Positions 1 to 64,000 of a stretch of 64,000 nt of DNA are shown in pieces (position 1 is the first letter of the stretch; each line of letters opens with the position of its first letter). Position numbers and translations under genes: made by a program. Source of the DNA: a virus; the IMG/VR virus record IMGVR_UViG_3300045975_000444, positions 19,296 through 83,295 of that record, one strand, 5' to 3'. The notes beneath the pieces are model-generated. The model was not told where the DNA came from. It saw only the letters and a program-made list of their open reading frames with translations, and searched no databases.

Positions 1-2
1 AC

Positions 3-377
3 ATGCCTGCGTCACGCGTGGACCCGTCCGCGACCGTCGCACCGAAGCTGCTCACCATTCAGGAGCTGGCCGACATGCTCGGCCTGAGCTACCAGGCGGC
101 GGCGAGTTTCATCGTCCGGCGCCTGGAGCCGACCGAGGACTCGCCGGTCGTCTACCTCGGCCCGCACACCAAGCGGGTCCGGCTCGACCGTTGGCTCGCC
201 TGGATCGAGGCCCGGACCGGGCAGCGTCCCGAGCCCGACGAGCGCCGCCGCACCTACTTGGCCGGCCTCTCTCGCCAGATGACCGCGACCAACCGAGCCC
301 GCCGCCCGGACCCGCGGACCATCGACCCGCGGACAGTCGACCAAGCCCTGGCCGACATGGCGAGAGGGAAAGAATGA
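3..377 (+). CDS. helix-turn-helix DNA-binding protein, excisionase/HTH_17-like
   Basis: LLTIQELADMLGLSYQAA...RVRLDRWLAWIE pattern typical of Xis/MerR-like wHTH; may be truncated at the window edge. Confidence 0.6.
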   Translation: MPASRVDPSATVAPKLLTIQELADMLGLSYQAAASFIVRRLEPTEDSPVVYLGPHTKRVRLDRWLAWIEARTGQRPEPDERRRTYLAGLSRQMTATNRARRPDPRTIDPRTVDQALADMARGKE

Positions 378-398
378 GGGGAACGCTCCCCTGAAAGG

Positions 399-644
399 AT
401 GCCGCTTGCAATGAAAATCTCGATCGACGTCGACCTGGCGACCGTCCCCGCCCAGACGCCCCCGCTCACCCTGGACGAGGTCACCTCGGCGCTCCGGGCC
501 GGGATCACCCACCTCGACCGGACGCTGCGCATCTCGTCCGAGGCGCGCTCGTTCGGGCTCCTGGTCGTCTCCTCCGAGCGACCGCCCGTCTCGATCGGCA
601 AGGTCCGGGTCGAGCCCGCGGCGCCCGATCCAACCCCCGCGTGA
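399..644 (+). CDS. hypothetical protein
   Basis: 81-aa ORF, AAGGA upstream, GC3-rich codons, in + strand operon. Confidence 0.55.
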   Translation: MPLAMKISIDVDLATVPAQTPPLTLDEVTSALRAGITHLDRTLRISSEARSFGLLVVSSERPPVSIGKVRVEPAAPDPTPA

Positions 645-712
645 GACCGGGGACTGACATTCGGGCGCCCGCTCGTAGATGATACCCTCCGAGCGAACGG
701 GGGGATCAGAAG

Positions 713-1138
713 ATGAGCAAACGGAGCGTCGGGCGAATCCTCGACTTCCTGAACGCCGAGATCGCGGCGAGCGACGACCCCGAGCGGGCCGCCGACGAGA
801 TCATGGACGGCGTCCTCGTCGGCGTCGCCGCCCAGCTCGGCCGCATGGCCGCCGCGCGCGGCGTCGACCCCGAGACTCGCGCGGCCGCACATGCGGCGCT
901 GGTCGAGCGGATCGCGGTCGGCTGGGAGATGGGTACCTTCCTCGGCGAGAAGATCTTCCGCGAGCACGGCGGCCCGGTCTGGGTCTCGTTCGCGCCCGAG
1001 CCCGCGACCGCGGCGACGCGGCTCGTCTTCGAGTTTTCCGAGAGACCGCCCGAGCATGAGCTGATCGAGACGTATCGTCGCATCTTCGATAAGGTCCACA
1101 AGGCACTCCTGCGCGCAGGCGTGGAGCCGCGCATCTGA
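713..1138 (+). CDS. hypothetical protein
   Basis: 141-aa ORF with protein-like composition and GC3 bias. Confidence 0.65.
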   Translation: MSKRSVGRILDFLNAEIAASDDPERAADEIMDGVLVGVAAQLGRMAAARGVDPETRAAAHAALVERIAVGWEMGTFLGEKIFREHGGPVWVSFAPEPATAATRLVFEFSERPPEHELIETYRRIFDKVHKALLRAGVEPRI

Positions 1139-1145
1139 GCGTCTG

Positions 1146-1673
1146 GTGACAACCTGCACCCAATGCGGGACTCCGGTAAGCCACCCGAGGGTCCGGCGAT
1201 GTCGGACATGCTATTACGCCCGCGGCGTCGACTTTTGGTCGCGCGTCAAGAAGACCGCCTCCTGTTGGCTTTGGTGCGGCGCCACGGTCCCGCTACGGGG
1301 AGGATATGGCGTCGTCGCCCCGAACCGTCGCCGGACCTACGCGCACCGCTTCGCCTACGAGATGCTCATCGGTCCGATCCCTTCCGGCCTCGTGATCGAC
1401 CATCTCTGCCGCGAACCTCGATGCGTCAACCCCGCCCACATGCAAGCTGTGACGAGAGGCGAGAACGTGCTCCGTGGCGTCAGCTTCGCCGCACAAGCGG
1501 CACGGCAGATCGGGTGCTCGATCTGCGGCGAGCCGTTCTCCCACACGCGGAGCAATGGGATTCGGCAATGTCGCTCGTGCAACCGACGTCGCGGCCGTGC
1601 CTCGGAGGAGCGCCACAAGGCGCACCGTCTCGAACGCCAGAGAGCGCGGCGTGCCCATGTCGAAGGATCATAA
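1146..1673 (+). CDS. HNH homing endonuclease with flanking zinc-finger motifs
   Basis: CWLW...GYG...AHRFAYEMLIGPIPSGLVIDHLCREPRCVNPAHMQAVTRGEN; CxxC pairs at both ends. Confidence 0.9.
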   Translation: MTTCTQCGTPVSHPRVRRCRTCYYARGVDFWSRVKKTASCWLWCGATVPLRGGYGVVAPNRRRTYAHRFAYEMLIGPIPSGLVIDHLCREPRCVNPAHMQAVTRGENVLRGVSFAAQAARQIGCSICGEPFSHTRSNGIRQCRSCNRRRGRASEERHKAHRLERQRARRAHVEGS

Positions 1674-2139
1674 TCACGAAGACATCACGAGGGCCTTCGC
1701 CGCGGCCGGCGCCTACGTCGTCGACCTCTCGAAGCTCGGCCGCGACAAGCCCGACCTCTTGGTCGGCTTCGCCGGCTGCGAGCGCCTGGTCGAAGTGAAG
1801 ACGGAGCCAGACCCGAGGCCCAAACCCGAGCGCATGCGGGCCGGCTCGCACTGCGCCGTCTGCGGGAAGAGCTACCAAGCGCACCGGCGCGGCTTGGTCC
1901 GCATGCGCGACCTCCGGACCGGCGAGCGCTCCGAGTGCGAGCGGTTCGTGATCCAGCTCGTCGCGGCACCGCGTCATGGAGGCAAGCTATCCGTCGGACA
2001 GCGCGCGTTCGCCATCGACTGGCCGGGCTCGCCCGTCCACGTCGTCCGCACGACCGAGGACGTCGGCCGCGTGCTTGGCGAGATGGTTGCTTCGTCGCTC
2101 GCTCGCAAGCGCGGCGACGCTCGCGGCAGTCGCTCCTAA
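1657..2139 (+). CDS. VRR-NUC-like PD-(D/E)XK nuclease / Holliday junction resolvase with inserted Zn-finger
   Basis: DHNHEDITRAF..GAYVVDLSKLGRDKPDLLVGF...LVEVK...KLSVGQRAF..W.G..VHVVRT; ATG at 1657. Confidence 0.8.
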   Translation: MSKDHNHEDITRAFAAAGAYVVDLSKLGRDKPDLLVGFAGCERLVEVKTEPDPRPKPERMRAGSHCAVCGKSYQAHRRGLVRMRDLRTGERSECERFVIQLVAAPRHGGKLSVGQRAFAIDWPGSPVHVVRTTEDVGRVLGEMVASSLARKRGDARGSRS

Positions 2140-2188
2140 GAAACGCGACGGCCACGTAGTAGCGAGCGACCGCGAGGGAGGGCCACTC

Positions 2189-2386
2189 GTGGAAGCGTAT
2201 GCATGGATGATCGGACTCCTGGTCTTCATCCTGGTCGCCTGCATCGTGCTTTGGGGAGCGCGCAAGCTCATGGCGGCCTGGAACGTCGGCGAGCCGCTGG
2301 CGACGACGGTCTACGTGATCCTCGTCGTGATCTTCGCGGTGATCTTCCTCGTCCGCCTCGGCGCCGGCCTCGGATTCTCGCCGTAA
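2189..2386 (+). CDS. small two-TM membrane protein
   Basis: GTG at 2189 after GGGAGG; two hydrophobic helices (MIGLLVFILVACIVLW; TVYVILVVIFAVIFLV). Confidence 0.7.
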   Translation: MEAYAWMIGLLVFILVACIVLWGARKLMAAWNVGEPLATTVYVILVVIFAVIFLVRLGAGLGFSP

Positions 2387-2553
2387 GACTGCGCCCGACG
2401 GCGTCGGACGCCGTAAAACTTCGCGAGGTCTTGCTTTCCCTGTAGCACGGGCGTACAACGGCGCTCGCCCGATCGCGGGCCGGAAGGATCTCTTTCTTAC
2501 CTTGACGCCTCGCCCGCGGTCGGCTGGAGGCCCGCACCATGGAGTCGAAAGCA

Positions 2554-2585
2554 AAAGAGCCGCTGGTGGGTGCCAGCGGCTCTTT
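2554..2585 (+). terminator. stem-loop, possible intrinsic terminator or attenuator upstream of the replication genes
   Basis: AAAGAGCCGCTGG-tgggtg-CCAGCGGCTCTTT perfect 13-bp stem followed by a pyrimidine-rich tail. Confidence 0.5.
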
Positions 2586-2624
2586 CCATTCTCATCCCCG
2601 CGTGACCAGAGAGGAGACGTCGCT

Positions 2625-2903
2625 ATGACCGACCGTGTAGTCGGTTCCGACGCGCACGTCAAGCCCCAAGCCATCGCGAAACTCGTCGCCTTGGAGCTGC
2701 TCCACCACGGCGAAGCTCTGCTTGCACAGAGCGACGCCTTAAAGCGACGGGGCGATGCTCTCGTGAACCAGGGACGCGCGATTCTGATGGCGCTCGATGG
2801 ATATGTGCCGCCGCCCGCAGAGTTCATCAAAGCGTTCACGCTCCTCCACGAGGCCGCCGTGGCCGCCGGCCTGGAGCCACGCGAAGAAAGCCGCGGGCCG
2901 TGA
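2625..2903 (+). CDS. hypothetical protein
   Basis: GAGGAG RBS, ATG 2625, GTGA overlap with the rep gene. Confidence 0.65.
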   Translation: MTDRVVGSDAHVKPQAIAKLVALELLHHGEALLAQSDALKRRGDALVNQGRAILMALDGYVPPPAEFIKAFTLLHEAAVAAGLEPREESRGP

Positions 2904-3961
2904 CGACCGCCGACCGAGCGCTGATCGAACAACTCGCTCAGGCGATCCTGAAGCAAGGCGACGCGATCCTGAATCTCGGGCGTGCTCTCCTGAAAGCGCT
3001 CGAAGCCGGTCGCGTCGAGGCCCCGGCCGACCCTATCGCCGCCGAACAGACGAGCGATCGCCGCGAGCACGACCGTCGCTACCGTGAGCGCAACCGCACC
3101 GCCCGTGCCGAGAAAGAGCGCGCTCGCCGCTCCGCGCGTGGCGTGGTCGAATCACGCCACGATCACGCCACGCACCACGCCACGCCACGCCACGCGGACG
3201 GGGGGGTAGGGGGGGGTTCTTCTTCCGTTCCCCTCTTCTCTTCCGCTGCTGGGATTCCGGAAGAGGCAGGAAGTACGGAAAAGCACTTCGGAAATTCCGG
3301 ATTGCAGGTAAGTCACTTCTCTCCTCTCCCGGATTCTCCGGCGGCGCGCGCGATTACCGTGGCGTGTACGCCACGCCACGCCACGCCATCACGCCACGCC
3401 ACGCCACGCGGTGCCACACCGCCGGTCGTCGACGACACCCGCGGTTTCATCCTGACTCCATCCGACGAGCCCAAACCGAAGGCACCGAGGCGCGGACACA
3501 AGTCGACCGGCCCAGCACCGGGCTTCGAGTATCCTGCGCTCTTCGAGCAGTTCTGGAAGGCGTTCCCGCGGAAGAAGAAGAAATGGACCGCCTACGAGGC
3601 TTGGACCGAGATCGGTGCCGCCGCGATCATGGACACGATCCTCGCGAAGATCGCCGAGCTATGCGCCAGCGACGACAACTGGCGCCGACGGACCAAATAC
3701 GTACCCTACCCTGCGACCTGGCTCCGTGCCCACGGCTGGCTCGATGAGCCAGACGTCGCCACCCCCGAGCCCCCTCGCCTGACCGCCAAGGAGCGCCGCG
3801 ACATCGCGCTCCGCGAGCAGCTCCGCGCCCAAGGTCTCGACCCCGATCAGATCATCCCCGACCCGCTGGAGCGGCGCCGCCGCATCGACGAGATCGTGCG
3901 CGAGTCCGAGCATGGAGAGATCGTCATCGACGTGACGCCGAGTCCGCACGGCGGCCACTGA
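2900..3961 (+). CDS. phage replication initiator protein
   Basis: C-terminal FEQFWKAFPRKKKKWTAYEAW...KYVPYPATWLRAHGWLDE is the typical phage replication-protein C-terminal signature; low-complexity central linker with DNA repeats. Confidence 0.8.
   Translation: MTTADRALIEQLAQAILKQGDAILNLGRALLKALEAGRVEAPADPIAAEQTSDRREHDRRYRERNRTARAEKERARRSARGVVESRHDHATHHATPRHADGGVGGGSSSVPLFSSAAGIPEEAGSTEKHFGNSGLQVSHFSPLPDSPAARAITVACTPRHATPSRHATPRGATPPVVDDTRGFILTPSDEPKPKAPRRGHKSTGPAPGFEYPALFEQFWKAFPRKKKKWTAYEAWTEIGAAAIMDTILAKIAELCASDDNWRRRTKYVPYPATWLRAHGWLDEPDVATPEPPRLTAKERRDIALREQLRAQGLDPDQIIPDPLERRRRIDEIVRESEHGEIVIDVTPSPHGGH
3136..3420. repeat. two clusters of 5-bp (CACGC)n repeats, putative iterons / replication origin inside the rep gene
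   Basis: 3153-3195 and 3368-3410 are CACGC/ACGCC tandem arrays, with an inverted GCGTGGCGTGG at about 3136 and an AT-richer spacer between them. Confidence 0.6.
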
Positions 3962-4190
3962 GTCGCGCGCTGCACTACATCACCGCCGTAGGTCTTACAT
4001 TTCTTCGCGACGTGCCGACGAAACTTCGGCGAGCAGGCGACGGCTCGGCCGATTTAGTCAGCTTTCCGCTTGCAAGACCTTGGAGCCCGTCGTAAGACTC
4101 CGGACCGCAATCCCGAGAGAGAGAGGGGGAAGCCCGGTGAGGACGACGGTTCGCGCCATTGGCACTACTGTCCTTCGTAGTATCGGCCGC

Positions 4191-4709
4191 ATGAACTCGC
4201 CGCGGGAGATGATCGAGCGGGTCATCCGGAGCGGCGGGAGCCTCCGCGGCCAGTGCTTCGCGCGTGCCGACTTAACCGGCCTCGTCGTGCCGCCCTGCAC
4301 CGACCTCCGCTTCGTGAACCTAAACGGCGCGATCTTAAACGGCGCCGTGCTCGACGGCTGCCTGCTCGACAACGCCAAGCTCGCGGGCGCGGAGGTCTGG
4401 AATCTCAAGGCCCGCGGCGTGAGCGCGGTCGGTGCCGATTTTTCGCGCACCAACGCCCAGGAGGCCGACTTCCGCGGCTCCAACCTCTCCCAGGCGCGCT
4501 TCGATGGAGCCGAGCTGCCGCACGCCGACTTCCGGAGCGACGCCGGCTACGGGACGACCCGGCTCGCGGGCGCCTCGTTCGCTCGCGCCTGGCTCCTCGA
4601 CGCCCAGTTCGACGACGGCGAGCCGAGCGACGACGAGGGCGCCGAGTATACCTGTATCGTCGCCACGACCTCGGCCTTCCTGCCCGTCCTCGCGCTGCTC
4701 TGCATTTAA
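4191..4709 (+). CDS. pentapeptide repeat protein
   Basis: ARADL, NLNGA ILNGA VLDGC LLDNA KLAGA, ADFRG SNLSQ ARFDG AELPH ADFR repeats. Confidence 0.85.
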   Translation: MNSPREMIERVIRSGGSLRGQCFARADLTGLVVPPCTDLRFVNLNGAILNGAVLDGCLLDNAKLAGAEVWNLKARGVSAVGADFSRTNAQEADFRGSNLSQARFDGAELPHADFRSDAGYGTTRLAGASFARAWLLDAQFDDGEPSDDEGAEYTCIVATTSAFLPVLALLCI

Positions 4710-4861
4710 GCACCGGGCTTTTCCCGAGCCGAGCCTTTCACGGGCGCGCCGCTCCCCGGCTTCGCCATTCGGCTCGAAAATTTAACATTGCGCTCCGCAT
4801 CGACTTGGTATCCCGGTTGTGTCCTACATTGCTTCGTTCGCGAGCATGGAGTGAGACGAAG

Positions 4862-5809
4862 ATGGACAGAAACCAGGCTTGGAAGATCGCGCTCCGCATG
4901 TCCGACACGCGCGGCGATGACACACTCGGTCTCGACGTATCGGAGATGGCCAACGTGCTCATGGCATCGGCCATAGCCGACATGCCGGCCGAGGTCGTGA
5001 GCGCGACCCTCGACCTGCTCAAGAGCGAGTTCGACCGGGTTACTCCCCGAATCCTCGTCCGCGCCTGCCGCGAGCGCCCGGTGCTCTTAAGGCGCCCAGC
5101 GCTGCCACCGCCCGAGGACGAGAGCGGCCCGGCCTTTCGCCGGGTCTACTTTCCAGAGCGCCCAAACGGCCACGAGCCCTTCCCGGTGGCCGAGCCCAAT
5201 GAGCGCGAGCGCGAGCGCATGCGGGTCTTCTACGCAGCGTCGGCGCTTCCGGCTACCGTAGTTTCACGCCCCGATCTAGGTATTCACCCCGAGCACATCG
5301 CCCAGGCCAATGCTCAGCGCGAGCGGGCGATCGAGATCCTCGAAGACGGCCTCAAGGCGATGGACGGCCGCACCGACGAGCTGGAGCCTCACGAGCGCGA
5401 GATCGCCCGCGACGCCCAGCGGCGACTCGACGGGCTCCGCTTCGCCCTCGGCGATCGCCAGGCAGAGGCGAGCAAGGCGCGGCGCCTCTTCGAGGCGACC
5501 CTCGTCCGGCTCGCCGTCCGCATGGCCTCGGAGGGCTCGCTTCGCTGCGCCGGCTGCGGCAAACGCGAGCTTTCGGAGCGCGGCCTGGCCGGCGCGGTTC
5601 GCGCCCTGATGGAGGCGGCGGCGCGCGGCGCCACGACGGGTCACGTCTACTGCGAGCACTGCCGAACCGGCACGCGGCCCGCCGCGGGTAGGCCCGACGC
5701 CTGGCTCGACCCGGAGGTCGGCCTTGCGCCGGAAGAGCTAGAGCGACTCATGCGCGAAGAGGCTAGCGACGCCGACCCGTCGGCGTGTCGCCCTCGATCT
5801 CGGGGTTGA
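4862..5809 (+). CDS. hypothetical replication-associated protein with C-terminal Zn ribbon
   Basis: ATG 4862; follows rep; CAGC...CEHC motif; may be a helicase-loader analogue (inference). Confidence 0.5.
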   Translation: MDRNQAWKIALRMSDTRGDDTLGLDVSEMANVLMASAIADMPAEVVSATLDLLKSEFDRVTPRILVRACRERPVLLRRPALPPPEDESGPAFRRVYFPERPNGHEPFPVAEPNERERERMRVFYAASALPATVVSRPDLGIHPEHIAQANAQRERAIEILEDGLKAMDGRTDELEPHEREIARDAQRRLDGLRFALGDRQAEASKARRLFEATLVRLAVRMASEGSLRCAGCGKRELSERGLAGAVRALMEAAARGATTGHVYCEHCRTGTRPAAGRPDAWLDPEVGLAPEELERLMREEASDADPSACRPRSRG

Positions 5810-5999
5810 GCGGCCAGCGGCTCTCAAAGCCGTGCCGTATCAACGTCTGTACCGTTTGACTCAAGTTCCACTGGTAGCGCTCGCAGAGCTTCTCAAGCAT
5901 TGCGTGCTCTTCCTCGGTGAGCCGAACGGAGATCGAGTGAACCTTCTCAGTCTGATCGCCCCTTCTCGACCGAATCCTACCCCGGACTCTACTCGCCAT
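5763..5999 (-). CDS. ribbon-helix-helix transcriptional regulator (repressor candidate)
   Basis: KVHSISVRLTEEEHAMLEKLCERYQWNLSQTVQTLIRHG RHH pattern; divergent from a second RHH gene. Confidence 0.75.
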   Translation of the reverse strand: MASRVRGRIRSRRGDQTEKVHSISVRLTEEEHAMLEKLCERYQWNLSQTVQTLIRHGFESRWPLNPEIEGDTPTGRRR

Positions 6000-6156
6000 G
6001 TTCGGTACCTTCTTCCCTTCCCCGCGGCAACCACCCCGCCGAGCCAATGTCTTACAGACAAACCATATCCCTTGACAATACGCGGGGCCAAAAAACAGGA
6101 TCTTCGGTTGCCTTGTGCACCTACTTGTCTTACATTACCGGCTAAGGTGATCTACC
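6000..6156. promoter_or_regulatory. divergent promoter/operator region (genetic switch)
   Basis: AT-rich intergenic region; TTGACA at 6072; TGTCTTACA at 6048 and 6126; TTGCCT-N17-TACATT at 6108-6136. Confidence 0.7.
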
Positions 6157-6354
6157 GTGAAGCATAGTCCGACGCTAGGGGATACCGAGATACTCGATCA
6201 GGTCGTAACCATCCGCCTCGCAAGCGATCTGCGCCGCCGCCTCTCGTCGGCCGCGCGTACCAAGGGCGTCTCGATCTCCGAGGAAATTCGCCGCCGGCTG
6301 GCGGTTTCCTTCACCCGCCGGGTGGCCCCGGCGTTCGAGGAGGCCCGCGAATGA
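6157..6354 (+). CDS. Arc/RHH-family DNA-binding protein (Cro-like position)
   Basis: VVTIRLASDLRRRLSSAARTKGVSISEEIRRRL. Confidence 0.8.
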   Translation: MKHSPTLGDTEILDQVVTIRLASDLRRRLSSAARTKGVSISEEIRRRLAVSFTRRVAPAFEEARE

Positions 6355-6506
6355 CCGACGACCTCTACCGGCCGGTCGGAGGCTACATGGTCCGGCTCGA
6401 AGGGCCGCCCAAACGGCGATCGCTCCAGGGCGTCGGACTCGTCGTGGCCCTCGCCTGGACCCTCGGATTCATCTCGGGCGTGCTGGTCGCGCTATTAGCT
6501 CACTAG
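6351..6506 (+). CDS. small membrane protein (51 aa)
   Basis: ATGA overlap, GAGGAGG RBS; C-terminal TM GVGLVVALAWTLGFISGVLVALLA; absent from the ORF track. Confidence 0.6.
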   Translation: MTDDLYRPVGGYMVRLEGPPKRRSLQGVGLVVALAWTLGFISGVLVALLAH

Positions 6507-6525
6507 CCCACAAAGGAGGCCCCCC

Positions 6526-7365
6526 ATGGCACAAGCCGCAAAGCTCGCACCCGCTCCGAAGGCCTCGGCCGAGGCCGATACACCCAACCCGGTTCCGCCC
6601 AAGAATCTGGCGGCCGCGCTCCTCGAAGCCCAGCGCGCGATTGGCGCCGTCGCCAAGGGGTCGACCAACGAGTACGACCGCTATCAGTATACTTCGTCTG
6701 ACACAATGATTGCGGCTTGCCGCGATGCCCTCCACTCGGCCGACCTGCTCTTCGACCGCGAGGGCTGGCGGATCGACCGCACGGTCGAGCCCAACGAGCT
6801 GGTCTCGAAGTTCGCCCTCGAATACCCGGCCACGGGCGAGCGGCGCGAATACGAGGTCGAATGGCCGATCGTCCCGAACCAGAAGCGCCTGACCGCCGTC
6901 GACAAGGCTCGGGCGGGCGCGCTCACGACCTCGATCGGGTATTTCCTTCGCGACCTCCTCCAGGTGCCGCGGGCCGACCCGAACGAGATGGACCGGCGCG
7001 AGGACCGCGACGAGGAGCCGCCCCAAGCGAAGCCGACCGACGCCTCGCGGACCCTCCAGGCGGAGGTCGCCGCCGCGGTCGGCCTCCTTCGCGACAAGCG
7101 CCACGTGCAGACGGCCGGGACCTACCTCGACCGGGCCGGGCACGACGTAAAGCTCCTTCGCCAGGTGAAGAACTGGATCGACCAGAAGGTCGCCGAGCAG
7201 TCGGCGCCAGCGGCGGGCGACGAGGTGGCCGCATCGGTGCCCGCCACAAGCGCGACGCCGTCCGCAGCGACGCCGTCCGCAGGACCCGAGCTGGTCGACC
7301 CGGAGACGGGCGAGGCGCTCGACCCCGAGTCGCCGCTCTTCGGCAGAGGAGGCGACGGCCCCTGA
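6526..7365 (+). CDS. erf: ERF-family single-strand annealing protein
   Basis: LAAALLEAQRAIGAVAKGSTNEYDRYQYTS...ARAGALTTSIGYFLRDLLQVPRAD; acidic tail VDPETGE; AGGAGG RBS. Confidence 0.8.
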   Translation: MAQAAKLAPAPKASAEADTPNPVPPKNLAAALLEAQRAIGAVAKGSTNEYDRYQYTSSDTMIAACRDALHSADLLFDREGWRIDRTVEPNELVSKFALEYPATGERREYEVEWPIVPNQKRLTAVDKARAGALTTSIGYFLRDLLQVPRADPNEMDRREDRDEEPPQAKPTDASRTLQAEVAAAVGLLRDKRHVQTAGTYLDRAGHDVKLLRQVKNWIDQKVAEQSAPAAGDEVAASVPATSATPSAATPSAGPELVDPETGEALDPESPLFGRGGDGP

Positions 7366-7739
7366 GCTGGAAGAAGAAGCATCTCGCGATCCCCGAGGAC
7401 CCGAGGATCGTCGCCGAGCGCGAGCGCTGGCTCGACATGGTCGACCGCGCCACGCTCACGGCCGCCCAGGCGATGATGGAGGCGCACATGCGCCGCGAGC
7501 TTCGGCTCCCGGTCGCACCACTGCCCGAGACCCAGACGGAGGCCCGCACGATGGACCAACGCCAGGAGCGCGAGGCGCTCCTCGAAGCGATCGCCCGGCT
7601 GGCGCAGCGCCGCCGCCAGCTCGAAGTCGACCTGGCCGACTTGGACCCCGACGGCGCCGAGCAGCTCACCGAGACCACCCGCGAACTCGAAGACCTGCTT
7701 GCCCGTGCCGGCCTCCCGGTCAGGGCCGCCCCAACCTGA
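7362..7739 (+). CDS. hypothetical coiled-coil protein (probable CTG start)
   Basis: CTGA overlap with the erf stop and AGGAGG upstream; helical composition; alternative ATG at 7437. Confidence 0.55.
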   Translation: MSWKKKHLAIPEDPRIVAERERWLDMVDRATLTAAQAMMEAHMRRELRLPVAPLPETQTEARTMDQRQEREALLEAIARLAQRRRQLEVDLADLDPDGAEQLTETTRELEDLLARAGLPVRAAPT

Positions 7740-7752
7740 GAGAGAAGGAACG

Positions 7753-8760
7753 ATGATCACCGAGACCGAGACCCTCAATCTGTTCCGCCCCGAGCCCGAG
7801 CTTGACCTTCGCCTGACGACCGACACCCGCCCGGCCGTCAGAAAGAAGCCCGAGAAGACGAGCCGCGTCTACGTGAAGGACGGCCGCCGCTACACGCGGG
7901 TGACCAACGTGATCGGCATCCTGGATAAGTCGAACCAGTTGACCTCGTGGGCGGGCGGCGTCCAGCTCGAAGCCGACTTCGAGGCGGCCATGGTCGCCTT
8001 CGCGACGACTCCAGCCGGCGCCACGATGGAGGAGTTCCGCGAGTGCATGCGCCGGAGCCTCGTCGACACGTGGGGAACCGCCACGCCCAAGCCCGGCGAT
8101 GTCGAGGAGCGCCCGCGCCTGGCGCACCGGGTTCACAAGGAGACCGCCCAGGACCGCGGCACGCTCGCCCACGAGCTACTCGAATGGCACGTGAACGCGC
8201 TCGTCGGCATCGACCAAGGCCCCGAGCCCGAGGTCTCCGAGGAGGTCCGCCAGCTCGCGCGCTCCGGGTGGCGCTTTCTCAAGTCGCTGCACTTCGACCC
8301 GCTCGCGGTCGAGCAGACCATGTTCCTCGATACCGACGAGTTCGGGCAGAAGCTCGAAGTCGCCGGCACCGCGGATCTCATCTCCTACGTCTCGATCGAC
8401 GAGCTGACCTCGCTCCGCTATGGCGTCCCGACCCTGCCCTTCGGCGTTGCGGTCTTGGATTGGAAGACCTCCAAGGGCTTGTACCTGGAGCACCGTATCC
8501 AGATCGCCGTCTATAGCCACATGGCGCGGCTCTGCGGTCTAACCGACCACCTCGCGCCGGGTCTGATCGTGCGCCTACCGCGCGAGCCTGACCAGGATGC
8601 GAAGATCCACTGCGTTTCTCCCGAGGAATCCGAGTTGTTCTGGCAGATCTTCAAGGACCTCGCGCGCGTGCATCGCGCAACGAAGCCGCTGTACGACGCC
8701 GATCGTCGCGAGTATTACCGCGAGCGCAAGCGCGAAGAGGCGATGAATGCCAACCGCTGA
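7753..8760 (+). CDS. PD-(D/E)XK exonuclease (recombination nuclease partner of ERF)
   Basis: RYTRVTNVIGILDK..L..W; RGTLAHELLE; VAGTADLI; VLDWKTSKG...IQIAVY. Confidence 0.85.
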   Translation: MITETETLNLFRPEPELDLRLTTDTRPAVRKKPEKTSRVYVKDGRRYTRVTNVIGILDKSNQLTSWAGGVQLEADFEAAMVAFATTPAGATMEEFRECMRRSLVDTWGTATPKPGDVEERPRLAHRVHKETAQDRGTLAHELLEWHVNALVGIDQGPEPEVSEEVRQLARSGWRFLKSLHFDPLAVEQTMFLDTDEFGQKLEVAGTADLISYVSIDELTSLRYGVPTLPFGVAVLDWKTSKGLYLEHRIQIAVYSHMARLCGLTDHLAPGLIVRLPREPDQDAKIHCVSPEESELFWQIFKDLARVHRATKPLYDADRREYYRERKREEAMNANR

Positions 8761-8877
8761 CCGGACAGCCCGGAGCGGATCGAGAAGATCCGCGTGGGTG
8801 AGGAAGGAGTAAAGAATCGGGGCGATTGGGCTCGAACGGGAGAGCGGCCGGGCGGGCGGAAAGGGGTTGTTGAGGAG

Positions 8878-9423
8878 ATGAGCGAGGCAGAAGCGGCCGA
8901 GGAGCTGGAGAGCGAAGGCCCGCCCAGAGTGAAGCGCAAGCGCGCCATGCTCCAGCACCCGATGGACAGGTTCCTGTCGCTGATCGCCGCCGTCGAGCGC
9001 GCCAAGGGCACGCGCTGCGTTCAGCGGGTCATCCTGGAGGCGACCGAGCCCGAGGGCTGGACGATCACGATCGACCTGCTCGACGACGAGCACGGGCGAA
9101 AGCGCGAGTCGATGCACTACGACTCGCCCGACGAGCTGGCCGGGACGCTCTTTCGGAGCATCATGGCCGAGTTTGGCGCGATCCTCTCGGCGCGCGCCCG
9201 CGAGGCCGAGGAGGAGCTGATGCGCTGCCGCTCGGCGATCGTGCGGACGCTGCCGCCCTCCGAGCGCGTCCCGGTGACCACCCGGCGCCGCGCCCGCCGG
9301 GCGAGCGTCGCGGCCAAGCCCAGGCGCCGCCGCCACCCGGTCGCGCCCGAGCCCGAGACCAGCGAGGTCGACTCGCACCCGCTGCCCTTCGAGACGCCAC
9401 CCGAGCCGAGCGACGGCCCGTGA
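8878..9423 (+). CDS. hypothetical protein
   Basis: GAGGAG before ATG 8878; GC3 bias. Confidence 0.6.
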   Translation: MSEAEAAEELESEGPPRVKRKRAMLQHPMDRFLSLIAAVERAKGTRCVQRVILEATEPEGWTITIDLLDDEHGRKRESMHYDSPDELAGTLFRSIMAEFGAILSARAREAEEELMRCRSAIVRTLPPSERVPVTTRRRARRASVAAKPRRRRHPVAPEPETSEVDSHPLPFETPPEPSDGP

Positions 9424-9481
9424 TCGAGGCGGCCCGCGTCCGATCCGGCGTCGGACGCGGGCCGAGCTTCGCGCCCTGCCG

Positions 9482-9631
9482 ATGAAGCGCCGCCGCTGGG
9501 CGATAACCCGCGACTTCCTGGCCGGCCGCTCCATCGTCGGGATCGCGCGCAAGTACGCCATGCCCGCCGCCGCGGTCGAGCGGCTGATCCGAAAGCTTCT
9601 AGGGGAGCGCGCCCTGGAAAGGCGTCGCTAG
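9482..9631 (+). CDS. small HTH protein (49 aa)
   Basis: MKRRRWAITRDFLAGRSIVGIARKYAMPAAAVERLIR resembles a DUF433/Mor-type HTH; absent from the ORF track. Confidence 0.5.
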   Translation: MKRRRWAITRDFLAGRSIVGIARKYAMPAAAVERLIRKLLGERALERRR

Positions 9632-9845
9632 CGCTTCGGCCGCTCGCGGTCCCTTCGGGTCGAAGACCGCGCCGTCGAAGATGGCGCCGCGCAGGTCGGC
9701 GCCGCGGAAGTCGGCGCGCACCGCACGACGTAAAGCTTCCTTTTCGACCCCGTAGCGCAGTTCGCGATTGCACGTCAAGCCGCTGTGTCTTACATTGCTT
9801 GCTCCGCGCCGCAGTGTCGCAGCGTCCGCCAGAAAGAGAGGACCG

Positions 9846-10265
9846 ATGCCGAGGAAGTATTCCAGTCGCCTGATCCAGGTACTCGCCGCGATCGCGATCG
9901 CGATCGTGATCAGCCGGTGCCTGCGGCGCACAATCGACCCCGAGCCGCCCGCGCCGCGTGCGACCGCGCAGCCGATGGCCGCCAAGCGCCTGGCCGATGC
10001 CCGCCCGGCCGAGCCCGCGCCGAGCGCGCCCGACCTGGACCCCGAAGTCGCGGCCACCCTCACCCTGGGCTCGCCCGACCCGGCCGAGGTCGCCGGAGAC
10101 GGCCCGCGACGCTGGCAGCGCCGGCTCGTCGACCAGTTCCTTCGCGACATGGAGCGTCGCGGACCCCAAGCGATGCCCCGCACGGCGGAGCCCCCGAGCA
10201 AAGAGACCGTGGCCCGATTCACCGCCGAGATGACGGCCGCCATGGAAGAAAGGACCGACCCTTGA
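9846..10265 (+). CDS. membrane-anchored hypothetical protein
   Basis: GAGGA RBS; N-terminal TM LIQVLAAIAIAIVI; downstream of TTGCAC-N17-TACATT promoter at 9768-9796. Confidence 0.6.
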   Translation: MPRKYSSRLIQVLAAIAIAIVISRCLRRTIDPEPPAPRATAQPMAAKRLADARPAEPAPSAPDLDPEVAATLTLGSPDPAEVAGDGPRRWQRRLVDQFLRDMERRGPQAMPRTAEPPSKETVARFTAEMTAAMEERTDP

Positions 10266-10597
10266 AGAAGCTCGTGACCACCTTGACCCTCGCCGCCGCG
10301 CTCGCCGCGGCCGCGCCCGCCTCCGCCTACTTCCTGACCTGCAACGAGTACCGTCTTGCCGTGATCTCGGGCGACGAGCGCCTCGGGGCGATCGCCTTCG
10401 GGCAAGCATTCGGCGTCTCCGACATGCTCGCGACCCTGCTCTGCTTCGCCGGTGACCGGCGCTGCGGGTGCCTCCAGAACTTGACCGACCGCGCGGGCGA
10501 CTACGGCGGCGCCGTCGGCCGCCTGATCGCCAGGTGCCCGGCCAACAGCCCGGCCGTCGGCCAGATCTTCAACGCCGCGCTCGAAGTCTGCCGCTGA
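10262..10597 (+). CDS. secreted Cys-rich protein, Rap1a/Tai-like immunity fold candidate
   Basis: TTG start overlapping the previous stop; signal peptide KKLVTTLTLAAALAAAAPASA; six Cys; GQAFGVSD resembles the GY.xGV.D motif. Confidence 0.5.
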   Translation: MKKLVTTLTLAAALAAAAPASAYFLTCNEYRLAVISGDERLGAIAFGQAFGVSDMLATLLCFAGDRRCGCLQNLTDRAGDYGGAVGRLIARCPANSPAVGQIFNAALEVCR

Positions 10598-10603
10598 TGC
10601 GGG

Positions 10604-10653
10604 AGGACGCGAGCGCGTGCGGCCTGAGAGGAGAGCGCACGCGCTCGCGTCCT
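10604..10653. terminator. 18-bp perfect hairpin between convergent transcription units
   Basis: AGGACGCGAGCGCGTGCG (10604-10621) / CGCACGCGCTCGCGTCCT (10636-10653). Confidence 0.7.
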
Positions 10654-10709
10654 GGAGAAGCGGAGGCGCCACCCGTTCCGCTCCTCTTGTGCTTTGGTCC
10701 GCGCGGGCG

Positions 10710-11063
10710 CTAGCGCCGCCGTCGCCCGTGCGAGTGCTCGTCCTCCTCGTCCTCGGAGGCTCCCCTGGCGACCGATCCACCGCCGCTCGCCCGCTCTGGC
10801 TCCTTTTTCGCCCCTTCCGCCTTCGCGGCCGCCTTCCTCATCACCTCGGGCGCGGTGCCGTCGAACGTGAGCCCGAGATCGCCGTCGACGATGGAGGCCT
10901 CGGCCTTGCCGACCGCCTCGATCTCCTCTCCGGTCATGCCCGAGCGGACGGCGAAAAGCGCCCCGCCGAGCCCACTGTCGCCGTAGGCCGCGACGATCGC
11001 AGCCATGGCCTCGGCCGCTGTCCCTGGGACCTCCATCCGAATGCCCATGTCGCCGTCTTGCAT
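10710..11063 (-). CDS. hypothetical protein, downstream of the capsid paralog
   Basis: GGGGAGAGG upstream; 117 aa; acidic/basic tail. Confidence 0.6.
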   Translation of the reverse strand: MQDGDMGIRMEVPGTAAEAMAAIVAAYGDSGLGGALFAVRSGMTGEEIEAVGKAEASIVDGDLGLTFDGTAPEVMRKAAAKAEGAKKEPERASGGGSVARGASEDEEDEHSHGRRRR

Positions 11064-11081
11064 TGACGCGCCTCTCCCCCT

Positions 11082-12107
11082 TTACGTCAGCTTGCAGATC
11101 ATGGTCGGCTGCACGACGCCGACTCCGAAGCGGGCCATCGCCCGGATCGCCACGCCCCCCGCCGTCCAGGCCTCGGGGAACTCGCCGGTCGCCTCGAAGG
11201 CGGGCGCCGTGCGAAGCCCGACGACCGTCGCCCGCTTGAACGCCCCGACGACCCCCTTGACGGTGCCGAGCCAGTCCTGGGCGACCACTACGGCCGGGCG
11301 GCCGCCGATCGAGCCGCCGATGGTCGGCAGCTCCGCCAACTGCGAGAGCGAGTCGAGCGCGCCGATCGTCGCCGGGATGATCGCCTGAGAGGTCTTCATG
11401 CTGTCGAAGGCCTCGACCGAGAGCACCCAGACGACCGTCGTGATGGCGGCCGGGTTGAGCGCTTCGAGCGCCGACTTGGGCGAGGTCGCCGCCGTCGCCG
11501 AAGCGCCGGCCTTCTTGATCACGCCGTCGATCTGATCGGTCCCGGCGGTGTCGCCTTCGAGGTAGACGCGATCGATCTCATCGAGCAGCGCATCCAGGAA
11601 GATCTGCCCGAGCTGGGCGACACCGTCGCCCGAGAGCGGCCCCGAGATATCCTCGACGAGTTCGCCCGAGGCGATCGACCACACGACCGCCGTCTTGGCC
11701 TGGATCTCGACCGGGGTGGCTTCCCAGACCGGGTCGGAGATCGCCGCGGCGTCCCCCTCGGAGGTCTGCCAGCGCACCGTCGGGAGCCCGGTCGGCGTGA
11801 GCGACGCGGCGACCACCTTCGGCCCGGCCATCGGCAGCACGCGGGCGACCTGGAAGGCGAGCGAGTGCCGCCTGGCATACGTCCAGGTCGCCGGGAAGAC
11901 GTGCGTGCCCGCCGGGACCGCCGTCGTATCGGCGCGAAAGCGCTCGGTCTCGACCGACGGGGGATCGGCGTCGGCCGAGAGCCCGAGCGCCGCTCGCCGA
12001 AACGCCTGACCCGCCGCGTAGCAGGCGACCCGATCGAAGCGATCGCCCTCGAAGGGCTCCGCCGAGATGACCGCCGCCTCCAGCCGTTCGAGAAGGTCGT
12101 TCGTCAT
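11082..12107 (-). CDS. second HK97-fold major-capsid-like protein
   Basis: aligns by eye with 40820-42193: QAKTAVVWSIASGELVED vs NAKTVMAVDKISGEYLED; LGQIFLDAL..EIDRVYLEGD..DQIDGVI vs LGRIYLEAM..EETRVALVGN..DPFNGVV; WTAGGVAIRAMARFG vs WTSGSMGIRVAQRIG. Confidence 0.8.
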   Translation of the reverse strand: MTNDLLERLEAAVISAEPFEGDRFDRVACYAAGQAFRRAALGLSADADPPSVETERFRADTTAVPAGTHVFPATWTYARRHSLAFQVARVLPMAGPKVVAASLTPTGLPTVRWQTSEGDAAAISDPVWEATPVEIQAKTAVVWSIASGELVEDISGPLSGDGVAQLGQIFLDALLDEIDRVYLEGDTAGTDQIDGVIKKAGASATAATSPKSALEALNPAAITTVVWVLSVEAFDSMKTSQAIIPATIGALDSLSQLAELPTIGGSIGGRPAVVVAQDWLGTVKGVVGAFKRATVVGLRTAPAFEATGEFPEAWTAGGVAIRAMARFGVGVVQPTMICKLT

Positions 12108-12141
12108 GGCCCCGAAGCCTCCACCCGAGCGGGCCGGTTTC

Positions 12142-12510
12142 TTAGGACGCCCGGCGGGTCTTCTGCTCGCGGATCAGCGCCGCCATGGCCGACGCCGCAA
12201 TCGACAGGTCGTCGATGGTCGTATCGCTCCTAAATCCCTTGCCGATCGCCTTGGCGCCTTCGCCGAGGACCCGGAGAAGGTTCTCGACTGCGCCCGGCGG
12301 CACTTCGAGCCGATAGGGCAGGTCGGCCGTCGTGAGCGGACGCGCGCAGAGCTGGCACTGGTCGCCCTTGTCCGGGTCGGGCACGTGCCAGCCGGCCCGG
12401 CATGGAGGCAGCTCGCGGCGCTTTAGGTCGGCCGTGATCTCGGCCGGCATGACGACGCCGTCGTCCTCGGGCGGCCAGTAGGACTTGACCTCACGCATTG
12501 CCTCGCTCAT
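12142..12510 (-). CDS. hypothetical protein with Cys/His cluster
   Basis: CRAGWH...CQLC. Confidence 0.6.
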   Translation of the reverse strand: MSEAMREVKSYWPPEDDGVVMPAEITADLKRRELPPCRAGWHVPDPDKGDQCQLCARPLTTADLPYRLEVPPGAVENLLRVLGEGAKAIGKGFRSDTTIDDLSIAASAMAALIREQKTRRAS

Positions 12511-12520
12511 CTCGCCTCCG

Positions 12521-12787
12521 TCACTGCGACGTCTCGACGTGGGCGTCGAGCGCGACGAACTCCTCGTCGCCGCCGCGCACCCAGACCCTGACCGTCTTCT
12601 TGTCGATCTCCATCTCGACCCGAGTCGGGGTCGCCTTGGCGATGCCGAAGGTCATGGCGATACCGATCGCCTGGCCGGCAAGGAGCGTCAGCTCGGCGAG
12701 CGTCTGATGCCAGCGCGTCATGCGCCCGCGCGGTAGCTCGACCGTCCAGAGCGTCTTCGCCAGCTCCTCGGGCTTCGCCTCGGCCAT
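12521..12787 (-). CDS. hypothetical protein
   Basis: MAEAKPEELAK... 88 aa with GC3 bias. Confidence 0.6.
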   Translation of the reverse strand: MAEAKPEELAKTLWTVELPRGRMTRWHQTLAELTLLAGQAIGIAMTFGIAKATPTRVEMEIDKKTVRVWVRGGDEEFVALDAHVETSQ

Positions 12788-12801
12788 CGCGGGCACCCCG
12801 C

Positions 12802-13113
12802 TCACTGACCGCTGAACGGCGCGACCTCGTGCGGGTCGAGCGAGCGGTTGCAGTAGATGCAGTAGGCTCGGACGTCGAACGTCCCGTGACGCGAGTCGTC
12901 GGTCCTGACCAGCACGACGACGCCGATGTCGCAGACCCGGCACGTGCCAATTGCGTGCGGCCCAGGCGACGCCCGGCCGTTGGTGCGCTCGACCGGCTCG
13001 CGGCCCTCGACCGGCGGGCCGGGGTCGGGGCCGAGCAGCTCCTCCTCGCCCTGGATCATCGGGATCGACGAGCGCTCGCGCGTAACCGTCGGCCGCTCGC
13101 GCTCGCGACTCAC
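12802..13113 (-). CDS. Zn-ribbon protein
   Basis: CRVC...CIYC; GTGA overlap with the upstream gene. Confidence 0.55.
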   Translation of the reverse strand: MSRERERPTVTRERSSIPMIQGEEELLGPDPGPPVEGREPVERTNGRASPGPHAIGTCRVCDIGVVVLVRTDDSRHGTFDVRAYCIYCNRSLDPHEVAPFSGQ

Positions 13114-13526
13114 GCTGCCTCCATGGAGCGACGCTCCGAGAGGCGCGCTCGCGCCTCGTCGAGGACGAGCAGCCCGGCTAAGTGGCAGCGCTTGCGACCG
13201 CGCGCCAGCGACGGCGCTTCGAGCGTGTCGCCGCGGGCGAGCGCGTCGTAGACCTTCTCGCGTATCCACTCGTGATCGATGTCGAAGAGTGAGGCGAGCC
13301 GAAGGAAGCTCGTCTCGGCTCGGGTCTCCTCCGAGTAGAGCCACTGGAAGTCTTCGAGCCATTCGGAGGAGCGGATCGTGCGGCGCGCCTCGAACAGGAC
13401 ACGCATGATCGCTTCGCAGATCATCGCAAAGTAGAGATTCAGCTCAGGCGTCGAGAGCGGTCGCGTCTCCGCGACGTCCAACCCCATGCTCAACCGCGCT
13501 TCTCCTCCTCGCTCGGTTTGCCCCAC
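13110..13526 (-). CDS. conserved phage hypothetical protein (putative transcription regulator)
   Basis: PELNLYFAMICEA...FQWLYSEE...SFLRLASLFDIDHEWIR pattern; true start may be ATG about 13487. Confidence 0.6.
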   Translation of the reverse strand: MGQTERGGEARLSMGLDVAETRPLSTPELNLYFAMICEAIMRVLFEARRTIRSSEWLEDFQWLYSEETRAETSFLRLASLFDIDHEWIREKVYDALARGDTLEAPSLARGRKRCHLAGLLVLDEARARLSERRSMEAA

Positions 13527-13780
13527 TTCTCTTTTGCGAGCATGACGGCAACGACCAGGACCGTCGTCAAGACCGACGCGACCACCGCGCCGATGCCGAT
13601 TGCGTAGTCGAGGAGCCAGACGGCGAAGACCGCGCCGATGCCCATATAGGCGCCCACCCGGATCGCGGTCGGGCCGACATCGGCGGGCAGCGGGCCGTGC
13701 CCGAGCTTGAGCCCACGGGACTCGCCGCCGTCGTCGCCATCGGCCGACGGCGGCCGCTCGCGTCGCCCCCCGATGCGCAT
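13490..13780 (-). CDS. two-TM membrane protein (holin candidate)
   Basis: two hydrophobic helices and a charged C-terminus KEKWGKPSEEEKRG. Confidence 0.45.
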   Translation of the reverse strand: MRIGGRRERPPSADGDDGGESRGLKLGHGPLPADVGPTAIRVGAYMGIGAVFAVWLLDYAIGIGAVVASVLTTVLVVAVMLAKEKWGKPSEEEKRG

Positions 13781-13868
13781 CTCCGTCCCCACGCGTCCGA
13801 CCCCTACAGGTAGTGTATGACGTTGCCCGTATACACTAGATCCGCGGGTCACGTCCAGAGCGCGCGGC

Positions 13869-14147
13869 TCAGGTCGGGTCGAGCTGGGCGCGCTGGCGGA
13901 TCGCCGGGAGGCCGACGAAGCGAAGGCCCAGCTCCAGGTCGGCGAGCATCGGGAAGCCCTCGAAGAGGGATCGCGCGACGACCTCCTCGGTGCCGTCGGG
14001 GTTCCAGATGATCGCCTCGTCCGGGTTCACACCGGCAGTCACAAAGAAAGCGGTGTAGTCCAGCTCGGCCGCGTCCAGCTCGGCGCGCGCCTCCTGGCAA
14101 AGCTCGCAGCCGTGTTGCACGTAGAGGTAGCGCTCCATGGAGATCAT
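13869..14147 (-). CDS. glutaredoxin/NrdH-like redoxin
   Basis: LYVQHGCELCQEARAEL (CxxC) ... GFPML cis-Pro motif ... FVG; ATGA overlap with the fibre gene. Confidence 0.75.
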   Translation of the reverse strand: MISMERYLYVQHGCELCQEARAELDAAELDYTAFFVTAGVNPDEAIIWNPDGTEEVVARSLFEGFPMLADLELGLRFVGLPAIRQRAQLDPT

Positions 14148-17100
14148 GCCTTGACGCAAAATCTCAGCGCGTACACCGGCGGCATGTTCAGCTCGCCGCC
14201 CGACGGGCCGGTCGTCCCCGAGAACGCCGCGAGCGTGCCCGCGAAGGTCGAGACCCCCGACATGGTGAGGGCGTGGCGATGGACGTACTCGACCGGGTCC
14301 TGGCCGTACAGCGGGTAGGGCATGCCTCCGGCGACACCCGGCGTGTTGACGCCGCCGAGATAGGGCGGCCCGAGATGGGCCGAGGGCGCCGTCGTGTAGG
14401 TCGACGGGACCGCCCCGCCGTGATTGTGCGAGGCCGAGTGCGCGTCGAACGTCGTCGCGTGGGCGTGCGTCGTCGCCATGACCGATAGCCCCTGGCCCGC
14501 GGCGGCGCCCTTGAGGAGTCGCTTGGAGGCCGCCCCGTACTCGACCCAGCCGGGCGGGCAGAGGGCGCCGTCGACGAAGCCACCGAGGCCCGTGGCGACC
14601 TGCTGTGTCCCGGCGCTCGCCTTGTGGAAGGCGAGCGAGATCGAGTCGGGCGATGGAGCCGAGGCCGCGCTGATCGTCCCCCCGGCCGCCGTCGCCGTCT
14701 GCGTCGAGGCGTTCGGGATCTGGACGTCGGCGGTGTGGATGTGGTCGTCGGTCGACATCGAGATGTCGTTAGTGCCGAGCGGGACGTCGCGATGGAGCGT
14801 CGTCCCGGCGGCCAGGCCGGTGATGTCCACCGAGGCGCCGATCGAGTGCGCGTGCGTCTCGTTGTGCTGGTGGCTCGGCACGGTGCCGCCGTGGCTGTGC
14901 GTCGCCGGCACGGTCTCGGTCGTCCCCGCCACCCCGGAGAATGCGGTCACCGTCGCGCCCGACGGGTATGACACCCCGGTGACGTCACCCTGGTAGTTCA
15001 GCACGTCGACAGTGACGGTCGAGCCGACCAGGCCTGTCAGGACCCCGTAGTAGCTCGACCCGCCGCTTGTGATCTTCAGGATCTGGTTGCCATGGAGGTT
15101 GGTCGTCGCGGCAACGGTAAAGCTCGCCGTGGCTGTCCCCGGCGTGTGCGCGCCAGTGGTCGTCGTCGCGACGGCGCCGATCCCGGTCTCGACCCGTGGC
15201 ACCTGGCTATCAAGCGTGGTCGCGCGCGTGTAGCCCCCCGGTGCCGTCGCCGACTCCGAGAAGAAGGCCAGGTTCACCGGGACCTGCTCGACCGTGTGCG
15301 CGGTCTTCTTGCAGAGCCGGACCCGCAGGCTGGTCACCGCGTTGCCCGAGGCGATGGTCGAGATCGCCGAGTTCGGCTGGCTCGATACTCCCGAGCCGGT
15401 CATCGCTCCGGTCGCCCACGACCCGGACGGGTTGGTGTGGGTGTGGTCCTGGCGCGCGACTGGCGTGAAAGCCGGCCCGATGACCGCGTTGGTCGCAAGC
15501 TCGTCGCCCGCCGGCACCGCGCCGATCCCGATCGAGCTGATCGTGTGCGTGTGTGCCTGGACCGTGTGCGTGTGGGCGAGCGAGTGCGAGTGCCGCCACG
15601 CCCCGGCCGTCTGGCCCGGCACAAAGCCGCCGCCCGAGTAGGCCCCGGTCAGGTAGTAGTTCTGCGGCGCCGTGTAGGGTTGCCAGTCGGTCGGGCAGGT
15701 GCCGTCGGTCGAGATCAGGATGAGCCCGAGCGGGACCTTCTGCGGCGCGATCTCCAGGCTGTCGGAGATGAGCGGCGTCCGGGTCTCCGCCTCGATCTCG
15801 ACCGTCCGCATGCTCTTCTGGACGGCGACCCGGCGGATCGAGTAGATCGGCATCTCGTCGGAGCCAATGACCTTGCGGAAGGCCGAGTCGTCGAGCAGGA
15901 CGTCGCCGACCGCCGGACGCCGCCAGCCGATCAGCTCGGTCGTCCGGAGCCGGAAGCGCGGCTGCGAGAAGTAGCGCACGACCGCCGCGGCGATGCCCGC
16001 GGCCGAGTCGGAATCGGCCACGACCGTCTCGGTCCCGAAGTCGGCCCGCCCCGAGCCCGGCGAGGCGAACTTCGCGTAGCTCGTCGCCGCCCCGGCGAGG
16101 TCGCCGTCGGTCAAGAGCACGGCCGGGTTCAGGGCCGCCAGTGGGTTGACCGACACCTGGACGCGCGCCTGGAAGTAGGCCTCCTCGTCCTCCTCCGAGA
16201 GTGTCTCGGTCCGCCGGTTCCGCGACACGACCGCGACCGGCCAGATCTCGAAGTTGTCGACCAGAATGGAGAGCGAGGCCGTATCGTTGAAGGCCGGGAA
16301 GAGGCCGATCGTCGTCGTCCCGACCTCGTCCTCGTCTAGCTCCATCCAATGAACGAGCCGCTTCCATGCCGTGTTGGTAAGCTCGAAGGCGGGCGAGATC
16401 TTGGGGTCGTAGCCGTCGGAAGGCCGCACGACCGCGACCCGGACCTTCATGCCGATGCCGGTCTTGAGCGCGGCCAAGAGCGAGGCCGCGATCGCGAAGC
16501 CCGGCTTGCGCATGGATACCGTCTGGAAGAGCAGCGCGTAGGCGTTGCCGCCGTTGCTGATCTCTACGGCCCGCGTGCCCTCGTAGGTCGGCGAGGTCGT
16601 GACCGCCGAGGTCAAGGCGTTGTACCCTACCCAAGGCCAGATGTCGGTCCCCGACGACTCGAAGCCGGGGTTGGTCGCGAGCTGCTGCGCCGAGAAGTCG
16701 AGCACGCCCGCGTTGACCCGCCCCGCCGGCAGCTCGCTCCGGATGCCGAAGGCCTGCGCGAGGGTCTGCGCGACCGCGTCGCCGATCGAGATCGTCTCGT
16801 TGAAGTAGACGCCGACCTTGGGCGGCGCCGGGATGGTCGCGCCACCCGAGAGGCGGCGGCGCCAGATACGGTCGTAGTCGATGAACGATTGCTCGTCGAT
16901 CTCGCCGGCCGGGACGTTCCCCATGCGCATGATCGCGCGCGCAATCTCGCCAGGGAACCTGAGCCCACGCGACGCCGAATCGCCGGGGATGGAGCGGGTA
17001 CCCCAGACCTCGGCGTAGACGACGTCGGGCGGGTTGTTCGGGTCGGCGAACCACGTGTTGACGATGCCGAGCCCGGCGTTGTTTGGGTCCTTGGTGATGC

Positions 17101-19453
17101 CCACCTGTGACGGCGCGTTGACCTGCTCGGCGGTGAGGAAGACGTTGCCGAAGACCTCGATGCCGAAAGCGATCGCCGTCACCCGGTAGATCGAGGTATT
17201 GGCGGCGCCGGGTGCCCAGTTGGTCAGGTAGGCGGCCACGCGCCCCCAGCCGAAGACGATCGGCACCAGCACGCCCGTTCGCGCGATCCCTGCCTGGTAG
17301 ATCGTCCAGGTCTGCTCGGTGAGCGGCCGGCGGAGGTCGATCAAGGACGAGTAGAGCCGGATGGTCAGCTCCTCGTCGAGGACGTGGCCGCCGTTGGTCG
17401 CGACGAGCTGGACCTGATGCTGCGCTTCGCGAAGGTCCGAGCGCGGCCCGCGCCGGACGATCGTGCGGAGCCCGTCGACCCGGCGCTTGCGGATGTCGGG
17501 GTCGAAATGGCCGTCGACCGCCGCGAGCGCGATCTCGCCCATGGTCGCTGACGAGGTCGCCCCGGTGCCGTCGGCCGAGACCTCCTGCGAGTAGCTCGGT
17601 TCCGAGACGAGCCGGGCGCGATAGGGCTGCGGCGCATCCCACCCGTAGAAGTCCCGCTCGATGAGCGTCACCGGGTCGGTCGCGGCATGGAGCCAGAGGC
17701 AGACGAGCAGCACCTGATTGGCGTCCGAGGGCGACTGGCCGGCGCCGAGCCGGATGCGGACCGACGCGGCCTCCTCGTCGTGCGAATACTGACTCGACCC
17801 CGTGAGCATCCCGTAGTGCGAGACGCGCGTCATCTCGGTGCCGTTCCAGATGATGCGCGAGATGCGCGAGCCCATCGGCAGCGAGTGTGCGAAGCTGTCC
17901 GGGTCGACGTGCGCCGACCAGCGCCGGAACCAGTAGGCGGTCTCGACCTTGGCCGTCACGACCTGCTCGGCATCGGCCGGCGGCATCTCGTCGATCTGGA
18001 GCGCGACGTAGAGCGGCAACTGTGCGGTGACCCCGATCGCAGTCGACCCGGCCCCCGCGATCGCGTTCCACGCGTCCAAGTAGATGGACGACGGGCCGGC
18101 CGCGCGCTTGGTGCGATGGAAGAAGCACGCGGTCGTGAATTGCCCCGTGACCGGCTCTCTATAGTGCCAGCCGCGGGGCGTGCCGTAGTAGCCCGGCGGA
18201 TCGGCCTGGAAGCGCGGCCGGACGTTCACCCCTTGCGACCCGGTCGGCACGTTGTTCGCAACGAAGGAGACGAACTCCAGATAGCGCCCGGTAACCGGGA
18301 GCGTCAGCGTGCCCGAGGCGATCTGTGTCGCGCTGTCGCCGACGCTCGTCACCGTCTGGGTGAGCGCCGCCGAGACCGCGCGCATGCCCGGCGGCAGCAG
18401 GAACATCGCGAGGAACCAGTTGTCGACTTTCGGGGTCGCACCGTAGCCGGTGAAGCGGATGCGAACCTTCCAGCCCGCCGTCAGGCTCAGGTAATGGACG
18501 GCGCCGACCGGCCGCCGATCGCCGTCGGCGCAGGCCTGGTATTGCCACGCCCAGAACGATTGCCGCGTGCCGCCGCTGTCGACGACTTCGAGAAAGGTCT
18601 GATTGTGCCCCGCACCGCCGTCGGCGCCCTCGAACCAGTTGGCGACGACCATCCAGTTGTCGGTCGACGGCACGGTCATCTCGGTGATCGTGTACTCGGT
18701 GCCGAGGGCCGCCGCAGTGAAGCCCGTTCCCGAGGCGTAGGCAAAGAAAAAAGACTGGTCGACCCGGATGGCGGCGATCCTGCCGTTGTTCGCGGTCGCT
18801 GCGTTCGCCGCCGCCGAGGCCCCCGGCATCCCCTGGCGGAGGAAGATCGAGCGCGTGTCGCCGCCCCGGATTATGAGTGAGGTCGCGCCGAAGTAGTTAC
18901 TCGCTCGCTGGTTCGCGATCGCCACTCTTGCCTGCTGGAGAGGCGGGCGCGCGTCCAAGTGATGAGGACTCCCCGGTCGGCCGTTCACCTCAAGCACCTG
19001 CTCGACCTGACCCGTCGCGCCGAAGGATACCATCGTCCCCTGAGCGAGGATCAGGTACCTGTAGTTTCCAGGTGGCGCTTCCGAGAGGTCGATCGGCAGT
19101 TCGACCGTGTTGAAGCCGCGCAAGTAGAGTAGGCCCGCGCCGGCAGGGATGCTCCATCCGTCGGCGAGCTGCGGGTTCGAGTCGAAGTCGTTGAACGGCA
19201 GGAAGAAGGTCTGCTCGGCCGCGGGGTTGTTCGCGGTTATCCGACCGACAAGGGCTATTCCTCCGTAGCTGACGTAGACCTGATAGTCGGCGCCGCCGAT
19301 GAAGTATTGCGACTGCCCGACACCGAGCTGAAGCCACGCCCCCTGAGCGCCGATGACGACGGCATTGAGGATCGTGAACGGCCCCCCGCGCGTGCGGTAG
19401 GACTGCGCGAGCAAGTTGTCGCGGCAGGCGTAGAGGAGCGGCGGGACCGGCAT
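14144..19453 (-). CDS. large tail tip / central fibre protein with CBM-like domain and HxH fibre repeats
   Basis: true start MPVPPLL at 19453; VPIVFGWGRV tail-tip motif; LATNPGFES..W...LVDNFEI carbohydrate-binding-like module (about 16690-16240); C-terminal CP.GW collar-like units, many HSH/HTH motifs and a terminal NMPPVYALRFCVKA. Confidence 0.8.
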   Translation of the reverse strand: MPVPPLLYACRDNLLAQSYRTRGGPFTILNAVVIGAQGAWLQLGVGQSQYFIGGADYQVYVSYGGIALVGRITANNPAAEQTFFLPFNDFDSNPQLADGWSIPAGAGLLYLRGFNTVELPIDLSEAPPGNYRYLILAQGTMVSFGATGQVEQVLEVNGRPGSPHHLDARPPLQQARVAIANQRASNYFGATSLIIRGGDTRSIFLRQGMPGASAAANAATANNGRIAAIRVDQSFFFAYASGTGFTAAALGTEYTITEMTVPSTDNWMVVANWFEGADGGAGHNQTFLEVVDSGGTRQSFWAWQYQACADGDRRPVGAVHYLSLTAGWKVRIRFTGYGATPKVDNWFLAMFLLPPGMRAVSAALTQTVTSVGDSATQIASGTLTLPVTGRYLEFVSFVANNVPTGSQGVNVRPRFQADPPGYYGTPRGWHYREPVTGQFTTACFFHRTKRAAGPSSIYLDAWNAIAGAGSTAIGVTAQLPLYVALQIDEMPPADAEQVVTAKVETAYWFRRWSAHVDPDSFAHSLPMGSRISRIIWNGTEMTRVSHYGMLTGSSQYSHDEEAASVRIRLGAGQSPSDANQVLLVCLWLHAATDPVTLIERDFYGWDAPQPYRARLVSEPSYSQEVSADGTGATSSATMGEIALAAVDGHFDPDIRKRRVDGLRTIVRRGPRSDLREAQHQVQLVATNGGHVLDEELTIRLYSSLIDLRRPLTEQTWTIYQAGIARTGVLVPIVFGWGRVAAYLTNWAPGAANTSIYRVTAIAFGIEVFGNVFLTAEQVNAPSQVGITKDPNNAGLGIVNTWFADPNNPPDVVYAEVWGTRSIPGDSASRGLRFPGEIARAIMRMGNVPAGEIDEQSFIDYDRIWRRRLSGGATIPAPPKVGVYFNETISIGDAVAQTLAQAFGIRSELPAGRVNAGVLDFSAQQLATNPGFESSGTDIWPWVGYNALTSAVTTSPTYEGTRAVEISNGGNAYALLFQTVSMRKPGFAIAASLLAALKTGIGMKVRVAVVRPSDGYDPKISPAFELTNTAWKRLVHWMELDEDEVGTTTIGLFPAFNDTASLSILVDNFEIWPVAVVSRNRRTETLSEEDEEAYFQARVQVSVNPLAALNPAVLLTDGDLAGAATSYAKFASPGSGRADFGTETVVADSDSAAGIAAAVVRYFSQPRFRLRTTELIGWRRPAVGDVLLDDSAFRKVIGSDEMPIYSIRRVAVQKSMRTVEIEAETRTPLISDSLEIAPQKVPLGLILISTDGTCPTDWQPYTAPQNYYLTGAYSGGGFVPGQTAGAWRHSHSLAHTHTVQAHTHTISSIGIGAVPAGDELATNAVIGPAFTPVARQDHTHTNPSGSWATGAMTGSGVSSQPNSAISTIASGNAVTSLRVRLCKKTAHTVEQVPVNLAFFSESATAPGGYTRATTLDSQVPRVETGIGAVATTTTGAHTPGTATASFTVAATTNLHGNQILKITSGGSSYYGVLTGLVGSTVTVDVLNYQGDVTGVSYPSGATVTAFSGVAGTTETVPATHSHGGTVPSHQHNETHAHSIGASVDITGLAAGTTLHRDVPLGTNDISMSTDDHIHTADVQIPNASTQTATAAGGTISAASAPSPDSISLAFHKASAGTQQVATGLGGFVDGALCPPGWVEYGAASKRLLKGAAAGQGLSVMATTHAHATTFDAHSASHNHGGAVPSTYTTAPSAHLGPPYLGGVNTPGVAGGMPYPLYGQDPVEYVHRHALTMSGVSTFAGTLAAFSGTTGPSGGELNMPPVYALRFCVKA

Positions 19454-20388
19454 CAGGGCACCGCCTCGTCGATCGAGAAGCCATAGCGCCCCGTGAGCGT
19501 CGTCCTGTGGTCGAAAGTCGCGCGGTCGCCGAGGTAGCCGTAGATCGCGCCGGGGGTCTTGTAGTCGAGCGCGACCGAGCCGATCGCCGGGACGAACGCA
19601 TAGGGATCGACGATGATCGGCCGCCCGTCGGTCTGCTCGATCGCCGACCGGAACTGCTCCATGTCGTCGAGCGAGTCGAGTGTCACGACCTGATCGGTCG
19701 CATTGCGCGCCGCCACGCGTGATGACGTGAACTGGAGCTTCCGGATGCGCCGGTGCCTTACCCAGGCGCGCTCCCCGGAATCGAGCTGGACCGTGTCCGA
19801 CACGCTCTCGGTCATGGTCCGCCAGCGCGCCTCGACGACCTGCTCGCGGCGCATGCCGAGCCAGAGCACGCCCAGCTCGACCCAGTCGCCCGCGTTCGCG
19901 AGGTAGAAGACAACCGCCCAGAAGCGCTTGAGCGGCATGCCCTGAACCACACCACCACCGCTCGGCGCCGTCCGATTCTGGAGGTGAGAGACGATCACCG
20001 AGCCGCGGTCCTTGTCGATCGCCGGGACGATGTAGTCGATCCGGTCGGTCGCCCAGTCGAGCGCGTTCATGCCGACGATGGTGGCGTTGACCGGCGACGA
20101 CTCCACGCCCGCGGCCGAGACGTGACGGCAGTCGATGAATGCGACCGTATCGAAGATCGGGAAGTACCCGGCCTCGACCGCGGCCAAGTCGAAGGCGACG
20201 TAGTAGTAGCCGGAGGCCGTCGCGACGGCGCGCCAACGCTCGCTCCGGTCGGGATTCAAGAGCTGCGTCGCCGGATAGCGCGGATGGAAATTCGAGCCCG
20301 CGACGACCGCCATGCCCTTGAGGAGGAGGATGTTCTCAAGCGAGAACACCGTCGCGGCGGGCGAGTAGAACTGGACGTTGTCGGCCAC
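19453..20388 (-). CDS. tail protein (distal-tail-like, paralog of 20398-21342)
   Basis: after the TMP; HPRYPATQLLNPDRSERWR and IIVDPYAF...GAIYGYL...FSIDEA shared with the neighbour. Confidence 0.7.
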   Translation of the reverse strand: MADNVQFYSPAATVFSLENILLLKGMAVVAGSNFHPRYPATQLLNPDRSERWRAVATASGYYYVAFDLAAVEAGYFPIFDTVAFIDCRHVSAAGVESSPVNATIVGMNALDWATDRIDYIVPAIDKDRGSVIVSHLQNRTAPSGGGVVQGMPLKRFWAVVFYLANAGDWVELGVLWLGMRREQVVEARWRTMTESVSDTVQLDSGERAWVRHRRIRKLQFTSSRVAARNATDQVVTLDSLDDMEQFRSAIEQTDGRPIIVDPYAFVPAIGSVALDYKTPGAIYGYLGDRATFDHRTTLTGRYGFSIDEAVP

Positions 20389-20397
20389 GCGCGTCCC

Positions 20398-21342
20398 CTA
20401 CCCGATCGCTTCCTCGACCGAGAAGGTGAGGCGCCCGTAGGCGCTCGCGGCCCGGTAGAGGCGCTCTTCCCACTGGATGCGGCCGTCGAGGTAGCCGTAG
20501 ATCACCGCCCCGCTTCGGTGTGGCACGCCCGACTCATGGCGTGCCTCGTTGTAGGCAAAGGCGTAGGGGTCGACGACGACCGCGCGGCCCTCGCACGCTT
20601 CGAGCTGGGCGCGCAGTGTCTGGACATCGGCCGACTTCACGATCGGGCTCGAAAACTGGTAGGCCCGCGCGCGGCGGCGCCGGTCGAAGAAGCGCCGCCC
20701 GGTGGTCAGCACCGCATCGTCCGACATGGTCTCGCTCGTCATCCGGAGCCTTGAGTCAAGCGCCAGCGGCGTCCGGGTGCCGAGGAAGATCGCCCCGACC
20801 TCGGCGTAGCTCCCCTCCGTCTGGAACTTGACGCGGGCGTAGCGCCGCGGCGGGAGCGGCGTCGAGTCGTCGAGGGCGACGGTGTTGATGTAGAGCACGT
20901 AGACCGCCGCCGCGGGCATCTGGCGCCGCCAAATCTCGACCAGCCCGGTGTCGACGAGCGGGTTGTAGACGTCGAAGTCGACCTCCCAGAAGTCGGTCGT
21001 GAAGGCCGCGTCGCTCGCCGCCTGGAGCCACGCCCGGAAGAGCAGGAACTCGAAGCCATTGGTAATCGGCTCGCCCTGCTCGGTGAGCGACCGATAGCCG
21101 ACGACGGCGAGCGTGTCGATCGGCATCGGTGTGCCGAAGTCGAAGCCGACCTGCGGATCGGGAACGCCCGTCACGACCTGGCCCCGCCATGGGCGGCTCC
21201 GCGCCTCGTCGAGGAGATTCTTGGCCGGGAAGTGCGGGTGATCGACCGAGCCCGGCAGGAGCCGGGTCGTCCCGTTGGTCACGAGGTTCTTGAGGAGGAT
21301 CGTCGGGGTCGCAATCGAGTAGCTCTGTCCCCAGACCGCCAT
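20398..21342 (-). CDS. tail protein (distal-tail-like)
   Basis: immediately after the TMP; HPHFPAKNLLDEARSRPWR and VVVDPYAF...GAVIYGYL...FSVEEA. Confidence 0.7.
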   Translation of the reverse strand: MAVWGQSYSIATPTILLKNLVTNGTTRLLPGSVDHPHFPAKNLLDEARSRPWRGQVVTGVPDPQVGFDFGTPMPIDTLAVVGYRSLTEQGEPITNGFEFLLFRAWLQAASDAAFTTDFWEVDFDVYNPLVDTGLVEIWRRQMPAAAVYVLYINTVALDDSTPLPPRRYARVKFQTEGSYAEVGAIFLGTRTPLALDSRLRMTSETMSDDAVLTTGRRFFDRRRRARAYQFSSPIVKSADVQTLRAQLEACEGRAVVVDPYAFAYNEARHESGVPHRSGAVIYGYLDGRIQWEERLYRAASAYGRLTFSVEEAIG

Positions 21343-21351
21343 GGAGCCCTC

Positions 21352-24300
21352 TTAGGCCGCCGGTCCCGTGGTGACGGCGCCCGCTCGCTGCCGCCGTGTG
21401 TTCGACTTCTCGACCTGGCGCGACACCTGGACGCCGTCGAGATAGGTCGTCGCGGTGACGCCGTCGTCGAGAAGGCGCGCCAGGAGGATGGTCATCTGGC
21501 GCATGATCGCGTTCAACTCCGCCTGCTCCTCGGGCGAGATCTTCCGCGTGTCGGGTCCGGCCGGCACGAGCGACTCGAAGGCGAGCTGGGCCGTCGCGCC
21601 CAGGATGTCGGCCTTGACCTTGCCCAGCTCGACCATCTCGGTTTCGAGCTGCGCGGTCGCGTCGGACACGTCCTCGGCCGCATCGGCCGCCCGCTCGGCT
21701 GCGTCGGCGGTCGTGTCGGCCGACTCGGCCACGTAGCCGAGGTCCGACGCGAAGCTCTTGGTCGTGCCGGCGAACTCGGCGAAGAGCGGCAAGAGCGCCT
21801 CGGTCTCGTCGTGGATGTAGCCGAGGATGATGCGCGTCTCCGCGATGCCCTGCTCGCGGGTCTTCTTGCCCTCGGCGACCTGCTTCCAGACGAGGTCCAG
21901 GTAGGCGAGAAATGGAGCGAGCGCGCCCTGGATCAGGGCGTCGGCGATGAATGCCTGGATCAGCGCGTCGAGCACGTGCTCGTAGATGCCCTTGCGGACG
22001 TTGTTCAGGAACTCCTCGGGCGTCTTGGAGTCGCGGAACGCCGCGGCGATGCCACCCTTGACGCCCTCGGGTAGTGCCTCCTTGGTCTCCTTGGCGATGT
22101 CGACACCGAAGAGCTTGGCGAGCTTCTGGAAGCCGGGCTGCGCGTACTCGGCCAGGGTGACGAAGTCGTCGCCCATCCGGTCGGCGATCTTCGAGAGGGT
22201 CTTTCCCTCGGCGATCGAGATGGTGCCGTCCTCCATCGCCTTGGTGTAGGCCGCCTCCCACTCCTCCTGGTACTTCTTCATCACCGGCGAGAGGATCAGG
22301 GCATTGATCATGCCCTCGACCACACCCTTGAACGTCGCCTCGTTGAAGGCCTTCCTGAGATCCTCCTTGGTGCCGCCCCGCCAGAAGTCCTCGATTGCGC
22401 CGGAGAGGCCGCCGACGATTCCCTCGGAGGTCGCGTCGCCGAGGTCGACGCCGAAGTCCTTGGCAATGTCCTTGACGATCGGCTTTAGCTCCTTGGCGTC
22501 CTGCTTCATCTGGGCGCCGAACTTCTTGGCCTCGGTCGTGATCTCCTGCATCTCCTCGGGCGTGATGACCCCGTCGGCCTTGGCCTTCTTGAACAGCTCG
22601 GAGATCTTCTCGACCATCTTCTCGACTTCGGGCGCGAAGATGGCGGCGATCAGCCCGTCGATCAGCCCCTGTCCGGTCGCTTCCGAGATCGCCTCGCTCA
22701 GCTCCTGCTCGGTCCCGCCCGCGAAGAAGTCGGCGATCGCCGCGTCGTAGTTGAACGAGACCTTGAACTCCTTCTCCTCGTCTCCCTCCTCGTCCTCCTC
22801 GGGCTTGGGCGCGTGCGGCGAGAGCGGCACGGTGTAGCCGTCGCGTGGCCCGCCGGGGGAGCTGGTCCGCGGCGGCGGGCTCGCGACGCCACGACCCGAG
22901 GCGCCTCCGCTGGTCCGGCCCGAGCGGCTCGACACGGTCTCAAGACCGAGCATCGATGCCGTCGACTCCAGGTCGCTCTCGCCCCCACCCGCCCTGCGAA
23001 TGCTCGTCCGCCGCCGGACGATCCCGCCACCGCCACCGCCACCGCCAGTGCTGAAGTCGATGGAGGCGAGGCCGGCGGCGATGCCCTGGAGCGCCGCGGC
23101 CAGGGCGCCGCCCGCGTCGGCGATCGCTTGCGCGCCGGCCGCGCCGGCATCCTCGAAGCCCGGCCCGACGCTTTCGAGCCCGGCGGTCAGGGCCGCGGTG
23201 ATCTGGGCGAGCGGGCTCATGCCCTGGCCGAGCTTCCCGACCGAGTCGGCGATCGACTTGGCCAGCTCCGGGCTGACCTTCAAGAGCTGCTCGAATGCCA
23301 GGACGAACGAGTCGGCGTCCTGCGGCGAGATGCCACCGACCCGCGTCAGAGTCTCGCGGAGCTTCTCGGCCGCGCCCGGCTCCATCTCCGCCATGTCGTC
23401 CATGGCGTCCTTGATCTTCGCAGCACCCGTCGGGTCGATGTCGCTGATGTCTTCGAGCGTCTCGCGGAAATTCTTTGCCGCGCCGGGGTCGATGCCGGCG
23501 AGCGCCTGCGTGATCTGCTCGCCGATGCCGGTCTTGAAGCCCTCGCGCAGCTCTTCGAGCGAGCGCCGGACGTTCTCGCCCGTGCCCGGCTCGATCTGCT
23601 CCAGGTCGCCCAAGCCTTCCTTCACGCGGCGGGCGAAGCGCGTCAAGCCCTCGCCGACCTGCTCGATCGTGCGGACGAGCGGCTCGCGCCGGGTCGGCTC
23701 CTCGCGCGCGACCGCGATGCCTTCGAGGCCAAGCTCCTCCTTCTCGCGCCGGGCGCGCTCGCGGCGGCGCTCCTCCAGGCGACGCTCCCGCTGGCGCTCC
23801 TCTCGGGTCGGGAGATCGCGCTGCTCGCGCTCGCGCTGCTCGTCGCGCTCCTTCCTGCGCTTCTCGGCCGGAGTGAGCGGCGGCCCGAGCCCGGCGTCCC
23901 TGCCGATGCCGATCAGGTCCTCAAGGAAGGGCAGGACGAACTCGACCGCCTTGCCACCCTGCTCGACGATGATCGTCGCCAGCTCGCGCAAGCCCTCGCG
24001 CTCAGCCGGCGTGATCTCCTTGCCGCCCGGACCCTCCGGTGAGAGAGCGTCCTTCACGGCGATGTCCCAGAAGGCCAGGAATGGTGCCAGGAAGCCCTGC
24101 ACGACGACCGCGTTGATGAGCGCGTCGGCCATCCCGCCGATGATCGCCTCGGTTAGGCCCGCCTTGATGTCCTCGCCAAGCGTGACGCTGATCTCGCCTA
24201 ACGGCTTCTTCCCGACGATCCCTTCGGTCAGCGCCTTCGAGATCGGGCCGGAGAGGATGGCGCGCTCTTGCGCCTTGGCGTTCTCGACCGCAGCCGTGAT

Positions 24301-27300
24301 CTCCGCCTGACGCTTGGCCGCCGCGTTGTCGAAGATCTGGTTGATGATCTTGCCGGACTCCTCCGCGCCCTTGGCGAGCTGGAGCCCTTGCAGGTACATC
24401 TTCTCGCCGATCGCGGAGAGGTCGGCTGCCTCGGCGGCGTCGACGTAGCCGTCCTCCATCGCCGCCGCGAACGTGACCTCGTACTGGGTCGTCAGCTCGG
24501 CCAGGCGCTTGGCCGCCGGTGATTCGGCCAGCCCCTTGAGCGAGGCGTCGATGGCCGCCTGCTTCTGGGCCGCGAGGATCGACTCGGAGGTGAGTGCGCG
24601 GGTGACCTCGCCCTCCCGGCCCGGCGCCGCCACTGCCGCTTCGAGGAGACGCGCGTTCATCTGCTCGATCGCTTGCAGATTCTGCTCGGTCTGCTCGGCC
24701 ATGAGACCGAAGAACTCCTCGACCTTGGTCGGGGCGAGCGCCTCGTCGATCGCCTTGTCGACCTCCTTCCAGGCCGCCACCTGGGCCTTGATCTGCGGGA
24801 GATAGGACTGAAGGTTGCCCTTCCCTTCGGCGATCGCGTTGGTGATCTCGGTCGTCCACTCCTGAAGTCCCTCGGGGGTCTTCAGGTCGAAGTCCTCGGC
24901 GCGGTCGAGCACGTCGAAGACCGGCTGGAAGGAGGTCGCGATCGCCGTCTTGTCGAAGAGCTGCTTGGTCGACTCTTCGAGGAACTTGGTCTTGATGGGC
25001 GCCTTGAGCTGCTCGGTGAGCGCCTGCACCCCGCCCTCGGGCGTCGCCGCCTCGAAGATCTTGGCCCAATTCTCACCGATGAACTGCGCCGAGGCCGCGG
25101 CCGACTTGGTGAGCTTCTCGAAGGTCTCCTGATTGACGGTGTAGCCCTGCTTGGCGAGATCCTTCCAGAGTTCCGCGAAGTCGTTGAAGTCGGCCGCGCC
25201 CGAGAGGAGCCACTCCTTCTGCGCCTGGTTCAAGCCCTCGAAGGCGAGCTTGCCGTCCTTCTCCAGGGAGAGCAGTGCCTGGAGGCCGAGCTGCGTCCCT
25301 TGCGGGAAATCCTGCTCGAAAATCTCGACCAGCCCGGCGGCCGACTCGCCGAGCGCGTTGATGCCCTCGGCCTGCGCCTCGGTGTCGGTTGCCCCGGTAA
25401 ACTCCTTGGCGGCAAGCGTGACCTGCTCTTGGGCATCGCCGAGCTTGCGGAACGCCTTGTAGACGTCGACGCCCGCCTCGCGGGCCAAGCCGCGGAAGCT
25501 CTCCCTCGCGAACTGGAGCGCCTCGTCGACGGTCATCCCCTCTTCGATGCCGCGCGAGAAATACTCCCCGAAAAGCTGGCCCATCTCCAAGCCGATGCGC
25601 CCGGCGTCCTCGGGATGCTCGGCGCCCTCGCCGAAGATGATCCCGAAGAGGGCTTGCCCCTGAGCGGAGATCTCGCGGAACGCTTGCTCGCTAAGGCCGC
25701 GCTCCAGAGCGACTTGGCGCGAGCGTGCCTTGACCGGGTCCTCGCGCGAGAACGGCCCGAGCACCGCTTGCACCGGACCCTCGGGACCGAAGATCTCCGA
25801 GCCGGCGAGGTATCGCTGCGCCTCTCTCCGATACGCCGTCCCGAGCGTCGGGATGCCGAGGAGGCCGAAGCCGATGTCGTTCAAGAAGTCGCGCACTGCG
25901 GGGATGAATGCCGCCGGCCCGAGGAACGCCGTCGCCGTCATCGGCAAGAGATTCTCGGAAATGGTCCCCTGAAAGGTACGCTCGCGAAGCGCTTCGCGAT
26001 TGACGCCCTGGAGCAGGAACTTCCCGAAGATCGACGAGACGGCGCCGACCAGAAGCCCGATGATCCCGCCAGCGCCGCCGCCGAGCCCACCGACGGCGGC
26101 GCCGACGATGGTCGACATGATGGTGTTGACGAGCTGGGCGTTCTTCAGGATGGAGCGCTCGACGTTCGCCAGCCGGGCAGGGAGCCCGGTGTCGCTGATC
26201 AAGCCGCCGAAGAGCTGCGCGCCCTGGAAGCCGCCGAGCGCGCCCGCAAAGGCGCCGGCCCCCGAGAAGCCGCCGCCGGCAATCGCCTCTCCGGCCGGCG
26301 CCGTGCTTGAGCTGCCGCCGACGACGTTGGCGAATTGCCCGGTGCCCGACGTCGAGATGGCCGTCCCGCCCGCGCTGATCACGGTCGTGCCACCGCCGAA
26401 GAGACTGCCAAGCCCGAGCTTGTTGGCGGCCCAGCCGAGAATCCCGGTATTGCTGTTCGAGCCGAGCAGCAGACTGAGGAGCCCGGTCTGACCAGAGCCG
26501 CCCGTGCTGATGTTGGCGGCGTTGAGGAGCCCGCCACCCCCGGTGACGAGGTTCCCGGTCGAGAGGTCGACGCTCACCCCCGGCAAGAGCACGCCGCCGC
26601 CCGGCGTGAGCGTGTTGCCGCCGATCCCGATCCCGCCCCCGCCGCCGCCACCCAAGCCAAAGAGGTTGCCGATCAGGCCGAGCCCCTGGCCGGCGATGTC
26701 GAAGACACCCTGGAACGCGCCGCCGAGCGTGCCCTGCGTCGTCTTCCCGAGATCGAAGATGTTCGCCTTGAAGACCTGGTCGAAACCGAGCTTCTCGGTC
26801 AGGACCGCCTTGAACATGTCGCGGCCGATCGACTTGCCGAGATTCTTGAACGCCTCGCCGAGGTCCTCGCCCTCGAAGACGACGTCGGCGAGCGTATCGG
26901 CGAAGCGCTCGCCGAACTCGATCACCGACTCGTTGACTTGGTCGAACTGCTCGCGGAGGCGCTCGGCCTCGTCGGCCGCGTCGACGATGTTGGTCGCGAG
27001 GTCGCGGTTGCCGACGTTGATGGTCTCCTGGTCGATCGCGATCTGCCGGTAGGCCTCCTCGATCGGGATGAGCCCCTGTTGGGCCTGGCGGAGGTAGTTG
27101 AGTTCGGCGTTGATCTGCTTGAGGCGCTCCTGACCCGCCTGCTGCTTTTGCAGCTCCCGGACCGCCTTGAGATCCTCCTCTCTCGCGCGGGTCGTCTCCT
27201 TGAGCAGCGCGATCTCTTTCTCGTTGGCGCCGAGCTGGACGGCTTGCTGCGCCGCCGCCTGGACCTTCAAGTCGATGAGCCGCTCCTCGACCTCGGCCGA

Positions 27301-29868
27301 GTCGAGCTTCTGCGCGACGATCTCCTCCCAGACCTGGCGCTCCTGGGCGGCCGCTTCGGCCGAGGTATTGGTCTCCTCGATCAGGCTCTTGATCGCCTCT
27401 TGCTGGCGCTCGTAGGCCTGCGTGACCTTCTTCGACTCGGCCTCCTGCTTGGAGAGTTCCTCCTGACTCTTGCCGACCGCGGTCACGAGCTTGCCGTGCT
27501 CGGCTGCCGTCTTGGCCGTCACCCCGAGGCTCTTCTGCTGGCTCTCGGCGAGCTTGCCGTCGGCCTCGGCCGCGTCGAGCGTGCCCTGCTTGCGCTTTTC
27601 AAGGAGGTCGAGTTGCTCTCGGAGCGCGACGTTCTGCTCGCGTGCCGCCTGCTCGGCATCGACACCGCCGGCCGCCTTCTTCGCCTCCAGCTCGGCCCGG
27701 TAGAAGTCGAGCTTGGCCTTCTTGTTGATGTCGGTGGCCTGCTGGGCAGCCTCGGCGGCATTCAACTCGGCCTCGCGCTGCTTGACGAGGACATCGATGT
27801 AGCCTTCGGCCGAGACCGGCAGGCTACCGGCCGCGGCGAGCGCCTCCTGCATCGCCGACGTGTAGGCGCGGATGCTGTTGACCGACTGCGCCAGTTCGAG
27901 CGCGCCCGCGGCCGCTTGCTGCTCCTGGAGCGAGAGGAACGCCATCCCCGAGCCAAGGCCGCGCACCGCATCCTCGGCGAGGCCAAGGGCGACCGCGAGG
28001 ACCTTGAGGTTCTCCGATTGACGCAGGTATTCGTCGGTGAGCGCCTTCTCGCCCGCCGTGTCGTGCGCGCGGATGGCGATCTGACGCTTCTGCAAAAGGT
28101 CGTCGAGAGCCCTGTTGACCTCGTCGATCGCGGCCTGCGCACCCTTGAGGTCGCCCGCCAGGCCCGCCGCGACACCGCCCGAGATGGTCCGGTCGAGTCC
28201 TGCCGACCTTGCGACCGACTCGGCCGCACGCCCGGAGATCTTCTGGCCGATGTCCGCGTCGGCAAGCCGCCGCTCGATGCCCTTGGCGATCTCCGAGCCG
28301 AGCGCCGCGCCGATCGCGAAGCCCCCGACCGCGACTGCCGCAACGACGGCCGGGCCGCCGAGCGTGGCCCCGATGGCCGCCCCGAGCGCACCGCCGACCG
28401 TGCCGAGTGCCGCCGGGACGCTCGTCAGGAGCGACGTGGCGATCCCGGTCGCGAGCGAGAGGGCGATCCCCGGCGCGGCGGCGGCGATGGCGAGCGTGAT
28501 CTGACCGACCATGTCGGTCACCGCATCGAGAACGACCGGGATGCCGCCCGAGATGGCGTCGGCGAAGATCTCGCCGAGCGACTCACCCTTGGCCGCGCTC
28601 GCAAGCGCATCGCCCAAGCGCTTGCCGATGTCGCCGAAGGCGTCGGCCAGACCCGACTCGGCAATCGCCTTGCGGATCGATTCGAGGAACTCGCTCAAGC
28701 CCGGCGCCAGCTCGGCCGCCAACTGCGTCGCGAGCCCCTCGGCCGCCGCCTGGATCGCCGAGAGATTCGTGGCGACGCTCGCGAGATTCTTGATCTGCTC
28801 GCCCGAGAGTGCCCGGCCGACCTTCTCGGCCTCGGCGGCGAGCCGGCCTAACCCCTCGCCACCCTCGGCCAAAAACGGCAAGAGCTGGAGCGCGTTGCGC
28901 CCGAATAGCTCCATGGCGAGCGCCGTACGCTCGGCCGACGGTCCCATCGCCGCCATCTTGTCGGCGACGAGCTGGAGCAGCTCGGACGACGAGCGCGCCT
29001 GGTCGGTTGCGATGCCGAGCTTCTGGAAGACCTCCTGAAAGCGCTCGGAGCCGTCGCGCGCTGCCTCGTAGGCACGAACAAGCTGGCCGACGCCGCGCGA
29101 GACGCCCTCGAAGGAGGTCCCCGTGACCTCGGCCGCGAACTTGAGCTTCGACAGCTCCTCGGCGGCGATGCCGGTCGACTGCGCCAGGTCGGCGAGCTGG
29201 CGCCCCGACTGGATCTGCTGATTCACCTCGGCGATCGCGTCCTTGACCGCCTTGAAGGAGACGACGACTGCGGCGGCCTTGAGCACCACATTCGTCAGCT
29301 CCGAGACGACGCTCTGACCGATGCCGGTCCCGAGCGCGCCGAGATTGCCCGTGGACCGGATGAACTGGAGCTGATCGTAGAGCGTGCTGAGATCGCGCTG
29401 GCTCGCGGCCGCCTGCCGGCCGACGCTGGTGATGCCCTCGGCGAGAGTCTCGGTCGCCCGCCCGCCCGCCTGAGCTGCCTCCCCGATCCGCGATGCCTGG
29501 TCGCCGAACAGCTCTAGCTGCTGGCCCGAGGCGGCCGCGGCCTGACCCGTTGCCACCAAGCCCTCGCGGGTCTCTTCGAGCTGCTCCGCGATCGCCCCGA
29601 AGCCGCCGGCCTGGGCCGCACTGGCGATACCCTGGACGATGCCCTCGAAGGCCCCCGCGAGCGCGGTCGCCGAGGCGGTCGCCTCGGTCAGCGAGGCGGC
29701 CAGCGTCCCGGCGCCCTGCTGCGCCTGAGCGAGCGACTCGGCGAGACCCTGGAAGCCCGAGGTCCCGGCAATCGAGTTGCCAACCTCCTGAGCTAGGCCC
29801 GCGAGACGGCGGAGCCCGGCCTCCGCGTCCGCGATGTCGAGAGTGATCCTTACCGGGATGTCGGGCAC
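21352..29868 (-). CDS. tape measure protein (2838 aa)
   Basis: very long Ala/Gly/Glu-rich helical protein after the chaperone genes; LADLAQSTGIAAEELSKLKFAAE...AMELFGRNALQLLPFL TMP motif. Confidence 0.92.
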   Translation of the reverse strand: MPDIPVRITLDIADAEAGLRRLAGLAQEVGNSIAGTSGFQGLAESLAQAQQGAGTLAASLTEATASATALAGAFEGIVQGIASAAQAGGFGAIAEQLEETREGLVATGQAAAASGQQLELFGDQASRIGEAAQAGGRATETLAEGITSVGRQAAASQRDLSTLYDQLQFIRSTGNLGALGTGIGQSVVSELTNVVLKAAAVVVSFKAVKDAIAEVNQQIQSGRQLADLAQSTGIAAEELSKLKFAAEVTGTSFEGVSRGVGQLVRAYEAARDGSERFQEVFQKLGIATDQARSSSELLQLVADKMAAMGPSAERTALAMELFGRNALQLLPFLAEGGEGLGRLAAEAEKVGRALSGEQIKNLASVATNLSAIQAAAEGLATQLAAELAPGLSEFLESIRKAIAESGLADAFGDIGKRLGDALASAAKGESLGEIFADAISGGIPVVLDAVTDMVGQITLAIAAAAPGIALSLATGIATSLLTSVPAALGTVGGALGAAIGATLGGPAVVAAVAVGGFAIGAALGSEIAKGIERRLADADIGQKISGRAAESVARSAGLDRTISGGVAAGLAGDLKGAQAAIDEVNRALDDLLQKRQIAIRAHDTAGEKALTDEYLRQSENLKVLAVALGLAEDAVRGLGSGMAFLSLQEQQAAAGALELAQSVNSIRAYTSAMQEALAAAGSLPVSAEGYIDVLVKQREAELNAAEAAQQATDINKKAKLDFYRAELEAKKAAGGVDAEQAAREQNVALREQLDLLEKRKQGTLDAAEADGKLAESQQKSLGVTAKTAAEHGKLVTAVGKSQEELSKQEAESKKVTQAYERQQEAIKSLIEETNTSAEAAAQERQVWEEIVAQKLDSAEVEERLIDLKVQAAAQQAVQLGANEKEIALLKETTRAREEDLKAVRELQKQQAGQERLKQINAELNYLRQAQQGLIPIEEAYRQIAIDQETINVGNRDLATNIVDAADEAERLREQFDQVNESVIEFGERFADTLADVVFEGEDLGEAFKNLGKSIGRDMFKAVLTEKLGFDQVFKANIFDLGKTTQGTLGGAFQGVFDIAGQGLGLIGNLFGLGGGGGGGIGIGGNTLTPGGGVLLPGVSVDLSTGNLVTGGGGLLNAANISTGGSGQTGLLSLLLGSNSNTGILGWAANKLGLGSLFGGGTTVISAGGTAISTSGTGQFANVVGGSSSTAPAGEAIAGGGFSGAGAFAGALGGFQGAQLFGGLISDTGLPARLANVERSILKNAQLVNTIMSTIVGAAVGGLGGGAGGIIGLLVGAVSSIFGKFLLQGVNREALRERTFQGTISENLLPMTATAFLGPAAFIPAVRDFLNDIGFGLLGIPTLGTAYRREAQRYLAGSEIFGPEGPVQAVLGPFSREDPVKARSRQVALERGLSEQAFREISAQGQALFGIIFGEGAEHPEDAGRIGLEMGQLFGEYFSRGIEEGMTVDEALQFARESFRGLAREAGVDVYKAFRKLGDAQEQVTLAAKEFTGATDTEAQAEGINALGESAAGLVEIFEQDFPQGTQLGLQALLSLEKDGKLAFEGLNQAQKEWLLSGAADFNDFAELWKDLAKQGYTVNQETFEKLTKSAAASAQFIGENWAKIFEAATPEGGVQALTEQLKAPIKTKFLEESTKQLFDKTAIATSFQPVFDVLDRAEDFDLKTPEGLQEWTTEITNAIAEGKGNLQSYLPQIKAQVAAWKEVDKAIDEALAPTKVEEFFGLMAEQTEQNLQAIEQMNARLLEAAVAAPGREGEVTRALTSESILAAQKQAAIDASLKGLAESPAAKRLAELTTQYEVTFAAAMEDGYVDAAEAADLSAIGEKMYLQGLQLAKGAEESGKIINQIFDNAAAKRQAEITAAVENAKAQERAILSGPISKALTEGIVGKKPLGEISVTLGEDIKAGLTEAIIGGMADALINAVVVQGFLAPFLAFWDIAVKDALSPEGPGGKEITPAEREGLRELATIIVEQGGKAVEFVLPFLEDLIGIGRDAGLGPPLTPAEKRRKERDEQREREQRDLPTREERQRERRLEERRRERARREKEELGLEGIAVAREEPTRREPLVRTIEQVGEGLTRFARRVKEGLGDLEQIEPGTGENVRRSLEELREGFKTGIGEQITQALAGIDPGAAKNFRETLEDISDIDPTGAAKIKDAMDDMAEMEPGAAEKLRETLTRVGGISPQDADSFVLAFEQLLKVSPELAKSIADSVGKLGQGMSPLAQITAALTAGLESVGPGFEDAGAAGAQAIADAGGALAAALQGIAAGLASIDFSTGGGGGGGGIVRRRTSIRRAGGGESDLESTASMLGLETVSSRSGRTSGGASGRGVASPPPRTSSPGGPRDGYTVPLSPHAPKPEEDEEGDEEKEFKVSFNYDAAIADFFAGGTEQELSEAISEATGQGLIDGLIAAIFAPEVEKMVEKISELFKKAKADGVITPEEMQEITTEAKKFGAQMKQDAKELKPIVKDIAKDFGVDLGDATSEGIVGGLSGAIEDFWRGGTKEDLRKAFNEATFKGVVEGMINALILSPVMKKYQEEWEAAYTKAMEDGTISIAEGKTLSKIADRMGDDFVTLAEYAQPGFQKLAKLFGVDIAKETKEALPEGVKGGIAAAFRDSKTPEEFLNNVRKGIYEHVLDALIQAFIADALIQGALAPFLAYLDLVWKQVAEGKKTREQGIAETRIILGYIHDETEALLPLFAEFAGTTKSFASDLGYVAESADTTADAAERAADAAEDVSDATAQLETEMVELGKVKADILGATAQLAFESLVPAGPDTRKISPEEQAELNAIMRQMTILLARLLDDGVTATTYLDGVQVSRQVEKSNTRRQRAGAVTTGPAA

Positions 29869-29891
29869 CTACACCTCCGACTCCCGATCGC

Positions 29892-30353
29892 TCACCAGCT
29901 CTTGAGCGCCTGGCGCTGGCGGATGGCCCGGAACATCTCGGCCTCGCTCGGCCCCTCGTCCTCGGCGTCGCGGTTGGCCTCGGCGGCGACCAGCGACACC
30001 CATCCCATCACGTCCAGCCAGAGCTTCTTCGGAATGCGGTACATCCGCAGCGCGTGCTTGTGCATTTTTAGATTGAAGTAAAACTTGGTGACGTCGACGG
30101 TCGGGCTTTTGGGGTCGTCGGGGAAGAGTCGCTTCTTGTCGTCCCGGCGGTTGAGCGAGCCGGAGTCGAACACCCAGCGGTAGATGCCGTAGGCCCGAGC
30201 GTCTTCGCGTGCGAGCGCCCGGAACGGGCACTTCCCGTAGAAGCACACGGCAGCCCCGCCTGCCGATTCCTCGCTCCATTGCTTGCACTCCTGACAGCTC
30301 CTCGGGTTGCCCTGCCGATGGACTAGGCGACAGAGCGACCTGATCCGTTTCCC
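29892..30353 (-). CDS. tail assembly chaperone C-terminal extension (gpGT-like), reached by -1 frameshift
   Basis: -1 frame from G GGA AAC reads GKRIRSLCRLVHRQGNPRSCQECK...VCFYGKCPF into the 29892-30248 ORF with no stop. Confidence 0.8.
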   Translation of the reverse strand, partial: GKRIRSLCRLVHRQGNPRSCQECKQWSEESAGGAAVCFYGKCPFRALAREDARAYGIYRWVFDSGSLNRRDDKKRLFPDDPKSPTVDVTKFYFNLKMHKHALRMYRIPKKLWLDVMGWVSLVAAEANRDAEDEGPSEAEMFRAIRQRQALKSW

Positions 30354-30841
30354 GATTCGGCCTTGCGCTCGTAGACCCGGTTCACCGATTTGCGCATCGC
30401 CGTCATCACCGGCTCACGGAAGCGCGCCGGCCAGGCGTTGCGGTACATATGGACGAGCATGTTCGTGTTGAAGCGGATGGTGCGCTTGGGGTCGGCGAGC
30501 AGCTCGTCGATGATCCCGCCCGTGTAGTCCTGGTTGTCGTTGCAGGTCTCGTAGAAGTTGGAGAGGTTCAAGCCCTCCCAGTCGATCACGATCCGCTGGA
30601 GAAACTCGGCGTCGGCCTCGGCCATCGCCTCGTCGCGGAGCGTGCCTTGGGGAAGCGCCTGCGCCTCGGTGATCTTCTCGATCAGGGAGTCATACGCTCG
30701 GACGCCGAGGCGGCGGATCATCAGCTTGAAGGTGATCCCCGTCTTGGAGTCGGTGTTGATCGGAAGCGGATAGAGCGGGTCGTCGGCCGGTGCCGACGTC
30801 ACGCCCTCGCCGAATAGCTCGACTGCACTGAAGGTCTTCAT
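30323..30841 (-). CDS. tail assembly chaperone (gpG-like)
   Basis: between tail tube and TMP; IVIDWEGL motif; AGGAGGAG RBS; slippery site near the 3' end. Confidence 0.85.
   Translation of the reverse strand: MKTFSAVELFGEGVTSAPADDPLYPLPINTDSKTGITFKLMIRRLGVRAYDSLIEKITEAQALPQGTLRDEAMAEADAEFLQRIVIDWEGLNLSNFYETCNDNQDYTGGIIDELLADPKRTIRFNTNMLVHMYRNAWPARFREPVMTAMRKSVNRVYERKAESGNGSGRSVA
30347..30353 (-). other. programmed -1 frameshift slippery heptamer GGGAAAC
   Basis: X XXY YYZ in the correct phase (TCG GGA AAC), 8 codons before the stop. Confidence 0.8.
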
Positions 30842-30901
30842 GCGATCTCACTCCTCCTGTTCTCTATCCCCTCTGTGTGAATGGACCACTTGAGACGCGA
30901 A

Positions 30902-30931
30902 GCGGCGCGCGGTTACGGGTACGCGCGCCGC
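30902..30931 (-). terminator. hairpin downstream of the tail tube gene
   Basis: GCGGCGCGCG...CGCGCGCCGC inverted repeat in the intergenic region. Confidence 0.45.
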
Positions 30932-31011
30932 CCCTCGCCTCCGAACGAGCGCGCGACGCAAGGCCTTGTCCTGCCGGGAGGGGCCTCGGGCCGCATGGCG
31001 CTCGGGAGTTT

Positions 31012-32052
31012 CTAGGCCTTGTCGAGCGCGTCGAAGTCCAAGAAGAACTCGTTCTGCGCCGTCGCGTTCTGGAGGTTGAACTGGAGCTGATAGAGGAGCC
31101 GGTCGCCGGCGACCGACTTGGTGATGGTCCGCATCTGCGGATGGGTCACCGTGAAGGTGATCAGGTCGTAGGCGTCGGGCGTCTCCAAGGACTTGACCGT
31201 GAACGAGATGGTCTCGGTGACGTCGCCCGCGATGAGGCGCTTGAACGGGTCGTAGTTGTCGAGATTCTTCTCGGCCTCGATGGTGACCGAGAAGGTCGGC
31301 GCCCGGACACCCATCTCGACGCCCGCCAAGCCGTTCTCGGAGGTGGTCTGGGCGAAGTCGGGCCGGTCGTCGATCGTCCAGCCGGAGTTTAGCTCGAAGG
31401 TCCGGGCGAAGAGGTTCGGCTCCAGGTAGTCGCCGTCGACATGGTCCTCGAACTTCATGCCGGTCTTCATCAACCGGACGGCGCGGTTGGCCGGGAGGGT
31501 CGGGGTCGGCGGTGTGGCGTCGGAGACGATCTCGCGCACCTGGCCGGTGATGTCGAAGGCGAGCCGGATCGACTTGCCGGCGTCGCCCGAGATCCGGCAG
31601 TTGGCAAGCGCGCCCGCCAGAATCTGGCGGACCTCCTCGTTGTAGACGCCGACCCGGCCCGACTCGTAGTCCTTGTCGCGGAACTTGTAGCGGTGCCGCG
31701 TCCGGGCGGGCGGCCCGACGATCGCCGACGGCGCCACCGCCTCCATGCCCGCCATGCGAAGGAGCGTGTCGAAGTAGGGCTTCAGCCCCGGCCCGGTCGC
31801 CGCCGGCTGGCCGCCGCCCTGGAGCAAGACCTCGACCGACGACCGCCCGCGCGTGATCCCCGGAACCTGGCGCTGCGGCGTCTTGGTCCCGGTCAGCGGC
31901 TGGACGTCGTCGAACTCCTGCTCGACCGTGTAGGCCGCGGCCGGGTCGCCGTAGACCAGCATCGCCTCGGTCCCGACCGGGAACGTCCCCGGCGTCGCCT
32001 CGGCATAGACGGTCTCCATCTCCGCATAGATCGAAGTTATACGAGCCGGCAT
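31012..32052 (-). CDS. major tail tube protein
   Basis: position; N-terminal E.VY..TP and LLRMAGM motifs; beta-rich; GAGGAGG RBS. Confidence 0.8.
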   Translation of the reverse strand: MPARITSIYAEMETVYAEATPGTFPVGTEAMLVYGDPAAAYTVEQEFDDVQPLTGTKTPQRQVPGITRGRSSVEVLLQGGGQPAATGPGLKPYFDTLLRMAGMEAVAPSAIVGPPARTRHRYKFRDKDYESGRVGVYNEEVRQILAGALANCRISGDAGKSIRLAFDITGQVREIVSDATPPTPTLPANRAVRLMKTGMKFEDHVDGDYLEPNLFARTFELNSGWTIDDRPDFAQTTSENGLAGVEMGVRAPTFSVTIEAEKNLDNYDPFKRLIAGDVTETISFTVKSLETPDAYDLITFTVTHPQMRTITKSVAGDRLLYQLQFNLQNATAQNEFFLDFDALDKA

Positions 32053-32190
32053 CGCGTCCTCCTCGCGGCGCCCGGAGGGATGTCCGGGCCGTGTGCGACG
32101 AGGCTCGCGCAGTGCGGCAGGGTTACTAAACCAGCGAGATGGAGGCGGTGAAGTAGGACACGATGGGCCGGCGTGATACGAGAGACGTGG

Positions 32191-32814
32191 ATGCCGACCC
32201 TACGGTGCGAGAACTGCGGAGCACCTTTCCGGGTGAAGCCATCCGCCGTCGCCGCGGCCCGATTCTGCTCGCGGCGATGCAGAGCGAAGGCGCGGGGGGT
32301 CGAGCACCTCGCCGCGATGAAGCGCGGCCAGCCGGCGCTCAACGCCGCTGGGCTAACGAAGCGCTGTGCCCGGTGCGGCCGTGAGTTTCCGGTCCCGCCG
32401 AGCAAATTCGAGGCGAGGCGGCATTGCAGCAAGGAGTGCTACGACATCGCCCAACGGGTTCGACCCTGGATGAAGGCGTGCCCCCAATGTGGCCGCGACT
32501 TCACGCCCGCACACGGCACCCAGCTCTACTGCGATCGGCGTTGCTACCACGACGCTGACCGGGCACCAGCTCGGCCACCCTACCTCCGGGTCGGAGTCGA
32601 CGGGCGACTCGCGCTGGTACACCGCCACCTCATGGAGCAGCACCTCGGCCGGCGGCTAGCCCGGTCCGAGCACGTGCATCACATCAACGGCAACACGCGC
32701 GACAACCGCCTGGAGAACCTGCGGGTCCTCTCGGCATCCGAGCACATGCGCCTGAGTAAGCAGGAGAACGCCCGGCGCCGCCGCGCCGCTATTTCCCTTG
32801 CTTCTCCTTCTTAG
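32191..32814 (+). CDS. HNH homing endonuclease with three CxxC-F-x-FCSxxC zinc-finger repeats
   Basis: [35 protein letters not shown]; inserted antisense within the tail operon. Confidence 0.9.
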
Positions 32815-32932
32815 CCCTACGAGCGGTATCCAGGGCGGCCGCGACGGCCTGCTTGGTGGGGTAACCCTCCTTGCGCATCTTGCTGATGTTCTCGGACACG
32901 GTCTTCTGACTCGATCCCTTCTTGAGCGGCAT
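32789..32932 (-). CDS. small basic conserved phage protein (MPLKKG family, 47 aa)
   Basis: [42 protein letters not shown]; GAGGGGAG RBS; absent from the ORF track. Confidence 0.75.
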
Positions 32933-32941
32933 GTCTCCCCC

Positions 32942-33451
32942 TCAGATCCCCCTCGGATCGTCTACATCCCTGTCGATTTCGCATCTCAGCCCAAGATAAC
33001 CGTCCACGACCCCATCCGGCGCAAGCCCGAGGTTCACTGCCGACCCGGTCTCGAACGAGTCGATCACGACCTCCTCGTCGCCGTAGCCGTCGGCGCGCGG
33101 CGCCAGGAACGTGTAGCCCCGGCCAATCGCCCGCTGGAGGTCGCCGAGAATGTCGGTCGCGACCCGGACCTTGTCGTCGCCGCGCGCCTGGTAGGGCACG
33201 TTGAAGTTCAAGACGATGTGGATCTTGTCGCGGATACGGCTGCCCGAGTAGGCCGGCGTCTCGTCGGCCGAGAAGTAGATCTTCACGTTCGGCATCGGCA
33301 GGGTCTCGGGCGCGTCGACCGCGGCGACGATGCGCGCGCGCGGGACCGTCACGTGATAGCCGTCTACCCCCGAGACGAGCTTCTCGGCGAGCCGGTCCTT
33401 CATCGCCTCGATGGCGCGGTGGCGGATCGTGCCGTTGAAGTCGAGCGCCAT
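32942..33451 (-). CDS. tail terminator / tail completion protein
   Basis: position before the tail tube, 169 aa, alternating beta/alpha pattern. Confidence 0.6.
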   Translation of the reverse strand: MALDFNGTIRHRAIEAMKDRLAEKLVSGVDGYHVTVPRARIVAAVDAPETLPMPNVKIYFSADETPAYSGSRIRDKIHIVLNFNVPYQARGDDKVRVATDILGDLQRAIGRGYTFLAPRADGYGDEEVVIDSFETGSAVNLGLAPDGVVDGYLGLRCEIDRDVDDPRGI

Positions 33452-33460
33452 CGCCCCACC

Positions 33461-34018
33461 TCACTCCGCCGCGTCGAAGGCGCCCTGCATCGCGCCCGAG
33501 AAGACCGCGACGCCCTCGTCCATCTTCTGCTGGATGACCCAATTCAAGTACCCGTGGCCGGCGTGCGGCGGGTGATAGACCTGGCCCTTGAGCGCCGCGA
33601 CCGGGCCGCCCAAGGTCTTCGAGCCGGGGTCGTAGGCGAGCGCCACGCCGCCGCCCGAGCGACCCATCAGCTTGACGGTCGGGCCGAAGCCGCCGCCGCC
33701 ACCCTTGGCGAACGGAATCCACAGCAGCGGGCCGACCTGAGCGCGCGCCGAATGGACGTAGGGGAACCAGTTCTTGGCGCGAATCCAGCCGCCGAACTCG
33801 GCGATCCGCCACCATGGAGGGAGCGGCTCGTGGACCGGGCCGATGATCACCGACAGCTCCTCCCTAAACCAGCCGATCGACGCTTTCAGGCGCTGGCCCG
33901 GCGCCTCGGCCTTGACCTCCTCGGCGAAGAAGGCGGCCATCGCTTCGAGGCCGGCGATCGCGCCCGAGCGAAGGATCGCGGCGAGCTGCTCGCCGACGTT
34001 GGGCGTCCCGTTCGCCAT
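33461..34018 (-). CDS. neck / tail-completion protein (HK97 gp10-like)
   Basis: APGQRLKASI...AEFGGWIRAKN...L.IP...YL motif. Confidence 0.65.
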   Translation of the reverse strand: MANGTPNVGEQLAAILRSGAIAGLEAMAAFFAEEVKAEAPGQRLKASIGWFREELSVIIGPVHEPLPPWWRIAEFGGWIRAKNWFPYVHSARAQVGPLLWIPFAKGGGGGFGPTVKLMGRSGGGVALAYDPGSKTLGGPVAALKGQVYHPPHAGHGYLNWVIQQKMDEGVAVFSGAMQGAFDAAE

Positions 34019-35046
34019 CAGGAGAGCCTGCGGTGGCGGTCGAAGCACTCCTGCACCTCGGGCAGGAGGAACGACTGGCGCATGACGAAGTTGGTCGACG
34101 CGCCGGGCTGCGCGCCCGAGGTGTACGAGGTCACGCCGAGCCGGTGCTCGTTTTGGAGGATGAAGCCGACCTGAAGCGCGGCCATCTGGCGGAGGTCGCG
34201 CGGCAGGCCGCCGGTCGCGACCGCCATGCCGCCGGTGTACTCGACGTAGACGTGGCAGCCCTGCCAGCCGGGGAACGAGAGCCGTCCGGTCTGGGCGTCG
34301 ATGTCGGCGTCCGCCGGAAGGCCAGCGGGAAGCGCCTCCCAGTCGGGGTCGGTCGGGTCGCCCTCGGCCGCGGCGAAGCCGAAGGAGAGCACCTCGTCGA
34401 TCGGGTAGCGCCTGAGCCTCACCGTCCGCCGGCCGCCCGAGCGGGCGCCGCCGGTCGAGAGCGGGATCACCTCGCGCTCGGGCGCCGAGGCATCGAGCTT
34501 CAGGATCTTCCTGGACGCGTACTCCTCGAAGAACTCGGTCACCGCCGCGATCCAGACCGGCGCGCGCGAGTCGAAGGTCTCCGACCAGGCCGTGAAGATG
34601 GCCTTCACGTCGGAGGTCGTGCAGATCATCGGCCGGCGCCAGAGGAGGAGGCGGTGCTCGGCGATCGCCTCTTGCGGGACGGTCGTCCCCGCCATGGTGT
34701 GGCGCACCCGGAAGATGGCCGAGAACTCGCCGATGTCGGCCCGCGGGTCGGCGACTGTCGTATCGGCCGACGAGAAGTCCCAGGCGATCGCGCCGTCGGG
34801 CGAGCCGATGGTCACGCCATGGTCGCCCGGAACGAACACCCCGGCCTCGGCGAACTTCCACATGTTGGCCGTCAGCGGGTCGGATGGGTCGCGGCCGTTG
34901 ACGATCTCGCCGGTCGACTCGTCGCGCAGCTCGATGGTCCCGAGGAGGATATTGGCAAGCGGCACGGGCGCCCGGTTTCGATCCTCGATCACCCCGGACC
35001 AGAAGCCCGACTGCCCCTCGCGATAGACGGCGAGCGTGTCCAGCAT
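34018..35046 (-). CDS. head-tail adaptor (gp6/gp15-like) with extra N-terminal beta domain
   Basis: C-terminal ICTTSDVKA...YTGG....LPRDLRQMA...LLPEVQECFDRHRR. Confidence 0.75.
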   Translation of the reverse strand: MLDTLAVYREGQSGFWSGVIEDRNRAPVPLANILLGTIELRDESTGEIVNGRDPSDPLTANMWKFAEAGVFVPGDHGVTIGSPDGAIAWDFSSADTTVADPRADIGEFSAIFRVRHTMAGTTVPQEAIAEHRLLLWRRPMICTTSDVKAIFTAWSETFDSRAPVWIAAVTEFFEEYASRKILKLDASAPEREVIPLSTGGARSGGRRTVRLRRYPIDEVLSFGFAAAEGDPTDPDWEALPAGLPADADIDAQTGRLSFPGWQGCHVYVEYTGGMAVATGGLPRDLRQMAALQVGFILQNEHRLGVTSYTSGAQPGASTNFVMRQSFLLPEVQECFDRHRRLS

Positions 35047-35080
35047 TGCGGGCGAGCGTGCCCGCGCCCGCGAGGGTTTC

Positions 35081-35356
35081 TTAGCGCTGGAGCGCGGGCG
35101 CGGTCCGGAGCACCTCCAAGGCGTGATCCATCTTGGCTTCGAGTCGGCCGATCGCCCGCGCGTTGTCGTCGCCCCGCTCGTAGATCGTCGTGATGACCGC
35201 CTGGAAGTCACGGTCGCGCTGCTGGAGCCCGCCGGTCGCCCAGATGACCGCGCCGCCGAAGATGAACATCGCCGTGAACGCCGCGGCGTCGATCAGCCGG
35301 TGGAGCCGGTAGCTCCGCTCCAGCCGGTCGATCCGCTCCTCCAGGGTCTCGGGCAT
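35081..35356 (-). CDS. single-TM coiled-coil protein (lysis-associated candidate)
   Basis: EERIDRLE, then a TM segment, then IGRLEAKMD. Confidence 0.55.
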   Translation of the reverse strand: MPETLEERIDRLERSYRLHRLIDAAAFTAMFIFGGAVIWATGGLQQRDRDFQAVITTIYERGDDNARAIGRLEAKMDHALEVLRTAPALQR

Positions 35357-35357
35357 C

Positions 35358-35606
35358 TCACGGCGCCCTCTTCATCTGATCGACCTCGGAGCGGAGTGCG
35401 GCGACGTCGGCCATCGCCTTGGAGAGGTTCCGACCCATCTCGATCGTCTCGTCCGAGCCCTCGCCCTGGCGAAGCCTGACCCCGAGGATCGCGAGCGCGA
35501 GCACGAAGATCGCCAGGATACCGACCACCCGCATCGCCCTGACCGTCGCTTCGAGGGCGCCGAGCCGATCGGTCCCGTTGCTGTCGCCGTTGCCGTTCTC
35601 GGCCAT
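35358..35606 (-). CDS. single-TM membrane protein
   Basis: RLGALEATVR followed by TM VVGILAIFVLALAILGV. Confidence 0.55.
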   Translation of the reverse strand: MAENGNGDSNGTDRLGALEATVRAMRVVGILAIFVLALAILGVRLRQGEGSDETIEMGRNLSKAMADVAALRSEVDQMKRAP

Positions 35607-35619
35607 CTTCGTCCCCCCT

Positions 35620-36585
35620 TCAAGGCGCGATCGTCGCCGGGTCGGCGGTGCAGTCGGCCGGGAGCGTGCAGCTCCCACAGTCGGTCGTCCGCCGCCCGGT
35701 GCCGGTGAAGGTCGTGCCGCTACAGGTGCAGGCGGAGTTGTCGACCCCGCACGAGCAGATCTTGCAGAGCGCGGTGTCGGCGAGGACCGCCGCCTCCCAG
35801 CCACAGTCGTCGAAGTTGCCGGCCGCGGTCGAGCCGTGGCCGCCGGTCCCGATCCCGAACTTGGTCGCCGAGGCGTCGCTCAGGGTTGCGCTGGTCGCCG
35901 CGGTGGCGACGTTGAGGGTCGACGACCCGGTCCACCTGTTCAGGCGCATGGTCGTCGCGCCCGAGGCACTCCGCCCGCGCCAGGCAATGAAACTCCAGCC
36001 GGTCGGCGTGGCCGACCAGATGTTCGCGATGGCCGGCGTCACCGCGTTCTCGCTCCCACCGAGGTCCTCGGCGCCGGTGTTGACCAGGAGATAGAGATCG
36101 TAGCCCGCTCCCGTCTGCCACTTGCCCACGAGGGTCGAGTTCGAGGCAACCGAGGACAGGTTGACCCAACACCAGACCGTCAGGTTGTCCGAGGCCGGGG
36201 AAGCCAGATCGGTCGTGGCCGGAGCTTGGAGAGCTTGCGTGCTCGTGAACTGAACCGACTGAGCACCCGCGATGAACGTCGACGTGGAGTAAGTCGGGCT
36301 CCCTACGTTGACGAGGTCGACCGCCGTCGCGCCCGTGCAGGCATCGTTCGCATTGCCCTCCATGGGCCAGCAGTGGTCGATGAGCGTGGCCCAGTTCCCC
36401 GGAGGCGTCGGGGTCGGGGTCGGGGTTGGGCTGGGCGTCGGGGTTGGGGTCGGGCTAGGCGATGGAGTCGGCGTCGGCCCCTCGTCGGCGATCAGGACCG
36501 TCGAGTCGGAGCACTCGGCGCCGCGCGCGATGACCGCCAGCGCGAGCAGCGCGAGCAGCGCGAGCGAGATCGCGAGCCCCCTCAA
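35620..36585 (-). CDS. LamG/concanavalin-like lectin protein with signal peptide, PT linker and Cys-rich tail
   Basis: TTG start; LAISLALLALLALAVIARG; (PT)n; HCWPMEGNANDA...LTVWCWVN...GNFDD. Confidence 0.75.
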   Translation of the reverse strand: MRGLAISLALLALLALAVIARGAECSDSTVLIADEGPTPTPSPSPTPTPTPSPTPTPTPTPPGNWATLIDHCWPMEGNANDACTGATAVDLVNVGSPTYSTSTFIAGAQSVQFTSTQALQAPATTDLASPASDNLTVWCWVNLSSVASNSTLVGKWQTGAGYDLYLLVNTGAEDLGGSENAVTPAIANIWSATPTGWSFIAWRGRSASGATTMRLNRWTGSSTLNVATAATSATLSDASATKFGIGTGGHGSTAAGNFDDCGWEAAVLADTALCKICSCGVDNSACTCSGTTFTGTGRRTTDCGSCTLPADCTADPATIAP

Positions 36586-36749
36586 TTCAGGTCCTCGGGT
36601 AGGCGGGCGATCCGGTTCGAGTAGCGGGCCAGCTCCTCGTCGGTCAGGTGCTCTTCGAGGCGCCGCCCGCAGATGAGGCACGCCGAGACGACGGTCCGGC
36701 CGTCCCTTTCGCCGAGCTTCTCGAACTCGCCTGGGCATTCCCTTCGCAT
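36582..36749 (-). CDS. small Zn-binding protein
   Basis: C...CLICG....H; GAGG RBS. Confidence 0.5.
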   Translation of the reverse strand: MRRECPGEFEKLGERDGRTVVSACLICGRRLEEHLTDEELARYSNRIARLPEDLN

Positions 36750-36787
36750 CGATCGACCTCGCGCGGCCGGCCTGACCGCCGAGTCGG

Positions 36788-39271
36788 TCAGCCGTCGTAC
36801 TGAGCGCATACCAGCACGTCGCAGGTTGCGGTCGGTGAGTTCGTCACCTTCAGGTAGACGACCTCGCGGGCCTGGACCTGCCGTGCCGACGTGAACGCGA
36901 GCCAGGTGGCCGAGGTGCCGCTGTCGCAGACGAGCGAGCCGCCCGAGCCGATCTGGTTCGCGCTCTGATCCTCCAGGCGGACGTGCGGCACGGTCCCGCA
37001 AGTGTCGAAGTGGTTGCACTTGAGCGCCCATACCTCGGCCCCGGTGTCGGGCGCCGCCCAGAAGGGCCGGAGTGTGGAGCTGGAGACGTTGTCGACGGCG
37101 ACGCACATCATGCGCGGCAGGTCGTGCCAAACGCCCATCGCGGTGTCCCAGTTCTCGACGTAGGCGCCGGCCGTCCGAGTCCAGCCGTTCCCGCCAATGG
37201 TGATGTTGCCGTACTTCGACGGCAGCGCCGGGTCGAAGGTGATGAGGGTCTGGGTCGAGGCCGAGTCGGTGAACTGGTTGCCGCTGATCGTGACGCTGCC
37301 GATCGCCGCCGATTCCGACGTGAGCCCGGCGCCGTCCATGTCGATGAAGTCGCCGGTCGACGAGACGCAGTTGAAGAACGTGTTGCCGGTGATCGCGACA
37401 TTGCCCGTGTAGCCGGAATCGGCAACGCAGCGGGTCGCGCCACCGCAGTCGGCCACCTCGGTCGCAACCGTGCAGAACTTGCGGACGTTGGCGCCCGACG
37501 AGGTGTCGCAGTGCATGCCCCGGTCGGCGAAGGCAAGGCAGCGCGGCGCCCCGGAGGTATGGAAGAAGTTGCCCGAGATGGTCCCGTGGTTTGCAATGGC
37601 ACCGTAGGTCCGGTTGTCACCGTACCAGACGAGCGCGCTCATGGCGGCATTACCCCAGGCGATCCGGTTGCCCGTCAGAGTCCACCCGGTCCCCATCACG
37701 ACCGCGGTTACGTACTGGGCGAACATCGTGTTGTCGTTGATCACGATATTGATCAGCGCATCGTATTCGGTGCCCGTCTGGGTCGGGGCGATCGCGTATT
37801 GTCCGCGCATGAAGACGCAGCTCGTGATCATCGAGGTGTTGTTCGCCCCGGCGCTGCCGACCTTGATGTGGTAGCGGTCGGTACCTTCGGTCGCGTTCGA
37901 GACGTCCCCGTAGCAGCCGGTGATGTTGTTGTGGTTGCCCGAGAGAGCGATCCCGGTCGCGCTCGCGCCGGTCAGGTCCCAGTAGTTGCCCGAGTGGGTG
38001 ATGTTGCCCCGCCCGCGGAGATCGAAGCCGATCGCGCTGGCGCCACTGACCGCGACGTGGTTGGCGATGACCTGCACCGAGTCGGCCTCGACGTCGATGC
38101 CGATGCTCGTGGCGAGGCTCGCGCTGACGACGTTGGTCACGACGCGAGCGCCGTCAGCGTCGGCCTTGATGCCGATCGCGCTGCCGGAGACGGCGTTATC
38201 CTTGACGACCCCGCCCGATTCGATGCCGACCGTGTCGCAGTTGATGACGCTATTGTCGCGGACGTAGATCGTGCCGATGATCACACTGACCGAGATCCCG
38301 GTCTCGGTCGGCGTCCCCGAGCCGGAGCACGCGATATCGTTGTCGTCGACGAGCTGGATACCGAGCGTGTCGGAGATGTCGACCAGTTTGAAGGTGCCCG
38401 CGGTCGCCGCCCCGGTGATCTTGTTGCCGCGGAAGTGGCTACTCTCGCCGCCCGAGGCGACCTTCATCGCCGAGGTCGCCTTGCCATTCATGTCGAAGGT
38501 GCAGCCGACGATGCGGACCAGGGTCTTGGAGGTGCCGACGAAGAGGCCCGCGGTGTAGGAGGCGCCGGTCGCCTTGAAGCCGCCACCGCGGGCGCAGACG
38601 ACGCTGACCTTCGACTCCATCTGGACGTCCGAGGCGATCGCGCACGTCTTCCCGGCCGGGACGAGGATCGCGCCGCCCACCGCCGTCAGGTCGTCGAAGG
38701 CGGTGTTGAAAGCCGCCGAGTCGTCGGTCGCCCCGTCGCAGACCGCGCCCCACGTCCGGATGTCCCGGCCTGCTGGCATCGAGTAGGGCATGGCATTGCC
38801 CGATAGGTCCCCCTGGTAGATGTCGCCCGGCCCGACACCGTCGAACTCGGCCTGTGTCAGGACGTCGGCCGGCGTGTAGCTCGGCCCGAGCCAGACCTCG
38901 CCCGCGGCGAGGGCGCCCAGGCCGACCGCGCTCGGCAGGCAGGTCTGTCCCGACCCGCACCAGGTGTCGGCGTCGGCTGGGCAGTCGCTGCCGTCGGCCT
39001 TGCAGATGGTCGCATCGACGTCGGCCGAGGAGAGCGAGCCGTCTTGGACCGAGGTGCCGTCGACCGTGTCGGCCGGGAGGGTCGCCTTGCAGCCGACGAC
39101 CGTGTCGCCCACGTCCTGGGCCAGGACGGCGGGCGGCGTGCAGGCCAGCTCGATTGCCGAGCCGGGGTTTGGCGAGCGCTTGAAGAGCGGCCCGAACTCG
39201 GTCGCCCATGCGGGCGCGGCCAGCGTCAGAGCCAGCGCCGCGAGGAGCCGTCGCCGACCGCAGGTCCGCAT
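36788..39271 (-). CDS. right-handed beta-helix (pectate lyase 3-like) depolymerase / spike with signal peptide
   Basis: DIRTWGAVCDGATDDSAAFNTA...ILVPAG; many ITGN/ISGN rungs; N-terminal RRRLLAALALTLAAPAWA. Confidence 0.85.
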   Translation of the reverse strand: MRTCGRRRLLAALALTLAAPAWATEFGPLFKRSPNPGSAIELACTPPAVLAQDVGDTVVGCKATLPADTVDGTSVQDGSLSSADVDATICKADGSDCPADADTWCGSGQTCLPSAVGLGALAAGEVWLGPSYTPADVLTQAEFDGVGPGDIYQGDLSGNAMPYSMPAGRDIRTWGAVCDGATDDSAAFNTAFDDLTAVGGAILVPAGKTCAIASDVQMESKVSVVCARGGGFKATGASYTAGLFVGTSKTLVRIVGCTFDMNGKATSAMKVASGGESSHFRGNKITGAATAGTFKLVDISDTLGIQLVDDNDIACSGSGTPTETGISVSVIIGTIYVRDNSVINCDTVGIESGGVVKDNAVSGSAIGIKADADGARVVTNVVSASLATSIGIDVEADSVQVIANHVAVSGASAIGFDLRGRGNITHSGNYWDLTGASATGIALSGNHNNITGCYGDVSNATEGTDRYHIKVGSAGANNTSMITSCVFMRGQYAIAPTQTGTEYDALINIVINDNTMFAQYVTAVVMGTGWTLTGNRIAWGNAAMSALVWYGDNRTYGAIANHGTISGNFFHTSGAPRCLAFADRGMHCDTSSGANVRKFCTVATEVADCGGATRCVADSGYTGNVAITGNTFFNCVSSTGDFIDMDGAGLTSESAAIGSVTISGNQFTDSASTQTLITFDPALPSKYGNITIGGNGWTRTAGAYVENWDTAMGVWHDLPRMMCVAVDNVSSSTLRPFWAAPDTGAEVWALKCNHFDTCGTVPHVRLEDQSANQIGSGGSLVCDSGTSATWLAFTSARQVQAREVVYLKVTNSPTATCDVLVCAQYDG

Positions 39272-39275
39272 CGGC

Positions 39276-40082
39276 TCACCCGGTGATCTGCGCGGTGCAG
39301 TTGAGATAGCCGTCGACCATGGCCGAGGCGCCGGCCGTCACCTCCATGGAGATGCAGTTGTTCGACCCGAGCGTCTTCGGGGCGTTGGTGCCTGCTCCAA
39401 CAGAGAAGGCGGTCGTCGCGATCGCCGAGGTCGAGCCGTCACAGGTGAGCGCCCCCGAGCACGCCCCGGTGCAGACCTTGGCCGTCGACGTCGCCGTCTG
39501 GCCGATGGTCATCAGGCAGTCGAGGTTATTGATCGTCCCCGAGCGGACCGGCGTCCGGCACTTCGCCTCGGTGTCGCAGATCCGCCCGCCAGGGGCGACG
39601 TAGAACTTCCCACCCGCGGTGAGGTTGGTCGTGGATAAGTCGGCCGTGAACGAGACTACCGAGGGATAGGGCGACGGCGGCGCTACCCCGGCGGCGATCC
39701 AGTCGAGGTCGCAGCCGGCTTGCGCGCCCGTCGAGGAGAGCACCTCACCGGCGGCTCCCTTCGGGAGGCGGACGATGTTGGTCCCGTCGTAGCAGAAGAG
39801 ATCGCCGTCGACGGCGGTCGCGGTGTCGAAGAGGGCATTCAAGCTCGCCTGCCTCGACGTCTGTCCGGTGCCGCCCAAGGTGAACGGAATGGGCGACGTG
39901 ATCCCGATCGTGTCGACGTCGACCCGACCGAGCGGCGACTGGAGGTCTTGAGCGCGCGCCGGGGCGGGCGCGAGCAAGAGGACCGACGAGAAGGAGAGCG
40001 CGGCGACAACCGCGCCCGATGGCCTGGTCGTCGCCCACACCCGAAGTCCCTGGAGGACCTGCGGTCGGCAATGCTCATTCAT
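39276..40082 (-). CDS. fibre/appendage-like protein with signal peptide
   Basis: VVAALSFSSVLLLAPAPARA; GGTGQTS..A and GDLFCYDGTN..RLPKG..GEVL fibre motifs; Cys-rich beta C-domain. Confidence 0.6.
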   Translation of the reverse strand: MNEHCRPQVLQGLRVWATTRPSGAVVAALSFSSVLLLAPAPARAQDLQSPLGRVDVDTIGITSPIPFTLGGTGQTSRQASLNALFDTATAVDGDLFCYDGTNIVRLPKGAAGEVLSSTGAQAGCDLDWIAAGVAPPSPYPSVVSFTADLSTTNLTAGGKFYVAPGGRICDTEAKCRTPVRSGTINNLDCLMTIGQTATSTAKVCTGACSGALTCDGSTSAIATTAFSVGAGTNAPKTLGSNNCISMEVTAGASAMVDGYLNCTAQITG

Positions 40083-40711
40083 GGGCCTGGCTCCTCGGGC
40101 TCGGTCGGCGCGAACACGATCGAGCCCCGGTGATACGCCTCGGCGGCGCCCGCGTTCTGGACCCGGACGGCGAAGAGCCCGCCCTCGGGCCAGTCGACCG
40201 GGAACTTCGAGACCCCGGTCTTGACGGCGCCCGTGATCGTGAAGGCACAGCTCGTCGGCGCGCCGTCCTGGAAGACCGTGTAGGTGACCACCCCGGCGCC
40301 GGGCTCAGCCGACGAGTGCATGTGGAGTTCGAGGAGCGTGCCCGAGGCCAAGGCGCCCTCGGCCTCGGCGCGGGCCGCGCGCATGCCGCCTGGGCCGATG
40401 TAGACCTCCTCGCCAGGGCGGAGCGTCTGCGGCGTGCCGATCATGTAGAGCTGCCTCGTGCCGGCGCCGAGAGGCGGCGGGACGGCGACGATCGGCTCCT
40501 CGACGTCGATGATCGAGGCGTAGCTCGGGCGGTCGCGCGAGTAGAGGAACGACCGGGCCGTCGCCACGATCGCGGGCGCGCCCCCGTCGAGAGCGACGAT
40601 GGAGGGTACCACGATGCTCCCGGCGATTTGGGACACGCCCGCGACCAGCTCGGCGACCTCTGACCCGCCGCCGCCGACCGTCCGAATCGCGCCGGTCCGG
40701 ATGTTCGACAC
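40079..40711 (-). CDS. hypothetical virion protein (beta-sandwich)
   Basis: first gene after the MCP; GTG at 40711; ATGA overlap downstream. Confidence 0.55.
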   Translation of the reverse strand: MSNIRTGAIRTVGGGGSEVAELVAGVSQIAGSIVVPSIVALDGGAPAIVATARSFLYSRDRPSYASIIDVEEPIVAVPPPLGAGTRQLYMIGTPQTLRPGEEVYIGPGGMRAARAEAEGALASGTLLELHMHSSAEPGAGVVTYTVFQDGAPTSCAFTITGAVKTGVSKFPVDWPEGGLFAVRVQNAGAAEAYHRGSIVFAPTEPEEPGP

Positions 40712-40735
40712 ATGCCCGCGTTTCTCGCGCGCGCG

Positions 40736-40794
40736 TGCGCGCGAATGTCGCCCCGCCCGTCGTCTCGTTTCGAGCGGAGCGACACTCGCGCGCA
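40736..40794 (-). promoter_or_regulatory. 24-bp RNA stem-loop downstream of the major capsid gene
   Basis: arms 40736-40759 and 40771-40794; the three mismatches are all G-U pairs on the minus (mRNA) strand. Confidence 0.7.
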
Positions 40795-40819
40795 TGACCC
40801 GACGCGCGCCGCCAGTCGG

Positions 40820-42193
40820 TTACGCCGCCATCAGCCCCTTGGCGATCGCGGTCGGCTGCGGGAAGAGGAACCCGATGCGCTGCGCCACCCGGATGCCCAT
40901 CGAGCCCGAGGTCCAGAAGGGCAGCGGCGAGAAGTCGACCGTGACGCCCCGGCGGATTCCCATCCAGCAGCGGTCGGCCGCCACGATCACGATCCACGGC
41001 TCGGTCGCCGTATCGCCGTCGGGGAGATGCTTGGTGCAGTAGATCGGCTTGCCGAGCAGGTAGCCCGGAGCGCCCTTGAGCGGGTCGGGCGGGCCGCCGC
41101 CGCCAAACGGCTGCTGCACGCTGGAGTTGAAGTTGTGCAGATAGATGGGCGTCGAGGTCTCGGCCTGGAGGCCCATGATCTTGGTGGTGAAGGCCTTGGT
41201 ATTGACGATGAAGATCGTCTTCTCGCCGAAGATCGTCACGTCCTCGACCTTCGACATGAGCGAGAGCAGCTCGGTCACCGCCGGGATGCCGCCGTTGGTC
41301 GTGAGCGAGCCGACGTCGCCCGAGCCGATGCCGGCGGTGTTGACGACGCCGTTGAACGGGTCGTTCGCCGAGGCGTTGCCAACCAAGGCGACCCTGGTCT
41401 CCTCGGAGGCCATCGCCTCCAGGTAGATGCGCCCGAGCACGGTCATCAGCGGCTCGTTGGAGACCGCGTCCTCCAGGTACTCGCCCGAGATCTTGTCGAC
41501 CGCCATGACCGTCTTGGCGTTGAGCGTCGGCGCCGTCAGGCGGATGCCCTGCTCGGGGAAGCCCAGCTCGGTCGGCCCGGCGGGCGCCGCGGTCGGCTTG
41601 GGCGGGTTCGTCCCGGCCACCAGCGGCGTGGTCGCCCACGGCGACTTGCCCTCATCGGGCCAGAAGATGAGCGGCCCCGAGGTCTTGACCGGGAAGTCGA
41701 TCGAGCGGTTCTCCATCTGGAGCTTGTTGAAGGTGAGGCGCGGGAGCGAGGCCTCCTCCATGAAGCGGATGATCTCGGGGAGGACGAGCTTCGGGATCTG
41801 GGCGCCGCCACCCGCGGCGGTCGAGCCCGACATGTCGGCCTCGTAGCGGTCGCGGTCGACCGGCTGGCCCTTGTGGACCAGATAGGCCGCGTGGCAGGTG
41901 CGGCCGACCTCGGCCAGCGCCTTGTCGCGCGCCTCGCCCCAGCCGGCGGCGGTGAACTTCTGGCCCGCCTCCTTCTGGTCGTCGATGGCCCGCAGCGCGA
42001 CCTTGACGAGCGAGAAGGCGTCTTCGAGCGAGGTGATCCGGCCGTCATGGAGGGTTGCGCGCTCGCGCTCCTCGGTGACGAAGGTGCCGATCATCGACTC
42101 GATCTTCTCGACGAAGTCGAGCCCCTCGTGGACGTTCTGCCCGCCGGCAGTATTCTCGTCGGTCTTGATGTGACCGGCGTTTGCGTTCGACAT
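40820..42193 (-). CDS. major capsid protein, HK97 fold, with N-terminal delta/scaffold domain
   Basis: follows the protease; STAAGGGAQIP, ISGEYLEDA, LLGKPIY, IRVAQRIG..QPTA; AAGGAAAGGA RBS. Confidence 0.9.
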   Translation of the reverse strand: MSNANAGHIKTDENTAGGQNVHEGLDFVEKIESMIGTFVTEERERATLHDGRITSLEDAFSLVKVALRAIDDQKEAGQKFTAAGWGEARDKALAEVGRTCHAAYLVHKGQPVDRDRYEADMSGSTAAGGGAQIPKLVLPEIIRFMEEASLPRLTFNKLQMENRSIDFPVKTSGPLIFWPDEGKSPWATTPLVAGTNPPKPTAAPAGPTELGFPEQGIRLTAPTLNAKTVMAVDKISGEYLEDAVSNEPLMTVLGRIYLEAMASEETRVALVGNASANDPFNGVVNTAGIGSGDVGSLTTNGGIPAVTELLSLMSKVEDVTIFGEKTIFIVNTKAFTTKIMGLQAETSTPIYLHNFNSSVQQPFGGGGPPDPLKGAPGYLLGKPIYCTKHLPDGDTATEPWIVIVAADRCWMGIRRGVTVDFSPLPFWTSGSMGIRVAQRIGFLFPQPTAIAKGLMAA

Positions 42194-42222
42194 CGGGGGA
42201 TTCCTTTCCTTCGGACGCGGCT

Positions 42223-44127
42223 CTACTTGACGGCCGCACCCGCCCCGGTCGCCTCGCCCCCCTGCGGAGCGTCCGGCGCCTTCTGCGCCCTCCGCGATGC
42301 GAGTAGATCCTGGAGCCGGTCGTGAGCGGCCTTGTAGGCCGCGGCCTTGGGAGCGGGAGCGACGACCCTCTGCGCGTCCGGCTTCTCGACGGGCGCCGCT
42401 CCGTTTGGCCGAGCGCGACGCGCCGCCGTCAGTAGCTCGCCAAGGCGCGCGGCTGCGCGCTCCAGGTCGCGGACGGCTTCGCCCTCGGGCGTCTTCTTCT
42501 TGCGCTTCTCGGTGTCCTCGGCGTCGGCGCCCTCGTCCTCGGGCATCTCGCCCTCGGGCGCCTCGTCGCCGTTCTCTTCCTCGTCGTCCTCCTCCTCGTC
42601 GTCGGGGCCGCGGCCGAGCGCCGCGCGCGTGCGGGCGCGGATGCCGCTCTTCTTGGGCGCCGCCGCCTTTGCCTCACCGCCGTCCTCGGCAATCAGGCGG
42701 TCCAGGTCGGCGGCCAGCTCGCGCGAGAGGAGTGCCGCGGTCCGGAGGCTCGCCCGGATCTCCTCGGGCGTGAGCGCTTGGCCGCGGTCGTAGAGGAGCG
42801 CCCCGGCGAGACTCCTGACGGTCGCCGCCGCGCGCATGAACGCCGCCCGGTCGGCCGGGTTCGGCGCGACCGCGAGGTAGCGCTCCAGGTTGTAGGGCGC
42901 GGCGCTATCGACGGGCACCGCCGCGGGCACCGCCGCCGCGGGCACCGTCGCCGGGCGCTTCGCCTGCTCGCGCTCGGGCGAGCCCACCGCGCGCGCGCGC
43001 AGGTAAGCCGTCACGCCGTTGTCGAGCGACTCCTCGATTGTCGGGCCGACGAGCTGGCCGTCGCGCTTGGGATGGAACGTAAAGCCGGCGCGCAGCTCGT
43101 GGAGCCCGGCCGGCTTGACCTCGGCGAAGCCGTTCTGGTGGAGCCAGGCCGACGCGCTCTCGCGGTCGGGGAACTCCGAGCGCGCCAGGAAGATGCGCTG
43201 TGTGCCCAGCCGCGAGCGCACCCGCGGCGCTGCGTCGCCCGCCCGCGTAGGTGAGAGGATAGGCCCGCCGTCCGCGGACTCTTCGCCCGCCCCGCCAGGC
43301 GCGCTCGCGACCGTCCGCGCCGGCCTCTCGGCGGTCTCCGACTCCGCCGGCTGCGCAATCGAGCGAAGCGTGCCGTCGGCCTGGCCGACGAGCCGCTCCG
43401 GCTGGAAGGAGACCCACCCACCCAGGCCGGCCATAGCTGCTCCTTGGAGGCGCTCCTCGGCGCCGGTTCCGGCGATCTCGTAGGGGCGAACGACGCCGAC
43501 GTAGCGACCGATGAGCGTCGCCTCGTCCGCCGAGATGACCGCGGCCGAGGCGGCGCGCTTGATCAGCTCCTCGGGGCCGACGACATCGACCCGGCCGGCG
43601 TGCTGGTTTGCCGGGATCAAGACGACCGACTGCTCGACCATGCGCGAGCGGCCGAAATACTTGCCGACCATGCCCGACTGATGGCGGATCGCCTTGGGTT
43701 GCATCGCCTCGTGAGCCGTCCACGAGATCGAGGTCTTGTTGATGATCCCGTGCTCGGGGAGGGCCATGCGGTAGACCGAGTCGGCGAGGTGCCAGGCATC
43801 CGAGCCGGTCGAGACCTGCTCGGGCGAGCAGAAGCGCGCGCGGCACATGACACCGGGCGTAGAGTCGGGAAGGCGAGTCGCCCGGCGCGCCACCCACTTG
43901 CCGAGCGGCAGCGCCCGCCAGTCGCGCTCGCCCCCCTCGTGGCCGAGGAGGAGGAGCGGGTTGGAGGCGTAGTCGCGCCAGTCGATCCCGTCCGAGATGA
44001 CGACGTTGCCGTTGTGGTGGGCATGGTCCGACGTCGTGACGAAGGTCAGCTCGCGACGCGTGCGGTCGACGAAGTCGTCGCCCCCGAGCGCACCGCCGAA
44101 ACCCATCGCCGCCGAATAGGTCTCCAT
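42223..44127 (-). CDS. prohead protease with C-terminal scaffold-like extension
   Basis: DGIDWRDYASNPLLLLGH...PLGK; KTSISW; MVEQSVVLIPANQHA. Confidence 0.85.
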   Translation of the reverse strand: METYSAAMGFGGALGGDDFVDRTRRELTFVTTSDHAHHNGNVVISDGIDWRDYASNPLLLLGHEGGERDWRALPLGKWVARRATRLPDSTPGVMCRARFCSPEQVSTGSDAWHLADSVYRMALPEHGIINKTSISWTAHEAMQPKAIRHQSGMVGKYFGRSRMVEQSVVLIPANQHAGRVDVVGPEELIKRAASAAVISADEATLIGRYVGVVRPYEIAGTGAEERLQGAAMAGLGGWVSFQPERLVGQADGTLRSIAQPAESETAERPARTVASAPGGAGEESADGGPILSPTRAGDAAPRVRSRLGTQRIFLARSEFPDRESASAWLHQNGFAEVKPAGLHELRAGFTFHPKRDGQLVGPTIEESLDNGVTAYLRARAVGSPEREQAKRPATVPAAAVPAAVPVDSAAPYNLERYLAVAPNPADRAAFMRAAATVRSLAGALLYDRGQALTPEEIRASLRTAALLSRELAADLDRLIAEDGGEAKAAAPKKSGIRARTRAALGRGPDDEEEDDEEENGDEAPEGEMPEDEGADAEDTEKRKKKTPEGEAVRDLERAAARLGELLTAARRARPNGAAPVEKPDAQRVVAPAPKAAAYKAAHDRLQDLLASRRAQKAPDAPQGGEATGAGAAVK

Positions 44128-44213
44128 GACGCGGGCGAGCTTCGGGGAGGCGCGTCAGGTTACTAAGCGCGCTCGACGCTTGCGCCGGATCGTGCGTGCG
44201 CGGATAAGTGCGC

Positions 44214-44618
44214 ATGCCGCGCTATCTCGCCGTGATCGACGGCGCCGCGCCGAGCTACACGGTCACATTCCCCGACCTCGCCGGCTTGACGGCGAGCGGT
44301 CGCACGACCGACGAGGCGATCGACAATGCGGTCGGCGTGCTCGCGACCTACGCGCGCGAGCAGCGCGCGATGGCCGGCATGCCGGCGCCGCACGACTTGA
44401 CCGAGCTACGCCGCCGCCGCGATGTCCGCTTGGCACTCGGGAAGGGGGCCGTCCTGGCGCTCGTGCCACTCGTCATGGAGACCGGGCGCTCGACGCACGC
44501 GAACCTGTCGATCGACGACGGGCTCTTGCGCGCGATCGACGAGGAGGCGCGCCGCCTCGGCGTGACGCGCTCGGCGTTCGTCGCCGCCGCGACACGCGAG
44601 AAGATCGCGCGGACCTAG
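44214..44618 (+). CDS. hicB: HicB-family antitoxin with C-terminal RHH (orphan)
   Basis: YTVTFPDLAGLTASGRTTDEAIDNA...P.P...NLSIDDGLLRAIDEEARRLGVTRSAFV. Confidence 0.9.
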   Translation: MPRYLAVIDGAAPSYTVTFPDLAGLTASGRTTDEAIDNAVGVLATYAREQRAMAGMPAPHDLTELRRRRDVRLALGKGAVLALVPLVMETGRSTHANLSIDDGLLRAIDEEARRLGVTRSAFVAAATREKIART

Positions 44619-44631
44619 TGCTCGCGGAACC

Positions 44632-44832
44632 TCACTCGCCCTCCGGAGCGATCACGCAATCCGGGCAGAAGCGGTCGTGGTACTGGAGGAGGAGATGGCG
44701 GAGCATCTGCATGGGCTCGCGTCCGGTAAGCCAGGTGTCTTCCTCGGAGAGCCCGATCGTCGACTCGGCGACGGCGATCGCCGCGTCGCGGATCTCGCGC
44801 AGCAGCTCGACCTCACGCTCATCTGTCGCCAT
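44632..44832 (-). CDS. hypothetical protein
   Basis: GGAGGG RBS; MATDEREVELL..., HxxxCPDC. Confidence 0.55.
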   Translation of the reverse strand: MATDEREVELLREIRDAAIAVAESTIGLSEEDTWLTGREPMQMLRHLLLQYHDRFCPDCVIAPEGE

Positions 44833-45343
44833 CGCTCTTTCCCTCCAGGTGCGCGCGGACCGCGCGCGCGAGCGGCGACGGCGCGACCTCGGCCGGCGTT
44901 GCCGGTTGTTCGTCCTCACCCTGAGTCGAAGCATCGCGCAATGCGAGCGGCATCTTTCTCGCGTTCGCTTTCCTGAAACGGCGCCCGCCCTCGGCGAGGA
45001 TCTGCCCGAACTCGGCGGCGCCCGTCTCCGGGTTGCGGAACAGGCGGTCGGTCATCGCCGCCGAGACCTCGACCGAGATCTCGGTGCCCCACGGGGTCTC
45101 GGTTGCGCGCCATGAGATATCGCCCGACTTGCGATCCCAGTGGACCTCGCCGCGGCCGTCCATCGCCGCGGCCAGCTCGGCATGGACGATCGCCAGGGCT
45201 TTGGTGACCCGCAGGAACTCGGCCGGGTCGCCGCCGACATCCGGATGAGTCTCCTTGGCGCGCTGGCGGAAGGCCTTCGCCGCCGCCCGCGCGTTTGTCG
45301 GGAGCGTGACCCCGAGAATGTCGAGGGCCTCGGCTAGATTCAG
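44819..45343 (-). CDS. J-domain (DnaJ-like) protein, probable CTG start
   Basis: in-frame extension of the 44819-45163 ORF reads LNLAEALDILGV...AKAFRQRAKETHPDVGGDPAEFLRVTKAL with HPD; GAGGA shortly before CTG at 45343. Confidence 0.8.
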   Translation of the reverse strand: MNLAEALDILGVTLPTNARAAAKAFRQRAKETHPDVGGDPAEFLRVTKALAIVHAELAAAMDGRGEVHWDRKSGDISWRATETPWGTEISVEVSAAMTDRLFRNPETGAAEFGQILAEGGRRFRKANARKMPLALRDASTQGEDEQPATPAEVAPSPLARAVRAHLEGKSDGDR

Positions 45344-45885
45344 ATGATTCCTCGCTTTTCCCGCCGCCGAGCCCGCGCACGTTCGTTGTAGTGCGCGCGG
45401 GTTTCGGCACGCCAGACACGCTGAGCCTCCCTATACCGAGCACGGTTCCTCGGATCTGCCTTGTACGCTGCCTCTTGAGCCCGGCGACAGGGGAGGCATC
45501 GCCGCAACCCTTCACCGTCGATCCCGAACGGGCCTCCGCATTTCGGACAGCATGTCCTCTGCGCGAACCGCGCAGGGGAGCCGACGCCGCGGAGGATGTT
45601 CTCACGACGCGTGACTGGCTCCAGATGAAGTGGGTTCAAACATCCTCGGTTCCGGCAGAGATGATCCAACTCCAGCCCAGATGGAATCTCACCGATGAAG
45701 GTCCGGTAGGACCACCGATGGACGACAATCTGCTTCCCATCCACGTACACGACTCCGTAGCCCTGCGAGTTTCTGCCGTAAGGCCAGAGCCAGCACTCGT
45801 TGTCGAGCGGTCGCGCCGCGACGTTGGAGAGAAACCGTGCGATGTCCCCGCGCCGTGCCCTCATCGGAACGAGCACCAGGGTCAT
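45340..45885 (-). CDS. HNH homing endonuclease
   Basis: ECWLW..GYG...VHRWSY..FIGEIPSGLELDHLCRNRGCLNPLHLEPVTRREN; paralog of 1146-1673. Confidence 0.9.
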   Translation of the reverse strand: MTLVLVPMRARRGDIARFLSNVAARPLDNECWLWPYGRNSQGYGVVYVDGKQIVVHRWSYRTFIGEIPSGLELDHLCRNRGCLNPLHLEPVTRRENILRGVGSPARFAQRTCCPKCGGPFGIDGEGLRRCLPCRRAQEAAYKADPRNRARYREAQRVWRAETRAHYNERARARRREKRGII

Positions 45886-46829
45886 GCCACCCGAACCACC
45901 GCGGCGCGGCCGTCGAAGATCGCGTCGGCGTAGCCGCAAATTTGATCATGCCACCAGACGCGCTCAAGCCAGGCGTTAGGAATGGCCGACCGGCCGTAGA
46001 ACGCCCCGGCGATCTGGCCGGTGACCGCGCCGGTCGAGTCGGCGTCGTCGCCGAGATTCACGACGTCCAAGATCGCCTCCTCGAAGGAATCCGTTCTGGC
46101 GAACGCCCAGAGCGCGGCTTCGAGCGTCGTCACGGCCCAGCCCAAGCCCGAGACCTCGGGCTCCGCCTTCTTGCGGTACTCGCCGCGGACGATCCCGTGG
46201 AGGGTCGCCGGGTACTCGCGAAGGTGCTTCTCGGCCTGAAGGAGGACCTCGTCCTTCGGAGCGCCGAGGAGCGCCGCGCGCATGACGAGCCCGAGGATCT
46301 CGCACGCGGCGACCGGGACCGCGGCCGAGTGCGTCGTCTTCGAGCTGGCTCGCGCCAGGCGGCGGGTCGTATGCCGGTCGGGGAAGGCCCAGAGGACGGC
46401 GGGTGCCAGGCGCATGATCGAGCCGTTCCCCTCGCCGCGGCCGTCCTTGGGCTTGGCCGCCTCGATCTGCCCGGTGCGCCCGAAGGCTTCGAGCGCCGGC
46501 CGGACGGTGCCGCCGATGTCGAAGCACTCGCCCGTCGAGGAAAGATAGCCCTGGCGATACCACCGGCAGTACCGTTCGAGCTGGTCACGTGCATCGAAGC
46601 CACCCTGCTCGATCAAGCTCTCGGCCATGCAGAGCGCCATGGACGTGTCGTCGGTCCACTGGCCCGGCTCCAGGTCGAAGCACCCGCCGCCGACCATGTC
46701 GGAGACGGGCTCGAACTCGCCGCGCGACTCGAACTCGACCGCCGTCCCGACGGCGTCGCCGCAGGCCAATCCGAGGAGCGCGCCCCTGAAACGGTCGCGG
46801 AGCTGGTCAGTCTTCGAGGTCGTCGCCAT
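45882..46829 (-). CDS. ADP-ribosylglycohydrolase (DraG/ARH family)
   Basis: GALLGLACGDAVG; GQWTDDTSMAL; DIG; GNGSIMRLAP; TH; NLGDDADSTGAVTGQIAGAFYG. Confidence 0.95.
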   Translation of the reverse strand: MATTSKTDQLRDRFRGALLGLACGDAVGTAVEFESRGEFEPVSDMVGGGCFDLEPGQWTDDTSMALCMAESLIEQGGFDARDQLERYCRWYRQGYLSSTGECFDIGGTVRPALEAFGRTGQIEAAKPKDGRGEGNGSIMRLAPAVLWAFPDRHTTRRLARASSKTTHSAAVPVAACEILGLVMRAALLGAPKDEVLLQAEKHLREYPATLHGIVRGEYRKKAEPEVSGLGWAVTTLEAALWAFARTDSFEEAILDVVNLGDDADSTGAVTGQIAGAFYGRSAIPNAWLERVWWHDQICGYADAIFDGRAAVVRVA

Positions 46830-47826
46830 GGACGCTCCGGGCCTCTTCGAGGGTCCGGTGAGCGTGGCGAAGAGCCCACTCCCAGCCGTGCGTTGCGGCG
46901 ACCAGCGCCAGGACCTTCTGCTCGCCGGGCGTGTACTGCGCGGCCTCGGGCGGCACGTCTTGCCTTACATCGGGTATACTCATCGCGCTATGTCTAACAT
47001 AGCTCGCCTTCTCGCGCGAGTCGGCCTTCGCCTGATCCCAGGCGGCGCCCGAGTAGTAGCGCTCGGAGCGCTCGCCTTCGATCCAGCCCTCGCGACTCTT
47101 GGCCCGCGCCATGGAGCCATCGCGATCGCCCCCAGGCCAGCCCCCCCAGCGCATGAAGACGACGTCGGGCTCGTCGTCGCGAGCGAAGTTCCAGCCCTCG
47201 GGCGCGAAGTCGGGATTGAAGTGCATGCGCCCGGTCTCGACGAAGCCCGCCTGCGTGTAGAGGTTCCGGAGGTAGCCGTCGTAGGCATCGAGTGTCTTGC
47301 CGCCCCGGTCGATCGCCTCGAAGAGCGCGTCCACGCCCGAGCCTTTCGGGCCGCCGTTGTTGAAGAGGTTCTGAATGTCGCCGTCCGGGTCGAGCGCGAA
47401 GCCCACCCGGCCGTCGCGGGCGGTGAAGAGCTGATGGTCGCCGAGTGTGGCCGGGTCGAGCGGCGAGAGGTAGCCCGGCCGGGTCGTCTGGTTTCGCTGG
47501 CGGACGAACTCCTCGGGCGAGGCCACGTGCCAGGCAAGCCGCCACTTGCCACCGACCGGCACTCCCTTCGGGTGCCGCGGCTGCTCGGGGTTGTAGGCGA
47601 CCTCGCGCTCCCACCAGCGCAGGCTCGCCTCGTCGGCCGCCTCGACCTCCCACCAGCGCAGGATCGCCTCGTCGTCGGCCGGCTCGACTTCAGACTCCTT
47701 CGGCACGACGCCGATGATCTTCCCGTCGACGTCGCGCACGACCCGGTTCGGCTGGTCCGAGTCGACGTCCTTCGTCCGCTTCGGCCAGTCGGCGTTGGCG
47801 AGGTCGGCGTCGGGGTAGCGCTTCAT
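46807..47826 (-). CDS. tagged effector-like protein with GNAT-like domain
   Basis: WWEREVAYNPEQPRHPKGVPVGGKW tag; DGDIQNLFN...GSGVDAL..AIDRGGKTLDAYDGYLRNLYTQAGF GNAT-like pattern. Confidence 0.6.
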   Translation of the reverse strand: MKRYPDADLANADWPKRTKDVDSDQPNRVVRDVDGKIIGVVPKESEVEPADDEAILRWWEVEAADEASLRWWEREVAYNPEQPRHPKGVPVGGKWRLAWHVASPEEFVRQRNQTTRPGYLSPLDPATLGDHQLFTARDGRVGFALDPDGDIQNLFNNGGPKGSGVDALFEAIDRGGKTLDAYDGYLRNLYTQAGFVETGRMHFNPDFAPEGWNFARDDEPDVVFMRWGGWPGGDRDGSMARAKSREGWIEGERSERYYSGAAWDQAKADSREKASYVRHSAMSIPDVRQDVPPEAAQYTPGEQKVLALVAATHGWEWALRHAHRTLEEARSVHGDDLED

Positions 47827-47833
47827 CGGCCCG

Positions 47834-50800
47834 TCACCAGCGTAGGACGCGGAGCACATACTCGCCACCGAGGACGATGATCTCCTCCTCGTTCAGGCAC
47901 CCCGCACCCGTGCGCGCGGTCGAGAAGATGCGATCCCTCGGCACCTCGACCGCGAAGACGGTGCCGCCGCCCGCGAACTCCTTCGAGATGTTCGGGTTGG
48001 TCGAGAACGACGAGAGCGGCTGGAGCTGGACGGTGTCGCCGTCCGAGTAGTCCTCGGACACACCGCGGAAGAGCCAGAGCTTCTCGGGGCCGTCCTTGAG
48101 CGTCTCCTGCGTGTTGGCGTACATGGACTTGACCGACGACGTGAGCACCGCCTCGTGCTCCGAGGCGAGCGTCACGCCGCCTCCGAAGCCGTGCCCGAAG
48201 TGATCCATCTCGGCGTCTTCTAAGTTGAAGACCTTCTGCGCGGTCACTTGCACGGCGATCGCCCCCGAGTCGTGATCGCCCGAGGTCGCCGCCCACTTCT
48301 TGACGATGGCGTCGGCCGCGATCTCCGCCTCCTGGCCGCGCTCGGTCGTCGCCTCGGGGCTCACCGCTTCCCCGTAAGGGCGCTTGAAGGCCGCCTCGGT
48401 GTTGAACGCCCGGAGCTGGTCGTCCGAGACAGCGGCATCGGACGCCATCATGGCGCCGATCTCTTCCATGACCTTGTTCTTGGCCATCGAGGCGTGCGAC
48501 GTGTCATCGTAGTTGAGAAGATCGCGCGTCTCCTCGACGTTCGCGGCGCCCGATGCGCCGAGCGTCTCCTCGACGCTCAGGCGCCTCGACTCCTCCTGGT
48601 ACTCCTCCTGCGCCTCTGCCTCGGCCTCGGCCGCCGCCTCGTTGTCGGCCTCCTCGGACGACTTGTTGTGCTCGCGGTAGCCCTCGCGCGCCTGGCGGTC
48701 CTCGAAGTCGTCGTCGGACTCGCCTGGCGCCTGCTCGCCCTCGGTGAACTGGCCGTCGTAGTCCTTCCACGAGTCGAGCGCGACCTGATCGTAGTATTCG
48801 CTGCCGTAGTCGCCCTCCTCGTTCGCTTCCCAGTAGATCGCGCGGCCCTGGTCCTCCTGGACGCTCTCGGGCGGGCGCTCGTCGTTGTAGCCGCGCCACT
48901 CGTCGCGAGCCTGACGCGCGGCGTAGTCCTCGTCCGACTCGTTCGGGTGCTGCTGGTCGCGCGGCAGGCCATGGGCTTCGAGCGACGCCTCGACCTCGTC
49001 GTCGTGCGGCTCCCACTGGTCCAAGTTCCCCTGGTTGCTCCAGTCGTCCGCCTTCTCCTCGGCCTCCAGGCGCTTCTGCCCTTCCTCGGGCGTCGGCTCC
49101 ATGCCGGGGAAGGTCGTCTGGCCCTCGGGCGCCTGCTCGTGCTCCAGGGGCTTGAGTTCCTGCGCACGCTTCCAGGCCTCGTCGGCCTTGGCCTGCTTGG
49201 GCGAGATCTTCTTCTCGACCGGCGGGCCTTTCTCCTCGTCGTCGTCGTCCTCGTCGCCACCCGCCTCGCCTTCCTTCGAGGTGAACTGGCCGCCGTGCTC
49301 GCCGGACTTCACGTGATACGGGTTGTAGGCAAGCTCGCGCTCCCACCAGGCGACCGCGGCGTCCTCGATCAGCTCGGGCTCGCCGCGGACCAGCGTCTGG
49401 ACCTCGGGCGAATCCCAGACGGCGTCGATCGCCGCGTCTTCTTCGGGCGTCGTCCGGATCTCCTCCGCCTGCTCGATGGACTTCGGCTCGACCCCCTCGC
49501 GCGCAGCGACGAAGCGCACGCCCGAGCGCGACGCCGCAACCTTCACCGTGTAGCCGCGCTCCTTCAGGTAGTTCGCGAGCACCGTGCTCGACACCGAGTC
49601 CTCGTCGAGGTCGAAGTCCAGCTCGATCGAGTCGCCGTGCTCGCGCCAGAGGTCGCGCCCGGTCTTGGTCGACATGAGCTTCGACATCGAGACACCGCTC
49701 GTCGTCCAGCGCCCGCTTGCGTCGATGAAGCCCATGTCGCGCTGCCACTCGATCGGCTCGCGCTGAATCGCGCGCTCCATCGCACTCGACGCCGAGAAGT
49801 CGCCGTCGTACCCGAAGCGCGGCCAGGTGTAGTAGCCGACCATCCGCTCCTTGGGGTCGTCGGAGTCCTGGCGCGCAGCGTAGACGTGGATCTTCCCGAA
49901 CTCGCCGTTCTCGCGCGCGGCCTCGACCTGAGCCGCGAAGACTTCGAGGCCGGTCCCATCGGGCGCGTGCGGGTCCAAGAAGAACGACGAGTTGTAAAGT
50001 TCGCCCTCCTTGATTACCCGCGTCTGCTGGCCGCTCCAGGTGCGCCCGTCAGCACCCGTGCCGGTGATCTTCGACGTGATGTGGAGATTGCCGTCGTGGC
50101 CGTTGATCGTCGATCGGATCTCGACCTCGCCGTACTTCTCCAGCGCTTGGAGCCCGGTCAGCTCGACCGCTTGGCGCTCGCTCAGGCCGCGCGCTTCGAG
50201 GATCTGCCTCCCTTTCTCCGTCGCCGAGGCCGTGATCTGGCTCGTGCCCTCGGACCACTCGACCGGCGGCTGCTCCTCGTACTCCTCGCGCTCAAGCCGC
50301 TCCAGCTCCTCCTTCTCCTCGCGCTTGCGCTCGGCCTTCTCCTCGCGCTTCTGCTCCTGCTCGGCGACCCACTCGTCCATCGACTCGTTGGCTTCGCGGT
50401 ACTCGCCCCGGCGCTCGCGCGCGGCGTAGTCCTCGTCCGACTCGCCCTCGGCCTGGTTCATGTCGTCGAACGACTCGTCGTATGCCTTCCACTCGTCGAG
50501 CGCTTCGCGGTTGTAGTAGCTGCCGCCCTCGTCCGAGTAGTCGTCCTGCTCCCACTCTTGGGGATCGCCCCAGTCGTACTCGGGACGCTGGTCGTTTCGG
50601 TCGCGCCACTCGCCGCGAAGGACGCGCTCGGCGTGCTCCTCTTCCGACTCCTCCGGGTGGCGCTCCCAGTCGCCCTGACCAAGCTCGCGGTTGGCCTCGA
50701 TCACCGCCTCGTCGTAGGCTTCCCACTTGGCGAGCTGGTCCTCGTCGCTCGCCGCCCCCGGCTCCGGCTCCTCCTCGTCCTCGACGTCCTCGGCGATACC

Positions 50801-51088
50801 GGGGAGGCCCTTCTGGCCCGGAGCGGCCGGCTCGTGCTCGACCGGGCGGAGGTCCTGAGCGCGCTTCCACGCCTCGTCCGCCTTGACCTGCCTGGGCGAG
50901 ATGCGCTTCTCGACGGGCGGCCCCTTCTCTTCGTCCTCGTCTTCGTCCTCGCCGCCGTCGCCGCCTTCCTTCGTCGTGAACTGCCCGCCGTGCTCACCCG
51001 ACTTGACGTGATACGGGTTGAAGGCGACCGAGCGCTCCCACCAGGGATGCCCTGCGTCGCCAACCGCAGGTTCAGGCTGCAAGCTCAC
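47834..51088 (-). CDS. polyvalent protein: two tagged acidic modules carrying a GNAT-like domain and a C-terminal R-S-E ADP-ribosyltransferase
   Basis: duplicated ~230-aa leader WWERxxA[FY]NPYHVKSGEHGGQFT; GTGLEVFAAQV...GYYTWPRFGYD; LFRGV...LSSFST...NEEEIIVL; GTG at 51088 overlaps the portal-MuF end. Confidence 0.75.
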   Translation of the reverse strand: MSLQPEPAVGDAGHPWWERSVAFNPYHVKSGEHGGQFTTKEGGDGGEDEDEDEEKGPPVEKRISPRQVKADEAWKRAQDLRPVEHEPAAPGQKGLPGIAEDVEDEEEPEPGAASDEDQLAKWEAYDEAVIEANRELGQGDWERHPEESEEEHAERVLRGEWRDRNDQRPEYDWGDPQEWEQDDYSDEGGSYYNREALDEWKAYDESFDDMNQAEGESDEDYAARERRGEYREANESMDEWVAEQEQKREEKAERKREEKEELERLEREEYEEQPPVEWSEGTSQITASATEKGRQILEARGLSERQAVELTGLQALEKYGEVEIRSTINGHDGNLHITSKITGTGADGRTWSGQQTRVIKEGELYNSSFFLDPHAPDGTGLEVFAAQVEAARENGEFGKIHVYAARQDSDDPKERMVGYYTWPRFGYDGDFSASSAMERAIQREPIEWQRDMGFIDASGRWTTSGVSMSKLMSTKTGRDLWREHGDSIELDFDLDEDSVSSTVLANYLKERGYTVKVAASRSGVRFVAAREGVEPKSIEQAEEIRTTPEEDAAIDAVWDSPEVQTLVRGEPELIEDAAVAWWERELAYNPYHVKSGEHGGQFTSKEGEAGGDEDDDDEEKGPPVEKKISPKQAKADEAWKRAQELKPLEHEQAPEGQTTFPGMEPTPEEGQKRLEAEEKADDWSNQGNLDQWEPHDDEVEASLEAHGLPRDQQHPNESDEDYAARQARDEWRGYNDERPPESVQEDQGRAIYWEANEEGDYGSEYYDQVALDSWKDYDGQFTEGEQAPGESDDDFEDRQAREGYREHNKSSEEADNEAAAEAEAEAQEEYQEESRRLSVEETLGASGAANVEETRDLLNYDDTSHASMAKNKVMEEIGAMMASDAAVSDDQLRAFNTEAAFKRPYGEAVSPEATTERGQEAEIAADAIVKKWAATSGDHDSGAIAVQVTAQKVFNLEDAEMDHFGHGFGGGVTLASEHEAVLTSSVKSMYANTQETLKDGPEKLWLFRGVSEDYSDGDTVQLQPLSSFSTNPNISKEFAGGGTVFAVEVPRDRIFSTARTGAGCLNEEEIIVLGGEYVLRVLRW

Positions 51089-54000
51089 TCGCGACCTCCT
51101 CGGCCGAGAGCAGCGTCGTCCAGCAACGGCAATTTCGCGACGCGATCCTGCCCGTGCTAAAGTAGCCGACCTCCGACTGGAGGTCGAAGACATGGCCCAC
51201 GTACTTGAACCGGCGGAGTTGGACGATCTCGTCCGTCGTTACCAGGGAGGCGTCAGCCAAAAGCAACTCGCGGATGAACGCGGAGTTGCGGACTCGGTCG
51301 TAGCGCGCCTTCTCCGGCAACGGGGTGTTCCACTGCGCGGCCCGGCCGACTGTAAGCGAGTCGTCCCACTTGAAGTCGAGCCCATAGTCGTTCGGCGCTT
51401 CGTCGAGGGCCAGAGCGTGCTGGCCCTGGCGTGCGATCTGGGAGTGAATCGCGACGTGATCTACACCATCCTGCGACGTGCGGGGATGAAAGGCCGCACC
51501 CGGTCGGAAGCGGAGACCCTCAAGTGGCGGACCATGCGCGAGGACGCCGCGGCTGTCGAACGTCAACTCGCGAGGGCGTGGCTGGTTCGCCGCGGACGCA
51601 AGGGGCCGAATGGGGGAGAAGCGGGCGGGGGAATCGGCGCGCACGAGGTCGCGCTCGCCAGCGAACTCGCGGCGCGAGGCTTGGCGTTCAGACATCAATT
51701 TCGGATTCCCAAACCTCGGCCTGCCTTCGGGCGGGGCGTCAAGTCCTATTACCAAGTCGATCTCGCCTCGGACCCACTGCGCGTCGCCGTCGAGATCGAA
51801 AGCAAGTGGCTGATGAACCCGCGTGGTTCCGGCCGCCGCGAGCGCGTCGAAGACATCCTCGACGCGGGCTGGGCGCTGTTGTTCCTGGTCGTGCCCGAGA
51901 GGCGCACGCCCGTCAACATCGCCGCGCTCGCAGACTACGTGGTCGCCTTCGCGCAGGTCGCATGCCTTAACGATGCCGCGCGCGGTCAGTATGGGATGAT
52001 TGACCGTTACGGTCACCGTATCGCCCCGGCGCGTTCGCACTTCGATGGCCTCGCCCGCGTACAGGGCTTTTAGCCCGCCCAGGAAGCGGCCCCCGACGAG
52101 CGTCCCCGGCAGGACGCAGTTGATGGTCTGGTCCGGGTCGGCGTTGGGGTCGCCGGGGTAGGTGAGCCCGAAGCCGAACTCCGAGCCGACCGGGACGGCG
52201 GTGCCGTGCAGCTCCTGATGCGACGGGCGGACGCGCTCGTCGGCCATCGAAAGCCAGCGCCACCAGATCTCGCGGTCAAGCTCCGGCCCCTGGAGCTGCG
52301 CCAGCGCGGCCCGCCCGGCGTTGGCGGCGTTGTACGCCTCTTCGTCGCCCCAAAGCTGGCCCCGGCCCTCGAACTCGCCGCCGCCGGTGAGCGTCGGGCG
52401 AAGCGCGCCCATCAGCTCCTTCGAGATCGTCCCAACCGCCGCGCCCTCCAGGACGAGGCCCGACTCGACGACGAGTAAGATGTCGCGCCGAACGCGCTCC
52501 AGGGCATCGCCGACGAGTGCCCGGCGACGCGAGAGATACGCCTCGCGCTGCGCCTCGGCGCGGGCCAGGAGCGCCGCGCCGACCGTCGCCCCGGCGGCGA
52601 GCCAGCCGAGCCCGCGCATCTCCTCGTGCATGGTCTCGACGCCCTCGTCGAAGGCCTCGCCGGCCTCGTCCAGGATGTCGTCGATGACCGAGTCGAGGCC
52701 GATGTTCTCAACCAGCGGGTCGACGAGCTGCGGGTCGACGGCGCCGAAATAGTAGCGACCCTTCGAGTCGGTCAGGATCTCCTTGCCCTCGGGCTCGGGC
52801 TCGCCCGCGAGGAGCCGGATCTTCGGGCGCTTGTCCTTCAACTTCCAGAGCCGGTCGTTGACGGTCTTGAAGGCCCGGTTGACGCCGCGCTCGTAGATCT
52901 TGCGGATCTTCTTGGAGTACGGCGACACGCGCCCCTGAAAGGCGATCGACGCTTCGGTCTCGCGCGGGGTCGACTGGGCGACCAGGCGATCGAAGGCGGC
53001 GGCGGTCACGCCGACCCGGTGGGCGCGCGCTTCGAGTGAGTCGAGCTGCTCGGTCGAGAGCACCGCCGCGGCCGAGAGGCGGGCGCCGGCAAGGGCCGCG
53101 CGCACCCGCGCGGCACGCGTGCCCTCGCCCTGATCGTCGACGCCCTCGGAGCGATCGTCCTCGCCCTTTTTCTTGGGCTCCGCATCCTCGGGCGTCTCGT
53201 CGTCGTCGGTCGAGTCGAACTCGGGCGGCCGGCCGCCGCCACCGGGCGCAGGCCCGCCCGGTCCGGCGAAGGGGGCGAGTTGCGGCGGCGGCTCGGGCGG
53301 GTTCTTGGCCTGCTCCAATCTGAGCTGGATCTCCTCCATGGTGAGGAGCCCGGCCGCCAGGAAGCCCAGGTCCTTCCCTTCGTAGTCCTCCAGGGCGAGC
53401 GAGGTGATGCGCGCGCACTCGTCCATCGGCACGCCCATCGCGAAGAGGCGCGAGGCGTACTCGATCGCCTCGCCGAAGTCGTCCTGGGCTGCCTTCACCT
53501 CCGACCAGTCGAACGCGAACTCAAGCGACGGCTCGACCTCGGCGACGATCTGCTGCGACACGCCGTCGGCAAAGCGCTCCGAGAGCGGCTCGATGGTCGC
53601 GGTGTGGCGCATGCGATTGAGGATCGCCATGCCCTCGCGCCCGAAGCCGGTCGACTCGTAGACGTTCAGGTCGATCAGCGGCACGCCGTGGGCGCGCGCG
53701 ATCTCCTCGACCATGTAGCGCCGGGCGTTGATCTCGTCGGCCTCGACCGCGGTCATGCCGAGGCGCTCGACCTTCCAGTCGCTGCCGAGCCCGGCGACGC
53801 CGCCGCGCTCGTCGGCCATCTGGCGGCGGAACTCGGCCAAGAAGGCCTTGAGTTCCTGGTCCTGCGTCCCGGCCCTCTGGTTCATCAAGAGGAGCGCGGG
53901 GAGGCCACCCTTCATCTGGCGGTTTCGGCCCTGGAGCGCGTACCAGTAGTCGGTCTCGACAGCGAGCCGGCACGCCTCCATCGGGCCGACGCCGCGGTGA

Positions 54001-54722
54001 TAGTCGCGCGGGTTCCAGAGGTACTCGATACGCGCCATCTCCTCGGGCGGGATCTGGACGACCTGGCCCGTCGTCGGGTCGGCGTAGGTCCACTCCGAGA
54101 CCTTCCAGAAGGCCTTGCCCGGCTGCGGCTCGACCGAGCCGACCGGGAGCGGGATGAAGGCGCGCCTGAGCGCCTTGCCGTTCCTGGCGAAGCGCGTCAA
54201 GTATTTCTCTTCGCTCTTCCAGATGTGCGCGTCGCCGATCTCCAGCATGGCCGACACGTTCACCGTGACCCAGCGCTTGAGCGACATGTACGGGTCGGCC
54301 TCGCCCATGGGCTTGGCGATCGCCTCGGCGAACTCGCCGGTGTACTCCTTGAGGGTATCCTTGTCGCGGATGATCGGCCGCGCCTTGGCGAGGTTGTCCA
54401 GGATGACGACCCGGCACCTGAGCGCCGCGGTCGACATGATGAGCTGCGGCGGGCAGCGGCCCACGCCGCCCCATCCGCTCCACCCACCCCATGGGTTCGA
54501 CCAGTCGCCCGCGTTCGTATCGTAGGGTCGCGCCGCCAAGCTGAAGCCGCCGCCGAAGCCCTGGCCGTAGCCGAAGCCGGCGGCAAGGCGCATCTCGACC
54601 AGCTCGGTCGCCTCGCGGAGCGTGAGCGCCCGGCGTTCGGCCTCGGGCGACGCCGCGGCTCGCTCGGGCTCGTGGCCGGTCAGGGCTGCCGAGAGGACGT
54701 CGGGGATCTCGCCGATGCTCAT
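51072..54722 (-). CDS. portal protein fused to MuF (gp7-like) head morphogenesis domain, intein-containing
   Basis: portal: NPRDYHRGVGPMEA, EIARAHGVP, TIEPLSERF; MuF: WLSMADERVRPSHQELHG...YPGDP....IN[intein]CRC. Confidence 0.88.
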   Translation of the reverse strand: MSIGEIPDVLSAALTGHEPERAAASPEAERRALTLREATELVEMRLAAGFGYGQGFGGGFSLAARPYDTNAGDWSNPWGGWSGWGGVGRCPPQLIMSTAALRCRVVILDNLAKARPIIRDKDTLKEYTGEFAEAIAKPMGEADPYMSLKRWVTVNVSAMLEIGDAHIWKSEEKYLTRFARNGKALRRAFIPLPVGSVEPQPGKAFWKVSEWTYADPTTGQVVQIPPEEMARIEYLWNPRDYHRGVGPMEACRLAVETDYWYALQGRNRQMKGGLPALLLMNQRAGTQDQELKAFLAEFRRQMADERGGVAGLGSDWKVERLGMTAVEADEINARRYMVEEIARAHGVPLIDLNVYESTGFGREGMAILNRMRHTATIEPLSERFADGVSQQIVAEVEPSLEFAFDWSEVKAAQDDFGEAIEYASRLFAMGVPMDECARITSLALEDYEGKDLGFLAAGLLTMEEIQLRLEQAKNPPEPPPQLAPFAGPGGPAPGGGGRPPEFDSTDDDETPEDAEPKKKGEDDRSEGVDDQGEGTRAARVRAALAGARLSAAAVLSTEQLDSLEARAHRVGVTAAAFDRLVAQSTPRETEASIAFQGRVSPYSKKIRKIYERGVNRAFKTVNDRLWKLKDKRPKIRLLAGEPEPEGKEILTDSKGRYYFGAVDPQLVDPLVENIGLDSVIDDILDEAGEAFDEGVETMHEEMRGLGWLAAGATVGAALLARAEAQREAYLSRRRALVGDALERVRRDILLVVESGLVLEGAAVGTISKELMGALRPTLTGGGEFEGRGQLWGDEEAYNAANAGRAALAQLQGPELDREIWWRWLSMADERVRPSHQELHGTAVPVGSEFGFGLTYPGDPNADPDQTINCVLPGTLVGGRFLGGLKALYAGEAIEVRTRRGDTVTVTVNHPILTARGIVKACDLREGDHVVCERGDVDGRAPLGHDQEQQRPARVEDVFDALAAAGTTRVHQPLAFDLDGDAQWVRGEIDLVIGLDAPPEGRPRFGNPKLMSERQASRREFAGERDLVRADSPARFSPIRPLASAANQPRPRELTFDSRGVLAHGPPLEGLRFRPGAAFHPRTSQDGVDHVAIHSQIARQGQHALALDEAPNDYGLDFKWDDSLTVGRAAQWNTPLPEKARYDRVRNSAFIRELLLADASLVTTDEIVQLRRFKYVGHVFDLQSEVGYFSTGRIASRNCRCWTTLLSAEEVASELAA
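51132..52118 (-). mobile_element. intein (329 aa) in the MuF N|CRC motif
   Basis: block A CVLPGTLV; block B TVTVNHPILTARGIVKACDLREGDHV; block F YVGHVFDLQS; block G FSTGRIASRN followed by Cys+1; removal restores DQTINCRCW. Confidence 0.9.
51192..52073 (+). CDS. HTH-repeat + Vsr/DUF559-like endonuclease encoded antisense inside the intein
   Basis: GGAGG at 51179-51183; two HTH units (RRYQGGVSQKQLADERGVADSVVARLL; RRFVEGQSVLALACDLGVNRDVIYTIL); HEVALASEL..RGL.F..Q...YQVDLA...VAVEIE..W...ILDAGWALL. Confidence 0.8.
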   Translation: MAHVLEPAELDDLVRRYQGGVSQKQLADERGVADSVVARLLRQRGVPLRGPADCKRVVPLEVEPIVVRRFVEGQSVLALACDLGVNRDVIYTILRRAGMKGRTRSEAETLKWRTMREDAAAVERQLARAWLVRRGRKGPNGGEAGGGIGAHEVALASELAARGLAFRHQFRIPKPRPAFGRGVKSYYQVDLASDPLRVAVEIESKWLMNPRGSGRRERVEDILDAGWALLFLVVPERRTPVNIAALADYVVAFAQVACLNDAARGQYGMIDRYGHRIAPARSHFDGLARVQGF

Positions 54723-54849
54723 AAGCGCGGCAGGGTGCGCCCGCGACCCCGTCTTACGAAGCCCGGCCGGGGCTCGTTTCTCCGCCTGGCGCGCAATTTC
54801 CGCGTGCTGCGGTGTTGCACACAAGCCGGCAATGTCTTACATAGGCTGC

Positions 54850-55182
54850 ATGAGCGAACTCAGCAAAGCCAGCCAGGGCGACTTCGACATGAACCGGGCA
54901 CTGACCGACTGGAGCGCCGCGGACCGCGAGGCGTTCAAGGAGGCCCGCCTGGCGATCCGCGAGGCGGGGAAGCTCCTCGACCGAAAGCCGCTCGACCCGG
55001 CGACCGTCGGCTCGGTCGCCCACCTCTTGGAGCAGCACGGCAGAGCGCTCCGCCAGATCGGCGAGGCCCGCCACCTCTCCGCACTCCGCGCCAAGGAGGC
55101 GGCCGAGGCCAACCCCTTCGTCGCGGTCAACCGGGTCGGCGAGGAGCTGCTCGCTCGCGCCGTGAAGCGAGCCCGCTCGTGA
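54850..55182 (+). CDS. hypothetical protein
   Basis: ATG just after a TTGCAC-N17-TACATA candidate promoter carrying TGTCTTACA. Confidence 0.6.
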   Translation: MSELSKASQGDFDMNRALTDWSAADREAFKEARLAIREAGKLLDRKPLDPATVGSVAHLLEQHGRALRQIGEARHLSALRAKEAAEANPFVAVNRVGEELLARAVKRARS

Positions 55183-55373
55183 CCCGGCGCCGCGCACCGA
55201 TCGCCGTCTACCTCCGGCCCGCCGAGATCGAGGCGCTCGTCGAGGCGGCGACGAGTGCGCTCGAAGCGTTCCCGTCGTCGCCCGAGCGCTTCGATGCGCT
55301 CGGCGATGCGCGCCGCGCACTGGAGCGCGCGCGCGAGCGCGCCGATAAGCGCGCGGAGGCGCGAAGCGCATGA
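55179..55373 (+). CDS. small hypothetical protein
   Basis: GTGA overlap; helical 64 aa. Confidence 0.55.
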   Translation: MTRRRAPIAVYLRPAEIEALVEAATSALEAFPSSPERFDALGDARRALERARERADKRAEARSA

Positions 55374-55442
55374 CCGATCCGTCACGTGGGTCTGCGCGGG
55401 CTGCCACCGTCAACTCCACCGTAAACCCTAAAATCTTCCGAC

Positions 55443-55471
55443 TGGACATTTGTCTTACATTGTGCTAGAAT
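55443..55471 (+). promoter_or_regulatory. sigma70-type promoter TGGACA-N17-TAGAAT with TGTCTTACA in the spacer; probably leaderless mRNA
   Basis: direct sequence; ATG at 55479 lies 7 nt after the -10. Confidence 0.7.
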
Positions 55472-55478
55472 GTAGTTC

Positions 55479-55760
55479 ATGGAGAATGCAAGACAGAGGC
55501 AGGGGAAGCCGTTCTTCGATCCCGCCCGCGCTCGCGCGATCGGGGCGAAGCGCTTGACCAAGGCGGCGCGCGCGTTCGCGAAAGCGCACCGCTGGCGGTT
55601 GCGGAACGGGACCATCCACACGCGCCGAGGGACGGACACCGCACTCCGCTCCTGGGCCGAGCTGGGCGATGCGCTGGTTCGATCGGGCGGGCTCGTGAAG
55701 GACCGCTCGGGATGGCGCGACCGCTACTCGGGCGAGCTGCTGGTCGGGAGGGCCGCATGA
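55479..55760 (+). CDS. hypothetical protein
   Basis: first gene after the promoter; ATGA overlap with the next gene. Confidence 0.6.
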   Translation: MENARQRQGKPFFDPARARAIGAKRLTKAARAFAKAHRWRLRNGTIHTRRGTDTALRSWAELGDALVRSGGLVKDRSGWRDRYSGELLVGRAA

Positions 55761-56341
55761 CCGCGGCCCGACGCATCGAGCTGAACCGGCGCGACCGCGC
55801 TCGGATCGAGAAGCTCCTCCGCGAGGCGAAGGCGGCCCGGACCATCGCCACCGAGCGCGAGGCCAAGGCCAAGGCGCTCAAGCTCGCCATCGCCAAGCGC
55901 GAGCGGCGTGGCATCCGGACCGCCGCCCGCGAGCGCGCGGCGAGCCTCCCGGCGCTCAGCATGACCGCGGTCGCCCGCTGGTACCGCGGCCTCTACGGCG
56001 AGCCCTGGCCCGAGGGCTGGTCCGTCCAGTGGGAGCGCTCGCTCGGGCGGCGCCGGCTCGGCGACTGCCACTGGCACTGGAAGCGCATCCGCCTCTCGGC
56101 CGCCGCGCTCGCCCGCTACCAGCCGGCCCAGGCGATCGAGACCCTCATCCACGAGATCGTCCACATGCGCAACCCCAAGCTCCGCCACGGCGCCGAGTTC
56201 CAGCGCCTCGTCCGCCAGGCCTACCTCCGGGCCGGCGGCCGGGTCGGCGACGGCGTCTGCCCGCTCACCCGCGCCGAGCGTCGCGTGTGGGGGACCGAGG
56301 TCGAGGCGCGCCTCGCCGCGCAAGAGAGGGAGGACGCATGA
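55757..56341 (+). CDS. SprT-like zinc metalloprotease
   Basis: RRLGDC....IRLS...TLIHEIVH......HGAEF (HExxH plus third His). Confidence 0.85.
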   Translation: MTAARRIELNRRDRARIEKLLREAKAARTIATEREAKAKALKLAIAKRERRGIRTAARERAASLPALSMTAVARWYRGLYGEPWPEGWSVQWERSLGRRRLGDCHWHWKRIRLSAAALARYQPAQAIETLIHEIVHMRNPKLRHGAEFQRLVRQAYLRAGGRVGDGVCPLTRAERRVWGTEVEARLAAQEREDA

Positions 56342-56517
56342 AGAAGCCCGCACCCGAGCCGGCGATCTACCGGACGCCCGACGACCGCTGGCTCGGGCGG
56401 ACCGCTTACCTCGCCTACCTGAAGGAGTGCGCCAAGCGCTGGGAAGCGCTCGGCGCCCCCGAGGAGGCCGAACGCGCGCGCCGCCAGGCCGCCGAGATCC
56501 GAGGAGAGAAAGCATGA
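56338..56517 (+). CDS. small hypothetical protein
   Basis: GGAGG RBS, ATGA overlaps on both sides. Confidence 0.6.
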   Translation: MKKPAPEPAIYRTPDDRWLGRTAYLAYLKECAKRWEALGAPEEAERARRQAAEIRGEKA

Positions 56518-56909
56518 CCAAGACCGCAGTCCCATGGACCCGCGCGGAGGACCAGTTCCTTCGCGCCCAGGTGAGAGAGGCTAGCGACGATCACCACCAG
56601 ATCCGCGACGAGCGCACCTGGACGACGATCGCCAAGCGCGTGAGCGAAAAGGCCGGGACGCCCCGGACGGTCAAGGCCGTCCGTTTCCGGGCGGTCAAGA
56701 AGCGCATGGTCAAGCCGCTTCGGCACTACCGGGGCCGCGCCGCCGCCCAGGCGGCCGTCGCCAACGGCACGGCGCCGTCGGCCAACCCAAGCGGCCTCCT
56801 CTCCGACGTGCTCCGCCGCCTCGTCGCCGAGGAGCTGATCCAGAACGCCAGCGTGAAGGCGGCCATCGAGGCCGAGGTCCGTCACCAACTGGAGGAGCTG
56901 CTCCGATGA
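56514..56909 (+). CDS. Myb/SANT-like DNA-binding protein
   Basis: PWTRAEDQFL...WTTIAKRV.....RTVKAVRFR. Confidence 0.7.
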   Translation: MTKTAVPWTRAEDQFLRAQVREASDDHHQIRDERTWTTIAKRVSEKAGTPRTVKAVRFRAVKKRMVKPLRHYRGRAAAQAAVANGTAPSANPSGLLSDVLRRLVAEELIQNASVKAAIEAEVRHQLEELLR

Positions 56910-57253
56910 AGAACACCTGGAAGAGCATGAGCAAGGCACAGAAGATCGCGCTCGCGATAGGCATCTGGATCGCGATCGGCGCGGTGTCGAAAGCCTTCGA
57001 GAAGCCCGGCCACGGATCGTCGAGCTATGCGACCGTCTCGGAGCCGCCGGCCAGGGCGATCGAGCGCGACTTGGTCGACCTCGAAGTCAACGGCCGGCGC
57101 TGCCAGGGGGGCTCGGCATACTACTGCACGCCGATGACCCGCCAGGCCGCAGCGCTCGGCTTCCGGCTCGGGTGGAATCGCAAGACCCTCGGCGAGGCCG
57201 AGTACAATCGCCTGGATGCGCGCCTCAAGGCCGCCGCCCGGATGGCGAAGTGA
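56906..57253 (+). CDS. membrane-anchored hypothetical protein
   Basis: N-terminal TM IALAIGIWIAIGAV; Cys pair. Confidence 0.6.
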   Translation: MKNTWKSMSKAQKIALAIGIWIAIGAVSKAFEKPGHGSSSYATVSEPPARAIERDLVDLEVNGRRCQGGSAYYCTPMTRQAAALGFRLGWNRKTLGEAEYNRLDARLKAAARMAK

Positions 57254-57266
57254 GAGGAGGACACCG

Positions 57267-57890
57267 ATGAACGCACCGAACCCCACGCCCGAGACCCCGC
57301 CCGCCGTCCCGAAGGAGAAGGCACTCCGGGACAAGACGCTCACCCGCGCGCACGTCACCGATTTCCAGACCGAGCTGGCGGCGAAGCTCCTCGCGCTCCT
57401 CGCCGAGGCCGGCCATGTCGTCAAGGACACCGACGACCAGCGCGGTCCCACGATCGACCGCTACTGGCTCGCAAGCCTCGTCACGATCAAGGGCTACGGC
57501 TCGGTCCCCAACCGAATCTTCCGAGATCGCAAGGACCCGTTTCTCGCTCAGAGCGTCGAGGTCCGAACCGATGACGGCACCGTCCGGCGACTGAAGGCCG
57601 ACGGCTCGATCGACCTCGCGCCGATCGTCGCCGCGATCGGCGCCGCCATCGCCCGGCGCCTGCAACGCGATGCGCGCCACGCGAGCGCCCTCGCCTTCGC
57701 CAAGGAACTCGGTCTCGCCAACGGCGACCGCTTCAACCAAACGAGCTGGGTCGGCGGCGCGCAGGTCTACTTCACCGACGCCGACAAGGCCCAGGTCACG
57801 GTCCAGCTCGACCCCGAGAAGGCCGAGGACCGCGCCAAGCTCGCACAGCTTGTCGCGCTCTTCCGGAGCTGGGACGAGGCGCCGCGGTGA
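57267..57890 (+). CDS. hypothetical protein
   Basis: GAGGAGG RBS, ATG 57267. Confidence 0.65.
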   Translation: MNAPNPTPETPPAVPKEKALRDKTLTRAHVTDFQTELAAKLLALLAEAGHVVKDTDDQRGPTIDRYWLASLVTIKGYGSVPNRIFRDRKDPFLAQSVEVRTDDGTVRRLKADGSIDLAPIVAAIGAAIARRLQRDARHASALAFAKELGLANGDRFNQTSWVGGAQVYFTDADKAQVTVQLDPEKAEDRAKLAQLVALFRSWDEAPR

Positions 57891-58195
57891 TCCGCCCGAA
57901 GCACCGCCATATCCCGCAAGGGACGACGCAGGTCCTCGATGCCCGCGACGACGACCGGCTCGATGCCAAGGCCGATCGCATGGTCGAGGGCGTGAAGGGC
58001 CTCCCCGACGACAACGACATCCACGACCTGATCGACGCGATGCAGGATCGCGACGATGCCGAGACCAAGCGTCTCCTTCCGATCCTGAAGGCGCGCTACG
58101 GTGACGCCTGGCCCGAGATCGGCCGCGCCTGCCTCGCGACCATGGGTCGCTGGCACAAGCGCCCGCGCGCGAAGCGAGCGGCGCAGCCGCGATGA
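57887..58195 (+). CDS. hypothetical protein
   Basis: GTGA and ATGA overlaps. Confidence 0.6.
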   Translation: MIRPKHRHIPQGTTQVLDARDDDRLDAKADRMVEGVKGLPDDNDIHDLIDAMQDRDDAETKRLLPILKARYGDAWPEIGRACLATMGRWHKRPRAKRAAQPR

Positions 58196-58866
58196 AGCGC
58201 ACGCTCTCCGACGCCGAGATCGGCCTCGTCGTGCGCGCAACCGCTGAGCACTACAACGCCGACCCCGCGACCACCGACTTCTTGACCGACCTCGCCGTGT
58301 CGCTCCGGGCAGCGATCGAGGAAGGGAAGCGCGCGGGCTTGAAGCCCCTGGAGTTCGCCCGCCGCGTGCTCGCGGCCGACGACGGGCTCCTGGCGCCGGT
58401 CGTCCGCTCGATCGAGGAGATGATCGGCGAGCGGGTCGGCTGCCGCGCCGGCTGCTCGGCCTGCTGCGACTACACCGTCTCGGCGCTCGGCATCGAGGCC
58501 GACCGGATCGCCGCTCGGGTCGCGCTGATGCCGAGGGAAGCGCGCGCCTGGGTCGTCGCCCGCATCCGGGAGGCGCGCGAGCGGGGCCTTACCAGCCTCT
58601 CGACCGCCGAGCGTCTCGCCCGGCGCTTCCCCTGCCCGCTCCTCTTTGACGGCAAGTGCTCGGTCTACGACGAGCGGCCGCTCTCCTGCCGGTCCTGGTT
58701 CGGGATCACCCCGGAGCGCTGCGCGTCGCTCACGACCCCGTCGCCGTTCGGGTTGACGGCGCTGATCGGCGATTGCACGGGCCTCGCCGTCGACCTGACC
58801 AGCGAGAACAACCAGGAGGCGGGCGACCTGATCGACCTCTTGGCCGAGCGCCTCGACGTGGGCTAG
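58192..58866 (+). CDS. YkgJ-family cysteine-cluster (CxxCxxCC) protein
   Basis: CRAGCSACC...CPLLFDGKCSVYDERPLSCR. Confidence 0.85.
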   Translation: MKRTLSDAEIGLVVRATAEHYNADPATTDFLTDLAVSLRAAIEEGKRAGLKPLEFARRVLAADDGLLAPVVRSIEEMIGERVGCRAGCSACCDYTVSALGIEADRIAARVALMPREARAWVVARIREARERGLTSLSTAERLARRFPCPLLFDGKCSVYDERPLSCRSWFGITPERCASLTTPSPFGLTALIGDCTGLAVDLTSENNQEAGDLIDLLAERLDVG

Positions 58867-58891
58867 ATTGTCAGACACACGGAGCGAACCT

Positions 58892-59152
58892 GTGAGCACC
58901 CCCGACGTCACACCGACCGCCGCCACCTGGCAGCCCGACCTGCTCTCCGTCCAGCTCGGCCGGATCGAGGGCTTGCTCGAATCCCACGAGAAGCGCTTCG
59001 AGGCAATCGACCGGCGCTTCGATCAGGTCGAGCGCCGCTTCGAGCAGCTCGACCGGCGCCTCGATGCCATCGAGCGCCGCGCCATGTGGGCGAGCGGAAT
59101 CACCTGGACGCTGGTCGTCGCCGCCGGGCTCTTCGCCCGCCTTGCCGGCTAG
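58892..59152 (+). CDS. heptad-repeat coiled-coil protein with C-terminal TM
   Basis: RFEAIDRRFDQVERRFEQLDRRLDAIERR followed by a hydrophobic tail. Confidence 0.7.
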   Translation: MSTPDVTPTAATWQPDLLSVQLGRIEGLLESHEKRFEAIDRRFDQVERRFEQLDRRLDAIERRAMWASGITWTLVVAAGLFARLAG

Positions 59153-59163
59153 GGGGGAGCGCC

Positions 59164-59367
59164 ATGCCCCTCATGCAAGCGAAGCTCTACCAGGCACTGC
59201 GCGCCGTCAACGCCCCCGAGGAACTAGCCGCCGGTGCGGCCGAGGAGGCCGCCGCCCCGCTCGATCGCCTCGCCAAGGTCGAGGCCGACCTCGGCGTCAT
59301 CAAGTGGATGGTCGGGACCAACGTCGCGCTGACCATCGCCGTGCTCTTCCGCCTCCTGACGATGTAG
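59164..59367 (+). CDS. small coiled-coil membrane protein (DUF1640/CCDC90-like)
   Basis: LYQALRAVNAPEELA..AAE...RLAKVEADL..IKWMVG TM. Confidence 0.65.
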   Translation: MPLMQAKLYQALRAVNAPEELAAGAAEEAAAPLDRLAKVEADLGVIKWMVGTNVALTIAVLFRLLTM

Positions 59368-59690
59368 TGGCGACCGTCGACAAGCTCGGCCCCGGCCACT
59401 GGCGCGTCCGCATCTCGATGCCCGGCGCCAAGCGCCGAGCCTGCTGCATTTGGGGTACGCGCGCCGAGGCCGAGGCCCTCGGCCGCGCGCTCGAAGACGA
59501 GCGCGACCGCGAGAGCCTCCGGCCAAGCTCGCGCGCCGTGCAGGATCTCCGCTCGATCACCGGACGGCTTCAGAAGCTGACCGAGCACCTCCGCGCGCTC
59601 GATCGCTCAGAGACCGACATGATCGCGCTCCTCCTCGAACACGAGGTCGGGCACCTGGCTCGCTTCTCGCGCCCGCGCCGCGCCCGCTAG
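59367..59690 (+). CDS. protein with integrase Arm-type DNA-binding-like N-terminus
   Basis: MATVDKLGPGHWRVRI...GTRAEAEA; no catalytic integrase domain follows. Confidence 0.45.
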   Translation: MATVDKLGPGHWRVRISMPGAKRRACCIWGTRAEAEALGRALEDERDRESLRPSSRAVQDLRSITGRLQKLTEHLRALDRSETDMIALLLEHEVGHLARFSRPRRAR

Positions 59691-60283
59691 TGCGCATCCG
59701 CGTACATCTCGAAGAGGTCGAAGCCGACTCGCTCGCGCATGCGCGCGCGTAGCTCATCCAAGACCTCGCGCGACTCGAACAGCATGACCCAGGTCGGCCC
59801 GCCCGACGGGCCGTCCTCCTCGACGATCGGGATCATGCGCGCGGTGATCTGGTCGCCGTGCCCGGTCGCGAAGAGCAGCTCGTCCCGGACCGGGTCGGGG
59901 AGGCGCGCCTTGAAGAAGCCGACCACCTCGCCCGGCTCGATCGCGACGACGGCCGTCCGCTCGCCGATCTGCTCGATCGGGAGCGCCTCGCAGGCGTCTC
60001 GCTCCGAGCGCCGCGGGCGCGCCCGCACGAGAAGGCGCGGGACCTCGGCGACCTCGACGGCGATCTGGCCGAGCATGATGCCGACCGCCTCGCCAGTCGC
60101 CAGCGCTGCGAGCGCCTCGGGGTCGAAGCCCATCTGCTCGAAGCCCAGGCCGAGCGCGTCGACCAGCTCCTGGCGCCTCGCCTCGGGCACGACCACCAGC
60201 TCGACGACGAAGCCTCGGCGCGCGGTGTCGTAGACCGCCCGCGCGATCTCGCCGAGGATCACGAGATCAGCCGGCGGAGCCAC
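59687..60283 (-). CDS. hypothetical protein
   Basis: GTG at 60283; protein-like composition. Confidence 0.55.
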   Translation of the reverse strand: MAPPADLVILGEIARAVYDTARRGFVVELVVVPEARRQELVDALGLGFEQMGFDPEALAALATGEAVGIMLGQIAVEVAEVPRLLVRARPRRSERDACEALPIEQIGERTAVVAIEPGEVVGFFKARLPDPVRDELLFATGHGDQITARMIPIVEEDGPSGGPTWVMLFESREVLDELRARMRERVGFDLFEMYADAH

Positions 60284-60789
60284 GAGCCGCCGCCCTCGGC
60301 CGCGACCTCGGGCGGGTGGATGTCCTCGGGCGAGCTTGGCGGCGGCGCCTCGGGCGCCGCCGGGCCGGCGGGCTCGTCCTCCAGCTCGACCTCGGCCAGC
60401 TCGTCCAAGCTCGGCACCGGGACCTCGGACGAGATCGGCCCGACGACGACTGCGAAGACGAGCGGGAGCGCTGGCTCCAGGGCGATCAGCGGCTCGGGCG
60501 CCGGGACGTCGGGCGGGACCGGCGGCGGGATCGTGAGCGGCCGGCCGCGGAGCGACTCCTCGGGCGGGAGCCCCTGCTTCTTCTCCTGGAACTGGATGCG
60601 CGCGCCCTTGTCGGTATCCTCGATCTGCGAGCGCGCGCCGATGAGCGTCGTGAGCTGGCGCATGAGCGTCTCGGGCGTATCCCAGAGGACGATGGGCGCC
60701 GTCTCCAGGTAGACCGTCCAGTCGTAGTCCTCGTAGATCGCCCGCTCGTCCGAACCCGCGTCCTTGTAGAGGTCGACCTTGTAGGCCAT
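60259..60789 (-). CDS. hypothetical protein with Pro/Glu-rich C-terminus
   Basis: MAYKVDLYKD...; divergent from 60817. Confidence 0.55.
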   Translation of the reverse strand: MAYKVDLYKDAGSDERAIYEDYDWTVYLETAPIVLWDTPETLMRQLTTLIGARSQIEDTDKGARIQFQEKKQGLPPEESLRGRPLTIPPPVPPDVPAPEPLIALEPALPLVFAVVVGPISSEVPVPSLDELAEVELEDEPAGPAAPEAPPPSSPEDIHPPEVAAEGGGSWLRRLIS

Positions 60790-60816
60790 GGCGATGTCTG
60801 ACATAGCATGACGAGC

Positions 60817-61098
60817 ATGGCCTATGAAGAGCACCCGGTCTCGAAAGGCCGACTTCCCTACACATGGCCGACCATCGGCGGCATGCAGAGCGAGGCCCGC
60901 CGGATGGCCGCCGAGAAGTGCTGGCCTTACCCGTGGCGCTTTCGAGTGAATAGCACGCACGTCCGCGAGCTGGCCGGCGTGCTCGACCCAGGACCGTGCT
61001 TCAACTTCGGGATCGGCCCGAACACGCTCGCGGGCATGCCGTTCGTCCTCGACGAGACGATCCGGCGGGCGCGCCTGGAGACCTACCGGGCGGGCTGA
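60817..61098 (+). CDS. hypothetical protein
   Basis: short ORF divergent across a TGTCTGACA site. Confidence 0.45.
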   Translation: MAYEEHPVSKGRLPYTWPTIGGMQSEARRMAAEKCWPYPWRFRVNSTHVRELAGVLDPGPCFNFGIGPNTLAGMPFVLDETIRRARLETYRAG

Positions 61099-61123
61099 GC
61101 GCGCGACGGGACCGGAGGGCTAC

Positions 61124-61378
61124 TCACGTCATCCGCCTGCGATCGTTCTCGGCGATCACCTCGGCGCAGCTCGGGCAGATCGGCGCCCGGCGGCCCGAGC
61201 GCAGCGCCTGGCCGGCCGACTTCGCCGGCAGGCAGATCCGCTCGCAGTAGGCACACCGGACCGTGTCGTAACGCGGCCGCTCCGGAGTGCCGGGCGCTTC
61301 CTGATAGGCGATCACCTTGCCGTCTTCCAACAGGAAGCGCCGGCCGTCGGAGGCGTCGACAATGATGCGGTCGCTCAT
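61124..61378 (-). CDS. small Zn-finger protein
   Basis: CAYC...ICPSC; ATGA overlap. Confidence 0.6.
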   Translation of the reverse strand: MSDRIIVDASDGRRFLLEDGKVIAYQEAPGTPERPRYDTVRCAYCERICLPAKSAGQALRSGRRAPICPSCAEVIAENDRRRMT

Positions 61379-62790
61379 GGCCCGAACGGGTCCGGCGTCG
61401 GTGTCCCGGCCGGGAGCTGAGTCGGGCCGATTGGCGGCGTCGGCGTCGGTCCTGCGGTCGGCGTCGGGGCTGGCGTCGCCGTCGGCACGCCCGTAGGCGT
61501 CGGCGTCTCGCCCGGTGTGGGACTCGGGCTCGCGGCGGGCGTGCCAGTGGGTGAGGACACTGGCGTCGCCGTCGGACCTCCGGGCGTCGGCGTCGGGCCT
61601 ACGGGCGTGGCCGTCGGACCGCCGGTGGCGGTTGCCATCGGCGTAGCCGTCGGACCTCCGGTCGGAGTCACCATGGGCGTCGCCGTCGGGCCACCGGTCG
61701 GGGTTGCACCCGGCGTCGGGCTCGGCGGACCTGCCGTCGGCGTCGGACCTGCGGTCGGCGTCGTCTCGGGCGTCGGTCCTGCGGACGGCGTCGGGGCCGG
61801 GCTCGCGGTCGGGGTCGGCGTCGGCGCGATGTCGAGCGGGTTCACGTAGACCCCGCGCGCGTCGGTGCCAAACGGCCCGAGCGACTGCCCATGGAAGACG
61901 TACAGGAAGAGCATGTCGTTGGTGATCCCGGCCTCTTTCGCGACGAACCTGGGCGACGAGAAGCGCAAGAAGCCCGAGCTGCCCGGCATCAGCGTCTCGG
62001 GGAGCAGGCTATTCGGGCCGGGGATCATCGACGAGAAGAGCGCGCACGAGAGCTGGATGTCGGGAAGACTCAGCGCCACCTCCTGGGTGTCGTAGGCGCG
62101 CGTGCGCGCGGCTACCACCACCCGATTCTGCGGCGGCCCGACCTCCCCCGGCAGGTCGCCGAAATGCTCGACGGCGATGGTCAATATGACGCTCGACGCC
62201 GCCAGGCTCTCGGGGTTGAAGAAGGCCACGTCAACCGCCTCGAAGACCTCGTCGGGCACGTCGATTGCGCCCGACGGCCCCCGATCCAGCCCGTGCGCGC
62301 GGTCACCGAAGGCCGAGTTGGACACCGTGTCGGCGATCGTCCAGGTGCCGTTGATCGACTCGTCGACAAGCTGGAAGCCGAGGTCGGCGGGGTCGCGGCA
62401 GCGCTCGTTTGACTGGAACGCGTGGATCGTGAAGACGCCCCGGTGCCCGGTCAGGTCGAAGCGCGAGTCGCCCCGCGAGTTGTCGATGTCGACCGCGCCC
62501 ATGTCCGAGACATCGATGACGACCGAATCGTCCTTGGTCAGGCAGACGAAGAAGTTGGCGAGGTGCGCGCAGCTCTCCGACCAGAAAGTCCAGTGCGTGA
62601 TTACCTGCGGCAAGCCGCTCGCCTCGGAGAAGGCTCCCGGCGCGTGCGCGGTGATGTAGCTCTTCTTGCCGTTGGTCTGGTCGAACGGCCCGAGCAAGGC
62701 CGCCGAGTTGATGTCGTCGACCGGCGTCTGCGCGTAGCTCGTGCCCGCGGCCAGCGCGGCCGCGAGCGCCAGCAATACCCGAAGCCTCAT
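61375..62790 (-). CDS. secreted protein with long Pro/Thr-rich C-terminal tail (host-like surface protein, moron)
   Basis: signal peptide MRLRVLLALAAALAAGTSYA; globular Cys-containing domain; about 150 aa of PTPT/GGPTATP repeats. Confidence 0.8.
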   Translation of the reverse strand: MRLRVLLALAAALAAGTSYAQTPVDDINSAALLGPFDQTNGKKSYITAHAPGAFSEASGLPQVITHWTFWSESCAHLANFFVCLTKDDSVVIDVSDMGAVDIDNSRGDSRFDLTGHRGVFTIHAFQSNERCRDPADLGFQLVDESINGTWTIADTVSNSAFGDRAHGLDRGPSGAIDVPDEVFEAVDVAFFNPESLAASSVILTIAVEHFGDLPGEVGPPQNRVVVAARTRAYDTQEVALSLPDIQLSCALFSSMIPGPNSLLPETLMPGSSGFLRFSSPRFVAKEAGITNDMLFLYVFHGQSLGPFGTDARGVYVNPLDIAPTPTPTASPAPTPSAGPTPETTPTAGPTPTAGPPSPTPGATPTGGPTATPMVTPTGGPTATPMATATGGPTATPVGPTPTPGGPTATPVSSPTGTPAASPSPTPGETPTPTGVPTATPAPTPTAGPTPTPPIGPTQLPAGTPTPDPFGP

Positions 62791-62904
62791 GATTCTCGCC
62801 CCCCTCGCGTGTTCGGTCCGCGCCCGCCGTTGTCCTCCACCGCCCGCCTCGTGCAGGGTCGCTCCCCTCGCGGACGCGAGACGCCTAGCACGTCCGGCAA
62901 TGTC

Positions 62905-63279
62905 TTACAATGCCGGTCGGGATGGGACGGCGACCCAGACCGACGCCTGGCGACGCGAGCGCGTCTGGCGGGTCACGCCCGAGTTCCTGACGCGACCCTT
63001 CAACACGAGCGTCCGGGTCCGGGCCGAGGCGTTCTGATGGAGCATGCCGAGGGCCACCTCGATCTCGTCGTTGGTCGCGCCGCGGACGCCCGACGCGACA
63101 ATGAACGCCAGCACGCGGCCCTCGTCCGAGTCCTTGGTCGGGAGCTTCCGCTCGGCCGCCGCTTCTGAGGTCCCGCTCCCCCGAACCGACGGCGCCCGCC
63201 CGCCGTAGGGCTCGGGTGTCCCACCGAAGAGCGGGCCGTCGTCGCGGTCGCGGAACATCGGCACCTGGTTACGCCCCAC
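62905..63279 (-). CDS. winged-helix DNA-binding protein
   Basis: TSEAAA...GATNDEIEVALGMLHQNASAR...LVLKGRVRNSG..RQTRSRRQASVW. Confidence 0.75.
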   Translation of the reverse strand: MGRNQVPMFRDRDDGPLFGGTPEPYGGRAPSVRGSGTSEAAAERKLPTKDSDEGRVLAFIVASGVRGATNDEIEVALGMLHQNASARTRTLVLKGRVRNSGVTRQTRSRRQASVWVAVPSRPAL

Positions 63280-63455
63280 TCTCGGGCGGCCGCCCGTGGA
63301 TTCGGCGCTGCTCGGCTAGGAGCTGGTCGTAGCGCTCCTCGGAGAGGCGCACGCGGCGAAGCGCCGGGTCCTCCGCGTCGGCGAGCGGCACCTGAAGCTC
63401 GCCGCGCAGCTTGCGGGTGAGCGTCCCGAGCCAGCGGAGGAGCGCGACTTGCGAG

Positions 63456-63986
63456 TCAATCCTCGTCGTCGTCCCCTTCCTCGCGACGGGCCAGCTCCTC
63501 CGCCTCTTCGAGTAGACGCTCGACTCCGAAGGCAAATCCGAACGTCAACTGGTGTTCGACGTCCAGGCGTTCAAGCACCCTGCGACTCTGATTCACCAGA
63601 CGCGCGTGTTCGAGCATGTTGACGTGGTAGTCCGCGGACGTCCAATACCTGCGCTCGCGCCAGGGGGTAGTGTCGGAATTGCGCTTGCGTCCGGCGATCG
63701 GCCCGGCCCGTGGCAGGCCTTGGGCATCTTTGCTCCGAAGCTGCTTCCTTACCTCCTCCGTCCAGGCGCGGTGCAGCATGCCCCGGTTGACATCGCCCTG
63801 CACCGCGTCGTCATCGATGATCGCCCAAGCGACCTGCGACGGCGACAGATCGGGAGTCGACCGGAAGATCCGCCAGATGATCTCGCGCTTCTTTTCGCTG
63901 GTCAGCCGAAAGCCGCCACCGTCTCCACCCGCTCCTGATCCGCTGCCCTGACCTTCTTCTCCAGGGCGCTCAGTATCGTCCGACAT
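63456..63986 (-). CDS. hypothetical protein
   Basis: GAGGGAG RBS; 176 aa. Confidence 0.6.
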   Translation of the reverse strand: MSDDTERPGEEGQGSGSGAGGDGGGFRLTSEKKREIIWRIFRSTPDLSPSQVAWAIIDDDAVQGDVNRGMLHRAWTEEVRKQLRSKDAQGLPRAGPIAGRKRNSDTTPWRERRYWTSADYHVNMLEHARLVNQSRRVLERLDVEHQLTFGFAFGVERLLEEAEELARREEGDDDED

Positions 63987-64000
63987 TGCTTGACTCCCTC

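Follow-up and report, generated by a model that had tools for sequence, protein, structure and literature searches.

A phage MuF gene (minor capsid/head morphogenesis) was found to carry what is probably a mobile intein at its N|CRC motif. The predicted homing endonuclease of this intein has its own gene on the opposite strand, codon-aligned with the intein in the -1 register. We assign this reading a probability of about 0.82. The window, i.e. the whole stretch of DNA that was analysed, comprises 64,000 nucleotides of the virus record IMGVR_UViG_3300045975_000444. The features of the element are listed in Table 1.

Table 1. Positions of the host gene, the intein, the antisense gene and their parts in the window.
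Feature	Position	Strand	Remarks
Portal-MuF-intein precursor gene	51075..54824	-	1250 aa; stop at 51072-51074; ORF list and Pfam
N-extein (portal and MuF domains)	52119..54824	-	ends in ...DPDQTIN; Pfam
Class-1 intein, 329 aa	51132..52118	-	inserted at N|CRC motif; Cys1, TVNH, HVFDL, Asn329
C-extein CRCWTTLLSAEEVASELAA	51075..51131	-	NCRC motif of MuF complete once spliced
Intein Cys1	52116-52118	-	directly after N-extein ...DQTIN
Intein block B TVNH (T38-V-N-H41)	51996-52007	-	
Intein block F HVFDL	51180-51194	-	
Intein terminal SRN, Asn329	51132-51134	-	
Cys+1 of CRC (C-extein)	51129-51131	-	
Intein read-through linker (intein residues 130-294)	51237..51731	-	stop-free, otherwise unconstrained
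Nested antisense homing-endonuclease gene (putative)	51192..52073	+	293 aa and TAG, wholly inside the intein
HTH unit 1 of nuclease (residues 7-43)	51210..51320	+	
HTH unit 2 of nuclease (residues 60-96)	51369..51479	+	
Vsr-like PD-(D/E)xK-fold nuclease domain, predicted (residues 147-293)	51630..52070	+	E152, Q169, D190, E201, R218
Doubly constrained stretch 1	51912..52070	+	nuclease residues 241-293 vs intein residues 17-69 (blocks A-B)
Doubly constrained stretch 2	51732..51866	+	nuclease catalytic core residues 181-225 vs intein residues 85-129
Extended -10-like element TGCTAAAGT	51155..51163	+	antisense of Tyr-Phe-Ser-Thr codons before block G
Shine-Dalgarno GGAGG	51179..51183	+	8 nt before ATG; antisense of block F Asp-Leu-Gln codons

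Intein in the portal-MuF gene

The minus-strand ORF (51072..54824) matched Phage_portal (residues 168-465, 2.8e-24) and Phage_Mu_F (residues 821-903) in Pfam, and a split Intein_splicing match covered residues 922-1217. The last 150 aa of the N-extein passed the Phage_Mu_F cut-off by themselves (30.1 bits vs 29.6). A preliminary description of this DNA had named C1, TxNH, HVFDL, SRN and Cys+1 as intein features and had expected a Hint fold. All five were found in place, and the predicted structure of the minus frame was a Hint fold with pLDDT >90.

The same (S/H)N|CRC junction was present in about 45 related loci, with the order N|C...(S/H)N|CRC throughout. Cys1, Thr38/His41, Asp312, Asn329 and Cys+1 were invariant or nearly so in 43 aligned inteins (Cys1, Thr38, His41 and Asn329 in every one), and the N-extein was Phage_Mu_F in 41 of the 43 loci. 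The penultimate intein residue was Arg in the window (SRN), Ser in most relatives and His in a few; a penultimate His in block G is common in inteins and is not known to be obligatory. Judged by motifs and structure model, the minus frame is a Hint-fold class-1 intein with Cys1, TxxH, a terminal Asn and Cys+1, and it is predicted to splice.

The viral contigs searched for close relatives of the window's N-extein yielded none. No public-read contig joined 51131 to 52119, meaning that no intein-free allele was seen. A 207-nt skip in one contig (51960 to 52168), with 21 letters on its shorter side, looked spurious. According to public reads, the phage is present in soil metagenomes.

Antisense nuclease gene and its family

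The plus-strand ORF (51192-52073) and the intein are exactly codon-aligned, and intein residue i equals 310 minus nuclease residue j. The C-terminal GQYGMIDRYG of the nuclease is the reverse complement of the intein sequence TVTVNHPILT in block B. Position, GGAGG, the -10-like element, codon alignment and this reverse complement had all been described beforehand, and each was verified.

The 293-aa protein matched HTH_58 above the Pfam cut-off, and no Pfam nuclease match was obtained for the window's own protein at E<=1. Among 53 relatives, 27 matched MTES_1575 and 14 matched DUF559. A sequence-profile search of the PDB returned only HTH matches and a weak DUF559-like one (3hrl, E 0.29). As this search gave no clear nuclease match, the nuclease fold was established from the structure model instead. 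The AF2 model of the plus-strand protein was confident and had a Vsr fold with an alpha-beta-beta-beta-alpha-beta core. In Foldseek, Vsr ranked first with a weak E-value (8.6e-3), and the best fold match among solved structures was I-Bth0305I (PDB 3r3p), a proven homing endonuclease. The expectation of HTH units and a Vsr/DUF559-like nuclease on this strand was thus borne out by Pfam, by fold and by the relatives' profiles. The sense (intein) frame had been said to lack an endonuclease, and none was detectable there with Pfam or the structure model.

Residues E152, Q169, D190, E201 and R218 were kept in at least 51 of the 53 relatives and are all present in the window. The acidic residues E152, D190 and E201 (each in 51-52 of 53 sequences) probably bind metal or act in catalysis. 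No His column was conserved at >=90% in the 53-sequence alignment, and the His typical of Vsr/EDxHD active sites appeared to be absent. Judged from alignment and model, the plus frame encodes a conserved protein in which two HTH units precede a Vsr-like nuclease domain with its acidic core intact, and this protein is predicted to cleave DNA.

Homologues of the nuclease reached 50% identity. A library of 1.84 billion representatives contained 1,463 matches at E<=1e-30, a count at the protein level, whereas the antisense layout was read in 88 loci. These were 80 loci kept from the 166 in the viral collection and 8 genome loci. The ORF was nested antisense, codon-aligned and open in 87 of the 88. 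Antisense stops in homologous inteins had been put forward as evidence against a nested gene; neither frame contained stops, even at low GC. The RBS and the acidic core residues were likewise kept in the 87 loci. The nuclease homologue of the remaining locus (L073) is free-standing and lies directly beside an uninterrupted MuF target, which is the usual position of free-standing homing endonucleases. For 15 loci at 38–55% GC, the chance of an open frame was 3e-3 to 3e-11 per locus. The family was also found in phages of Pseudomonas, Vibrio and Idiomarinaceae, and on low-GC contigs.

Double coding and expression signals

Selection acts on the nuclease frame in the middle part of the element and on both frames at three stretches located within the Hint fold. 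In the central region, the differences per site at plus-frame codon positions 1, 2 and 3 were 0.258, 0.160 and 0.417, and the amino-acid change was 0.296 in the plus frame vs 0.493 in the minus frame. The comparison of the window with the related locus L001 gave the same pattern (a peak at position 3 and a better conserved plus frame).

In doubly constrained stretch 1, the base at 4-fold sites of the nuclease frame was common to 0.52–0.83 of pairs vs a baseline of 0.30–0.44; the pairwise statistics were drawn from related sequences, so these counts are not independent events. Synonymous-site conservation in stretch 2 was 0.57–0.84 in the plus frame and 0.59–0.91 in the minus frame. The intein had a pLDDT of >90 in stretch 2, and the amino-acid identity between the window and L001 was 0.68 (+) and 0.66 (-). 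Intein codons under selection overlap the entire start region of the nuclease gene and approximately 113 of its 293 codons.

In the linker, the pLDDT was <50 for intein residues 140-270, the identity was 0.12–0.30 in the minus frame vs 0.19–0.49 in the plus frame, and substitutions peaked at plus-frame position 3. To the preliminary description, the approximately 200 aa that separate the splicing blocks read like shadow sequence. This holds for residues ~130-294, which behave as unconstrained read-through, but not for residues 81-130, which have a confident fold and are under selection in the intein frame.

Throughout the family, the antisense of blocks F and G contains a sigma-70-like promoter, GGAGG and ATG, and the codon choice is distorted there. 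The consensus order is TTGCTn, 17 nt, TGnTAnaAT, then GGAGG and ATG, and the ribosome-site consensus is TGGAGGTC at -15..-8. TGnTAnaAT in the relatives sits 2 nt further upstream than the -10-like element of the window, and the -35-like TTGCTn lies 17 nt before it. The window's own -35 is poor (ATTTCG), and a generic scan of 50900-52400 for sigma-70 promoters and terminators found nothing. The Leu codon of block F was CTC in 25 of 25 high-GC loci vs a share of 0.43 in the exteins. Codons ending in A or T were overrepresented at the -10 positions (P 2e-7, 3e-10 and 4e-5 in the codon-choice test), and the Phe codon under the -10-like element of the window is the rare TTT. The conserved promoter-like element suggests that the nuclease may be expressed independently of the head gene.

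Metatranscriptome contigs from one dataset matched 51090-51611 exactly; such contigs give no strand, ends or level, and the library may hold DNA. The stretch 51665-52232 was without RNA cover, to which we attach no significance.

Alternatives, mechanism and known systems

At 69% GC, a codon-aligned antisense frame is often open, and the codon-position GC of the window alone gave no clear strand signal (plus frame GC3 0.76 vs GC1 0.75). The open frame of the window is by itself within chance; the proof is supplied by homologues, domains, fold and selection. The idea that the plus ORF is a chance 'shadow' frame of a high-GC gene, encoding nothing, is contradicted by each of them: HTH_58 above the cut-off, the 1,463 family representatives, open frames in loci at 38–48% GC (P down to 3e-11), the substitution peak at plus-frame position 3 with the plus frame better conserved, the confident Vsr-fold model and the free-standing homologue in L073. 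We count it as refuted. The nested gene could be real and yet not, or no longer, encode a homing endonuclease, being instead a domesticated DNA-binding protein or nuclease serving, e.g., regulation, competitor exclusion or DNA processing. The apparently missing Vsr/EDxHD active-site His fits this, as does the vertical-looking inheritance of several VSR-type clusters (bioRxiv 10.1101/2025.01.02.630785), while the lack of nonsense mutations in all 87 nested copies would be expected under sustained benefit and under active homing alike. We regard domestication as unlikely, given a gene tied to a single position in a single host gene (N|CRC of MuF, 41 of 43 loci), a closest solved fold that is a proven homing endonuclease, a free-standing relative that adjoins an uninterrupted MuF target, and transfer-like patterns for clusters 60 and 91 (bioRxiv 10.1101/2025.01.02.630785).

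It is very improbable that the intein no longer splices, with the insert a tolerated loop or portal-MuF processed by another route, and with the element a fossil that only the nuclease gene maintains. Such a loss would agree with the absent penultimate His (SRN) and with the approximately 165 residues of unstructured linker to be carried. Against it stand the (near-)invariant splicing residues of the 43 inteins, the Hint fold predicted with high confidence, the selection of intein-frame residues at the cost of synonymous sites of the nuclease, and an insert that interrupts NCRC, a conserved motif of an essential head protein.

On the reading of a mobile intein with an antisense homing endonuclease, the nuclease would be transcribed from its own promoter (the extended -10 antisense to the codons that precede block G) and translated from GGAGG and ATG antisense to block F. 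With its own promoter and RBS, its expression would be independent of the late head operon. During mixed infection, the nuclease would cut intein-free MuF alleles at or near ...ATCAAC|TGCCGT..., and recombinational repair would then transfer a copy of the entire element to the cleaved allele. Once portal-MuF has been translated, the intein would splice itself out and restore the NCRC motif, and with it the approximately 165 residues of meaningless read-through linker would be discarded.

Whether the intein and the antisense nuclease form an old, obligately co-evolving two-strand unit, and not a loose recent union made by a free-standing nuclease landing in an intein loop, is in our judgement an even bet. 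The two-strand unit is favoured by an expression cassette (-35, 17-nt spacer, extended -10, GGAGG, ATG) inside selected codons of blocks F and G and the splice junction. Moreover, ~40% of the nuclease codons, those of the catalytic core (D190, E201) among them, also code on the other strand for Hint-fold residues under selection. In this layout, an indel anywhere would ruin the essential host gene, which would protect the nuclease from decay by frameshift.

The element would offer a clean natural example of one set of codons that encodes a protein on each strand, and of a parasite within a parasite that leaves an essential head gene intact. An intein can, on this reading, outsource homing to a separately expressed gene. 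The element thereby forms a bridge between canonical inteins, 'fractured genes' with split inteins, and homing endonucleases that are free-standing. Canonical bifunctional inteins (e.g., PI-SceI, PI-PfuI and PI-PkoII, PDB 2cw7) contain the endonuclease as an in-frame domain of their own polypeptide. The putative nuclease of the window, in contrast, is a protein by itself, encoded on the opposite strand, and most of the in-frame slot is filler without structure. I-Bth0305I, the prototype of the EDxHD homing endonucleases (Taylor et al. 2011, PMC3239194; PDB 3r3p), resides in a group I intron, and its motif has a catalytic His (H213) and then an Asp (D222), whereas no His column reached 90% conservation in the 53-sequence alignment of the window's family.

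In 'fractured genes' (Dassa et al. 2009, PMC2677866), the intein is split, and a Vsr-like homing endonuclease gene stands free between its two halves. They share with the window a Vsr-like nuclease with N-terminal DNA-binding modules that has its own gene in the intein locus, mainly in phages, and that has its own expression signals and short coding overlaps with intein parts (PMC2677866). However, host gene and intein are broken in two there and splicing occurs in trans, while in the window the intein frame reads through and the host gene is one piece. Anti-sense LAGLIDADG inteins are known from Synechocystis DnaX and a Chloroflexus SpoVR-like protein (Gorbalenya 1998 and Gogarten 2002, as cited in bioRxiv 10.1101/2025.01.02.630785). 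Going by that preprint's description, they likewise have a contiguous intein and an endonuclease that is a separate opposite-strand ORF, and are set apart by LAGLIDADG instead of a Vsr-like fold and by other host genes.

The closest system is that of Gosselin, Arsenault and Gogarten (bioRxiv 10.1101/2025.01.02.630785), who described 'VSR -1 ORF' inteins at the same MuF site in the MuF-like minor capsid genes of actinobacteriophages such as the Gordonia phages Vivi2, Angelicage, Affeca and Fosterous. The hedged remark of the preliminary description that the arrangement might be novel therefore does not stand, as the layout is already published for these homologous inteins. Vivi2 gp14 is listed there as 'VSR -1 ORF' with the target VIN|CRC. 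In tblastn, the window nuclease matched the antisense strand of Vivi2 gene 14 (E 6e-12, 28.5% identity over 95%), and also that of Fosterous gene 12 and Affeca gene 15 (E 6e-12 to 5e-9 and coverage 91–95% for all three). All three genes are in the preprint's table. The GenBank record of Vivi2 calls the MuF gene alone at this locus, leaving the nested gene unannotated; a large family of nucleases, with 1,463 clusters or more, is thus overlooked by phage annotation pipelines. The cassette overlap, the codon-sharing and the frameshift shield are not reported in the preprint. With layout and homologous elements in the 2025 preprint, the window adds breadth and mechanistic detail, not discovery. 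The target site is ATCAAC|TGCCGGTGC in the Vivi2 cluster (preprint) and atcaac|tgccgttgc in the window. Both have a MuF-like host, an ..IN|CRC site, a class-1 intein and a -1 frame nuclease with a Vsr/I-Bth0305I-like fold. The window element is a distant relative (~28% identity), and its host gene, from an uncultivated soil phage, is a fusion of portal and MuF.

The intein and the nuclease gene within it

The window is the final 64 kb of an 83,295-bp IMG/VR virus record with a rated completeness of 93%, and its phage is contained in many soil metagenomes. A single 1250-aa ORF (51075-54824, minus strand) encodes the portal and MuF domains as a fusion. This fusion is recurrent: N-exteins (the host-protein part before the intein) comprised 720-1045 aa in several related loci.

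The preliminary description had placed an intein in this gene and a putative nuclease gene antisense to it, and all of its coordinates were correct when re-derived from the window sequence. The MuF NCRC motif is whole again once 51132-52118 is taken out. Triplets are common to both frames, with nuclease residue 310 - i opposite intein residue i. Read antisense, the block F His309 codon is the nuclease ATG and the intein Leu16 codon is the stop codon. TVTVNHPILT of the intein lies opposite GQYGMIDRYG at the nuclease C-terminus, and GGAGG (51179-51183, plus strand) is the antisense of Asp-Leu-Gln codons.

C1, T38, H41, H309 and N329 were invariant in 43 aligned inteins. Intein residues 140-270 had a pLDDT <50 in the structure prediction, and Pfam found no endonuclease domain in the sense frame of the window ORF. 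Minus-frame GC3 was ~0.75 within the intein vs 0.93 in the N-extein, and the strong codon bias of the host gene was absent from the intein region.

Features of the window, family-level signals 5' of the nuclease, and stretches of raised base-sharing
Feature	Position	Strand	Details
Portal-MuF ORF	51072..54824	-	1250 aa
Phage_portal	portal-MuF residues 168-465	-	Pfam
Phage_Mu_F	portal-MuF residues 821-903	-	Pfam
Intein_splicing, match in two parts	portal-MuF between residues 922 and 1217	-	Pfam
Intein	51132-52118	-	329 aa; first residue Cys, directly after ...DPDQTIN
Intein block B		-	TVNH
Intein block F		-	GHVFDL
Intein C-terminal end		-	SRN, then CRCW of C-extein
Nuclease ORF	ATG 51192, TAG 52071-52073	+	293 codons
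-35-like element		+	TTGCTn; antisense of splice-junction Ser-Asn codons
Spacer after -35-like element		+	17 nt
Extended -10		+	TGnTAnaAT; antisense of Trp-(Met/Ile)-(Ile/Val)-Ala
GGAGG, then start codon		+	downstream of extended -10
Raised stretch	nuclease residues 1-15		vs intein residues 295-309
Raised stretch	nuclease residues 181-225		vs intein residues 85-129
Raised stretch	nuclease residues 241-293		vs intein residues 17-69
Gene 3' of portal-MuF	47837-51088	-	~1084 aa; probable start GTG 51086-51088, overlapping MuF stop
DRAT-like region, C-terminal end of that product		-	PF07357, E 2.8e-5; 23.9 bits, slightly below cut-off 25
ADP-ribosylglycohydrolase gene	45885-46964	-	PF03747, E 3.4e-73
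Giant structural-module ORF	21355-29868	-	2838 aa
Giant structural-module ORF	14147-20335	-	2063 aa
Gene with SprT-like metalloprotease domain	55469-56338	+	PF10263, E 1.9e-10

At 69% GC, codon-aligned antisense frames are often open. Codon-position GC was uninformative, and the plus-strand ORF was undecidable from the window alone. The evidence from outside the window was decisive for the ORF being a gene. Its database homologues had an identity of up to 50%, and searching 1.84 billion proteins with a 53-member profile gave 1,463 cluster representatives at E<=1e-30. In the AlphaFold model made with the 53-member alignment (pLDDT 87.3), a helical linker joins two HTH units of three helices each to an alpha-beta-beta-beta-alpha-beta-alpha domain. 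As HTH_58 also scored above the Pfam cut-off, the HTH assignment made earlier was borne out. Pfam matches among the relatives were HTH_58 (38/53), REase MTES_1575 (27/53) and DUF559 (14/53). E152, Q169, D190, E201 and R218 were each kept in at least 51 of 53 sequences, and all are present in the window; position N188 is Gln in the window.

The 88 loci compared (80 viral and 8 genomic) were picked as encoding nuclease relatives, blind to the opposite strand. In 87 of them, a long minus-strand frame spans the entire nuclease gene, invariably in codon-aligned register. Fifteen nested loci have a GC content of 38-55%, and the chance of an open frame there was 3e-3 to 3e-11, calculated from the extein codon usage of the locus in question. 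The antisense ORF is thus conserved in homologous inteins. Junction sequences are uniform, with N|C(V/F/I)LPGT on the N-terminal side of the intein and (S/H)N|CRC on the C-terminal side; 41 of 43 loci have Phage_Mu_F as the N-extein.

Nonsense mutations were absent from the nuclease in all 87 nested loci, even though a stop in this frame would give the intein no more than a harmless Leu or Ser. InDels would break an essential host gene, and the antisense layout may therefore protect the nuclease against decay by frameshift.

Constraint on the two frames and expression signals

We compared substitutions in the central region of 15 pairs (70-97% nucleotide identity). Differences per nuclease codon position were 0.258 (first), 0.160 (second) and 0.417 (third), and amino-acid change was 0.493 in the intein frame vs 0.296 in the nuclease frame. 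The window and its nearest relative showed the same selection pattern. At fourfold sites of the nuclease frame (49 sequences), the share of pairs with an identical base was 0.30-0.44 at baseline and rose to 0.52-0.84 at three stretches, which coincide with intein parts of pLDDT >90. Therefore, two proteins constrain ~113 of the 293 nuclease codons, the D190/E201 core among them. Intein residues 130-294 are merely stop-free and otherwise without constraint. The earlier reading of the intein middle as shadow sequence holds for these residues and fails for the folded, selected residues 85-129.

The consensus of 49 loci 5' of the nuclease was GCAnCGGCAGTTGCTngtnACGATGCCnTntGCtAnaATCCAnCC.....CnGtcTGGAGGTCGTAnAC, then ATG. 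Of the 49 loci, 19 had TANNNT exactly at -36 and 27 had it at most 2 nt away, with an expectation of 0.013 per locus at one fixed position. Conserved intein residues could produce a promoter-like consensus, but as its sole cause they were ruled out by the codon choice at the -10 and the Shine-Dalgarno. Among 34 high-GC loci, A/T-ending codons occurred 16, 21 and 16 times at the three intein positions beneath the -10 (expected: 3.8, 4.9 and 5.7; P 2e-7, 3e-10 and 4e-5). At the Shine-Dalgarno, the intein Leu codon was CTC in 25/25 cases, the CTC share of extein Leu codons being 43%.

The extended -10 of the window (TGCTAAAGT) lies 2 bases nearer the start than in the relatives and involves the rare Phe codon TTT. 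The -35 of the window is poor, and a generic sigma-70 scan called no promoter in the window. Given the family consensus and codon choice on the one hand and these window features on the other, we infer with good support that the nuclease is transcribed independently at the family level; for the window itself, this is plausible. Contigs of one soil metatranscriptome, the sole RNA data set with the region, matched 51090-51611 exactly (nuclease start region and 5' half); they are without strand, and RNA is indistinguishable from carried-over DNA.

Neighbouring genes

The product of the gene 3' of portal-MuF has two acidic modules, each starting WWER..A.NPYHVKSGEHGGQFT.KEG, and ends in a DRAT-like ADP-ribosyltransferase region. 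The ADP-ribosylglycohydrolase gene lies two genes beyond. Together they resemble enzymatic cargo associated with MuF plus an enzyme that reverses its action. Pfam gave nothing or a weak match only (CBM_4_9, E 6e-4) for the two giant ORFs. The SprT-like gene is just upstream of portal-MuF, on the opposite strand.

A free-standing relative and the published elements

In one locus (L073), the nuclease homologue (5950-6738, plus strand) is free-standing and convergent to an uninterrupted MuF gene (...FNCRC...), with a 60-nt overlap of the 3' ends (locus 5950-7416) and the portal gene immediately upstream of MuF. No open antisense frame crosses the nuclease body in this locus. The C-terminal G(K)FGVI motif is retained and is therefore the nuclease's own, not a mere shadow of block B. 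This is where a free-standing homing endonuclease usually lies, beside its target. Descent of the nested form from free-standing genes of this type would fit this arrangement.

Gosselin, Arsenault and Gogarten (bioRxiv 10.1101/2025.01.02.630785) described 'anti-sense VSR-like HENs' within full inteins of actinobacteriophage minor capsid proteins, with an HHpred match to 3R3P, the structure of the EDxHD homing endonuclease I-Bth0305I. The preprint cites anti-sense LAGLIDADG inteins (Gorbalenya 1998, Gogarten 2002) and split inteins with free-standing Vsr-like nucleases (Dassa 2009). It lists Vivi2 gp14, Angelicage gp15, Affeca gp15 and Fosterous gp12 as 'minor capsid, MuF-like, class 1, VSR -1 ORF', with the target site ...ATCAAC|TGCCGGTGC. 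Homologous antisense inteins in MuF are thus already on record, which the preliminary description had not known; its interpretation is supported overall. The EDxHD membership suggested by the preprint is doubtful: the nuclease domain lacks a conserved His.

Since tblastn with the window nuclease matched the antisense strand of the preprint-listed genes and the target site is equal, the window element is a distant member of this described family. It shares the insertion site of the 'VSR -1 ORF' MuF inteins but has ~28% identity to them. As far as checkable, three points go beyond the preprint, one of them being the doubt about EDxHD membership. The family range is well outside actinophages, as the nuclease family was found in Pseudomonas, Vibrio and Idiomarinaceae phages, low-GC contigs and several bacterial MAG lineages. 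Moreover, selected intein codons overlap the nuclease ends, catalytic core and expression signals.
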